Shown one piece after another: positions 1 to 64,000 of a stretch of 64,000 bases of DNA. Position 1 is the first letter of the stretch, and each line of letters opens with the position of its first letter. Below the pieces are notes generated by a model. It was not told the DNA's origin. It saw nothing but the letters and a program-made list of their open reading frames with translations, and searched no databases. Source of the DNA: Phoronis australis. Lineage: Eukaryota > Animalia > Phoronida. The DNA is taken from the NCBI GenBank assembly GCA_002633005.1, contig NMRA01000058.1, forward strand, positions 163,585 through 227,584, written 5' to 3'. The position numbers and the translations under genes are program-made.

Positions 1-958
1 TGAGCTTTTCGGATATTTTTGCCCAAATTCTATTTGTAATAGTTCTCAAAAATGTCGACAAATGTTGTCAAAATTTACCTGGCTTCTTCGAAGTTATGCA
101 AAAACCCATATGGCAAAACAGACAGAAAGTAACTCTTAATGTTGCCTCAGTATTTCATTGGTTATCAGTATCAAGAAAGTCTTGTGAAGCTTAATTAATA
201 CACTGGTTGACAAATGCATGGATAACGGTACCCAATTGACTTTGTGTTTCACATTCTGTTGCTAGATTCAAACCAAACTTTGATGTTCCACTTCTTGTAT
301 TAATTAAAGGCTGTACGTTTTTAAGATGGGACTGAGATGTGACATTTTTGATTAGAAACGTAGTAATGTTATGTAGATTAATAGGTAACAACTGCTTCCA
401 TTTTGGTATTTGAAATAAAAATTAATTAATTATTCTCATTGCTTCTAAGAAAGGTGACTCTTGACAAATGAGTTGTTGTTTTCAGAAAAAAATTTGTAAT
501 TATTTACCTGTCTGTCTGTGTGTGTGTACACAAGTATTAGAAATTCAGTAATGGAAGAAATCATAGGAACTACTTTTATGACTAAAAATCGCCTGCATTG
601 AATAAGTAACTATTATAGGCAAATATGGTTTTAAGGTAAAAACAAGTATGAAATAAATTTTTGATAAGCTGAGTACAAATTTTACTTTACAATACTTTTT
701 ACTTAGTGGAATTATTTAGTTGTTAATGTGATTAGATATTCTGCCAAAAAGCTTAATTTATCTTTGTTTTTCGTTGACAGTTGTAACTTTGTAAATGACA
801 CTATGGAAGCTTTGAATAAATATACTGCTACTAGTACGATATTGAAGAATGTGTTACTTTCTATCAGACACTGACTGGTTTTATTTCAAAATTCAGTGAT
901 ATGTTTCAGCTTAGATATCAGTCCATTAAGTGTTTGCCCTTTCTAATCATTGCTGTAG

Positions 959-1134
959 AATGAGGGTGCACGCTCCAGCCAAGCACAGAAGTTGATGTCT
1001 GACTTGCCCCGTCGAGGACGCCATGCCTACGAAAGCTTCCTGCGCTGTCTAGAGGAGACCAAGCAGGGGTTCTTGGCGGATGATATACGCCAAAAAGAGG
1101 CCCAAATCAGAGATGACCTGGCGGCCAAACAGAG
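959..1134 (+). CDS. Initiator caspase (caspase-2/9-like), internal exon encoding the C-terminal half of the CARD; upstream exon(s) lie outside the window
   Basis: tgtag|AAT...CAGAG|gtttgt. Translates NEGARSSQAQKLMSDLPRRGRHAYESFLRCLEETKQGFLADDIR, resembling the caspase-2 CARD ([25 protein letters not shown]). Ends in phase 2. Confidence 0.88.
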
Positions 1135-1382
1135 GTTTGTTACTTGTTGCACAGACGTGGCTTTTTAATGCAGATATGTAGACTGACTGAATGTATTTTA
1201 CAAGACTAATGATCATCATATTCTTGGTACTCAATAACCAAATTCTCCCTAACAAGACCCAGGTTCCTCAGAAAATACTAAAGGGTACACTCATTGGTAT
1301 TGTCCAATAAATTCAGTTAATGCACTTGACGTAAGCAATTCTGCCATCATCAATTTTAGTTAAGAAATAAATTGAAATTTTA

Positions 1383-2825
1383 AGTACTCGCCCCAATAAG
1401 AGCCCGTGCCCCTATAAGCACACCCCACGCGTTTTCAGACTTCCCTAAAATAAGCGCCCAGTCCATGAATGTGTACATGTGAAAAATGTTTCAAATACAG
1501 TTCTAAAATTCTACAGTAATATCTTCAATTTATCAATAAGAACAGACAATCCTGAAAAAAGTCATTTAACGTGGAATTTGTAGACCACGAGCCTTGCCTC
1601 TATGTCGGTATTTAGCCGTGACTACACTTCAAACGTCTACCATGCTTCAAAAAGAACGCAAAAGTTTTGATGATCTTACGAGGAATGTGTCCCATTATGG
1701 CCTGGCCTTTCAGAACAGACGCAGCATACTTGTCAAAGGGATTGTATGGTATCTTTCCCATACAGATCTTCTCTCTCAACAGGAATCCAAATTTCTTTGT
1801 ATGCGTAAAAACCGCGAATCGAAGACTGCTAAAAAATTGACCTTTGTTAAAACCACATGGCCAGGAAGTGTGCTCTTCATACATGTACCTGTCATCGAAG
1901 ACATCAGTCTTCGGGAACTATCTATTCATGAAAGGGGTAGCATGGCATCGGCAAGAAATGAATTTCAGCGCTAATTTCTGAAAGTTTCTAATACTGTAAA
2001 AAAAACATTCACGTTATTTTTAGGAGGAATTAATTATTGTTTTTAAAGTAAAAATAACCCACTGATAGTGAACACTTCCGCACTCTTACACCCCTCGAAT
2101 CTCTTGGAAAATAACTCGGACTGTCACGCATCCAGTCACCCGGCGAGTGACGACTCACCAAGACAATTCTTGAACGTTTTTTAGCAGATGAGATCAACAA
2201 GTGCTAGCAGCTAAGTAAAACACATTCTGCTTTGTTGCCTGTGTTAATTTACTTAGTTATAATTCATACCTATATCGTTACATCGCGTTTACTCCTGCAA
2301 ATGAACTCTGATGACACACGCGCTCGCTCACTCACACAATACGCAGATGAACTTGAAAACAAATGTCACGTGACAACAACGTGTGTTGTCTAGAGATTTT
2401 TTTTGTGTTGCGCAGTACGATCTATCGCAGATTTAGACTTAATATGCAGTTTATCCTGACTCCACAGGAACTTAAAAATCTTGGGGACGCTATTTTGAAA
2501 ATTTAAGGAGTACTTCAGGTAATTTGTTGAGTCGAAACTGCATTTTCATTCATGAATTCAAGTTGCTCTATTGACAATCGCGAGGCAGCGATTCATCAGT
2601 TGGCGAGTTTTCGCCCTGAGATTTCAGCACAATTTTCTGAAAAATCATCGTAATTTAACAACAAAGCTTTATAGCAATGCACTACAATTTTGTAGAAAGT
2701 CTGTCATAGGTCACAGAGCGTAAATTTGATGAATCCATTTGGGAGACCGGTTTCATCCGCCTTAGTGCCCCCCTCCTGAAATGAATTTTTTTAAGCGTCC
2801 CAGGCGCTTATTAGGGTGAATATGG
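1383..2825. mobile_element. Non-autonomous Tc1/mariner (Tc2-like) DNA transposon, family B copy 1 (caspase intron)
   Basis: Degenerate CCGTATT..TAATAAGCGCCC-type termini; body is the reverse-complement homolog of 54540-55865. Confidence 0.75.
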
Positions 2826-3002
2826 TAGTTGCTCTAAATGTGGATTTTGTAGACTGTACTTGTTTTAGTTGTTTACTGGGGAAATTCATTTATAATCCAA
2901 AAGCTCATTGAAAGTGTTCATGTCTGTACTCTGATGGTTTTGGAACATTAGAAGCCACATATCTCTTCCTTAAGTTTTGATTATTTTATTTTATTTTAAC
3001 AG

Positions 3003-3145
3003 CAGAGAGGCTGTGTTGAACAGGTGCAGTGATCAAAGAATGCCTCGTAAATTTGAGCCCATGGATATTGGTGGCCAGCGAACCATTATTGCTCATCCAA
3101 CCGATGATGTACGGTCTTCATTAGATGGAACCAGCATTGTGTTCA
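3003..3145 (+). CDS. Caspase exon (prodomain linker)
   Basis: Pyrimidine tract + aacag acceptor, gtatgt donor. Phases 2->1 keep the frame open (SREAVLNRCSDQRMPRKFEPMDIGGQRTIIAHPTDDVRSSLDGTSIVF). Confidence 0.72.
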
Positions 3146-3575
3146 GTATGTCTTAGAGAGTAATTTTTATCAAAATATTGTTCTTGCCTCTTACCAAAAC
3201 AACAAAATCCGAAGAAAAAATAATGCAAATTTGTCTTTGCTTTATGTAAGCTAATTATACCTTAATGACAGGCGTTTGTAACATCATTCAGTTTACATTC
3301 CATTGATCTGACTGTAATTAAACAAGTGTTTAGGCAATGCTTAGTTTCATGTGAAGCTATGTGTAAAAAGAAATGAAATTGCAACAGATTCTTGAACCCA
3401 TCATTGGTTGCTTAATTTCAGGCTACAACCAGTCTGACCTGCTGATGTTTAGGATTTATTTATTGGTTTATTTGGATGTTTTGTTCTGGGTGCATGGGTA
3501 CCAATGATGTATGCATTGTGCTTAAAAACGTCTTCTGTCATTTTATTTCAAAACATGAAATTCTCTGTTATTCAG

Positions 3576-3670
3576 GCACTCCCCAATCAGTTAATACATT
3601 AGTCATGCCTGAGCGAGCTTCTGACAGGTTGACTTTCAGTTTCTCATCTGAGGAAAATGACACATCTCAG
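3576..3670 (+). CDS. Caspase exon (prodomain linker)
   Basis: ttcag|GC...TCTCAG|gtaaat; phase 1->0; STPQSVNTLVMPERASDRLTFSFSSEENDTSQ, in frame with both neighbours. Confidence 0.75.
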
Positions 3671-5246
3671 GTAAATTATGATTTTTGCTTTCATTATTCA
3701 CGTAACTGCTTTGTTTTGATTATTAATTAAGCGTGATTAGTATTGTTAACAGGTAGACTGAGCATGGTTCAAATTTAACTTGAAATTATTTTGAGCATAA
3801 AAATAAGTATTTCATTACCTGTGTGAGTTGTCATTTTGCAATTTTTCCCCAAATCAATTTGTAGTTGTACATACAAAAATAATGTTGCCTGGCGTGCTCT
3901 TTGCAGTTATAAGGGTATTCGGTGTTCTCCACAACAAAAATTCCAAACTCATTAGTTGTAATCACTGTTCATTCCACAACAACATGGTCACTGTGTATTT
4001 ATATACGTTTTAAAAGTGTACACTGAACTGGTGTGACCTACTTTTTGACTTTCCTACCAATTTTTCACCTTAAGTCCTCCAAAGCATTTATGACAGACTC
4101 AGAAAATCAACCTAAAGGTTATAAGTTCCTTTAATAATAAAAATGCCAATTCTAGTATCAATTCTACTTATTAAATACTACTAATGATGTGACCTAGTAT
4201 TTAGGGACACCTGTTGTCCATTTGAATATGTTCTAATTCGCCATCAGATGTCAGACAAAATCAAAACCCTTTAAATTAAGCATATCAAATTGTTAATTTA
4301 TAGGTTTAAGTGCAAAATTTTAAAGTTAAAATAATATTGCTGTTTAGTCAATTATTAAGGTAAGGTACCTGACACCATAAAATTATGTTAAAAAAGGAAT
4401 TTCTTTAGATTTTTTAAGCAATAATTTACACTCAATTATTACAAAAATTGGGTCATATATATAGTAGGAATTATGCCAGTTACTTCACCCTCATTGTTGA
4501 TTCTGAGGGCAAAAGTGCCAAGCCAGCCAAAGTTTTAACTTGTAGCGGCAGTTTTCAAACTCGGGCACATTCTCCAAACTCATTCTCCAAACTCGAGGCT
4601 GCAAAATTTAAACTCATTGCTGCGCTGAGTCAAAACTGGTGGTGGAGAACACTGGTATTAGAAAACGTAAGAACTCAATCTGCATGTATGCTGTGATTAA
4701 GATCATGGAACTTTGGATGGAGTATTAGTGAATGTCCAAGCTCCTCACAACCTAGGACCAGACCTGCCATTTTTAATGGGCAAAAAATTCTTTTAATTCG
4801 AACTTGTTGTAGTTGATGACTCCAATGTATCCACCCTCATCTAAGGATCTTTTTAAATGAGTGGATTACCTGCACTTTGTTGACCCAGATCTAGAATGGG
4901 TTATATACCCGGGGGCTGTAGGCCTGTGCCTCAGTACATGGTTGGTTGTCTGTTCCTGATAAAGACAAATTCGTTAACTTTTCGAGAGACCCAATGTTTC
5001 TCTCTGGCTAGAGCTTGAGCATTGTCCCTGCCTACGGTATGCCTGTGAGTTTGTCCAACTTGGAGTGTTCCTTAATTCTTGTCCCCAGAGAGCGTTTAAC
5101 ATTAAGTTTCTCCTATGTAGGTGAGAGAGGGGTTGTCTTTGTAAGAGAGCTGGTTTACCACGCACGACTTCTTGTCGTTGGGAGTGCAAAATTTTACCCA
5201 TTCAACATCGTCACGAACTATGAAAAACCTGTTTTATCGCATGCCA

Positions 5247-7011
5247 TTTTTAGGCGCCCACATATTTATATGTGAACGCATTATGCCGTCATCTCCGTCC
5301 GTTCGGCATCCGCTACTCTATCTCCAAAACGCTTTGTTGTACGTTCATGAAATTTTGCACATATGTTCCTATCATGGATGGGAGGGCGTGAGCGAACTTT
5401 CGTACAGATCCGACTACCAGTGTGACCACTAGTGGCAATTTTAGTTTTTTACGCTTACCTCTATATCTTCAAAGGTCCTAAATATATTTTCATAAAATTT
5501 GGCGTATAGGCATCTATTGGTGGGATGACGCTATCCTCCCTGATGGATTCGACATAGTTTTCGCCACCTAGTGGCCATTTTTGCTGTTTCCGAGTTTTCT
5601 GTTTTTTGGCGTCCACCCCTCTATCAACCAAACCGCTCTAAAGATGATCTTGGAAATTGGCATGTGTGTTCTTATAATGAAGAAGACAGCTGACGATGAT
5701 TTTCCAACAATTTCAACTACTGTGGTGCCTCCTAGTAGCAGTTTTGTCTCAATTTGTGCCCATCGCTGTATCTCCTAAACTGTTGGCAGCATCTTTACTA
5801 AATTCTGCAAGCGTATTTATATGATGTTGACAAGGGATGACGACAACTTTCGGACAGATCTGACTACTGGTGTGCCCCCTAATGGCTATTTATGTTTTTA
5901 TGTTTACCTTTGTATCTTCAAAAGTCCTCAAGGTACTTTCATGAAATTCGAAATATAGGCACCTATTAGTGAGATGAAACTATCCTCCCATTTTTGGGTG
6001 GATTTGACGTAGTTTGCGCCACCTAGTGGCCATTTTTACTGCTTTTCTAGTCTGTTTTTTGGTGTCCACCCCTCTATCAACCAAACTGCACTAAGGATTA
6101 TTGTGAAAATTGGCATGTATGTTCTTACTATAAAGCTGAAGATGATTTACTAATGACTTCGACTACTGCAGCACCTCCTAGTGGCAGTTTTGTTTTTTTC
6201 GCACCCATTACTGTATCTCCTAAACAGTTTGCAGCATCTTTGCTAAATTTAGCAAGTGTATTTATATGATGTTAACAATGGATGACAACAACTTTCGAAT
6301 GGATCTGACAACCAGTGTGCTCCGTAGTGGCAATTTTCATTTTTTAGGCTTACCTCTGTATCTTCAAAGGTCCTCAACGGATTATCAGAAAGTTTAGAAT
6401 ACAGGCATTTATTGGTGAGATGATGCTATCCTCCCGCTTTGGGATGGAATCGAGGAACTTTTGCACCACCTAGTGGCCATTATTCCTGTTTTTGAGTCTT
6501 GTTTTTTGGCATCCACTCCTCGATCAACCAAACCATTCTGAAGATGACTTTGAAAATTGGTATATAGTATATATTCTCAGTCTGAAGAGGGCGGTTGACA
6601 ATAACGCATTTGACTATTGTAGCACCTCTTAGTGGCAGTTTTGTTTTGTTTTGTTTTGTGCCCATAGCTGCATCTCCTAAACTCACTACAGGATCTTTAT
6701 TAAATTTAGTTTATTGTATTTATATGAAGCTAACAAGAGATGACGACGTCTTTCAGGCGGATCCAATGAAGGCTGTGTCCCAAAGTGGCAATTTCATTAT
6801 TTTCCTTTGTTTCTCTGAAGTTCCTTGACATATTTTTATGAAATTTGCTAAATAGCTTTCTATTAAAGAAGCGATGACATGTACCCATTTTCAGATGGAT
6901 TGGATGTTTTTTCGCCCTCTTGTGGCTATTTTTATGAAACAAATAATCAACCCTAGAAGCACTCCGTTTGCGGTGCATTCGTGGGCGCATTTCAACGCTC
7001 CGCGTTGCTCT
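5247..7011 (+). mobile_element. Helentron-associated non-autonomous element (HINE/DINE-1-like), family A copy 1
   Basis: 5' T-run + GCGCCCACATA..TATGTG hairpin, GTCC-rich segment, about three internal ~450-bp repeats, 3' subterminal IR GTGGGCGCAT and terminal hairpin CAACGC-TCC-GCGTTG. Confidence 0.82.
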
Positions 7012-7521
7012 CAATAGTTGTGATGTGGACATTATCCTTCCAAAATCGTGGTTTGGTTTCCTCATCCTTGTTCTGCCAGTGCACAATACTGCTGTTTCAA
7101 ATATTATGACACAGCTGGGTGTCTCTTTAACTAAGGGGTTGGAGCCTGGTTGAAGTAAGCCAGGACGAAATGGCGAAGTGGATACTGTGAACAATATCTA
7201 ACTTGTGTTATTGTGCTGTGAAAGAAGAAAGGAAAGGTTCATCAAAATTGAAATGGGGTCATAGTGAGGCATAATAAATGTAGTTCACTTATTCATTTAC
7301 AAACTACTGAGCAAAGACAACTAAGTTGAAACTTGTGTGTCATCGTCAAGTGAAACAGTTTTACGGCATAGGAGTACCTGGTAATACACATCTCAGCTAG
7401 AAGACATGAATGAAAATCATTTTGTACTGTTGACTGGGACCAGTTTGATCAAATTGTTGAAGAATTCATGAGTGGTGAACTGTTTCAACCTTGCATTAAA
7501 CACAGATGTTCTATGCTGCAG

Positions 7522-7692
7522 GTTTATAAAATGGATAGCCGTCCTCGTGGGTACTGCCTCATCATAAATAATCGACTCTTCTCTGGGTTCCTCAAAGAGA
7601 GGCAGGGCACAGACATCGATCGAGATAACCTGTCCTACTTATTCAAACAGCTGGGTTACCTGGTAGATGAGAAAAATAACCTGACTGCCAAT
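7522..7692 (+). CDS. Caspase exon, start of p20 subunit
   Basis: tgcag|VYKMDSRPRGYCLIINNRLFSGFLKERQGTDIDRDNL...NLTAN|gtatgt; canonical caspase motif (PRG.CLIINN, R.GT..D). Confidence 0.95.
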
Positions 7693-8265
7693 GTATGTAT
7701 TGCGTGACTGAACATGCATGCTGGAGAAGTTTTCTTAACCCCATTTCAGACAGGAGTTTTATTCTTACCCAGCAGACTAGAAAATCAACTTGCTAAGCAC
7801 TAAGCTTAAAGTCTTACATAATGGAATGAAAGTGTTCAATGTACTGTGGGAGTTGAGCTAATTCATTCACTAAGTGTCTTATTTTGCATGTGAATTAAAA
7901 TGAGTTACTATTGGAATTTACCTGTCATTGCCATCGGCCATCACATAGTGAGAATTTACGATGGCAAGGAAATTACACAAGTTGGGTATTCGTTTCATGG
8001 TCTCATGAGGGAAAATTCACCATTGTTTGGACTTGGGTGTGAACTCCAGATTGGCATTCAAGCCCTAGCTCTGGTCTGCGGTGGGCTTAAAGTGCCCTAA
8101 ACCACAATTTACCTCGTTTTGATAAGGATGTGCTTAGTCAGCATTTTTGAACTTTGTTGCATATCACAACAGCATCGTGAATCTATAAACAAGAAAATAC
8201 GTTTACATGAACCACAAGTCTTTACTTAAATCAGCTGTAAACGTGTATTCCTTCCAAGAAGCATT

Positions 8266-8653
8266 TTTGATTTAGACCACTTACCTCCATAAAATTGTTG
8301 TCTACTGGATTGTTACTCAGATAAGAAGTGGTCTGTAGGTTTATAAAGAACTGACAGTTCCATTTTTTTCTAAAATCAATTGGTTTGTTTACACCATCCT
8401 GACCACCTCAAGGCTGTTTGAGGAAGACACCTGACTGCTTGTTACTATTTGAGACCCTGCTCATTGCATAAAATGGCATGCCGTGACAAGGCAACATGTA
8501 GAGCCTGATCTCCTGCAGTAATAACACGCCGTCACAAGTCAATGTATAGAGCCTGATCTCCAACAGTAATAAACTGTCAGTTCTTTTGAAGCCCTGATAT
8601 CATCTCTTTCATTAAAGAACAATTTTAGACCAATGTAAGTGGTCTAAATCAAA
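8266..8653. mobile_element. MITE-like element with 19-bp inverted ends and an internal ~49-bp tandem duplication
   Basis: TTTGATTTAGACCACTTAC (8266-8284) / GTAAGTGGTCTAAATCAAA (8635-8653). Confidence 0.55.
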
Positions 8654-8718
8654 GGTTGTTTTTTGTGATAGAAGGCTGATTTGTGGTCGCTTTATGTGTA
8701 GTTTCGGTGTGTTTATCC

Positions 8719-9125
8719 AGTGCCCACTTGCATGAAGCAGTCCCAATTAGGGACTCAACCAAGTTCCCTAAATCTTTTGCCTATTTGTGTCGTTTTGTAC
8801 TCACAGATGTAATATTTTTCTATCATTTTGTCTTTATTATGAGCTCCTCTTTGACTAATGGTATTTTCTGATAATATATCTAAAAACTGAGTCCTTAGTT
8901 AAGTCAAAATAATTAGGAACTAGGTGCGTTGCATAAAAAAATCCCTACTTATTTTCAGTAATATTGAGAATTTAACTTATATTTTCTTCTCAATTTGTAT
9001 CAAAGTAAAAAATTAACACAGCATAAGAAAGGGCAATCAGTGTTTTCACAAGCCCACAAATACACAATAGATTTAAGGAACTTGGTTGAGTCCCTATGTG
9101 GGACTGTTTCATGCAGCCGAGCACT
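8719..9125. mobile_element. Palindromic MITE (PIF/Harbinger-like)
   Basis: Long imperfect TIRs: TGCATGAAGCAGTCCCA..AGGGACTCAACCAAGTTCC / GGAACTTGGTTGAGTCCCT..TGGGACTGTTTCATGCA. Confidence 0.7.
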
Positions 9126-10345
9126 TCGCTACCTACCTTGTTTGTTCATCCAGGGCTACCTACCTTGTTCATTACGACCACTTAAAAGAAACAGATGTGT
9201 TGAATGTCATTTTCGTACATCACTACCCCTTTTGTAGAAACGACCGGTGTTGATTTCAAAACAGTATGCTTGTGACATGGGCACACATCATTTGGTCAAC
9301 TTTTGGTTTTATAAAGAGACATTTTTGGGAGATGATGATGACTACTTCGCCGAATCGAAATTTCCTCGGAAATTCGGTTCAGTGGACTTAAGAACTCAAA
9401 ACTGTTAATTAAGTGCAACGACTTAGGATAATTTGCTGTGAACTGCACAATCTTCTGAAAAACAGTGTATTAAAGAATTGGCAAAGAAGCTTGACCAACT
9501 GGTAGCGCAGAATTTCATGGCGCTCAAAGTTAATACACGTAATTAGTCCACAAATTTGACTAACTTGCAGAATAAAGGACTGAAAGCATTCTTTTCGCTT
9601 GGGTAACCAAATTAGTTTACTCAAGGAAGAGTGTAGCTTTTAATGAGAACAACTTTGTACAAGATTTTGTTTTGCTCACTTTTTCCCAGATTTTTACAAA
9701 ACTATTTATACAGCTTTTGCACCAAGGCTATGTTGTTTGCTGCGTTGCTAAAGCCACCACAAATACTGTAAAAGAAATGTTTCTCCTCTATTTGATCCCT
9801 CTTCAAAGAGGAAAAACAAGAATAACTTTTCATGCTGAAGAGTCTCTAATGCTGTGATTGGTTGTGGCCTATGCAATGCGTCTAAGTTCAATAAGTGCTC
9901 ATTACGTGACAGTATTTCATTAAAGTAGTGTCTGAAGTTCTTTTGGGCGTTAAATAGCAATAGATTTGTGGAGTTGTTTTGGATGTGAAAATGGTGGCTT
10001 TGAACACTTTGAGACACATGGCGTTTTGTTCAGTAGGCAATGAGTTACTTAGAGAAATTACCTTCTTGAGCTTCTGACCAGTTGTCTCAACTATGTGTGA
10101 TGTGTTGGACGTTGGCTTGTCTATACTGTGTGTGCCTTCGATGTCTGAAAGACTCTTGAATATAACGTTTGTGTTGGCAACAAATTAATTCTCCATGGTC
10201 TTGGTGTTTACTTAGTTCTCCATATTTTAATGCCTTGTCGATAACTTGAGGTTTTAGTTTAACCTCAGTCTTTGCTTCTGTTAAAATTCTATTTGCTGAT
10301 GTCCATCTGTTTTGATCATTTCATGTTATTCCGCTGTTGTTGCAG

Positions 10346-10565
10346 GCAATGAAACATATCCTGTATGAATTCTCTCGTCTGTCTGAGCACCGGTCTGTAG
10401 ACTCATGTGTGGTCATACTCCTCACACATGGTCTAGAGGGGCAAGTGTATGGCACAGACTGTACACTGCTCAGTCTCTCGGAGATCTTCTCAATGTTTGA
10501 CGGCCAACATTGTCTGGCACTGAAAGGCAAACCAAAGTTCTTTATTGTGCAAGCTTGCAGAGGAG
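10346..10565 (+). CDS. Caspase exon with catalytic His and Cys
   Basis: VVILLTHGLEG (catalytic H) ... LKGKPKFFIVQACRG (catalytic C); tgcag / gtagga boundaries. Confidence 0.97.
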
Positions 10566-11159
10566 GTAGGATCTCTTCTGCTGTATTTGATTTTGCCTTG
10601 TAGTCATGTCTTCAACAGGCTCACTTATAGGTGTCATGCAAGATAAGCATTAGGGGACAAGGTTAAGAAATTTCACTTTTCATTTGTTCATGGATCTTTA
10701 AAATACACAACTTATCTAGTACTATTCGGTGATTGATTAATTTATTTAGCAGCGACAATACAATACAACAAGATACAACATACCAAGAAAGATGTATATT
10801 CTGACAGACAAGAGTATGGTAGTAGATGATTATATTTTTAATTTTTGGTTATTAAAAACAAAAGTTATAGAATTGTGGTATCTGCTACTGAAATATTGAA
10901 ACTCCGTTTGAAATGGTGATTTCATGAGTGAAGTCAGATTCGATGAATTCCGGTAGTCAGTCATGTCAGGATGTTGATTCATATTCTAGCCTGTACATTG
11001 GCTTTGAAAGAAATTTTTGTATCACCTGATGTATTATTTTATGGTTGAGATGATGCAAATGTATTGCCAAAGTTAGTAATCCTATTGAATGGAAAAATCA
11101 TTTTTGTTAATTTCAAACAGTATTAAACTCAGAATAATTTTGTGTCATTTGTCTTTTAG

Positions 11160-11315
11160 AGCGTCAAGACTCTGGATTTGAAGTGCACGATGGACCAGGA
11201 GAAGTCTCATGGGAAAAAGCCATCGACTATCTTAAAACCCCTGTCAAAGATGAAACAGATGGACCTCGTCTCCCTTCTGGAGCCGACTTCCTCATTTCCT
11301 ATGCAACAATACCTG
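11160..11315 (+). CDS. Caspase exon, inter-subunit linker and start of p10
   Basis: tttag|ERQDSGFEVHDGPG...KDETDGPRLPSGADFLISYATIPG|gtattt. Confidence 0.94.
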
Positions 11316-12018
11316 GTATTTTTCTAAATAATTTTGAGTTCTTGATTCCCATGTTTACCGAAGAGGACTTCCATGTTCAATGCTGTAAAAGTTGTTTCCA
11401 AGCAAAATAAGCTCATACATTTCAAATGCGAGTAAGTCTTCATTTCTGCAACCAAGTGCTCGGACTAAAAAGCTTTTAAACCCGGAAAATCACAGACACT
11501 TTGTACCTAAAGAAAAACTACAGAATTTGCAATTTCAGATCTGTGGAAGTTATAGTGAACTCCATAAAAATCTTGGTTTTAAAAATGTGGACATTGATTA
11601 CAAATGTCAGCATTATCATTATGTTTCCGTGGTCATCAGGTATTTTTGAGACGTATAGTTTTATGAGTTGTCTATTAAGGTATTTAGAATTTTATCAGTT
11701 GCCTCCAGATTCGGCGTAACCTAGTTAGTGGCTTAAGCCAATCTACAAATTGTTGAATTCATCTGAACTAGTAAATTTTTTCTGGAAGTACATAGAAAAT
11801 GAAATAGTATAAAATTTAAGTATATTATAAAAATATAATTGTAAGGACCAGGGATTGGCGAAGTTCTTTCACTATGACAAAATAGTGGTACAACTGAACG
11901 AATGGAAAATATTGTAGATAAAATGATAATCTGTGGAATAAGGACAATAAAAAGTGTCACAAGAGATGTTGTAAAACAGTGTTTAGCGAGCTGGTGGATA
12001 CATTGATTTATTTTTCAG

Positions 12019-12128
12019 GATATGTCTCGTGGAGAAATTCTGCTCAAGGCAGCTGGTTCATCCAAGCACTAGTGGAGGTGTTTATCTCACAGGCTCCAAA
12101 GGAAGATGTCGTATCCATGCTGGTGGCT
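12019..12128 (+). CDS. Caspase exon, p10
   Basis: ttcag|[22 protein letters not shown]...VSMLVA|gtgagc. Confidence 0.95.
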
Positions 12129-12144
12129 GTGAGCAAACTCTTAT

Positions 12145-12580
12145 AACAGCTTATTATTTAAAATGACTTATTCTTATTAAAATGACATAGGCAAAAAATT
12201 GAATTTCGGACCTCAAAAGCGAGGCCCCCTATATTAATATAGGGGGCCTCGTCGAAAGGAGGTCGGAGAGCGGGGCCCCCTATATTAATATAGGGGGCCC
12301 CGCCGAAAGGAGGCCGGAGAGCGAGGCCCCTATATTAATATAGGGGGCCCCGCCGAAAGGAGGCCGGAGAGCGGGGCCCTCTATATTAATATAGGAGGCC
12401 CCGCCGAAAGGAGGCCGGAGAGCGGGGCCCCCTATATTAATATAGGGGGCCCCGCTCTCCGACCTCCTTTCGACAAGGCCCCCTATATTAATATAGGGGG
12501 CCTCGCTTTTGAGGTCCGAAATTCAATTTTTTGCCTATGTCATTTTAATAAGAATAAGTCATTTTAAATAATAAGCTGTT
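12145..12580. mobile_element. Fold-back element: ~150-bp near-perfect TIRs around a 51-bp-period array of GC-clamped palindromes
   Basis: Arms are reverse complements with one visible mismatch; six copies of the GGCCCCCTATATTAATATAGGGGGCC core; TTAT on both flanks. Confidence 0.85.
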
Positions 12581-12849
12581 TTATATTAATAAGAGCCAAT
12601 TCTGATATTAATTCAATTTACGCCAAAAATAATTCAACTTATTATTTTATTTGCCGATTTAGTTTAGTTTAGTGTTGAATTTAATATTGCGGTAAAATCT
12701 CACCAGTTTCGGACAAAAATGATTGCCAAAATTGCCCTTCTGTTTTCAAGGGCTTCTAACATTTAGTGAATGCCCAGTTTTCCGAAATATTATCTGATGG
12801 TGGCTATGTTACAGTATTTGAACAATTGAAGAGCATTAATTTGGCTTTG

Positions 12850-13180
12850 AAATAATGATTACTACTTTTCAGCGACCTAATTTTCAAGCTCTCTTGGGCT
12901 CATTGTCGGGGCACTGGTAGGGATGTACGGGTTACGTGGTCACCTATAGGTGGTGCCTTGTGACCATCTGACTCCAACTGGCTGTCACGTAAACAGCTGG
13001 TAACTCTTCAGCTATATATCAATGCCTCCTCCCTCGTGACAGCCACCAGGTTGAGTTAGATGACTGCCTGGCACCTCCCACCCGGATATCCCCCCAGTGC
13101 CCCGACGAAGATCCCAAGATAGGCTCAAAAGCTAAGCCCTCGAGTAAAACTAGGCAGATGATGAGTAATAATTATCATTA
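12850..13180. mobile_element. Degenerate palindromic MITE
   Basis: Inverted segments GTCGGGGCACTGG / CCAGTGCCCCGAC and TGGCTGTCACG / CGTGACAGCCA. Confidence 0.55.
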
Positions 13181-14398
13181 TTGCAATACAATGTAATGGC
13201 ACCATCTGTGAACATTCAGTCCCCCATTAATTTTATTTTGTGTATGGAAATAACAAGAAAAAAATTTGTCTTGTCCGTTGTACTGTGTTCTTAATTGCTG
13301 AGATTTTATTGCACTTCTATTGAACCTATGTCATGTAGATCGACACAACTAGGTATCATGTTATTGGACATGAGAAATATTTAACGACATGGACATGAAA
13401 TCCAGACCTTCAAAACCCAAGTGTGGTTATGTAACTTTGGCCGGTGGTCGTGATGACTCAGTGGAGTAGAGCATTTTGCACAGATTGTAGAAGATTAGCT
13501 TCATCCTTGTAATTACCGAGTGACAATGTATACCTTTGTGCAGGTATCTACTAAGTACACCCATGGAGTTATTTGTTTAGGTTATGCAGTACCTTGTTAA
13601 CAACTTTAACTTTAATTACCAAAGTAAAATTAGTAAAACTAAAAGGACGAGCGTCGGTTCTAAAATACATCAAAATATCCCCACGTTCCTAGTGATGCAC
13701 TCTTTGTCAAGGGTGTGCTACTGACTGCTGAGTATATATAGACTTTTTAGCTTTTTACTAATGTGCCATTAGTTGGGTCATGTAATCATGTCGTTTTAAA
13801 GTAAAATTTAGCAAAAAAGGAAAGGAAGATTCAAAACAATGTTTTAATAACGTGATAAAATTTTGTTTCATATAATTCTTCAGGAGTCCAAAAACGCTGT
13901 TACAGTTTTCTTAACTAGTCTTTCTTGATTTATGCTAGTTAAAAATTTTTTGATGAATAACATGAAAACCCTATTTTTATTATCCCTCGTGCATAAGTGT
14001 ACTGTAACGTTTTTGAAACAATTTCTGACAATGTTTTGGAGTACTGTGCATAAGGCGTAGTGTCTGAAAGTTTGCCATGAATCTGATAAATACCTTTCTG
14101 AGAGATGATGTTCCAAAATAGGTCAAATAGATAGGTCATATTTGGACATTTTTTATAGTTTTACATGACCTTATGGGGCAATTGGTAGTATTCATCAATT
14201 CCAGCTTACTTGTCCTTATCTGCTTTTTATCGGTTTTTACAATCGTAGTGTCTATTATTCCATCTCAAAACTTAAAGTGCCTTGTATGAACTCAGATGCA
14301 ATTTATGTCTGTAGCTTAGCCAGAATGCTTTTTATGACCGCTTCATGTGCAGTTTTGCTGCTTGTTCGCTGTAATTCATGTTATGTCTCCTATTGCAG

Positions 14399-14506
14399 GT
14401 CAATGATCGAGTGGCCACCTTGTTTGAAAGTGGAAGTAAATGTAAACAGATCCCTGCACCAGTTGTCTTGCTGAGAAAAAAGTGGTTCTTCTTCCCTAGT
14501 GTTTGA
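14399..14506 (+). CDS. Caspase last coding exon
   Basis: tgcag|VNDRVATLFESGSKCKQIPAPVVLLRKKWFFFPSV* (KQ.P....LRKK.FF caspase C-terminal motif), TGA at 14504-14506. Confidence 0.95.
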   Translation, partial: VNDRVATLFESGSKCKQIPAPVVLLRKKWFFFPSV

Positions 14507-16560
14507 AGTTGCCGAGACGTGTGTTTTGGTTTTACTTAAGAACACCTGCACAGAGTTGACTGACTAAGTAGTCACTGTGGCAATTGTTTGTACCCATTTG
14601 TGTGAGAAATAACTTGTTTACTGGCCATAGTTATTTTGTTTTGAATGTCCTTCCATTTTTAAGTTGGATTCTTTTGTAAGCTGTGGCATTTCTGGCTTCT
14701 GTGGGTTAAAGTTTACAGGGATTTTTGCTACATTTTAGTATTAAAAGCTGAAGTCATTCCAGCCTGAAGGAACTGTAACCCAATGGTATCCATCATGCTT
14801 CATAGTATGGAATGTATATAAAGGCCCTGTCGCATGGAGGTAGTTCTCTCTACATTCTCTACAATTTGATCAAGAGATTAAAAGCAGGCCTTCTTACAAT
14901 TTGAGTGAAAACCCCACTTAAGGGGAGGATGACGTGTGTTAAAAGTGATATAGAGATTCCTTTTCATACATTTTTTTCTGTGTGATGAATCCAGTTAAAA
15001 CTGAGGGGAAACAGAATGGGGTTTCTAAAACATTGAGCATAATGTATCATTTGTGCTCTCCAACATCCTAAAATAAGGCTTGGGTAATGCTATAAACAAA
15101 ATTGCTATTCAATCTGTAAATCGTTGCAGTACTTATTAAATTATCCTATACAGTTGAAGCACTCTTGAATACCAGCCCTGTTTGTTCCACTTGGTCTTCT
15201 ACAGCTTGGTAAAAACGACTTGGACGTCTCAAATTGCTCAACAACAAAGTAACTTTAATAGTGTTTCTGTTCATAGTTGCCTATTTCCATACTTACCTCA
15301 CTGCTTCATTAATGTTAGGACATTACAAGAACTACTTTGATCTGGCAGGGCCTTATTGTGTGCTCCATGTGAAACCTTAATTAAGTAGTTTTATAGAAAT
15401 ATCACTCTAATAACTGTGTGTTCAGATAATGTCGTGTTTATGTTGTGGTAGATGGCTTGTCAGGATGTTTTTCCTGACGAAAATCAAAATCATGCATAGT
15501 TGTGGAAAACTAGTTCTTATTAATGTGTTTATATTTTCAAAACTCAGATTTTAAATCAAAACTGTTTTAACTTGGATTGTTCTGGATGTCTTCTGTATTT
15601 GACTAAATTCTGTCAGTTATGTACGTTTTTCAGATGTTCAGTTTTGTTTCCTTTTTGCCTCCATTATTGTGCTGTATTGCATCATGGGTTTAGAAAATGT
15701 GCAGTGTTAGGCCAAAAGAAAAACAAAGTTGGTTGTGATCTTTACACTGACTCGTTTTGAGGCTTGCAAAAAAAGAAAAAGATGCTCATCGATTTCAGCC
15801 AACATTTCGCTAGTCTCAGGTGAACAAAAAATACAACACCAGACATGATTAAAAAAGCAGATTCCAAAGCCAATTGTTTTTTGTCATTATATGCAGGACT
15901 CAAGTTGGAATCAACCTTAAGCTTAAATCAACAGTTGGTAAAATCAGGTGCTCGTGGTGCACATGTTTTCAGTGGAGTTAGACCATCTCGCTGTGTTTCT
16001 TAGTTCATAGTAACTGTTTCAATGGACGCAAATGCCTCATTATGGTTTAATGTAAGCCATTTCTTTGATTTTTTTTATCTGTCAAAGCTGTTTCCATCTT
16101 ACAAAACTGTTTTTGTTGCAATAATAATTCATATTTTCAATAAACCATTGGTTTTAAAACTAATGTTTTCTGTCCATGAGTTCTCCACATTCTTCCTCAT
16201 ACTCTTCAATATTAAATGTTGTTTTTACAGTTTAGTTTTAAACAATCAATTTCATACAGAAAAACATTTTTAAGGTAACTTGTTTTTCAATTGACTAGCC
16301 TTCTCTTATTAGTCCACATTTGGTCTAGATTATTGAGCCATTCCATACGGTATTGCAATATTTCGATTCCATAGTCAAAGTCTAGGAGACTTACTGGCTT
16401 TGGGAGCTGCTTGTATGAAAGCAATGCTTGAATTTTATGACGAATTTTATGACAAATAATTTGGCTAAAGCTAAAATGGCTAGAAAACGAAATATTATAA
16501 AGACCTGATAACAAATGGAAACAAGACAGTGTTTTTAAAAGGCGGATTGCTTGAACCAAT

Positions 16561-17561
16561 TTTATTATGCGCCCATATATTTATATGTGGACGCATTATG
16601 CCATCATGTCCGTCCGGGGTATGTTGCTGATTTACGTATCTTCATGAGATTTTGCACCTTTTCGTTTCATGGATGGGACGGCATGAGCGAACTTTTGGAT
16701 GGATCTGATTTCTGGTGTGTCCCCTAGTGGCAATTTAGTTTTTAGTTTACCTCTGTATCTTCAAAGGTCCTCAACATATTTTCACAAAATTTGGTATACA
16801 AGCATCTATTAGTGAGATGATATCCTCCCGTTTTCGGATGGATTTGACTTAGTTTGCACCACCTAGTGGCCAGTTTTACTTTTTTCGAGTCTTGTTTTTT
16901 AGCACCCACCTCTCTATCAACCAAACCACTCTAATCATGATTGTGATAATTGGCATGTGTGTTCTTACTTTGAAGAGGCATCTATTGGCGAGATGACGCT
17001 ATCCTCCCATTTTTGGATAGAATCCAGGTATTTTGTGCTACCTAGTGGCTATTTTTGCTGTTTTCGAGCCTGTTTTTTGGCATCTACCCCTCATTCTAAG
17101 GATAGTTTTTAAAATTGGCGAAAATGTTCTCAGTGTGAAGAGGATGGTTGACGAGGACTTTGACTACTGTGATGCCTCCTAGTGGTAGTTTTGTGTTGTT
17201 TTGCTCCCATAGTTGTATCTCCTAAACCCACTGCAGGATCTTTATTAAATTTAATTAGTAAGTGTATTTATATGAAGCTAACAACAGACAATGACTTTCA
17301 GGCGGATCCAATGAACAGTATGCCCCCTAGTGGCAATTTCATTTTATTATGTTTTCCTTTGTTTCTCTGAAGTTCTGTGATAGATTTCTATGAAATTTGG
17401 TGTATAGCTTTATATTAAAGAAGCAATGACGTTTCCATTTTCAGATGGATTGTACTTTTTTGTGCCATCTAGTGGCCATATTTATGACACAAATAGACAA
17501 CCCTAAAAGCGCACCATTTGCGATGTATTTGTGGGCGCATTTAAACGCTCCGCATTGCTCT
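16561..17561 (+). mobile_element. HINE family A copy 2 (intergenic, shorter)
   Basis: Same 5' ATGCGCCC hairpin and 3' GTGGGCGCAT + AACGCTCCGCATTG ends as 5247-7011, with fewer internal repeats. Confidence 0.82.
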
Positions 17562-18605
17562 TGTTAAAGAAGAAAGAATAAAGCAACTATAGACAACTGC
17601 AAGGTGCCAGATTTTGACAAAAAAATGAGGAAAGACATTCAATATGGAGTAGTGACATCACCAAGTCAGTCTGTGAAATTCCATCTAAGGACCAACTAAA
17701 GTGCATAGTTTTAATTCGATAACATGATCTTTTTAAATTAAGAATCCCTAAACTGCATGGGTAGTGCACAAGTAACCCTTTTCTCAACCTGTTAATGATA
17801 TTGAAGCAGTATTTCGCCCATTTAGCTATCAACATTGAATTCTCAACCTAAGTGCTTTGGGGTTTAAAAAGATTACCATGCTCTTCCAATCTTGAATAGG
17901 AACGAACAGCAATTTGGTGTGGAACCCAGCATCAAATTACTTTTTAAAATGTGAAACTTGAGCGATAAGTGAACCATACACATTGAAAACAAATTAAATG
18001 GTGATTTCCTAGTTTAAACTTTCGACCCAATGTAATTTCCCAGAGATGGCAGTATCTCTTGGACTAACTCAGAACCCTGACGTCATATTTCCCGCCCGTA
18101 TTGTTACCAATTGAACTGGCAACTTAAATCGCAAACAAGCATGAATCCACAATTTTAGAGTTGGTAAACTCGAATAAACTAGTGCTTTAAGTAACTGATG
18201 GTTTTGTTGTTAGTAACAGAATCAGAATTTTGTCATGATAAGGATACAAGACGGATTATAGGACCGTAAAATGCGAAATTCGATTTTGGCCAGCAAAACA
18301 GCACACACCTTTAAATTTGAAATAAAGTATATCATCATTACTTATGGGCTGTGGTTTTAATAATCTCAAGATATGTGAAGTTCAATTGGTTGAATATATC
18401 CAGTTTTCTTTATTCTGGTCAGTTATGGAAGTATGATCTCAATGGCGTCTATGGAATGTCAATTCAAGCAACATGGGCCGCTTTCCTCCAAAATATATCG
18501 AGGCGTGTCCCTTTAACAAAAAGAATTATTATTTGTTTTCCGTGATGTTTTAATGCACATTGTATATCCTGTCTAAAAGACCAGAACTAGCTTGTCCATT
18601 GAACA

Positions 18606-18611
18606 TTTATT
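18606..18611 (-). promoter_or_regulatory. Probable enolase polyadenylation signal
   Basis: AATAAA on the minus strand about 335 nt downstream of the enolase stop. Confidence 0.5.
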
Positions 18612-18944
18612 GTCACATCACTTCAATTATGCTTTATGTTAGGAGACTTACAGTTATTTCACAAATTGCATGTGTCTGTACACCTGATGACTGTATTGTT
18701 AAGTTGATAAGTGTACATACACATGTTAAATAAATCACTAACAAAAACAATCTAAATCTGATAACCAAACCTCGAGATCCCCTGCTCCATGCTTTTTGAC
18801 ACACAAAAACCAATTCTCAGCACCATAACACTGGTTAATTTCACATTACAACCTCCAACACTAATTCTGCTTCATACATCAAAATAATTCCAGAGTATTC
18901 TTTAAATATTTCAGAACTAAAATCATTCCATGGGCTGTCAGTGA

Positions 18945-19070
<126 letters not shown>

Positions 19071-21045
19071 CTATAACGGAATTATAATAAAATACTTTAG
19101 CCTTATCCTATAATGATTAAATTAGTTATAAGTCACTGATATTGTGTCGCATGAACACAATACTTTAGTTAATATTCATTATGCAATTCTTACTGTTAGA
19201 TCCTTTCAATTTTCAACACACACAGGGCTATGCAGGTCCATAGCCAGGGGGATTCAAACGAACCACACTCCGAGGAAAAGGCCCAGCCCCAGCCTCTTTG
19301 CTACGACGGTAAGGACATAACTGAACAATAGCAAGAAATGCAACTTCCATCATTATAAACTCAGCATACGTAACCTCACTATAGCCCTTGTGGCTCAAAA
19401 ACATGATGTTTAGCCATGTGGACTCGATTGCTTGTTCACAGCATTCCAGAACAAGTAGGCCTAGGTCTATCAAAAAATCTTTGGTAAATGAAAAGAGCCT
19501 TCCCATGTTGACAGTAAATCAGTGTCACTCGTACACGACCTTGCAAACTTCATACGAGCAACAGACTCTAAGAAAGAGGTGTCCATGCCAGAAATACACA
19601 GAAATGTAATGACACTGTCTTAGACCGACTGTAGTCGCGAAAATCGTTAGGCTCACATGGATGAACACAAACATGAGTTGTGTTAAAAACCTTATTTGTT
19701 TAAACCAACTTAAGGCATAAATCACGACGAAAGTGGAATATACTAAACTCATCGGTAAGGACCTTGAAATACAAATAAGCCAAACTGCCACGTTACATTC
19801 TACAAACCATCTGGTCTGCCAGTCACACATATGCAAAATTCTATTGAAGAATATTGAAGAATTAGTCACAAGGAAAATACACATGGTAGAAGCTGCATGG
19901 CAAACAAACAAACCACCAACAGATGGCGAATAAAGTCATACTGCTAACAGAGTGCATCGGCACTTGCACCCACAGTAAGGTGAAAGTTAAGGTAAAGAAA
20001 GATATACACAATCCAAAGGTGATAAGCGTTTTGTTATAGTGTTCACAAAATTACTGCATTGATAAGAGATTCTGAAAGTTGAGCAGAAGATATAGGCATC
20101 CAGGAATTTTTCTTGCCCTTTGGTGAGTATAGAAATGATGAAAATTTAACAGCATCTGAAAATGAAGAACTTCAAGCATACTTTGCCTTAAATACAAAAT
20201 GAAATTATCTCTCGATAGAAAACACATCATGCAAGTAAAGGAAATATAAGGTGCACTGAAATTTTATTCCGTCATTGCTGACCAGGTTATGATCAACAGA
20301 AAAGAAGTCATGCCCTTGGCCATACAATTTGTCAATGACGGCAACAACAATCGAGACGAGCTGCTAGAAATCTGTTTTTGGAGTCTTGGGCTAACGCATA
20401 GCTGAATGCATTATAGGGATCTTGTACAGGCACAGTATATCAACATTGCCTACTGTAGAGGGAAAGGAGATGATGGTGCGGCAAATATGAGTGATGGCAA
20501 TATTGGCCGTCACGCGAATGCTCTTTTAGCCTTACACACACATTGATGTGGGCAATGCCTAAATCTAGTGATAGCCTGTACGCTCTGGATACAGGAAATG
20601 AGAAATACATTGCCAACAAAGTAAAATCAGTTGTTTACTTTTTTATGAGCACTCCAAAGAGTAAACACTTGCTGACTGACGCACATAAAAACAAAGATCC
20701 TAAATCTTAGGAAAAGCCTGTCATTGATGAGTACCATAGTCTTAGGGTGGCAAGGCATGATACTTACACGTTCATGCGAGCAAGTATGAGTGGAGACAGA
20801 TTGTCATACTGATGCTGATGCATGTACACTACACATTAGAGACAATAATTGACAGAGTCTTGGGAGTATAATACCCAGGAAGATAAAATTTGGAAGCCTA
20901 TTATGCTGATGTGTATCACGTCGTTTCAATGCAGGAAGTACACTGCCTAAATGTAATAATATTTTATACCACAATATTAGCCTCGAATGGCCAATACAAC
21001 CGTGTAATAACCCATTTAGTTATCTCACTAGTGAAATAACATTTT

Positions 21046-21127
21046 GGCGGGAACCGAAGCAGGTTTCGAACCCGAACCGCAAGAGTTTCGGGTCGTCGAC
21101 TATACCACTGCACCACTCAGCGGCTGA
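21046..21127 (-). repeat. tRNA-derived (SINE-head-like) sequence
   Basis: Minus strand A-box TGGTGCAGTGG and B-box GGTTCGAAACC; no proper cloverleaf. Confidence 0.55.
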
Positions 21128-21399
21128 CATCATCAAACATGAAAATAGAATCGCATGTTCAACAAAGGGCATTGTATTGACATTTATACGCTATGAAAAA
21201 TAAAACGCATGTTTTCTCACTTGTAATCACCGATCTCCAATTTGAATGCGGGTATAGTGTCGTCGGGATCCTTTGACTTGAGCATTATACTCAGTTACCA
21301 GTGGTAACCTATTTTAGCAGACGATATTTTCACGATCGAATATTAGCGTGATAAAATGTGTAGTAAGCTATAATAGTTGCTAAACCTTAATTTATATAT

Positions 21400-21586
21400 C
21401 AGGGCTTGGAATGACCAATGACAAAAAACGCGGAAACTTTGAAACTTCTACGGCCCAAATCATGCGCGATAACCAGCCTTGAAATGGTCAATGTGAACCT
21501 TTCCCCGACAAAAATCGGAAAAAAAAGCGGAAAGCACATTAGAAAAAAGCGGAAATCCGTGTTTCCGTGGAAAATTCCAGGCCCTG
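21400..21586 (+). mobile_element. hAT-type MITE with 6-bp TSD
   Basis: CAGGGCTTGGAAT...ATTCCAGGCCCTG flanked by ATATAT/ATATAT; same ends as 30972-32540. Confidence 0.75.
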
Positions 21587-22431
21587 ATATATCCATTTTA
21601 TTTCTATTTTGTTTAAATTTTCAACTGGTTTTGAGTAAAAGCATTACTTGACAAAAATAGCTCAGCTTTTCTTAAAAGGTCACGACTTCCGACCCCGGGC
21701 ATCTCACATAGAAAGTAGTTACAAAGCCGAGGCGAGTTGAGAAAAGTAAATCGATTCATTGCAATATTTCTCATTCAGTATGTGGTATAAATAGATTATT
21801 ACATGTTCTCAGTTGTTATCCCCCTTGTCTAGAGCCCTCGTGGATAATTCTCCAAAATCCACTCAGGCTCTAGAATACGGGGGATAACGACTTCGCCATG
21901 TAATATTCTATATGTATCTTAAATGTTAGGTGCATTGAAAACCTAGTGTGTTGCTCACTGTTTAGCTCCTTAAGGGCACTCTCACAAACGGTACAGAGTT
22001 GATGCTACTTTTTGCAAAAGTAGTTCGTTGTTTTAGAAATTCAAACCACCCCTTGTGTAATCCTGGCTAAAGGTCTGCTATGCTTTCACGTGCTGTGCAT
22101 ACATCATCAAGTGAATGATTCCAATTTCTCATATACCTAATGTCTTATATGGACATCCTCATGCCCTACTGATAGGGAACAGTCATCTTAACTTCCCCTA
22201 CCCCATCATCATCATAAAACCGCTTCTGTCCAGCCTAGTATGATCGAGGACACTTGATATATTGCTTGATAACATTAGTGTGCTTTTCATTTAGTGTTTG
22301 AGGCTTTCGAAGGAACACAAAGCTTAAAACGTTCTCTCAGTACACACTCAATATGGTGTGAAATTAACGACAAACATTGCATAACAAAAACCACTAAAAA
22401 GTGCACTTCAAGCATCTGCCGTTGTGCTCAC

Positions 22432-22540
22432 CTGTCCTGTACACAGCCCAACTACAAGGTCAGCAATGAAGGTGTCTTCTGTCTCTCCACTACGATGGGA
22501 CACCATTACACCCCAGCCACTATTCTGTGACATCTTACAC
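22432..22540 (-). CDS. ENO: Enolase coding exon 9
   Basis: [36 protein letters not shown]; cacag / gtgagc. Confidence 0.97.
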
Positions 22541-22870
22541 CTGTGATAATCCAATAAAGTTACTATAGCAAAACATGTTAGTTACTGAAATCAGTTGAGA
22601 TCAGATTATAATGTGTTGCCTAATATCAGCAGTTAACTGAAGTCAGATATATACTCACTGTTCATTGCATTTTCTACATACATTTATTGGAATCTATTTT
22701 GCCCGGGGTACGCCACAAGCTATGTTGCAGAGTAATTTCATTTGCCCTGGTTAAAATAGAAAATTTAAATTAGGCCATTTATTCTCATAAAACTGATCTC
22801 AGAATATCCTTAACCATAAAGATTCCATTTCTGTTCCATCTTTTAAGCGACTGATCTGTCTTCCCATAAC

Positions 22871-24188
22871 AAGAGCAACGCAGAGCGTTGAAATGCCCCC
22901 ACAAATGCATCGCCAATGGTGTGTTTTTAGGGTTGTTTATTTATATTATTAAAATGGCCACTAGATGGTGCAAAATATGCCGAATCCGTCTGAAAACCAA
23001 AAAAAATGTCAATGTTTCTCTAAAAGAAAGCCATTTACCAACTTTAATTAAAATTCACTGAGGAATTTCAGAGAAAGAGAGGAAAACAAAAAAACAAAAT
23101 TGCCACTAGGGGGCACAGTATTCATCGGATCCGTCTAAAAGTCGTCGTCTTCTCTTGTTAACTTCATACACGCGCTAAATTTAATAAAGATCCTGCAGAG
23201 GGCTTAGAAGATACAAGTATGGGTGCAAAAATACAAAAAAGCCACTAGGAGGCGCCAAAGTAGTCAAAATCATCAGAAAATCATTGGCAATCGTCCCCTT
23301 CATAGAAAGTACATACATGCCAGCTTTCATAATCATCCTTAGAGTGGTTTGGTTGACAGAGGGACAAACGCCACAAAACAGACTCAAAAACAAAAAAAAT
23401 GCCCACTAGGTGGCGCAAAAAACCTTGAATCAATCCGAAGATGAATGGCTAGCATCACCTCACTAATAGATACATGTCTATGTGCCAAATTTTATGGAAA
23501 TCCATTACGTACCTTTGAAGATACAGCGATAAACGTAAAAAACTAAAATTGGCACAAGGGGGCACACCGGTAGACTGATCTGTCAGAAAGTCGTTGCCGT
23601 CTGTTGTCAACTTTATATAAATACATTTGCTAAATTTAATAAAGATCCCATAGAGCGTTTAGGAGATACAGCCCTGGGCGCAAAAACAAACAAAACTGCC
23701 ACTAGGAGGTGCCACAATAGTCGAAGTCAACGAAAAACCATTGTCAACTGTCTTTTTCATAGTAAGACCATACATGCCAATTTTCACAATCATCCTTTGA
23801 GCGGTCTGGTCGTTAGAGGAGCTGACATAAAAAAAATGACTTGAAAATAGTAAAAATGGCCACTACATGGCGCAAAATCCATTGAAGCAATCCGAAAACG
23901 GGAGTATAGCGTCAACTCATTAATAGATGCCTATGTACCAAATTTCATGAAAATCGGTTGAAGACCTTTGAAGCTACAGAGGCAAACGTAAAAATAAAAT
24001 TGTCACTAGGGGGCACAGTGGTATTCGGGTCCGTCCGAAACTCGCCGCCCTCAGTCGTAGACCCCATAGAAACACATCTGCCAAATTTCAATACGATCCT
24101 GCAAGGGGTTTAGGAGATACAGCCGTGGACGCCCAGACAGAGATGACGGCAATATGCGACCACATCTAAATATGTGGCCGCATAAAAA
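22871..24188 (-). mobile_element. HINE family A copy 3 (inverted; enolase intron)
   Basis: Reverse complement of family A ends (GAGCAACGCAGAGCGTTG... / ...TATGTGGCCGCATAAAAA) with about two internal repeats. Confidence 0.82.
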
Positions 24189-24311
24189 TTCCACATCTGA
24201 ACACTGTAAGTCATAATGTAATAGGTGAGTCATTTCAACATAGCTACTTACTTTCCTAAATGAATATACTGTGCAAATTTCAAACCAGCCCTGCATGGTT
24301 TTAACACTTAC

Positions 24312-24428
24312 GCATTAATAGACTCAGTCACAGAGCCAATCTGGTTGACTTTGAGTAACAGACAATTGCAAGCCTTTTTGTCGATGGCAGTTTGTACTCG
24401 CTTAGGGTTGGTGACCGTCAGATCATCT
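24312..24428 (-). CDS. ENO: Enolase coding exon 8
   Basis: [38 protein letters not shown] (enolase signature LLKVNQIGS); tacag / gtaagt. Confidence 0.97.
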
Positions 24429-24658
24429 CTGTAAACAATTCACAATGTTTGCCGGATTAGTCAAACCAATTAAAATGCAAATTTATCCTTGTTAAATGCT
24501 TTGTAATATTAAGATCTGTGTTTAAGTTAACATTCAAAGTACAACAATTACATTGCAATCACTCTGCCTAAAAGTCAAGCCTGTGATATCAGATGAAAAT
24601 GAGAAGTACAAAATATAATTTCAAGGCTGGCTTTTATTGTAAGATGTCACTTGCTCAC

Positions 24659-24798
24659 CCAACAATCTGGATGGTAACCGAACCAGTCAGTGCTGTCCAG
24701 GCTGCCCAGTCGTCCTGATCAAATGGATCCTCGATGGAAACGATGGGATAGTCCTTTATGAAATCTCTGTACAAGTCACCTAATTTATTAGGCTCCAG
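24659..24798 (-). CDS. ENO: Enolase coding exon 7
   Basis: [31 protein letters not shown]...IQIVG; tacag / gtgagc. Confidence 0.97.
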
Positions 24799-25008
24799 CT
24801 GTAACAGACACGGGCAAAGTAATGTTAATGCAGACAATTTGCTTTAAGTCAACATCATCAGAACTAAGGGCTTTGTACAGAGACAATTACTTTTTGTATA
24901 CATGCACATAAACACATACATTATTGTAATTCGCATTTTTACACAACAGGATGATACCTTGCTTTTACCTTGTACACTTATGTAGAAATACTGCAAGAGC
25001 AAAAACTA

Positions 25009-25239
<231 letters not shown>

Positions 25240-25468
25240 TCACAGACACAAAAGATTAAGATTAACATGGGGAATCAATCAACTAAAGACTGAGTGAGAG
25301 ACAACATCTTACTTTGAACATGTCACAGGCTGTAAAAAAAAGAGAATACATCCATCACTCACAATGCAGACCTAGAAAGAAGGAAGAAATAAATGTACTC
25401 ATTAGATTAGAGAATATCAAAACGCCTATTGGTAACTACAGAAAATTTGTCATTTCTTGATACACTAA

Positions 25469-25898
25469 CAAGGTACCTAAATAACATGGTCAACGGACTC
25501 ATAAACACGGGCACGGACGCATGAACACGACTCACGGACCTGTAAACACCGTCCGCTGACTCACAAACACGGGAATGGACTCACAAAACACGATCCACGC
25601 ACCCAAATACACAGGACACGGACTCATATTCACGAGCAAACACGGTTAACGGACCGCCAAACACAGGTCACGGACTCATCGGCTTCCTGGGTCAGCTGAC
25701 ATCTTCATTTTGTCCGTGACCCGTGTTTGGCGGTCCGTTGACTGTGTTTCTTCGTGAATATGAGTCCGTGTCCCGTGTATTTGGGTGAGTGGATCGCGTT
25801 TTGTGAGTACGTTCCCATGTTTGTGAGTCAGTGGACGGTGTTTGCAGGTCTGTGAGTCGTGTTTATGAGTCCGTTGACCGTGTTGTTTAGGTACCTTG
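25469..25898. mobile_element. Fold-back MITE with ~200-bp TIRs built of short subrepeats, 5-bp TSD
   Basis: ACTAA|CAAGGTACCTAAA...TTTAGGTACCTTG|ACTAA; arms made of CACGGACTCA/AAACACG-type units. Confidence 0.85.
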
Positions 25899-25975
25899 AC
25901 TAATGAGCAGAAGGAACGTGATTAACAGCATTGTGAAGTAGTGACTTGGAACCACAACTACATGAGACAACTTAC

Positions 25976-26207
25976 CGTCCTGCCCATACTTCTTCTTAAT
26001 GACACTCTTCAGGTGGTGGTAGACTTCTGAACCCATTCGCATGGCCTCACTGAATGAGCTGGCCCCTGTTGGCAGGATCATGAACTCCTGCATAGCTAGT
26101 TTGTTGCCAGCATGACTGCCACCGTTGATTACATTGAACGCTGGCACAGGGAGGACGACATCCTTATTTCCAGCCAGGTCGGCCAAGTGGCGATAGAGTG
26201 GCACACC
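25976..26207 (-). CDS. ENO: Enolase coding exon 5
   Basis: [14 protein letters not shown]...[28 protein letters not shown]...KKYGQD; tgtag / gtaagt. Confidence 0.98.
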
Positions 26208-27863
26208 CTACAAAAAAGAACAATTAGAGTAAGATCATTCATGAATAATTTTTAGCACATCATACATGTATGTACTAAATACCTAGTAGCACAACTTTTT
26301 AACCCATATTAGATGATCAGAACATGTTATAATGAAGCCATCAGTACCAACAGGTTAATCCTAATGAAATCCATTGGTGAAAAATCTTAACTTGTCACAA
26401 ACTGGATCCTAGTGATACTCTGTCATTTTAGATTTGCCATACTGAGTCGAATGTGAGATATTTTAAAGCCCTAGTAGCACACATTTTTAAACCCTTATTA
26501 AATGGCTACTAGAGGAAAATATAAGGAACCACGCAGTACCTATTCCATAACCAATACACAATCCGTAGTCGAAGAAAGTTTAACTAAACGTGCCACTCAT
26601 GATTCTGACCCAAAGAACACAATGCAATTTTGAACTAACCGCAAAACTGCAAGTACAATTCATTCAGGAACCCAAGCTTAAGGACGTTGGCTGTGCGACT
26701 GGAGCAGTGTTTGTCACCAGCCTGCAAACGGGGATAAAATTATCGACAGTGGAACTTAACTTTAATTAGTAAAACCAAAATAGGAACAATTTGTACTGAA
26801 ATTGTTAACAAAATGTGGCAAAATACATTTTGACAGAAATTATTTTGCTAGACTCTGACCTCCAGCCGATGACCCAGTGCGGACCGATCGAGACCACTAC
26901 ACTGGCAAAAGATGAAGGCATACACCAGCTGTTTTATCAGAATAAATGGTTCAAATCATAAATGCCGTATACATACAAAGATAGTTTCATACACTTGCAT
27001 AAAATTACGGACTAGTCACAGTCCTGTGGCAACGATTGAGTAACAAGGCAGACTATTGCGGGCAGGGCTAAGCATATTTTATGGGTCTAATTAACTGTAG
27101 TAAACAAACAGCATAAACAGAACAACGAAGATGCAACTTCAAAATAATTGAATAAAATTGCTATACAGTTAGAATATCCTGACAGTTAAACTTGTGAAAA
27201 TATGGAAAATAAATTTAGATGGAAACTAAGATACTGGCAATGGTCTCCGACTTCCGTTACGGCTGACTAACAAAAAACAATGAAGGACAGAATACAATGG
27301 AAGTACTATTGAGTTAAAAGTAAAAGGAATAATTCCCACTTAGCCAAAAACATTCGTATAAGCTGCTACCCAGCGGAGCCGAACTGCCTGGCCTGCTGTG
27401 CGCGGACATCTGTGATGTGCTGGGCAAGATGAAAGCATTAATTTGCTGCCCGGGCCTTGAATGAGTGAAATTTCTGTGACAAAAAGATTAAAAAAATACT
27501 GTTTCATGCTCCTAACACTTATTTTCACATCGCCAACATTCAGCCCATTGACTATAATTCACTACACCCCACGTTTGCGGTGCGGAAATTTTATATTTAG
27601 ACAACAGAGGTATATATTGTAAGTTTTTGTCAGGTTTTAAAATGTATTTACCTAATATTTGAAAATCAAAGTCAATTTAGCAAGTGATTATTTTCCCAGC
27701 GAAGAGTCAAAGCAACTGCATGGGAATTACTTCGCCGGTTACTGAGTCTGGGCAGCAAAATCAAACACAGGGGTATGTTATTGCAATTGACATGTGGAGC
27801 TTGTTTTTGTTTGTTGCAGCATCTCACCGTTTGGATGTTTTTTCTATTTTACATTTCTAATGG

Positions 27864-28480
27864 CCAGTAAAGCCGGTGCCGATTTGCTGCCAAGTACGCA
27901 CTGCGCTCTCACGTCCGGGTAGTCACACGGTAATTGCTCACTTCAGGGTGATACTTTGCATGAGTTTCATGAAAAAGATAACACATTTGCTGACCAAGAA
28001 AGTTTTTTTCTCTAATTCATTACCTAAACGGGTACTGTTGCTGAAATTTGACGTACACTACCCTCGCGATGAGTTAGCGCTGACATCAGTAGCCGAGCCT
28101 TGGCTATGAGAGACGTCAGTACTTCACAAACTTATGATTCTGCATTAAATACCCTTCATCATATGCAAAGAACAGGTAAAACTTGAACAATAAACAATCA
28201 AGTTTGTCTTACACATATTTATTGTTTAATTATGTACTTTTCTTAACGATCAGTAAAGCTGGTGCCAATTTGCTGCCAATGCATTGCCGATAGTCACATG
28301 GCAATTGCTGGTACTTTTCTATCAGTTTCACATGTGATAAGGAAAATACATCTGCCTATCTAGAAAGGTTTTCCTTCAATTTATTACCAGAATGGGTACC
28401 GTTGCTGAAATTTAACGGACCCTTGCAATTAGTCAAAGCACCTCAGTACTCAGTAGTGTTGGCTGCGGGAGATGTGATGT
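27864..28480. repeat. Degenerate ~390-bp-period direct repeat (2 copies)
   Basis: CAGTAAAGCYGGTGCCRATTTGCTGCCAA and GGGTACYGTTGCTGAAATTT each recur about 365-390 bp apart. Confidence 0.6.
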
Positions 28481-30309
28481 ATTATGAATTGATTAAATAC
28501 AACACGTCAAATGCCAAGGACAATAGATGATCAAATTTGTATCAAAAGAACCAAAATTAGAATTAAAAACAATCAAATAAAACAACAATTCTTACACGCT
28601 TGTGTACATTTTGTAATCGTGAGTTTGAAGATCTTGTTCACTTGTATTGGTCTTGTACAACGGTTCAAAGTTTTTGGGTGGGTGTAAACAACCGGTGAAT
28701 CTCTCCAACTGAACTTACATGAGGTTTTGTTTGGCAGGTATGGTGCGGAACATGTTATTAATTTGGTTATACCTTTGGTCAAATATTATATTTGTAAAGC
28801 GAGATTAAACTCTAGTGTTCCATATTTGCAATTACTCAAAATAGATCTCTCTAAATACCACAAGCTTGAAAAAGTAATTGTTGATTAATAATTGTCATTA
28901 TGACTTATTCGTAGAAAGATGGAATCCTATGATTCATCTATTTGTTTAATTTTCGTCTGTGATAATATTCTGATCCCTGGTGTGCTTGCATGCCTGCGTG
29001 CGTGTACTGTAAAATATTTTGTTCAAATAAATACATTATACGAAAAAAACACTCTTATACACTCACGGTGATACCAATACGTTTTCAAGGACAACATGGT
29101 CGTCATTCAGGAATTGTTCCTTAACTGATACACAAGGAACAATGAATGGAAATAGACAGGAACAGTTGATGATTTTCTGATCATGGCCAAGATAAAAAAT
29201 TGTGCTAAAAAGGTTTTTAGTTGTAAGACAGAAAAGAGATAAACATTATACTGTTAATTTGGTACATATTTTCAAGTTTTTGATCTGGATTAACCCTAGG
29301 CTCTGAGATATGGACTTTATGGCTCAATGGCCCTATACATGAAATACTGCCTATAGCTGGAATTCTTCTAAAATATTATGTGAATGAAACATAACTTACC
29401 TGTTACAGAATGGTAAATGTCGACAGGCTATTAACCGTAACATAAAAAGTACTAAGAACAGACAAAAACAAATAACTTCAAATTTGGATCCAACCTTTTC
29501 AAAAGGGAAAATGAGTTACAGTTTCTCTTTTCCTTTTTGACGGTCACTTCAGAATGTAACTTCAGATTCATCAAAACTGTTATTTCAGGATTTGCCTAAA
29601 TAATTCATCAAACTTGCAGCACTTGAGCATCAATGCAGTTAATAATTATTTTATCTAATTTGTTAACTGTGAATGCTTATAGTACGGAAGAGACAAATAA
29701 ACCAAATTCATGCTGGGTACATATTGTTATTACAATTTGCTAGTATCAATTACAAAATGTCTTGTAATAAATAATAAAACACCACTTCCCATAATACACC
29801 TTAAATTTAGTGTTCTCCATGCTGAAGGGAATTACAAACATAAGGACTCAACAAATTTCAAAGGTTTTCAAGTCGCATACAGAGACTCGGTGCCTAATGA
29901 CTCTGGTGCCAACACTGATTCTTCATCACAGTCTTCTATTTCTCTCAAGAGAATGGAGCTGAGCAGGTCACAGATCAAACAGACACACAATAGGATAGGC
30001 TCTAAGTGTCACACAGAAAACTAAACTACCTGAAGCACAACAGAGTTTGTGTATAAAGATACTCAGACAAATGCTCAAGATTAACCAAGATGATGATTAC
30101 AAAACTTTAATAACAAGCTAAAGATTCTCAGGTGCAGCTAAAAACCAAAGCTTTCCTTTGTTACCAACATTTTCCACAATCTACCAAATATTTTTAGATT
30201 CTCAGGCACGTCATCGAATATCCAAGCCAAAACAACACTTAATGCAGGACACACAGACATACAACTTAGGCAAAGTGGATAAAATTAGGTTGACCCCAGC
30301 TTCACTTAC

Positions 30310-30377
30310 CTTGTGCGCAGCTCCAGCTTTGCAAACTGCTAGTGATACTCCCAGGATAGCATTGGCTCCCAGCTTGG
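30310..30377 (-). CDS. ENO: Enolase coding exon 4
   Basis: SKLGANAILGVSLAVCKAGAAHK; ttcag / gtaagt. Confidence 0.97.
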
Positions 30378-30430
30378 CTGAAAACAGCAAGAACCCAGCA
30401 ATACATAAAAAGTCAAAACTTCAAAACCAG

Positions 30431-30831
30431 GGCCCGGTCTCCAATCTTTTTACTCGAAATGAAACTCGAAATTAGGTTTGGCATTTTCTACTCTACTTTT
30501 GGGCGAACTCAAGATAAGTGTCTATTATTCTATGCTCGAGTACACAATAACTTGCGCAGATAATTTATTGCCCTTAGTGCACAGTTTGTAAACCCAATAT
30601 TAAAGCAATAAGTTCGAGTTTGAACTCGAAATTTCGAGTTTTTACTCTAGTTTGTAGCACGAATATAAGGGTCTTCAAGGGCAAACTTGAACTAAAAACT
30701 CCTATGCATAAACTATAATGTATTCGAGCACAGTCTGATAACCAATTATCTCAAGTTGGCACAAAAGGAGCAGAGAAATTGCCAAAAATAATTTCGAGTT
30801 CGTTTCGAGTACAAAGATTAGAGACCGGGCC
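30431..30831. mobile_element. PIF/Harbinger-type MITE
   Basis: CAG|GGCCCGGTCTCCAATCTTT...AAAGATTAGAGACCGGGCC|CAG; 3-bp TSD; palindromic body. Confidence 0.82.
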
Positions 30832-30971
30832 CAGAAAAGAGCTCTAGCGTAACACTTCACCACACCCAACTTCACAAGGTTTCCTTACAGTTTAAGCCCA
30901 GTTTACGCTTAGTCACTTTTCTGCAACACAACAGTTAAGAAATGGTCTGTCGCATAATATGGAGGTGTCAC

Positions 30972-32540
30972 CAGGGCTTGGAATGAAGAATGACAAAAAG
31001 AGGAAATGTTTACGGCCCTAAATACACATTTCAATCTAAACCATACCTCAACAGATCAAAACTTAGTGTGTTGTGTTGGCAAAACGCACTCATCTTAAGC
31101 AGTACCTGACATCTATTTCAGCAAAAACAATGAAGGCAATTAGATGCAACAAAAGATATTAATAAAGATAATGATGAAAAATTTGCAGTCTGAGTGGCAG
31201 GATCTTATTATTGATTTGCTGCAGGTAAACATATAAAATTATTTTCAATTCTTATAATCACGATACAAAATTACAAAAAAAATTGAAAATCGATCCATAG
31301 ATTATCTAGAAAGCCTGAAATGCATACACATTCAATTCCAACAAAAAATTTAATTCCAACGCAAATGGAAAAAGTCAAGATGAAAATCTGCATGTGGCTC
31401 ATACCCGAAATATTAGCATGGAAAAATGAAAGTCAAAAACAACATAATTTAAACTAAAGAATGCATCAATCACAATCCTAAATTGGCCAAACTTTTCAGT
31501 TTCAAATACTAATTATAGGAGTTAATTGTTCATAAGCGATGCTGGTGTAGAAGAAACTATGTGACATAAGAAATATTAGCAGGACACTGAAAATCATAGA
31601 CATCACATAGTGCTGAAAATTGTCTGGCAGAATTTGTAAATGGCTTAGAGCAATCAGATCATTCAGAATCTGTCACGTGATCACTTCTCTCGAACTGCAA
31701 AACTCGAGTCACAAAATAGAACACGAAAAATGTCAAAATAAATTGAAGTACACAAAAGGCAATTTAAAACGCATTGCAGTAACGAGAATAACATTTTGTA
31801 TCCCGTTTCGGTGGCACGTAGAAAATCGCACTCAGGCAGTCAGGCCTCACTTAGGAGCCAACGGCAACGGGCGTGCATGTGGGATGAAACAAAAGAATTT
31901 CATACATCACTGACATCCCACGATTCCAATCCAACAAATAACCGGTTACGGATGAATTTCCTTTCAGGAAGCGTTGTTATTTCTAGTGTTTCATCGTTTT
32001 CAGTTGGTCCTCCGACTCCAACTTAGTCCAAGGCGACTTGCCCACGCACTCCGTAATTGTTCCTTACAGAGCACAAACCTTAACTTATGTTGTTTGTGAA
32101 GACATTGACAGTTTCTTTTATCCACTTTTTCCACGAAATAGTATGTCTACTTCAGGGTCCACACATTTTTGACCAAAATCGCACTATTTGCCGCTGCCAT
32201 TTTATACCAAATGCAGACGCCATTGATGATCCACGCTATCCCAGGCACAGGCGCTTGAATTTTTCAGTTACTCGATTGCCTCTGACATGTTTCTTATATA
32301 TGGTTACGAGTCATCAGGAAATTAGAGCGCCTGTGATCCGCAATTACAATTTTCGTTCCTCCGAAACATAAAGAGCAGTTTCCGCTTTTCGAGTAGTCGG
32401 CAACTCCGCGGTGAGAAATCAATTTGCCTCGATAATTTTATGGCAAATCTGATTTTTTCGCGGAAGAATAATGAAGATATGTGGAGGGAATGAAAGAAAA
32501 TAGCGGAAATCCTTATTTCCGCAAAAAAATCCAAGCCTTG
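30972..32540 (+). mobile_element. Non-autonomous hAT-type element with 6-bp TSD
   Basis: TGTCAC|CAGGGCTTGGAATG...ATCCAAGCCTTG|TGTCAC; GCGGAA subterminal repeats shared with 21400-21586. Confidence 0.78.
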
Positions 32541-33555
32541 TGTCACACAACCCTGGAGCAATGAGATTTGCTGCAACTTGGATGTGAAGTCGCAGATAAA
32601 TTGTTAAGTGCGAACAGGCCTTGAAAGGGAAACGAAACCCTTTTTGATATTATGTTTGGTTTTAACACAGATCTCTGCTTATCTTAGAGACACGTTTTCC
32701 CGTATGTGTTGGTCATTTCTGTTTGCTCGATTACTATTGCAGCACGGAGAGTAAAGGCAATAGTCGGATATAACATGCCCGTACTTTAAGAACCAGGTTG
32801 ATGTCAGTTATTCAGAGGAGAAAACCTGTTCCCTAAATTCGGGCACATTATATCCGACCATTACCGAGAGTGAATGCATACCAATGTAACAGTAATAAAC
32901 ATGGAAAAATGCATGTCCAAGGCTACCCAGTAAAAGGTGACATCAAAATCGGTTGTTTTCCCCTTTAAGGACTACTGCAGTCAGCGAGCTGCAAACCCGA
33001 GCCGCCAGCCCCAAATGAACGATAGCTGCGCTATCAGCTCATGCCATGGCAAAACAACTGAATGAAATGGTGGGCAGTTCATCAATTGTGGTCTTATTTT
33101 AGGCCAGTACCACTTTATGCAACTTTGAATTTACCCCTTTGTCCGAGATTCCGACATAATCCCTATGCTGGTAAATCACCTGTGGCTCCCTCGACACGAA
33201 ATAATACATTACCAGGTCCTCATTTTTGTATTTAGAACAGACTTTGATATCAAGCTCCCAATCCTTCAGTATATTGGGACATACCTTCAAAGAGGATCAC
33301 TTTTAAAGCAAAAGGGGTCTACATGGAGAAAGTTTACTTTTGCTACAACCAATAATAATCACATTGGCCAGAAAATGAGACCTACATTAATTTTACAGAC
33401 CTACTCTTCATTCTGGGTGAAATTTTGATGGTTGCTACAAGTAGGAATCCCGTTATAGAATAGATCCTGTTGAAAAATCACCATTGCCATAAAGAAAATA
33501 TAAAAAAAATTTTGTTTCTAAGAATGGGTTCAGAGTCGTTTAGGATTAGACCTAC

Positions 33556-33684
33556 ATTTGTTCTCGGTTCCATCCAAGTCTAGCATCATCTTGTCAACCT
33601 CTGTCTGTTTAGTGACATCAATCTTCTTGTTGATCAGTGCAGGGGCAATCACATCATTGATATTCTTCACCGCAGTCAGGACCC
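33556..33684 (-). CDS. ENO: Enolase coding exon 3
   Basis: GVLTAVKNINDVIAPALINKKIDVTKQTEVDKMMLDLDGTENK; tacag / gtaggt. Confidence 0.97.
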
Positions 33685-34553
33685 CTGTAGAAAATATAGC
33701 AACAGTACGGTTACACAGGCTGTACACTATCCTATGATTGCATCGTATGTGGACAACAATATATTGTTGCAGGACAGTTGAACTTGAACATGTCATAAAT
33801 CTTGGCTCAGGGATTGCCACCCGATGGGCCAAGCAACATTCAAACAATTGACCTCTTCTGACTGCTTGAAGTACAAAGTTAATTGCCAGCTTATGATCCA
33901 AGAAGTCCTAACATTTTTTTACAAGCAGGCAGAGACCTGTAAGAATGGTACCATGCAGCCACAATAGCAGTAAACACTTGGAGAGCATGGCCGACCTACA
34001 ATGCCATAATCTTGGGGCCCATAAATTTACCAACAAAACAATCCACAAGCTGACATTTTGCACAAGGCCCATATGCTAACAGCAACAACTGAAGAATTTG
34101 GCAGCAGCCTTTCTTGAATTTCAACAACTGGGAATTTTAGTATGGCATCAAGTTCCAGGCAATACTGTCATGTGTCCATATGTAAATCTGCAGTGTTGTA
34201 GGATGAGCAAAATATAAGACTGATGTAAAGTTGTGATGGTTTACCACGGTTTCAAGATGTGTACAGCATCTCCATATTCTGAAACTTTGGGGAACATAGA
34301 GTTAATAGAAACCAGATTGGAGAACAAAAAACTTTCCAGCGAAAACATTAAGGTGGACTTCAGATTGAGAATATAGGAGGGCAATTCCATTTGTGACGGA
34401 CGTACAACCAGAGAACATTTTGATCAACTGTGAAAAAAATGTTCACCCTCGGAAAATGATTAATATATCAATTGATAGGTCTCACTGATAGCTTTCAAAG
34501 CATGAATAAAGTTTTCCCCCATCTTTTAATTTGACTGAGATAATTAGCTTTAA

Positions 34554-35712
34554 CCCTAATCCTGCGTTAAGCGAGGTCAGTCGACAAGCCAATTATCCTG
34601 TTAAAATGCGTGGGATGTACTCAATCGCCTATGATAAGCTACGGCTAGACTGCGCAAGGAGGGTGTACTCACCCCAGGACACTGGTGTTTTTCATTCAGA
34701 AATTGTGAAAGCCATGTATGCTGTTTATATATATGTGAGCATGCACATTCCACAGTTCATAGTTTCCTGTACATTTTTCTGATTTACAACATACGGCTGT
34801 GATGAGTTGTTGCCGAGATATTTGAAAGTTTACGCAAGTTTTATCTTGGCTGGTGCCAAACGTGGTAAGATGACTGTTGACCAGTTTCTTGAGGAAGTGT
34901 TCATGGACTCAGATAGTGAAAACGAGCTGAAATTGGCACTCAAAAGTGACAGTGACAGTGACTGGGAAACTAATACAACAGTCACAGGTAATGCAGATTC
35001 TATCGATTCGGATCTCAGTGCAATTTTGGAGGAGTTACCGTTCCCTGAAGCTGAACTTGGACGGGCCAACGAAGATGCTTGGCTCACGCCCTTCGTGCAT
35101 AATACAGAGCCTCTGAAACATGATGTAACTCATTCAGAACTAGATATTTCCGTGACTTTTTCACAGAATAGCTTTGTGTCCCTACCCATGTTTCAAGTTT
35201 TTGCACACCAAGGTGAACTTCAAAACAGACTTTAGCAAGCGACTACACCAGTCATAAATTTGTTATCGTGCAAAGTTGAGGTATGTTATATACTGTACAT
35301 TCTTGTTAGTAGATGTGATGTTACAGACAATAAATCTGCTTTATTAAACATGCAAGTCCCATGAATTCCCTTATGAAAATGCTTATTACGGTTTTTGAGT
35401 GTCAGCTATAATGTTCTCATGTGCGAAAACAGATAAAAACAAAGGGTGTCCAGTTTGAAAGTTTATATAATTATTTACACCAAGGCTATGGTAAAGATAT
35501 GTATATGGTGAAAATCTCCATTAAATTCTGAACAACTTTTGTGCAGACTACTTTTATGTGAAGTTGACATAACCCCTTCAAATTTCCAATTTAAAAATGT
35601 TAGGTAATTAATCTGAGTGACCTTCATAACAGCCCAGTGCACAGCAGCAGTGGTGACCTACTTAGCTCAGCACACAGGGAGTTGTCTGAATAGAGGCTTA
35701 GCAGGATAAGAG
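34554..35712 (+). mobile_element. Non-autonomous piggyBac-like element
   Basis: TTAA|CCCTAATCCTGC...GCAGGATAAGAG|TTAA; internal acidic ORF (34807-35235, DSDSE/SDSDSDWE) like piggyBac transposase N-termini. Confidence 0.75.
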
Positions 35713-36449
35713 TTAAAGGGGTGTGACAGACATAGGCAGAGAATTTGATTTTTTTTTTAAATTTTAATGTCAATTTTCTTTGAGTTGCATTAAGTTACAA
35801 TTTTATGTTTTACATGATGATTTAGTAGAATGTTTGCAAAGTACAACACACTAATTTTTTTGATGATATCTGCTAATAATTTTTGTCAGACAACTCGATA
35901 AAAGTTGAGTTAGTGTGACGGATGTACGCTCTTAATTTCTAGTATTAAATTGTTTGTTGTGACTAAGATATCAATTCAGAATGATTCAAACTTTTGCAGT
36001 ATTTAAGCTATATTGGTCTTTTGCTACTAATTCAATACCAAATGACCTTTTGCATGAAATCATCACAGGTAGGGCTATACCAGGAATATACTCTAGGACT
36101 TTAACTTTTCAATACATTTGATTAAAGATATAAATCAGGTGAATGCGCTTCTTTCTTGAAAACTAATACTATTCGGGGGTATTCATCCACCGCCAGTGTT
36201 TACCATTTATGCCTACTAGGTTGTCTGCTCAATCAATCTTCGGTGGCCACAGAAATCAAAGAAACAATGTAAATGTTGAATAATGTTCCTGAATTCAAAT
36301 GAAGTGAACGTGCTGCCTAGGCATTTTGAGCACACCTGAGTGCTGCCATTCACAAACTGCGAAACCACGACGACTGGACTGTGCGAGTTCTTTGCTTATT
36401 CTTCCCGTTAAAAGTACTTCTATTTTACAGGTAAATGGCCAAGACCTTT

Positions 36450-37478
36450 GATCACATCTGATTTAGGCCAGAACAGAAGCACAAACTTTAAAATTTGTGT
36501 TTCAGTAAATAACGACATATCTATCTAACGTTTCGGTTTATTACTCTAAACTATTTTCAAGGAAACAGTTCACAGACTCAAAACAGGCGACACAGGTAGA
36601 GAAGAGACTGTACAGGTACACGTCAAAATACATTGTGAGGGGGAGAGACCAGAAATCAAAACAGTTGGAGCTTAAATGAACCAATATTTCTATTGAGGTA
36701 ACGCTCAGCATGATTCAACCATATATGCATAGCCTCCTTTATGAGGAGCCTGAGAGTGGCATTATCCTTGTCTAGGATCTGAACACCAGAGCAATCTATA
36801 GTGTGACCAGTTATCAATGAATGATTGAGGACAGCACTGTGTGTGTCTTTACAGTGTTCTTTGACTCAGATGCTAAGAATCCTGTTGGTCATTGCAATGT
36901 AAAACTGTTCACAGTCACTACAGTCGAGTTGGTACACAACATGACTTCTTTGAGAATTACTCAATGGTGTTTTTAGTCTCAACAATGACAAGTCTGTTGA
37001 CAGGTTTGAAGATTGCTACGTGATGCAAACATGGAGTAATAGCTCCAAGCATTCTCTTAACTTGCCTCTCGACTTCACAACTACTGTTACCTATATAGGG
37101 GAGATTGAGAAATACTTTCTTCAATTCAGGCCCATGACAAACCTCCGCAGGTGTCCTGCATTGGTTACGTAAAAAGCTGTCAGTGCAAGATTTTATAAAT
37201 GTTTTAGGGTATCCATTTTGAATCAAGAGCAAAGAAGTTCCCCGTCAAACAAGTCAGAATTGCTACATATCTTAAAGGCCCGATTAATCAGACCATTGAC
37301 CAGACCAGTTTTGTGCTTTTTAGGAACAAAACTATCCCACTTGAGGTACAGACCTGAGAAAGTGGGTTTTCTATGATGTAGATAAGTCATTCTGATGGTG
37401 GATTAATACATCAAGAAAATAAACCGAAACGTGGGATAGATATGTCGTTATTTACTTACGCGCTAATTTTAAAATTCG
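36450..37478 (-). mobile_element. 5'-truncated Penelope-like retroelement (RT thumb + GIY-YIG remnant) with inverted partial pLTR
   Basis: Minus-strand peptides FLDVLI..RKPTFSGLYLKWDSFVP..INRAFKICS, NGYPK, LPYIG, VVYQLDCSDCEQFYI..EH..LLIKEA; flanked by 14-bp direct repeat TGGCCAAGACCTTT (36436-36449 / 37479-37492). Confidence 0.88.
36521..36566 (-). ncRNA. Penelope-associated minimal hammerhead ribozyme motif (variant core)
   Basis: Minus strand TTTCC-TTGAAAA-T-AGTTTA-gagtaa-TAAACC-GAAACGTT-AGATAG. Confidence 0.55.
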
Positions 37479-37769
37479 TGGCCAAGACCTTTATTTGAGC
37501 CTTTAGTGCAGATAGGTCCACTTTTGTCCACTTTTTTAAAAAGTGAACTGATGCCCATGCACTCTTACACCGGGGTTTTCAAATTCAATTGTAAACAAGT
37601 GTTCGGGGTGTCCCGCATCAGGTCAGGTGTTTACCTAAGTCAACCAAGATGACAGTCATTAATGAACTTGACAGAATATTTCAAAACTGGTGCCTGTATT
37701 AACCCTCATGCACTGTTCATGGCATGCTGAACAAAAACAGCAGACATAAAACACCTCTGCATCTACTTA

Positions 37770-38030
<261 letters not shown>

Positions 38031-38366
38031 TTAAAACAAACAGGTGAAAATAGGAGTCAACACAAACACAGGGCTTGCAAGCAATTACAGAAAATTGAGA
38101 CCAGGAGCGGAGAAACAAATTTTTATTCCGTTCTAATATACTAAGCTCTAATACAGAATTCTCTGGTAAATATCATTATAACTTTATTACATTTATACAT
38201 ACAGTCTAAATGGAAACTTACGGACAGTCATAAGATTTGGTGAAAGACCCCATTTAAACTCGGTATAAGACAATGTTGTAATACTACAGTATCATAGCAA
38301 AAGAGGCCTCTCAGTAAACCTTTATTACCTAACTCTTATTATAAATTTGATGCAAAACCTTCATAC

Positions 38367-38454
38367 CTTTTGGTGTGACAAGGTCAACCTCGACTGTTGG
38401 GTTACCGCGACTGTCAAATATTTGACGAGCAGCAATACGTGACACCCCAGACAT
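38367..38454 (-). CDS. ENO: Enolase coding exon 1 (ATG at 38454; acceptor 13 nt upstream implies a 5'-UTR intron)
   Basis: MSGVSRIAARQIFDSRGNPTVEVDLVTPK; ttttttcag acceptor at 38468-38470; donor gtatga. The ten exons sum to 1314 nt = 437 aa + stop. Confidence 0.96.
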
Positions 38455-39808
38455 GTTCAGGCAATGACTGAAAAAAAGAAATGAACAACCATAAAATAGT
38501 GATATTTTGGTTGGTCCAAAAGCACACAAGAAACTAGTGAAAACATTTGATAACTCAGGGAACAGTTTCTCGAAAAGTTACTCAAAACTGAAGAAAAAAA
38601 ATTGGACTTACAGTAACACTTTATGATTGAGGAATGAAAGTTTCTAAAGCCGAATAATTATAAAGACATCACAATCTGGAAATAATTTACAGAAATTATT
38701 TCAATAACTTAAACTTATGTGTATATTTGCAGAGACTTTGCATTTTTGCTTAAGTGAGATTAAACCATTTTTTTTGAAATAGTTGTGTGGAGCGTAAGCT
38801 CAAAGTTCTGACTTAAGTCTTAAGTACTTTTCTTGAAAGGCAGACAACAGATACCAGCCCAATCATGGTTACAAGCGAGACGAGAATGAGGGTACCATGC
38901 TCAACAAACATTTTTTGTAACTGATAACAGGTTTTACTTGTCAACAGTAAGGAACTTGGAATACAACTGTTGCGATCGTCAACATTATTCGTCCTTGATC
39001 TTTCTGTGGTGTCATGTCAGTTTTATGGTTCCTCTGATGTTTGTTTTATTTATACTGCTAGCGGGAGGCAGTTGGCAGTGTTTCAGCATGCGAGTACTTC
39101 TAGAAGCCTAGAACCTGTAGTAATATCACACATTTTAACGTCAAATTTCAGTTTTTGAAGGTACAGCAATTCTTCACCTATTTAGGAGTAAATATAGTGA
39201 ATAAGAGACTAACTTGATCAACCTTTTCAAAATAAACGTTCTCTAATTGATGCTACTCCGGTTGATGCGACTCAAATGCTATGTTTGAAATTTGAGAAAA
39301 ATGATGAATGACTCATTTTCGTCAGTGCTATGATTTGCTATGGCTTGCTATGGCTTCTAACAAAAATTGCTATAGTTAAAGCAAAAAAATGGTTGACACG
39401 AATATAATTTCTTGTGAACGTGATATTCTCTGATTGTGTGGTGTCGTGCAGAGCTCTCTTTGTTCATCTCTGTGTGTGTTGTTTTCATGGTAAGCCTGAA
39501 AATTAGTCACATGACTCTGGGCACAGCTTCGAATGCTCTCTTGGATGTGAGACCTCTGGTCTGTCAAGACATACGTTTCCCAGAGTCCTAGCTTGAGTCA
39601 AGTTAAGTGTTACCTATGTGAGGTCCAACAGGCAACATGTAACCCCTCGGTCGGCTGGTTAAGGGCTACAATTCCCATCACTTTCTGTACTAATTTCGTT
39701 CTGTGTATTTTAAACGGATGGTAGGCGAAATCCGCTCACCAATTAAGAGTTTTCACCTCGTCAAAATTACGTTCTGTACTTAAAACTATCACTTAAAAAA
39801 GCGTTTAC

Positions 39809-39947
39809 TTTCTACACGTCTTCAAGGAAGCATAGCTACAAGAATTAACGTGATTTTGGCAAAGAACTCTAAGTTTCTAACCCCACTTTTTTGGTCACCA
39901 TTAACTTTTTCACTGTGCACGCGATAACCATAAAGTATTTCAACTGA
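39809..39947 (-). promoter_or_regulatory. Candidate enolase initiator and non-coding first exon
   Basis: Minus-strand TCAGTT Inr-like motif (39942-39947) overlapping TGACTCA, and an AAA|GTAAAC donor at 39808. Inference only. Confidence 0.3.
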
Positions 39948-42811
39948 GTCATGTGAGTTAGGACAGCGCGAGACTGAACAAAGAGCGTGACACCTGCATG
40001 GGAAGATATCAGGTGAAATTAGCACTAGATTTGTGTCCCTTGAACTTTTTATTTGTCAACAGGCTTGATTTCACGTAACTTCTTCAAAATGGCATCCGGT
40101 GACAGAAATTCTAGCGAACCACGACTAATTTTTATGGATACGTTCAAGTTATGTTCACTAAATTCTATCCAGAGTGATGGTATGTGTTAACTATAACTCA
40201 TGTGCATATATGCATGTTTCATTCGATTTTATTTGCTGTATTTTGAAATAATTAACTTTTTATGGGGATGTACTATTGCCCCTGAATGCACGCGGCATTC
40301 AGGGCGAAGTAATTGCCTAGGTCTGACAGCTTTAAGTCCAGTAAGTCTAAGTGGCTACCTGCTTTCAGTCACAGGGTCTCGAATTTCCCAATGACTCTTA
40401 ACCATACATTAGAAACATAAAGGTTGGACACTAAAACTTTGCCAAGCCCAGGCTACCAACTTCAACTGTCCCAAATCCAAATGAAATCTTCGTGCATCTC
40501 CCTGAAAATGCTATTGCATAAACCTTCAAAGCCTTATCTTTCCTTGATGAATTGGCGACGGAATTTTCAAAACCAATTCAAAACTACGAATTCACGATAA
40601 CACGGCAGATTTCAGTTGTACAATAACTTGTACGCCTGACGCAGATAAAATTTCGAGATTGAGCAAGCAAACCCTACAGCACACATCACGAATTTTTGTC
40701 CGACCGGTTGGAAATTGGTCGACGATCGGTTGATGACCAGCCGTCTAGCTGACCAGCAGCCAACCGACAATGGTCTGCTAGGAGCCGTCTGCTGAGTCGC
40801 CTCAGCGGTCGGCACTTGGGTCGGCAAAGTGGTCGCCTAGCACAGATGACCAATTTGGATTATGCGTGTCCTCGGTGAACTTTGGCCAAACAAACATTTA
40901 ACTGTTCGCTGTTCGTTCACCAGTGGCCACTCCGGTCTTGACATCTATTTATTTATAATAATAAATAAATAAAAGATTAAGCACCGTTCAAAAAATTGTA
41001 GGTCTCGTTACAGCAGACCACAGAATGATTCTGCGATTTTAGGACTGAAACTGAACCAAATCTGGCGTGGTGACTCATTGGAAGGTGTACAACTGGGGGG
41101 GGGGGGACANCAATACAAGCATGATATTTTTAATTTGGAGCCATACTTACTAGATGTCATTCAGCGCCACTTACTACCTAAAGTGGTCAGATCATGCGCT
41201 ATAAACATCACCAGACGCTTTGCTTCTCAAAAAGTGCACCTTGGTGTATTTTCTTTCACTTTTTCGACATCACATTCGCTTTACCAAAGATTCACGCACA
41301 AATGCCGTGTAGAGACAAATACCTCTCCACCACGTTTTCACATCTTCCCGTTCAAAATTGTTTTATTTTGTATAATTTGTCAATATGTTGTTGTCAGAAC
41401 AATGTCAGCTACCAACTGATACATGTAACTAGAACAGATTTTACCGTCACAGATGCATGAAAATGCAATGCGCAAAGCTAGAATTGGTTGTAGTCTCAAT
41501 AATGGTCATTCCGTGTTTGATGTCACTGCCTAAGTTCGAGGAAACTGTAACCATATGATTTTGAAGTTAGAGCCTTCCAGGTCCGTGGGTTTAGGGCATA
41601 AAGTTTTGTGTATTTCGCGTCTTTACTGCAAGGGTTAATACAGTGAAAATGAAATCTCCGGAGTAAGAGCTCTTCGGTTCAACAACTCATTCACTATCCC
41701 ATCATCATGGACGTGATAGGAAACCTGTGAAAAATTTTAAAAACCCAAAAAGATGCAGTTTGGCATAACACAAACAAAAAACAAGTGTGGGCGAAGACTG
41801 TAAAACATAGTTGCGTTAACAAAATGACTACGGTGTTGTATTGATTGGGAAGTAGCCAATCTAATGCAATTTGTTAACGTCACGAGCCAAAAGATTAAAT
41901 GTAAAGAAAACTTTCATGTTTTATTAATCCAAAACTTCTTGCATTGTCCATAATCCAATGTTTAATAATACCGCTTGCTTTCAACTTTCGAATTAGTGGT
42001 GTCAATGAACACAACCGATTTGAACTCATGTAATAGAAACACTGTAAAACTAGGTTAATTTATTTGACCCTGTGCCGAGACGAATATGCATCGGCAAGCA
42101 AAGCGGTATCACCTTGACAACATACGGTATTACATAGCTACTACTCTATTCTAAAAATAGCAGCCAACCAGCGGGTCGGCTGATGGCCGTTTGGCAATTA
42201 ACGTTGGCAGTAGAGTCGGCTGGGGGGTCGCCTCATGAGTTGGCACTGTGGCCAGCTGCTGGTCGGCAATAAATTAGCTGTTTGTAGTCAATGTAAGCGT
42301 TCTGAAGATGTCGCGAGGGGCCTTATGAGCATGCGCATCAGATACTGAATGAAGCAATTTGTGCTCTTCGCTTTGCCGATTGAACTAGGAAAATCTGGAG
42401 GTACGTATTGTTTTTATTGGTTTCGATGTCAACAAATAGAAGCAAAGAACGTGTTGCTGTCGCAGATAAAATGTTTGAGTTAAATTACTCTCAGATTTGA
42501 CATGCTTGGAGTTTGTCCAGAAGTGCCCGGCAGACGGCCATATTGAATAACAGTTGTGTACCTTTCTCTTTATTTAGTGTGTAGTTGAGGGCTGATCAAA
42601 GGTGCCTGTGATTTGAAATGATTAGAATGAATGAAGACGTATTCAAGAATTTGTGCGATGCTGATTTTGTGGAGTTCTATACCCATCTGAGCAGAGAATT
42701 CTGAGAAAATCGACTTTTAGAGTCCAACCTTTATGTTTTCTTAGTAGTAAGTGACTTCAGTGGTGATCGAGGAACAGATAAACCTCAAGTGGCTTTGGCT
42801 GTGCTTGCAGT

Positions 42812-43990
42812 ACAGGCGTCCTCAGCTTCTGATCGTCCCCAATACACTATATATAATACTAAAAGGTATGACACTCCGGACAAGAAATTCCACGAGTGCT
42901 TCACTTCAGCCGTCCATGTCAAACACATAACTCAACAAATTTACACAAAACAGGGTTTCAACAAACCATTAGTAATTGTTCTTTTTTCTAATACCATTTA
43001 GGGTGTCCTGCTCCAGCGAAATCGCAACAAAGTCGCGGTCAAAGCACAAAAATGTTCCCAAAAAGCCGACGCATCAGTCCTCCTTTGACGGTTCGAGGTC
43101 AAGGACGCCAATTGCCAATTTGTCACGGAGCGTCATGACATCGACAACTCCACACCATTTTGTAACCTTCCGTAATAAACCGGCATTTGCCGTCCATCCA
43201 TAACTCACCAGATAATTCCGTACCGTCATTGACCTCGAACCGTCAAAAGAGGACTGATGAGTCAGCTTTTTGGAACATTTTTGGGCTTTGACAGCGAATT
43301 TATTGCGATGTCGCTGGAGCAGGACACCGTGGGCGTGAAAGGTATTAGAAGAAAGAACAATTTGTAGTAATAGCCGAGATTACCCGACCCGGGAATCGAA
43401 CCAGCAACCCCCATAAAACCGGCAAACGTGCTAATCATTCAGCTAATAGGCAATTGTCCCATAGCAAGTAGCTAACAGAGGCTCATATGATTCACCGGAA
43501 GCACATCACAACATTCCCCCCTTTTCCTACAGAACAGGCACACCATCAGGAAAGTGAACACCAGGATGTCTCGCATACAGGTCATCAACGTCCCTTGGTA
43601 CCTTTACCACCACAACACAGGTGAACACAAGGTAATCCCTCATACAGGTCCTGACTCCTGGAACCTTCCATGCTCACCGTCCCGGGGTCCGTGGGTACTA
43701 GTTGGCAGTGCTTCATCGGTAGATCATACGTTTGCCGGCTACGCCATTTGTAGTAATAGCCGAGATTACCCGACCCGGGAATCGAACCAGCAACCCCCAT
43801 AAAACTGGCATGCGTGCTAACCATTCAGCTAATAGGCAATTGCCCTTAGCGAGTAGCTAACAGTGGCTCATATGATTCACCGGAGGCACATCTACAACAA
43901 ATTACTAATGGTTTGTTGAAACCTTGTTTTGCGTAAATTTAGTGAGTTTTGTGTTGGATGTGGAGGGCTGAAGTGAAGCACACAAGAAAT
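42812..43990. mobile_element. Long-TIR MITE (TA|CAGG terminus, Tc1/mariner-like), host of the TRIM; second partial copy at 47118-47408
   Basis: Arm ~42890-43105 is the reverse complement of 43225-43990 once the LTR element is removed; the left arm recurs at 47118-47408. Confidence 0.75.
43363..43899 (-). mobile_element. Complete TRIM (miniature LTR retrotransposon) with tRNA-like LTRs
   Basis: Two 151-bp TG...CA LTRs (43363-43513, 43749-43899), PBS TGGCGTAGCCGGCA (43733-43746), PPT AGGAAAAGGGGGGAA (43514-43528), 4-bp TSD AATT, and A/B boxes inside each LTR. Confidence 0.93.
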
Positions 43991-46900
43991 TTAGGATATC
44001 TATTTTCATTTTGTGAAGTCTAGAGTAGATTTGGTAATTGGACTTTGAACTATTTTACAGTAAAGTGAAATGCTTAGATTTTGATATGGTGGTAGAGCAT
44101 TTAGTTCTACAGACTAAAATTAAAGACAGCAATCTTGGAGGATTTTGGAGTTATGGCAAAATGCGCACCGGAGGACATTAAAAAGTAATGGTTTTTCATA
44201 AGACTATTTTCAATTTTTTATTTATATTCCAATTCAATGAGCTGTGTTAGGTGTCAAAGTGATGACTGAGCGTTAGTAGTGACAAAGGGAAAGAAATAGG
44301 CAAAAATTTTGTACGGTTTTTGAGATATTATGTCATACATGCCGCAAACATCAAAATTTTAAAATTTTCCTAGGTTTTTCAATTTCAAATTCTAATAAGT
44401 TTTTCAAATTTAATGTCCTGTTATAGGTGTTGACATGATGTCTGAGTGTTAGAACAACATGGTACAAAAAGAATTAGGTAATATAAAGCACAATGCATTC
44501 AATAAATCGTGAAAAGTAGCCGATTCTACAACATTGTTCAACTTTGAGATTTTTTAAATTTAAAATTACTTTTTTGAATATGCATTTACTAATACAGAAG
44601 CATTAATGTTTCAGTGACCTTTCTATGATGATGTTATGATATTCTGAAGTTTCAGAGCTCTATGTGCGTCCTTTTTTAAAATATAAGGTCTTGAAGTTGC
44701 ACTCAGAATGAAAAACGCAGTGTTACAAACCAGAAAAAAACTAAGTAGAGTTGTTTTTGTTCCAATTTTGATTAGTCTTAAAATACAAAACAGTAAGAAC
44801 AAGTTAGCCCGTTTTTAGCAGTTTATAAACTATACAAGCAGCGAAAGCACGGGTAGCAGCTAGTGGGAAACGCCGAGGGGAAATAGCTACACCTGAGAGT
44901 GAACCGATCGAGTGTTCATCACAAGAGACAGGAATACTTCTTGAGGAGAACGTGTTCAAAGCTTCAAGCAGAATTTCTGTCACCTGTCAGATTTTTGTAG
45001 GCAATTAAGGACTGTGGATGTGGGATTATTCCCCTAGTTCTTTCTAGAGCATTTGACCCTGCTGTGACACAAAGTACGGTAATCAGATATTCTTCAGTTT
45101 AAAGTGAAAACTAATAATGCATTTAAAATATTGTATAGTACACAAAGTATATAGATGTCAGTGGCGCATTTAGAGGGGGGCCAAGGGCGTCATGGCCCCC
45201 ATAAAATTCTCCCAGATTCCATTTGGCAGTCCGGGGGTGTGAATGTCTGAAGGGCAAAATTCTGGCTAATACTCTATCTGCCGTGCCCCTCAACTCAAAA
45301 TCCTGGATTCGCACCTGGATGTATTTACAAAACTTGCATCATAAATGTACATACTGAGGTAGAAAGCCAGCTAGCTGTATGAGGACTTTCGTCAACATAC
45401 AATTGAAATAAATTGTTGCACCCAACTTTGATGTGCGCAGACGTTTTCAATGAGGTTGTTCACGTAAATTGCTAAGAACCCAGCATCAATTATCGCTCTG
45501 TGTTTTATTGTTTTGGCCTTACAAAACTTGATCGACCCCGGGACATTTTGATACCTTGTTGAAGCTACCCCTGGAGCGCGTGTTTGAGTAAACCTGAACG
45601 ATAAATATTTTCGAAAATACATCCCAAAAATGCACAAAAAGTGAATTAGTGAAATATGCTGTTTTTAAGATACATTTGAAAAAAGAAGCCACTCACTCAC
45701 TGTTTGTTAATCATATTGTGAATACGAACACGTCTGGGTATTCGTTTGACGTTCGTAAGCAGACGAACACTGGAAACTTCAACACCTGATGTCGCAGGAC
45801 TGCGAAGAAGAGGAAATAAGATCGTTCACGACTTTAGGGCACTCACGACTTTAGGACCTCTGACGGTAATGTTGTTAAACTTGAAATTTTGGTTTGCTCA
45901 CTCTAAATTTGTCGCATATCTTCTCAAATTTTGTTGATTTCATGAAAAGGTGGGTGTAAAGTGGTGCGCCTGATCCAAGAGAGCTGGGAATTGTATATAA
46001 GGACACTTCATTACATTGTTTAGGTATTGCCGACAAAGTTTGAAATGGGCATGCTTAAAAGTTTATCCGACTATTTTATCCCTGAGCTGTGGCTTGCAGC
46101 AGGCCTCGTTCACTATAAATCTGCTATATTCGACAAGTGTTGACATGACAGTTCGCATACTTCATAGTTTTGGGAATTAATGTAATTAAGGAGATCGAAT
46201 ATAAAAAGAACTGTTCTTTGTGCCACAAACTTACCCCAAAACTAAGAAATGCCAACAAAATCAGACGACCTTGAAATCGACCGGCAAATGCTGAGCTGCG
46301 ATCACCAGGTCTCGTAATCACGAGGTAACGTGTATTTTCGAGATATGACAAAATTTATAGATTACTTTTATTACACTTCAAATTATCCATGGAAATTTGA
46401 TGATTTATGTAATTTAGTTGATCAATGTGTTTGAAAATAAATTATTTACAAAATGTTGCAACGCCCCCACGTGAGTCATTATGTCGACCAAAACATGGAA
46501 GTTAGTACTTTTGGAAGATATTGCCATTTTTTTTTGGCTGGCTGACAACTGATGGAATTTCTGCAGAAGCTAATGGTCTAATTTAATTCATATGAACTTG
46601 AAATATGAGACCTAATATCGATTTCATCGAGTGTTTGAAAGATTCGCCGAAGTTCAGGTACATTTATATATCATTATTCTGGACTCTGAGTCTGACAGTG
46701 ACAGTCACTGAGTCCGTCATAATTAATGTCATTGACTGAGTCATGAGAAATCCAGTCGCAATCTAATGCATGTGGCAAACTACTATTTTATCGTGAAGTA
46801 AATACTTTTTCAATGGAACATAATGGTTGAGTGGTTCTCAACTGGGATTTGAATCCTATTTCTCAATGACTTCCGTTTCGGTTAATCGAACACGTCTAGT

Positions 46901-47493
46901 AAAAAATATAATGTGGGATTACAGTTAAGGACTTTGCCAGTTCCTGAATTAGATCACTAATCAACCCTCCCTAGTGACCGACTCCTAGTATAGACAAATT
47001 GATAGTAGGCTGGGTTGGTAGAAAATTTCTTGTTCTTCCATTGAATTGACTAAAAATTAGCAGATTACACATATAACACGTTATAAGTTTTTGCACTTGA
47101 CGCACCTGTACAACACCACAGGCGTCCTCAGCTTCTGATCGTCCTCAATACACTATATATAATACTACAAGGTATGACACTCCCGACCAGAAATTCCACG
47201 GGTACTTCACTTCAGCCGTCCATAACAAACACAAAACTCAATAAATTTACACAAAACAAGGTTTCAACAAACCGTCAGCAATTGTTCTTTCTTCTGATGC
47301 CATTCACGGTGTCCTGCTTCAGCCAGATGGCAACAAATTCGCGGTCAAAGCACAAAAATGTTCCCAAAAAGTCCACGCATCGAGCCTCCTTGGAAGGTTC
47401 GAGGTCAATTTCACATATTTATAGCAAAATGCCTTATCTTCATTCTCGGGTAACTTCAAATGCAAAATATATACTGTGTAACGAGACAGAAAA

Positions 47494-49205
47494 GGAAGGT
47501 GGATACAAAAATGTTTTGACTGTTATTACATTTTTATGTTAACCTAATCATTAATTCTGTACAGTTTAGCGAAAAATATAGTTTTAATTCTGAAAACCCG
47601 AAGTTGTTTTTTTAATTATGTTTGATCTATCCTTAGTAAGTCATATGGCTTGACTGCCTACCAGCTTGGTAACTGACAAATGGAGGGGAGTTTGTACTAT
47701 GACACATGCTCTAAACTGATCCTGCCATTAAACATTGCGTAACCAGCTGATCAGTGGATCAATGGATATAGCTGTTGTAGTGAGTCTTAGAATAAATCCT
47801 TTTTGTGATGATGTAGAAGTTGGTGGTGAAATGGTGAATTCCTGTTCGAAGCCCGAGCCTGTTTGTTCGTCTGCAAAAATATACAAGTTGAGTATGCTAA
47901 ATCCCACCGTAGTCATCGCTAGAGAAGCAGAAATTTATTCCGTTGGCATCCAAATCTGGAACTGCACTCAGCTTGAGGAGGCCATTCAGAAATCGTGCGT
48001 GTGTAAGAAATGTTGGAAAAGTGTGGTTTTCTTGCGAGAGGACACTGAGCGTCGACATGGGCGGTGTTGCATGATGCGATGAGAGTGCAGGCGCTGTCAA
48101 GACACGCCGCCCGCTCACAGGCACAAGGCATGGACTTACTGCATGGCGTCAGAGTGGAAAGTTTTTTGAGATAGGAATGCACACCATTGGTTGCTGGAGA
48201 AACAAGGTGTCAAACTCACCGTGTTTTTGAACTTTGATACTGCCCGTGACTCAAACAGTTAGAGAAATAACTCAGTGTTCAACATATCAAAATTATTCTA
48301 GTGCATCGATTTAAACGTATCCTTGAATTAAAACTTAATTTGATATATGATTTTAGTAGAAAGCAAGATAAGAAATTTCGGTAACTTTTTGAGTATCTCA
48401 CCCATGTCACAGTGTTGTATTGCAATTGACTGATACAATACGTAGGGAATAATAAGAAATAGGTCTACACACTACCACACTGACTAGAGAGTCTAGATGA
48501 GGTGGATAAAAAATCCGAGACTCATGACTGGTTGGCACACCATGTAACGCAGTGCCCATGTAACAGCAGACAGTAGATCAACGCTGAGCTCTGCCATATT
48601 TGTTTTAGTGGTCTGTTGTCAGTTCGCAAAAGTGATTAAAATTATGCTGTAAACAAACTGGTACTGGTATGTCATATTTTCAGCTTTATTTCTATTGCCT
48701 GCTTAACTTCAAAACCATTTTTCTTTACTCATGATTTCACAGTGGTGGCAAGATTTACAGGCATATTTTTTATAGTGCATGGGTCATATTTTGCAAATTT
48801 TTCAAATTTGAAATCCACCGTAACTCAAGTACAATGGCGTGATATATCGACTACATTTTTAATTAATGGACAGAAAGTGACCAAATGACAGGAGGCGTGC
48901 TCAACACAACTCACACTCAAAAAGTCCACAAAATCAAGACCATAATTTAATACATACTTGGTATGGATAATTAGATTATTGCCGTAGGAAACCATTAATA
49001 ATAATTTTAATGCAGTTTGAAAAGAAATCGAAGTGAAATTTGATTTTTTGAAACTTATAGAATTCAATATTCTAAAAAACAAATACAGTAAAAGCTTTCT
49101 TTTTCAATTTTTGTTTCACTTTCAGAGTCATGTTCAACTAGTTGTAACCTTTTTTTACGTGTTTTAGGCAGGAACCTGGAGATTTGACCAGTGTATACTC
49201 TTCCC
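47494..49205 (+). mobile_element. Kolobok-like non-autonomous element, copy 1, with transposase N-terminal remnant
   Basis: Ends GGAAGGTGGATAC / GTGTATACTCTTCC; Cys-rich remnant IWNCTQLEEAIQKSCVCKKC..LREDTERRHG..*ECRRC (47735-48100); inverted homolog of 49819-51584. Confidence 0.68.
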
Positions 49206-49818
49206 TCAAGTTTTGTTTACTGTTTATCTGAAGTCAAAGGTTACAGGACTGTCACTCAAATCGAATTCGCTTGCGAGTCGCTGAACTGCTAGTCTGTAAC
49301 TTGGTGTTCACTAAGGCAGCAAGTTGAGAGAAAAATTAAATCTTCCCCGACATTCATTATTTTGATTGGTAATTTGAAATTACACTGTTTCAGTCTCTAA
49401 CTCATGACAACCTTTATCACCGAGTCGATTTCTATTGTCCATTTCGTCCTTGGTTTTTTGATATTATTCTCCTCGGCGCTTTGTGTGCATGCAATGAACC
49501 GTTGGGCTACTTACTGCTGGCTCTGCCTGCTGACATAGTTGACACGCGGTATATGAAACCCCACAAACAAAGTTAAACATTTTTAGTGATAATTAAGTTA
49601 ATTACACACTGAAAATTCAGTTGACATTGCGACTGAATGTTGAAAACCGAACATTGTTTAGGCATGTATAGGTAATTATGACCTTCTTCAGCATTCCTGG
49701 CCTTGTAGTCTAGATGTTCAATCTGGTCTTGTGGGCAAAGTCTGCGGTTCGCCTTAATGACGCTGACCAGTATTGAGTGAAAAGAAGTTTTCACTGAATA
49801 ATTAACCAAAGACCTTAA

Positions 49819-51584
49819 GATAGGTGTATACACTGGTCAGATCTCCAGGTTCCTATCTAAAATAAGTATAAAGGGGGTTTAACTAGTTACAAATGACTCT
49901 GAAAGTGACAAAAAGCAAAAAAAAATTTACTGTAGTTCGTTTTTTTTTAAATTGTATTTTTTATTTTTCAAAAAATCCAATTTTACCTCGAATATTTTTT
50001 CAAAATCCACAGGGATTATCATCAACTGTTTCCTTACGTAATATTCTACTTATCCATACCAAATATATGTACAAAATCATTATGATATTGATTTTGTGGC
50101 TTTTTTGCGTGTGAGTTGGGGCAAGCACACCACTTGCTGTCATTTGGTTACTTTCCGTCTACTAACTAAAAATCTGGTCCATGTATCAAAAAACCCTGGC
50201 ATGCTATTTTGCTCCAGTCCTAGAGGATTTCAAATTTGCAAATTTCATAAAAAGTGACCCACGTGTTACGGAAAAATAGGCCCGAGAATCTTGTCACTAA
50301 TGTAAAATCATGAGCCGAGAAAAACGCCCCTTGAGGTCAAAATTAGTTCAGAATACGCGGTCATCATGCTCCAATTTTTGTTGATGTACTAGAAATAAAG
50401 TTGATATTTACTTCATGTTTAGAAAATGTGACAAACCTGTTTGTTTATAGTGTAGTTTTAATCATTTTTGCGAACTTGTGAAGCACGACAGACGACCAAA
50501 ACAAATATGGCTGTCACGTTGATCTATTGTCTGCTGTACTGGTGTGCGGACCACACATCATTAAAACCATGTGTTGATTGTTTATGCGACTCCATCTGAA
50601 CTCTCCACTCAGCCTGGTAAAAGACTCTCTAACTGTATTACATAGACTTATTTGTTAATTGGCCTATTCCAATATATGTAGTTACCGTCTCTTCATCAAC
50701 CAATATATATGTGTTATATCAAATCCCCTGGTTACTGTCTACATAAGAATATTGGTGACGAGGATAAAGAACTACTTTCATTGTAATGGTTCAACATTTT
50801 CACGTGCCTGTACCGCCAACATTTTGACCGAATGTACTTTGGGATGAGAAAACAGCACTTTCAGTTAAAAAATCCCCTGAGTTTGGCAGCCTAGTTTCTC
50901 CATGGCATGTTCCTAGCACAGAAGCACGGTTTATCTCCAAAACTCTACTTAGACGGTATGTAGTTGTCCATGTCTCACGTGCGCGGCATGTCTTCACAGC
51001 GCGTACATGCACTCTCATCGAATCGTGCAACACCACCCACGTCGACGCTCAGCGTCCTCTCGCAAGACACCTCACCTTTCCGACTTCTCTTGCACACGCA
51101 CAATTTCTGCGCTGACTCCTCAAGCTGAGTGCAGTGATGGCTTCGGTAGGACTTGACGTACTCAATTTATTTTTTTTGCAGATGTACAAACAGGCTCAGG
51201 CTCGGAACAGGAGCTAGTTCACCATTTCACCACAAACTTTCACATGGTCAAAAATAGAATTACTTTATTCTTGGCTTTGCTACAACATCAATATCAGCTG
51301 GTACAGCGCTCTCGATTGCCCGGTTACGCAATTGTTTGTTGACAGGGTTAGATTAGAGCTAGTGTCCTGGTATAAGGTCCGCCCCACTTGTCAGTCACTG
51401 AGCTGGTGAGCACTCAAGCCATATGACTTACTGAAGCTTGGTCAAATATAATTAAAACAACAACTTTGGATTTTCAGAATTATTTTATTTTTCTTCAGTA
51501 TACTGTGCATCAAGAATTAAAGGTTAGGGTGATATAAAAATGTAAAAAACAGTCAAAATTAATTTTTTTGTGTATCCACCTACC
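49819..51584 (-). mobile_element. Kolobok-like non-autonomous element, copy 2
   Basis: TTAA|GATAGGTGTATACAC...GTGTATCCACCTACC|TTAA (TTAA TSD, purine-starting TIRs). Confidence 0.75.
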
Positions 51585-51876
51585 TTAAGATTTTCACTGC
51601 TCACTATTTAATCAGCTTTTTCTCCGCTTCAGCAAATCGACTTTATTTGATATTACGAACAACAGTTCTCAAAAACGTCTTGGTGGATTTTGCTGAAACT
51701 TTTCAGACTGATATTTTATTCATCAATCTCGAAAGCACTGTTTGGATTTTTCGTATAAAGGCCTAGTTTTTGTGTAATGTAACTAAGATAAATATGACTG
51801 CTATTTTTTACAAAAGTACCTTAGGTTTTGCAAGTTGATTAGTCATAGAAACCAAACTAAGAGACTACTGTTACTA

Positions 51877-52105
51877 CCGTATTCCCCCTAATAAGCTCCT
51901 AGGGTGCTTATAAAAATTCGCTTCAGGGAGGGGGGCGCTTATTATAGCTCAAAGTGGTGGAAACCCAGTCTCCAAAACAGGTGAAATCCCAAGCTATCCT
52001 GGCCACGTGCTTTTAATAAAGGTCAAATTTTTATTAGTCTTCCATTCCCGGTTTTCACATGTACAAAGAAATTTGGATTCCTGTTGAGGGAGAAGATCTG
52101 TATGG
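51877..52105. mobile_element. Family B (Tc2-like) fragment
   Basis: TA|CCGTATTCCCCCTAATAAGC terminus and internal match to the reverse complement of ~1755-1865. Confidence 0.7.
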
Positions 52106-52134
52106 GTGTAAACAGTAATTGCACAGATATCGGG

Positions 52135-52207
52135 TCCTCAGTAGCTCAGTGGTTAGAGCACTAGACCGGCAATCTAGAGACCTGTGGTTCAATTCCCAGT
52201 TGGGGTT
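52135..52207 (+). pseudogene. tRNA-like sequence (SINE head or tRNA pseudogene), apparent anticodon GGC
   Basis: TAGCTCAGTGGTTAGAGC D-arm, CTAGA-CCGGCAA-TCTAG anticodon arm, GGTTCAATTCC B-box; acceptor and T stems imperfect. Confidence 0.65.
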
Positions 52208-52289
52208 CTTGATTTTTCTGCATTTATTTGATAAAGAAAACTTAACAGTTTACCTCAAAAACACTGTTCGGAATTTTTAATTACTGGCG

Positions 52290-52420
52290 TTCTATTTTTA
52301 GGTGGATTCAATGTATTCTGCACCATCTAGTGGCCATTTTTATGATTATAATAAACGGCCCTAGAAGCATACCATTTGTAATGCAGTCATAGGTGGATTT
52401 CAATGCTTTGTATTGTTCTT
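52290..52420 (+). mobile_element. HINE family A 3' fragment
   Basis: CACCATCTAGTGGCCATTTTTATG...CCCTAGAAGCATACCATTTG...TTTCAATGCTTTG matches the family A 3' end. Confidence 0.65.
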
Positions 52421-53049
52421 GATGAATCACATTAATTATTTTGTAATTGTATGGCACTATAATTGCTTTTAAGTTTTTGTTAGGGATGCTGTAGTGTGCA
52501 ATAAATAAAGTTAATCATTCTTTCACAACAGACATGGTGTAATTGTTCTGCCCTACCAAGTAGAAACAAGTCTACATCACTGTAATGTGTTTGATGAAAA
52601 ACTAAATTACTGATGACGAATGAGCAATGCCTTTGAATTTTTGGTTTTAAGTCAGCATATTTTTCTTGACTTTTCTGGCCATTTATGTCTGTGAGTAAAT
52701 CAGTACTCCATTAAGCCACATTGTCTTGCTTACTATGTTGGTCAGCATAAACCAGGAAAAGAATGAATACTGTCATGTGCCACATTCAATGTATTGTGAC
52801 CTGATTCATACCTCCAGGGAATCATCTTTCCTGTGACACTGTGCTATAGATGTTTGAATAGAAATCATGTTTTAGTTGCCTTCCATGCCTGTGTCTGTTG
52901 ACGAGGATACAATTCATTTACATATCTCTGCCATTGATTTGAGAGCCTTATTATATAGCTAGTCAGTATATACAGTGTACATTGCTACTAATGTTATATT
53001 GTGATGTACATTTCGTATTCTAGGCACCACTGCCTGCAGTTGGCATGAA

Positions 53050-54535
53050 TTACTCTGCTCATGTAAGCGCAGAGTACTGTTCCTGGGTTTTCCTCAATTT
53101 TATTACTCTGTGCGCGTTAGCACAGTTTTACTGTTCTACGTATTTTATCTTCTTATTCTTATTCGTCTTATTACTTGGCGGAATTCGAAGAATTCTGACA
53201 AGTATGTTGCTCTGACATCAAGTTTTTTACTTGGCGGAATTCTTCGAATTCTGACTAGTATGTTGCTCTGACGTCAAGTTTGTTACTTGACAGAATTCTT
53301 CGAATTCTGACAAGTATGTTGCTCTGACATCAAATTTTTCTTTGTTTGCACTCTACAGGTCGCAATTTTGGTCTGATTCACACGAAATTGGCACACGACG
53401 TGTAGATCTAAAAGTCCTGGAAGCCTATTGTTTTTGGTTATGATCGTATTCAAAATGGCGGATGCGGTGGCCATTTTGTTTACAGTTTCAGATTCAAATG
53501 CTCATAAAGGCCACATTTTTCAATGTACAGAGCTGAAACTTGGTACGATTATTACAGAACACAAGTACTACAACTGCGCATTAAATCTTTAACTTCCAGT
53601 CAAAGATGGCGGGAATATTGGCCATGGCGCATGCGCTCCTCGATATCTGGCCGAAAACGTTTTCTCTTGTAGAGGGCGCATTGGTGAACCAATCATTTTC
53701 AATCTCGTCACCTGTTTGTTTCATTTGATTGGCTATTATAAAAAATAATTTAACCGGAAGTTGCTTTCAAGATGGCGGCTATGGTGCATTTTCACCCATT
53801 TTGGACCGTTCTGTGGTCGCATTTTTAATGGGAAGAGCAAATGACGTGAATTTTTGCATGTGGATTCCTTCAAGTATGCTCTTTCAAAAGCTATGCGATA
53901 ACGTTTCTCTCGGACTTACCGTTTTTGAGTTATTTGACTTTGAATTTCAAAAAAAAAATGCAAAATTTCAATTTTTTTTGAAAATTTTACAGAATTGTGC
54001 GTTACTATAAATTTGAAAAGAGTTTTGAACGGGCTTTCAGATGATGTTTTCCAGTTTGCTAGGACGTCTACTTTTCAAATTATTTGAGATTTTCTGATTT
54101 TGCTGTTCCTTTGTTGAGCACTCTTGCTGCATTGATATTGGTTTAGCTTCTATTGAACAAGACTGCAGCCTGTTTCTTAGTAATGTCTTCGCTAGTCACA
54201 TGAATGTTATCCTGTTGTTCATAATCGCCGCCGTCATCGTCGTCGTCCTCCTCCTCCCCATTATAGTCTTTTCGCTTAATTTCGCCAAGTATCGCTCCTC
54301 CGAGCGCTCTCGTTTTTTTTTTGTTCGCACTCTACAGGTCGCAATTTTCGTCCTATCCACACGACATTTTGCACAAAGAAGAAGCCCCCTGCACTCTTTG
54401 CTGGCTGGGCGAATACTTTCATTGTGAGCACAAATAAGCTGAATGAAATGGTGCACCTGGTTAATATCCCTTTCTCCAAAGGCTTGAAATCTGTTGTAAA
54501 CTCTTTCGTAGAAAATCGCATCTGTATAATACTGA
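53050..54535 (+). mobile_element. Second HINE/Helitron-like family with an internal ~57-bp tandem repeat (3 copies, 53171-53340)
   Basis: 5' hairpin TACTCTGC..GCAGAGTA, TCTTAT microsatellite, repeats TTACTTGGCGGAATTC..TATGTTGCTCTGACATCAA; GCACTCTACAGGTCGCAATTTT recurs at ~53348 and ~54327. Confidence 0.55.
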
Positions 54536-54539
54536 AGTA

Positions 54540-55865
54540 CCGTATTCGCTGTAATAACCACCCAGGGCGCTTAGAAAAGTTCGTTTCAAGGGGGGCGCTT
54601 ATTATAACCCAATGCCGTTGAAACCCGGTTTCCGAAACGGGTGAAATCGGAAGCTAAGATTCATTATGTTTACGCTCTGTGACGTATATGTAATCTATGA
54701 AAGACTGTCAACAAAACTGTGGTGCATTGCTATCAAACTTTGCTGCTAAATTACGATCATTTTACAGAAAATTGTGCTGAAATCCCAGGGCGAAAACTCG
54801 CCGACTGCCTGCCTCGCAATCGTCGATATGGCGACTTGAATGCTTGAATAAAAATATGGTTTCGACTCAAGCAAATTATCTGAAATCCTCGTTAAGTTTT
54901 CCAAGTTTGGCGTCCCTAAGATTTTGAAGTTCCCGTGGAGCCGGGATCATGTCAGGTTTAAGTGCAAATCTATGCTATATCGTGCCATCTACATGTATGA
55001 TCGACAACATGAGAAAAATGTCTGGACGAACACACATGTTGCTGTCACGTGACGATTGGTTATAAGTTGTCTGCGTTTGTGAGTAAACGAGCGCGTGCGT
55101 GTCACCAGAGTTTATTTGCCAGAGCAGAGACCGTCTTTTGGCCAGAGCCACGCAATCTAACGAACTAGATGTGCATTGTATCTAAAGAAATTTGCACAAG
55201 CAGTTGGCCTAAACCAGAGCGTGTTTCACTGAGCACTTGCCGGCCTCGTGCTAAAAACGTTCGACTTTTGTCTCGGTAAGGCCATATTAGTCGCGGTGTG
55301 GCGGGATGCGTATGTGAGGGTGTGTAAGCATTCATTGTCAGAGGTTATTTTATCAGATATTTGGCTTAAAAACACCAGTTATGGTTAATCAAACAATTCA
55401 TTTAAAAAATAACGCAAACATTTTTTATAGTATTAGAAACTGTCGGAAATTAGTGCCAATATTCATTTCTTGCCGATGCTATGCTACCCGTTTCATGAAT
55501 GGATAGTTCCCGACTAATGCCTTTGATGACAGGTTCATGTATGTAGCGCGCGCTTCCCAGCCACGTGCTTTTAATACTCGCAATATCAGCAGAACTTTTG
55601 TGTTCGTTTTGAGGCATGACGGAAGTTTGAATCATATAGTCGCGGCTAAATACCGACGTAACGGCTAGGCTCGTGGTCTACAAATTCTGCGCACAATGAT
55701 TTTTTTCAGGACTGTCGAATATTTTTGATAAATTGAAGACGTTACTCTAGAATTTTAGGACTGTAGGTAAGACAGTTTTCGCACGTACACGTTCATAGAC
55801 TGGGCGCTTATTTTAGCAAAGGGGGGCGCTTATAGGGGCATGGGCGGTTATTACGGCGATTACGG
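54540..55865. mobile_element. Non-autonomous Tc1/mariner (Tc2-like) element, family B full copy
   Basis: TA|CCGTATTCGCTGTAATAACCACCCA...TGGGCGGTTATTACGGCGATTACGG|TA. Confidence 0.85.
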
Positions 55866-55867
55866 TA

Positions 55868-56420
55868 GTCGTTGATGACCTGTACTCCTTCTGGAAAATG
55901 GTAATTCGCCATTGCCTTCCTAATCAGTGAATGCATCATGGAACCATAAGCATTCTCTGAATCTAACCACATGACTGCCAAGTCTGACTTGTTTGCCTTT
56001 GTGTTGCCGATCAGCTCCATTAGAACCGCATTATGCTCCAGGCAACCTGACTGCCCTAGTACACCACCTTTATGCACTTTGGGGTCGATATTTCCATTCA
56101 CCAGGGCGTACTTGACAATTCTTGATGCAATCACTGCGAAGAAAATTTTGCACTCCACATCAATCAGGGAAATCACGTTGTAGTCTTTTACAGACACTGC
56201 ATCTTTGATATTTTTTGGATATAACAAGCCTCAGCCTTGCCTCAGTGATGAGGAAGTTTATCTTCAATTTCCATACGCCTTTTAGTAGCTTCCATAACAG
56301 TCTCAATAGGCTCGGGCACTTCTTGTATCGACGATAATCAAAAATTCCAATTGAGGTTTCAAGATCAATTGTGATGTTTCCTTCAGAAAGGGTTTCATTA
56401 AAATCAACCATATTGTTTTT
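55868..56420 (-). pseudogene. Non-LTR retrotransposon reverse-transcriptase remnant (HERO/NeSL-type, RLE clade)
   Basis: YKKCPSLLRLLWKLL, ISLIDVECKIFFAVIASRI, KGGVLGQSGCLEH, DLAVMWLDSENAYGS (RT motif WLDL.NAYGS); frameshifted. Confidence 0.85.
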
Positions 56421-58832
56421 TGCTATAAATGTACCCTTCTTTAGGTTAGGCTACGGAAGTGTTCTCCCTGGCAATACTGAGGTCCATGTCAAAGTAGGAC
56501 ATTTTTTGATTTCAGATTCAGTCCTTGTCAGGGCTATTATTGTTTTGAACTGCATTTCTACATGTTTTATTGTTTATTTTTATTAATATTGATTTAATTT
56601 AAGGGGGCTTTTTGTTGCTGTTCAGCTGTCAATGTTGAGTTCTTAGCTAAAGCCCTCAACCCTTTGGTCTTTTTAAAAATATTACCACACTCATCTGATC
56701 TTAAACTGTTGCTGAATGAGGTGGAAACTCAAGTCACAGGGAACGCATACATACACCAGGCGTACGTTCGAGGACCTCGGCTAGGACCTAGCTAAAATCT
56801 AGCCAAAGTCACGTGTTCTCATTTAAAATGCACTGCAATATCACACGTAATTTCCCAAAGTCTTGCTTTTAGTGAGGTCATAGCAATACCGAAAGGGAGG
56901 CAGATCAACTCCAGTCAAGTCAAGTCACAGGGAACGCATACATACACCAGGTCAACTCCTGTAAAGGGAAGCATTCATACACCAGGTCAACTGAGTAAAC
57001 TCTAATGCACTTTATTTAGTGGCTGATGGTGTGTTTTTGTTGTAAATGAAAAAATGGTGAGGAATATTATGGAATTGACACTTTTATGAGCTAAAGTTTT
57101 GTAAAACAAAAACTAAGTGACAACTTTAACAGGATTTTTGGGATTTCATCTTGAATACTTATACATCAAGCAAAATTTGTTTGTATCATTGATCCCATTG
57201 TTTGCCATGATTTTGGCTATCTGTTGCTAAATGTTACTGAACAGACACGGTCAAGTATTCCGAACAATGACAGATTGGTTAATAGTCAAATTCTACAGGG
57301 TTCCTGCTAGCAGAAATTATGTATGGTTCTGATTTTTCACATAGGTATGGTAATTACCAAAGTTCAACGGCTTATTATTACTTCACTACAAAATAATGAA
57401 AATTTTACCAAAATGTTGTTTTATGATATCTACACTGCACAAGCCATGGTATTAATAGACTAAAACATTGTTTTAATCTTTATTTTTGAGAAATTTGACA
57501 AATTAGAATTTTGCATCTAAGCTATATTGTATGTTAGATAAAGGAAGAATTACTGTGCTTTTCTTGAGTCAAATTTTACAGTTTTGTAAGATATGAATGC
57601 AGTGACTTGTCCTTTTGTGCTAGTGCTTTGGTTGTCGTGATCTTCCTGGTTGTCCTTGTGGCATCACTATTGGTGTCTAGAATCATGATTAGACTGATTT
57701 CTTCAGTCGATGTCACCTAGTGTTAATAAGTGATTTCAAAGTTGTGTTTCTAATCAAACATAATTTTTATGAAAAAATTTACCTGGTTTATACCATATTA
57801 TAAGTTAACCGTTTTTGAAAAATCCAAAGTTGAGCTGTTATATGTGTCCCAGTTGAGGAATTTTTATGATTTTCATTGCGCTTCACTTTTTAGATTTATT
57901 TAGTACTTTTTGTGAAATCTCTCGGTAAATTAGTGCTTATTATTTGGCTCCAACCTAATTGCCGGGACAAAATGCTTTGGAATCTCGCAGATTGGTTTTT
58001 GTTTACTAACAATATTAGATTAGTATTCATAGTAAACCACGCATGGAGTATTACCAAGTAATTATAACTGAGCACCCAACAAATGTTTGCCCAGAAAACA
58101 CTGTAATTTGTAGTGGAGCATGCTGATCATCCTAATTTGCCAAGGCTAAAAATATAGTGGCACCCTGCACAGACATCAGTGTTAAGAGGCTAAGTGATAT
58201 CAAAAGTGTGCTGTCTCAGAGTTTTGCCAGACCATCTTGTAAGATAAATGCATTGGATTAATGCTGCAATTTGAATGTGTGTAGTGTCTCTTAAAGTATC
58301 TTGTAACCAGTATTGATATGGGACTAACTTCAAGTCACTGGGTTAAAAATTCACTATGGTAAGGAACATGTTTCATCTATTGCAAAAAACTTTCAACTAC
58401 TGTAACCTTTAGTTATAAAAAGTTGAGAGTATTTCAATTGAATAGTGATGTTGGTTTCAGGATTCACTCGGTAGTAGACAACATATTACTAATGGTGTTG
58501 TAAATCAAGTCCTGCTAATCAATGTATTATGTCCTGTTGTGGCAACGATTTTATGAAATCCCTGTGGCACACAATGTTGTTGCAGACATATCTCAAGACT
58601 TTGGAAATCTTCTTGGTCAAAATCTCAAGAAGGATGCTCTAGATTTAATTCATAATTTTTACTAAAGAATAGGTGGCGCAACATCTGGCATCACTCGAGA
58701 CGACCTTGATATCATTTTCAATGTCATACTGAGAAATTTATATGTGGTACCAATAGCTCGAGGAGTGAGGTTTAGCTTGTGTTCAGTTTTTGTACCAAGA
58801 TGTAGGCGGTGCGTTTCCCGGGTGCCAATTGA

Positions 58833-60420
58833 TTTTTATGCGCCTACATTTTTATATGTGGATGCATTATGCTATCAACTCTGTCCGTCCGGCGTCCGGC
58901 CTGCATCTGTCCGGCGTCCGTCCAGCGTCCGCTGCTCTATTTCCAAAACCGGTTGACTTATGTTCATGAAATTTTGCACAATGTGACGGCATGAGTGAAG
59001 TTTCTGACATATCCGATTACCGGTGTGCCTCCTAGTGGCAATTTTCACAAAATTTGGATATAGGCATCTATTAGTGAGACGACAATAACCTCTCGTTTTC
59101 GGATGGATTCGACGTAGTTTGCACCACCTAGTAGCCATTTTTACTGTTTTCGAGTCTGTTTTTAGCGTCCACCCCTCTATCAACCAAACCGCTCTAAGCA
59201 TTATTGTGAAAATTGGCATGTATGTTCTTATTATTAAGAGAAAGGTTGACAATGATTTTCTGACGACTTCAACTACTGTGGCGCCTCCTAGTGGCAGTTT
59301 TGTTTTTTCGCCTATGGCTATATTTCCTAAACCGTTTGGAGGATCTTCAATAAATTTGGTAAGTGCTTTTATATGATGACAACAGATGACGACGACTTTC
59401 GGACAGATCTGACTTCTGCTGTGCCACCTTGTGGCAATTTTATTTTTTTACGTTTACCTCTGTATCTTCAAAGGTTCTCGACGCATCTTCATAAAATTTG
59501 GTGTACAGGCTTCTGTTAGTGAGCTGACGCTATCTTTCCGTTTTCAGATGGATTCGACCTAGTTCGCGCCACCTATTGGCCATATTTACTGTTTTTGTGT
59601 CTGTTTTTGGCGTCCACCCCTCTATCAACCAAACTGCTTTCAGGATAATTGTGAAAATTGGCATGAATTGGACAGGTGACGAGGATTTTCTGATGAGTTT
59701 GACTACTGTGGCGCCTCCTAGTGGCAGTTTCGTTTTTTCTCGCCCATGGCTCTATCTCCTAAACCGTTTGCAGGAGCTTTACTAAATTTAACAAGTGTGT
59801 TTATATAATGTTGACATCGGATAACGATTTTCAAATGGATCTAACTACTAGTGCTCCTGGTGGCCATTTTAGTTTCACGTTTACCTCTATATCTTCAAAG
59901 GTCCTCAATGGATTTTCTCTAAAATTTTGAATACGGGCATCTAGTGGTGAGATGACACTGAAAATTGGCGTATATGTTCTCAGTGTGAACAGGATGGTTG
60001 ACAATGACAACTTTGAATATTGTGGCGCCTCGTAGTGGTAGTTTTGTTTTGTTTTATTTTGTTTTGCGCCCATAGCTGTCTCCTAAACCCACTGCAGGAT
60101 CTTTATTAAATTTAAGTGTATTTATATGAAGCTAACGACAGACAATGACGACTTTGAGGCGGATCCAATGAATAGTGTGCTCCCTAATGGCAATTTCATT
60201 TTATTATCTTTTTGTTTGTTTCTCTGAAGTTCCTTGATGGATTTCTATGAAATTTGGTTTATAGCTTTCTATTAAAGAAGCAATGACATGTTCCCGTTTT
60301 CGGATGGATTGTACGTTTTACGCCATCTAGTGGCCATTTTTATGACACAAATAAGCAACCCTAAAAGCACACCATTTGCGATAGCATTCGTGGGTGCATT
60401 TCAACGCTCCGCGTTGCTGT
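58833..60420 (+). mobile_element. HINE family A copy 4
   Basis: TTTTTATGCGCC 5' hairpin, clear GTCC/GTCY microsatellite (58883-58930), ~445-bp internal repeats, 3' GTGGGTGCAT + CAACGCTCCGCGTTG. Confidence 0.85.
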
Positions 60421-61389
60421 TGTTATGATCTTGTGTTTTCAAGGTCAATGAGAAAGAAGGTTTTACTTTGAAAATGTTGTTGGTATGATAACTTGAGAAG
60501 GATGCTTTACATATGAGATTAACATGCACTAAGGTGTAGGTAGGCATCTCTGTAAGCCCTGGTCCAATTTGGCGACCTTAACCTAGTTTTCAAGGTCATA
60601 GCAAGAAATGTTAAAGTTGCATAACATGCACCACATGAAAGTTTATTTTTAAGTGAAAATTTTCCCATTTGAAATTTTGGGATTGCAATTGAGTGATCAC
60701 TTCCCATAATGCGGAAATAAAGTGTCTAGATATTGATTTGGCTTAGCTTTGTGCAGAAAAAGTTATCATCAAATAAAATTTACATTAATTTTGTTTTCAA
60801 GGTCATATGAAATCTCAATGTGTTGCATCACATCATGTATTTTATTGTTTAAGATGGAATTTTCTCATTTTAAAATTTTGAGTTTGCAACTGAGTGTTCT
60901 TTCTTTAGAATGTTTTGGAAATGAAGTGCTGCTTTGCATCTGGCTTTATCTTTCTCAAATAATTCATTACTCTACTAAAATTTTAGCCTTCAAGATGGGT
61001 GCATCGTGAGGCGGTTGCAGACAATTCGGTTAGCAAGTGTGATTGAACGCTGACTATTTTCCTTTTTCATAAGTTTCAGTAATAACTTCTTTTATCCCTC
61101 ACTAACTGTGTTTTAGACATCTAACTATTGTAAATATGTCACGGGGTGACATCAGTTTGGCGGGAAATTCGAAACTTAGCTTGAGAGAGATTTGAACTAT
61201 GATCTCTGAATTTTCAAGATCACGTGTTACCGCTAAGCCACGATGCACACTAAAAGCATAGATCAAAAAAATGTATGTAAAGAAGTTGTGCACAACGATA
61301 CTCAATGTTTGAGTGTTATTATTTGAGTGTAGTATTACTCGACGTAAAAGGAGTACTTTCAAACATTTGTTCATCGACTAAAAACCGGA

Positions 61390-62240
61390 CAGTAGCTGGT
61401 CATCACCCTGCAGCTATGGTGATGACCAGCTACTGACTATATTCCTGATATCGCTCAGTTCACTTTATGCATGTTACCCGAGTTGTATGTTGGCACTTGT
61501 TGTCCTACCGTAATTGTGGTAAATATGAGCCTGATGATATATTATGAATAGACGAAACGTTGTTTGAACATGAACATTTTTATTTGTGCGGCTATCATCC
61601 GGTTTTTAATCTTACTGTGGCCAAAAACTGATTTAATTTGTTCATCAATGTATTCGAAACAATCAAACTTCAAAAGACAGTATGTATGCATAGTAGTCAT
61701 GCAAGTACTTCCAAAACCATCATCATGAAGGAACTAAAGATTTCTACCAGATGTCAAGTGTTATTTATATCACAGAAAAGTGAGGTATTAATAGGTTATT
61801 GAATGGTTTCTGGGTTGTTAAATGTACTATGAGGAACTCGAGTGATGTTTTTTCTAAAAACCACCGAGTTTCTCATAATATGTTTGATAATACCAGAACC
61901 ATTTAATAACGTGTATGTATTGTTAATTAAATCAGTTTTTGGCCATAATAAGATTAAAAACCAGATGATCGCCGCACAAATAAAAAGTTCATGTTCAATT
62001 CAACGTTTCGTCTTAATTTTCATTAGACATCATCATGATCACATTTATAACAATTTAGGACAACAAGTGCCAACATACAGCTCAGGTAACATCCATAGAG
62101 TGAAGTGAGAGATACATAGAATATTGTCAGTAGCTGCTCATCAGACAACAAAAAGCCAACATACAGCTCAGGTAACATCCATAGAGTGAAGTGAGAGATA
62201 CACAGAATATTGTCAGTAGCTGCTCATCACCATAGTTGAA
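61390..62240. mobile_element. Inverted pair of Penelope pLTR-like repeats with hammerhead-like cores
   Basis: 61415-61637 is the reverse complement of 61925-62240 (the latter with an ~89-bp tandem duplication); CTGATGA..GACGAAACGTT at 61531-61561; 18-bp perfect hairpin at 61390-61435. Confidence 0.65.
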
Positions 62241-62449
62241 GGGTCACTGAGCTCTGCATGTTATTCAGAGAATCAGTGGCATGCTGGTTCTGAATGGCCA
62301 ATGACTCTTTAATGTACATTAACTGACCTTATTAGGTTCTCTGCATATAATACTAACAGAGTTGGCTTGGTGATTGGAGCTAAAACAATGCCTATATATG
62401 TATTGATGCACAACATGTCTAGTCCCGCTGTCTAATTCGAACAAGAGAT

Positions 62450-62700
62450 GTCCAACACTCGTACATAACACCAAAAGCTGATAATTTTTTAAAACAGCTT
62501 CTTATCACCTTCAAAATGGTTCTTTAAAGACCATTTTGTCACCTGCTACAGTCACAAACTCACTCAGTCTGAAATTGTTGGCAACTCAGAATCTGACCGC
62601 TATTGCCGTAAGATCTTGGAGGCTCTAATGATTAAAACTGAACATTCCTTGATAAATTCCCGAGACAATGGTTAGACTAGAATCCTCAACTATTTTAGTG
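62450..62700 (+). pseudogene. Penelope-like GIY-YIG endonuclease C-terminal remnant
   Basis: Broken peptide YHLQNGS..DHF..HKLTQSEIVGN..KILEALMIK..IN. Confidence 0.55.
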
Positions 62701-62718
62701 TCGCCTGCTGTTCAGCAG

Positions 62719-63260
62719 AAGCGTGTTCAACAGAGTGAGCGCCCGCTAACGTGTACTCGCGAACACAAGGAACAGCTCCTGAACAGCTGTGAGCGCTCAC
62801 TGTGCGATCCAGTATGGCGACTCTGAAGCAGATTGTGTTGAACGTCTTAGCCGATGAGTTTAACACTAACAGTCCTTCCTATGGCGTACTGAGCGATAAA
62901 TATGATTAATCTTTGCCAATAATTATTAATATCGGCAGCCCAAGACAACAACCGTGAAGGCTTTGGCCCGGCAAGAATCGAAAATTACGTCGAGGAAACT
63001 GTTCCTCGCTACAGCGACCCGCAATTTAAGTCGCAGTTTCGGATGAGTCGGTCAACTTTTGAGGTTAGTTTTCGTGTTGCAGAACCATGATGGGTTCATA
63101 TGTTGCGGACGTGAAGCCTTCGCAGGACGCCATCATGGAAATCTAAGCGAACATGCTCTCGAGGTTGTTCGCGAGCGCTTGTGAGCGCTAACGTGAACAC
63201 AGCTGTTCAGGACGAGGGCGCTCAAATCGCTCGCGGGCGCTCACTCTATTGAACACGCTT
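62719..63260 (+). mobile_element. PIF/Harbinger deletion derivative
   Basis: CAG|AAGCGTGTTCAACAGAGTGAGCGCCCGC...GCGGGCGCTCACTCTATTGAACACGCTT|CTG; internal peptide RIENYVEETVPRYSDPQFKSQFRMSRSTFE resembles the Harbinger transposase N-terminal F..FRMSR.TF motif. Confidence 0.85.
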
Positions 63261-64000
63261 CTGGTGTCTCTGTTGTCCTCTCTATTGGGTTTCACACTTG
63301 TGGGTGTATTGCTAATGATATCCACTGTGTTACTTTTTGTGTGTTGCTTTCTGACCTATATCTTCCTGATGGACTCTGTTGGCTTTTGCAGCATTTTAGT
63401 CACTTTTCAGATGACCAAGGAAGGTCTTATTCAGTGAAAGTGGCTGCTCTACGTTTTCAGTAAGGGGGGTTTAGGATTCGAGCGAATCCGAGGTGCATAG
63501 CGCCGAGGGGAAGGAAGGTCGAGAGAGAGTTTCCCTCCTCCTGTGCAACATTTTGTTGTTTTTAGTGGCTAATTTTCGTTTCTCTGGCAAAAGTTTTTTC
63601 AATTTTTATTTTTGATCCTGTCCCAAGGAGGGGTTTAAACCCCCTCAAGCCCTCCTGTAGATCAGCTTCTGAATAAATGGCTGTGATCCGTTTATAGTTG
63701 TCTCCTTTTGGTGTTATGTATGATTGTTGAATGTCTCCTGTTGGAATTAGGTGCATTGTGTGGCAATACAAGAAGCTATTGCTAAATCTTGAATTGTGGA
63801 AAATGTTTGACTTCCATACCACTTGCTTGAAAGAAGGCCTGTTACCAATTTGGTTAGCCTGTGTCAAATGCTCAGTGATTTCCAAAGTTAGGCCTTCCTG
63901 TAAATCGGAAATGATTTTTATCTCCATTTGACACACCAAACCAATATGTGCAATAGGGTCATAGGCCAATGTTTTTTAATCATTTTCATACTGCTGTGGT

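What the first reader, a model, noticed from the sequence alone, without database searches (positions are those of the whole stretch)
43363..43899. Complete miniature LTR retrotransposon whose LTRs are tRNA-like Pol III cassettes
Seen in sequence: a 537-bp non-coding element (minus orientation) with every LTR-retroelement hallmark. It has two 151-bp TG..CA LTRs, a PBS TGGCGTAGCCGGCA 2 nt from the 5' LTR, a PPT AGGAAAAGGGGGGAA abutting the 3' LTR, and an AATT TSD. The empty site (GAACAATTACTAATG) survives in the opposite TIR arm of the host MITE (~42966-42981), which confirms the boundaries. Each LTR contains, in sense orientation, an A-box (TAGCTGAATGG) and B-box (GGTTCGATTCC) closed by an acceptor-like stem (ATTGCCT/GGGTAAT). 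Established: the PBS matches the metazoan tRNA-Ser 3' end (...TGCCGACTACGCCA) at 13/14 positions; 4-bp TSDs are typical of Gypsy integrases; plant Cassandra TRIMs carry 5S rRNA in their LTRs, and tRNA-in-LTR elements (Ajax) have been reported from molluscs. Inference: a SINE/LTR hybrid transcribed by Pol III and mobilised in trans by a tRNA-Ser-primed Gypsy element; possibly a new family or host range.
Basis: partly seen in the sequence, partly recalled or inferred. Interest (0 to 1): 0.82.

Follow-up and report, generated by a model that had tools for sequence, protein, structure and literature searches.

The report
tRNA-bearing miniature LTR retrotransposon (Helenus)
This is a real, multi-copy, 537-base gene-less jumping element with a decayed tRNA-type promoter sequence in each end repeat: a new family of the Helenus kind described in 2024, possibly in a bryozoan (a phylum not yet listed for it) and likely copied by a Gypsy retrotransposon's enzymes.

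Summary
The structure is confirmed. There are two 151-nt TG..CA LTRs (142/150 identical), a PBS, a PPT, an AATT duplication, and boxes A and B 43 nt apart. Public runs show a repeat family with unrelated flanks and empty host copies lacking exactly 541 nt. Most other copies match the tRNA-Ser 3' end at the one PBS position where this copy differs.

The class is known: Helenus (Kojima 2024, PMC10886601), not Ajax, which is 5S-derived. No consensus in that paper's supplement matches. This scan noted Helenus-type elements before on other DNA (40 notes), none alike in sequence.

Two corrections. The 'acceptor-like stem' is out of tRNA register, and the cassette is not a tRNA. Pol III transcription and the Gypsy helper remain inferred; RNA-seq is inconclusive.

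Two additions. The host may be a bryozoan (one gene, about 55%). Upstream of box A lies a hairpin plus a 10-nt palindrome that also marks many published fish, coelacanth, bivalve and nemertean Helenus LTRs and is not mentioned in the paper's text. This hints at one old lineage rather than repeated origins.

The parts
43363..43899 (-). whole element, 537 bp, non-coding TRIM
43749..43899 (-). 5' LTR, 151 nt, TG..CA
43363..43513 (-). 3' LTR, 151 nt, TG..CA; 142/150 identical to the 5' LTR (JC distance 0.055)
43900..43903 (.). target-site duplication AATT, 5' side
   Evidence: joint 43358>43900 skipping 541 nt with 4 letters fitting either side
43359..43362 (.). target-site duplication AATT, 3' side
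43733..43746 (-). primer-binding site, 13/14 to the 3' end of tRNA-Ser; most other copies read the matching base at 43738
43514..43528 (-). polypurine tract abutting the 3' LTR
43514..43748 (-). internal region, 235 nt, with an old 43-nt internal duplication (43541-43583 and 43608-43650, 31/43 identical)
43846..43860 (-). leader hairpin in the 5' LTR (5-bp stem, 5-nt loop); degraded in the 3' LTR of this copy
43835..43844 (-). 10-nt perfect palindrome GGCAATTGCC; the GGG at 43845, 14 nt before box A, is the predicted Pol III start
   Evidence: start site inferred from recalled SINE geometry
43821..43831 (-). box A, 5' LTR
43778..43788 (-). box B, 5' LTR, starting 43 nt after the start of box A
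43435..43445 (-). box A, 3' LTR (one change at 43435 that most other copies lack)
43392..43402 (-). box B, 3' LTR
43801..43804 (-). T4 run between boxes A and B in the 5' LTR; a Pol III transcript would have to read through it
43415..43418 (-). the same T4 run in the 3' LTR, the only candidate terminator inside the element
42885..43992 (.). host fold-back (MITE-like) repeat: arms 42885-43107 versus 43224-43362 plus 43900-43992; the TRIM interrupts the right arm
42967..42981 (+). empty site in the opposite arm of the host repeat
47118..47409 (+). second, partial copy of the host repeat, with the empty site (AATT 47280-47283)

Best explanation
[quoted passage not shown] Shown: LTRs, PBS, PPT, TSD, many copies with unrelated flanks, empty host copies, tRNA-like box spacing, no cloverleaf. 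Inferred: Pol III would start at the GGG 14 nt before box A in the 5' LTR (43845), read through the T4 at 43804-43801, and end at the same T4 in the 3' LTR (RNA about 431 nt, terminal repeat about 45 nt) or further out in the flank. tRNA-Ser would prime minus-strand synthesis at the PBS and the PPT would prime the plus strand. Strand transfer would rebuild both LTRs with the whole promoter, and a Gypsy integrase would insert the DNA. This copy is not fresh: its LTRs differ by 5.5% and it departs from most other copies at many places.
For: Anatomy. Family: DNA runs give 25 (X1) and 23 (X4) contigs leaving the element at 43363, and 11 (X3) and 28 (X4) at 43899, with flank agreement of only 0.38-0.42. 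Empty host form skipping 541 nt in X4 (2 contigs) and in RNA reads of X7, X8 and X9 (5, 7 and 3 reads). A second 4-nt duplication is suggested in X9, where the dominant flanks end and begin with GGGC; the pairing is inferred, no read spans it. PBS: the tRNA-Ser complement printed in two papers matches 13/14, and other copies read the matching base at 43738 in 2788/2834 (X1), 338/340 (X3) and 1043/1080 (X4) of contig depth and in 64/74, 63/67 and 48/49 RNA reads. Box A: other copies keep TGG at 43435 (3839/4009 in X1; 55/60, 67/77, 76/77 reads). Class definition, 4-bp TSD in animals and PBS sharing with Gypsy. Read 1 lies on the plus strand more often over the internal part (sums bins: about 1.3, 1.6 and 2.2 fold), which would be the element's sense in a dUTP library.
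Against: No sharp RNA start or end was found (table 6). Reads lie on both strands. Of the reads laid on 43250-44010 (host arms included), 76-78% run on into unlike sequence, and only 35 of 903, 39 of 801 and 52 of 829 are 95% or more alike, so they come mostly from other copies inside host transcripts. Over the 5'-LTR bins the strand excess is the other way round, and library strandedness is not established. The only T4 lies between the boxes and would stop part of the transcripts after about 45 nt. No helper element was seen: no Gypsy domain among 105 of 106 ORFs scanned in the window, and no genome is held. In X7 and X8 the dominant left and right flank consensuses do not form a duplication (low agreement, mixed loci). 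The variant tables were cut to 40 of 314 and 40 of 190 rows, so box conservation across the family is only partly seen.
Confidence: 0.8

Rival explanations
1. Same element, but the tRNA cassette is a vestige: copies are transcribed by Pol II or by read-through from host genes, and boxes A and B do no work.
For: RNA reads are on both strands and mostly run into flanks; no sharp ends. A T4 lies between the boxes. Kojima himself offers no experimental proof of Pol III use for Helenus.
Against: The boxes keep exact tRNA spacing while the stems have decayed, and other copies keep the box A consensus where this copy lost it. Standard RNA-seq is poor at showing short Pol III RNAs (general knowledge). 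Molluscan Helenus were aligned to tRNA-Lys-TTT (legend), so the T4 may simply be inherited from an anticodon loop.
Confidence: 0.12
2. The helper is a BEL/Pao or Copia element rather than Gypsy.
For: No helper was found here. Kojima's Fig. S2 lists a BEL element with a PBS like that of some wasp Helenus, and fungal Helenus use Copia.
Against: The TSD is 4 bp, as in animal Helenus linked to Gypsy; Copia-linked fungal families make 5 bp.
Confidence: 0.05
3. Not an LTR element: a local tandem duplication of a tRNA-derived SINE that mimics LTRs.
For: The repeat unit has a SINE-like head, and the bases AAT follow both LTRs.
Against: PBS and PPT sit at the canonical places (chance of the PBS match about 4e-5 in a rough uniform model). 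Contigs of other copies run from LTR into the internal part (table 8). Empty sites lack exactly element plus 4 nt. There is no A-rich or repeat tail.
Confidence: 0.02

Closest known systems
Helenus (TRIMp3), Kojima 2024, Biology 13:119, PMC10886601. Whole main text read; supplement parts 1, 5, 6, 7, 9, 10, 11 of 11 read, parts 2-4 and 8 only searched by motif; figures not seen, legends seen
   Same: Under 1 kb, non-coding, two LTRs, PBS, PPT, tRNA-derived boxes (TRGCY..YGG, GGTTC) in sense in each LTR, 4-bp TSD as in animals; sizes inside the published range (311-1263 bp).
   Different: No consensus in Data S1 shares its motifs (tagctgaatgg 0, gggtcgggt 0, tgttgtgatgtg 0; tggcgtag 4, all inside fungal internal parts; line breaks can hide hits). 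No PBS in Fig. S2 begins TGGCGTAG. There is no T-run after box B. The host may be a bryozoan, absent from Table 1.
tRNA-Ser-primed mussel families Helenus-2_MyGa, -2_MoPh, -2_LimFor; also Helenus-2/-3_PiNo
   Same: tRNA-Ser-type PBS, long internal part (226-268 nt against 235), LTR of 141-156 nt, PPT with GAAAAGGGGG, and a hairpin-plus-palindrome leader before box A (by eye). The PiNo PBS reads TGGCGTCGCCGG.
   Different: PBS letters differ (TGGCGCTGCGAG in the mussel families). No extended LTR or internal similarity is visible by eye; not aligned by program.
Ajax (Kojima 2024)
   Same: TRIM with a small-RNA-derived Pol III promoter in the LTR; by eye its LTR also holds a GGGAATTCC-TTTA..CAGTGG remnant before the 5S part.
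   Different: 5S-derived boxes A, IE and C; 5-bp TSD; tRNA-Leu primer; two nemerteans only.
Cassandra (plant TRIM with 5S), as described in PMC10886601; the original papers were not read
   Same: Pol III unit inside the LTR; transcript starts in the 5' LTR and ends in the 3' LTR.
   Different: 5S rather than tRNA; plants; it is the only TRIMp3 with experimental support.
biv-TRIM of bivalves (Satovic 2019, PMC6934838; six passages seen)
   Same: Animal TRIM of similar size.
   Different: No canonical PBS; tRNA similarity lies in the inner domain, not in the LTR.

Membership tests
Helenus | TRIM under 1000 bp with no protein coding | tested here: met
   537 bp; six-frame translation full of stops; no Pfam hit
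Helenus | two LTRs enclosing a PBS and a PPT | tested here: met
Helenus | tRNA-derived sequence in the LTR with box A (TRGCY..YGG) and box B (GGTTC) | tested here: met
   boxes 43 nt apart; 0 in 100 shuffles. Too decayed for the Rfam tRNA model or ARAGORN, so origin from tRNA rests on motifs and spacing
Helenus | 4-bp TSD (animal families) | tested here: met
   AATT here, with three kinds of empty site; one further inferred case, GGGC
Helenus | interspersed multi-copy family | tested here: met
   11-28 contigs per end and run with unrelated flanks; copy number not measured
Helenus | PBS complementary to a tRNA 3' end | tested here: met
   13/14 to tRNA-Ser as printed for the human tRNA; the host's own tRNA-Ser was not available
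Helenus | PBS shared with an autonomous Gypsy of the same genome | not testable with these tools
   no genome held
Helenus / TRIMp3 | transcription by RNA polymerase III (proposed, not shown, in the paper) | tested here: inconclusive
   both strands, mostly read-through, no sharp ends
Ajax | 5S rRNA-derived promoter in the LTR | tested here: not met
   no Rfam 5S hit; tRNA-type boxes instead
Ajax | 5-bp TSD | tested here: not met
   4 bp
functional tRNA gene | cloverleaf with paired acceptor and T stems | tested here: not met
   4/7 and 3/5 pairs in register; no ARAGORN or Rfam call
catalogued Repbase/Dfam family | sequence identity to an entry | not testable with these tools
   only the supplement of PMC10886601 could be searched

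The most novel reading that the evidence does not exclude
A large share of animal Helenus elements (cypriniform fish, coelacanth, oysters, scallops, mussels, nemerteans and this possibly bryozoan family), and perhaps Ajax, descend from one very old Pol III-driven LTR lineage. It is marked by an undescribed leader: a TAGC-loop-GCTA hairpin, then a 10-nt palindrome at the transcription start, then box A. The palindrome keeps its symmetry while changing its letters (GGCAATTGCC, GGGTTAACCC, GGGATATCCC), so the leader would be a functional cis-signal for start-site choice, strand transfer or packaging, against the published view of repeated independent SINE insertions.
Probability: 0.4. Interest if true: 0.5.

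Novelty: new member of a known kind. Interest (0 to 1): 0.3.

Why it matters
As a class this is known, so the element itself is a good new example: an uncatalogued family with a PBS not in the published list, and possibly a seventh animal phylum. The more useful point is the shared leader. If it holds up in a proper alignment, it gives a marker for finding such elements, argues for one ancient or horizontally spread lineage instead of many origins, and names a concrete cis-element to mutate. That would help test the open question of how a Pol III transcript gets into an LTR retrotransposon's particle. Such LTRs also inflate tRNA gene counts in annotation (shown for rust fungi in PMC10886601).

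Tried and rejected
Whole genome: none held, so no copy number, solo-LTR ratio, TSD table or helper search.

tRNA and Rfam: ARAGORN and Rfam find nothing in the LTR, so a functional tRNA is rejected. The acceptor-like stem is rejected as out of register.

Runs: the look-up of sequencing runs listed no RNA holder. Eight of the 9 listed runs were laid; X2 was not. Summed contig depth was not used as a copy number. X6 (organism B, share 0.04) gave 29 contigs mostly under 90% alike, so it is a hint of a relative only.

Collection scans: the family's own box A..box B pattern gave 0 hits in metagenome and viral contigs. The leader pattern gave 0 hits in prokaryote genomes and 12 in metagenomes, of which 10 have no palindrome and no box B and are treated as chance.

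Host placement: enolase failed. Named marine invertebrates are all 78.8-83.5% identical over 406 residues, and no bryozoan enolase was in the set.

Literature: 'TRIMp3' finds only the original paper among relevant hits. Helenus+Ajax+retrotransposon lists 4 papers and Helenus+TRIM+tRNA from 2024 lists 7; the 2026 meeting report only cites the 2024 paper. Two bryozoan/TE searches gave nothing relevant. Two searches on Pol III read-through of T4 gave no usable source. These cover only the open library.

Not done: a computed alignment against the published Helenus consensus sequences, so the cross-family leader comparison with them is by eye plus motif counts.

Full report
Observation. On the minus strand the 5' LTR is 43899-43749 and the 3' LTR 43513-43363, each 151 nt with TG..CA ends; they have 142 identities, 8 mismatches and two one-base gaps (JC distance 0.055). 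The 235-nt internal part starts AA-TGGCGTAGCCGGCA and ends in a 15-nt purine tract touching the 3' LTR. AATT flanks both ends. The element interrupts the right arm of a fold-back repeat (arms 42885-43107 versus 43224-43362 plus 43900-43992). The empty site is present in the opposite arm and in a second partial copy of the host repeat at 47118-47409. There is no other copy in the window, no coding capacity (105 of 106 ORFs of 75 aa or more scanned, one with an N left out), and no genome is held.

The tRNA-like cassette. Box A (43831-43821) and box B (43788-43778) start 43 nt apart, as in a short-variable-loop tRNA (spacing rule recalled). A combined pattern hits twice in the window, here and at 52142, and 0 times in 100 shuffles. 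The cassette is not a tRNA: ARAGORN and Rfam do not call it, it folds no better than shuffles, and in register only 4 of 7 acceptor and 3 of 5 T-stem pairs form. The only run of four T in the element lies between the boxes, once per LTR.

It is a family. Nine public runs were listed and eight laid. In DNA runs of organism A, contigs leave the element exactly at its ends into unrelated flanks: 25 (X1) and 23 (X4) before 43363, 11 (X3) and 28 (X4) behind 43899, with consensus agreement 0.38-0.42. X1 and X4 are the same sample. A joint 43358>43900 skipping 541 nt (537 + 4), with four letters fitting either side, is seen in X4 (2 contigs, shorter side 25 nt), X7 (5 reads) and X8 (7); X9 has 3 reads from one start with three letters fitting. 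These are host-repeat copies, or an allele, without the insert. In X9 the dominant flanks end and begin with GGGC, which would be a second 4-bp duplication if they are one locus; no read spans it, and in X7 and X8 the mixed flank consensuses show none. Where this copy is imperfect, other copies mostly are not. At 43738 they read the base that makes the PBS match tRNA-Ser at 14 of 14 (2788/2834, 338/340 and 1043/1080 of contig depth; 64/74, 63/67 and 48/49 RNA reads). At 43435 they keep the box A TGG. The tRNA-Ser sequence comes from oligonucleotides printed in PMC3299991 (human tRNA-Ser template) and PMC13478228 (tRNA-Ser(AGA) probe), one passage seen in each. The variant tables show only 40 of 314 and 40 of 190 rows, so family-wide box conservation is only partly seen. 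Summed depth is not a copy number and I give none.

Expression. Three 2026 RNA runs (18-19% of each read) gave 903, 801 and 829 reads on 43250-44010, host arms included. Only 35, 39 and 52 are 95% or more alike, 76-78% run on into unlike sequence, both strands are covered, and no sharp start or end appears. Over the internal bins read 1 lies on the plus strand about 1.3, 1.6 and 2.2 times as often (my sums), which would be sense for the element in a dUTP library; over the 5'-LTR bins the excess is reversed. This shows family sequence inside host transcripts and neither supports nor excludes a Pol III RNA.

What is known. Kojima 2024 (PMC10886601; main text read whole, supplement 7 of 11 parts read, the rest motif-searched, figures not seen) defines Helenus as TRIMs with a tRNA-derived LTR sequence. 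They occur in fungi, a plant and six animal phyla, with 4-bp TSDs and Gypsy-like PBSs in animals; Ajax is the 5S type of nemerteans, with 5-bp TSDs. Pol III use is proposed there without experiment. The element meets every testable Helenus criterion and fails both Ajax criteria. No catalogued consensus shares its motifs and no listed animal PBS begins TGGCGTAG, though tRNA-Ser-primed families exist in mussels and pearl oyster. Repbase and Dfam could not be searched. Earlier notes of this scan hold 40 findings with these words in at least 14 genomes, eight shown, all filed as Helenus-type; none resembles this sequence. I had the paper before seeing them.

Host. The window holds an intron-rich enolase gene (minus strand, about 18950-38450) and a CARD caspase gene (plus strand, about 965-14500). 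Enolase places the host among non-arthropod invertebrates and no closer. For the caspase, the best named relative is from the bryozoan Bugula neritina (only 10 candidates): 160 of 244 residues identical over six exon cores. It scores 762 against 606, 601 and 592 for hemichordate, amphioxus and sea-anemone proteins among 156 compared. None of the 20 clusters I looked up was named as a mollusc, annelid or brachiopod, so the nearest rivals are missing. I put Bryozoa at about 55%. It is not in the paper's host table.

A shared leader. Just before box A the 5' LTR has a 5-bp hairpin (43860-43846), then GGG, a perfect 10-nt palindrome (43844-43835), then box A; 10 of 200,000 shuffles give this arrangement, a test made after seeing it. 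In the 3' LTR of this copy it is degraded. By eye the same order occurs in the two coelacanth families, the cypriniform group (hairpin clear, palindrome weaker), many oyster, scallop, pen-shell and mussel families and two nemertean families. It is absent from others, among them Helenus-2/-3_CGi, the Tegillarca, Lingula and ctenophore families, and the wasp and fungal entries I read. Motif counts agree: ccctttagc 12, tctttagc 23, tctttggct 5, gctagtggg 6, each first appearing in part 5 or later, after the rust-fungal entries (nine places per term shown). Ajax LTRs show a remnant by eye. As an independent test I scanned metagenomes with a pattern that did not require the palindrome. Of 12 hits, 10 have neither palindrome nor box B and look like chance. 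The other two (L006, L012) begin with TGT like an LTR, one directly after a purine tract and the other with box B at 44 nt, and both have a perfect 10-nt palindrome with different letters. They resemble the oyster families that helped shape the pattern, so they confirm the arrangement in real DNA, not its breadth. The paper's main text has no 'hairpin' or 'palindrom' and favours multiple origins; its Figure 2 alignments, which I could not see, may show part of the leader. Common descent, horizontal transfer and convergence all remain open.

Mechanism. Shown: the cis-elements of an LTR retrotransposon, dispersal, and insertion with a 4-bp duplication. Inferred: Pol III would start at the GGG 14 nt before box A (12 nt in L006 and L012; SINE heads start at a like distance, recalled). 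It would read through the 5' T4 and stop at the 3' T4, giving about 431 nt with a 45-nt terminal repeat, or stop in the flank. L012 has a T4 at the same place and molluscan Helenus were aligned to tRNA-Lys-TTT (legend), so the run may be an inherited anticodon-loop feature and a leaky terminator at most. A tRNA-Ser-primed Gypsy element would supply reverse transcriptase, RNase H and integrase.

Verdict. Real, well built, and a new member of a known kind. Interest 0.3, carried by the possible new phylum and the shared leader.

Noticed in passing
window 52100-52222 (+): tRNA-like unit called tRNA-Ala(GGC) by ARAGORN and scoring 54.5 bits on Rfam tRNA. A GGC anticodon is unusual in animals (recalled). 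By eye its head, including bases upstream of the acceptor stem, closely matches the oyster Helenus-3_CGi/-4_SaGl LTRs, and a T-run follows. It may be a solo LTR or SINE of a second Helenus-like family; no TSD found.
   Followed up: partly
window 42812-43992 and 47118-47409: The host is a very abundant fold-back repeat with arms of at least 245 nt. Other copies continue past 43981, where this one is cut, and 201 contigs of X1 leave it at 42812. A different repeat with a similar terminal motif ends just left of it, near 42783. Superfamily not determined.
   Followed up: partly
window 18948-38445 (-): Enolase gene with 10 coding exons over about 19.5 kb; the TRIM lies about 5 kb upstream of the first coding exon found.
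   Followed up: partly
window 965-14497 (+): CARD-caspase (caspase-2-like) gene, convergent with enolase; closest named relative is from Bugula neritina.
   Followed up: partly
window 5246-7011, 16556-17566, 22865-24189, 58825-60427: Four copies of a long repeat built of internally repeated units of roughly 450 nt, 67-85% alike, in both orientations.
   Followed up: no
window 8729-9115, 12142-12583, 25504-25884, 30430-30832, 47492-51586, 61405-62244: Several further palindromic or inverted-repeat elements; the region is rich in fold-back repeats.
   Followed up: no
window 55811-56230 (-): Fragment with a weak reverse-transcriptase match (RVT_1, E 9e-4, below the curated cut-off), probably a decayed non-LTR element.
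   Followed up: no
L006:1000-1235 and L012:505-650: Two Helenus pieces in a public metagenome assembly, close by eye to the oyster families Helenus-2_CVi and Helenus-1_CVi; probably host DNA in the sample.
   Followed up: partly
run X6 (organism B), laid on window 43420-43888: A second organism holds related LTR and PBS pieces at 85-95% identity, so the family may extend beyond one species; small share, few contigs.
   Followed up: no
supplement of PMC10886601, Ajax-1_LiLo and Ajax-1_NGe LTRs: Both carry what looks like the Helenus palindrome and a tRNA box A remnant just before the 5S part, as if Ajax arose from a Helenus by replacing the 3' half of the cassette. By eye only.
   Followed up: no
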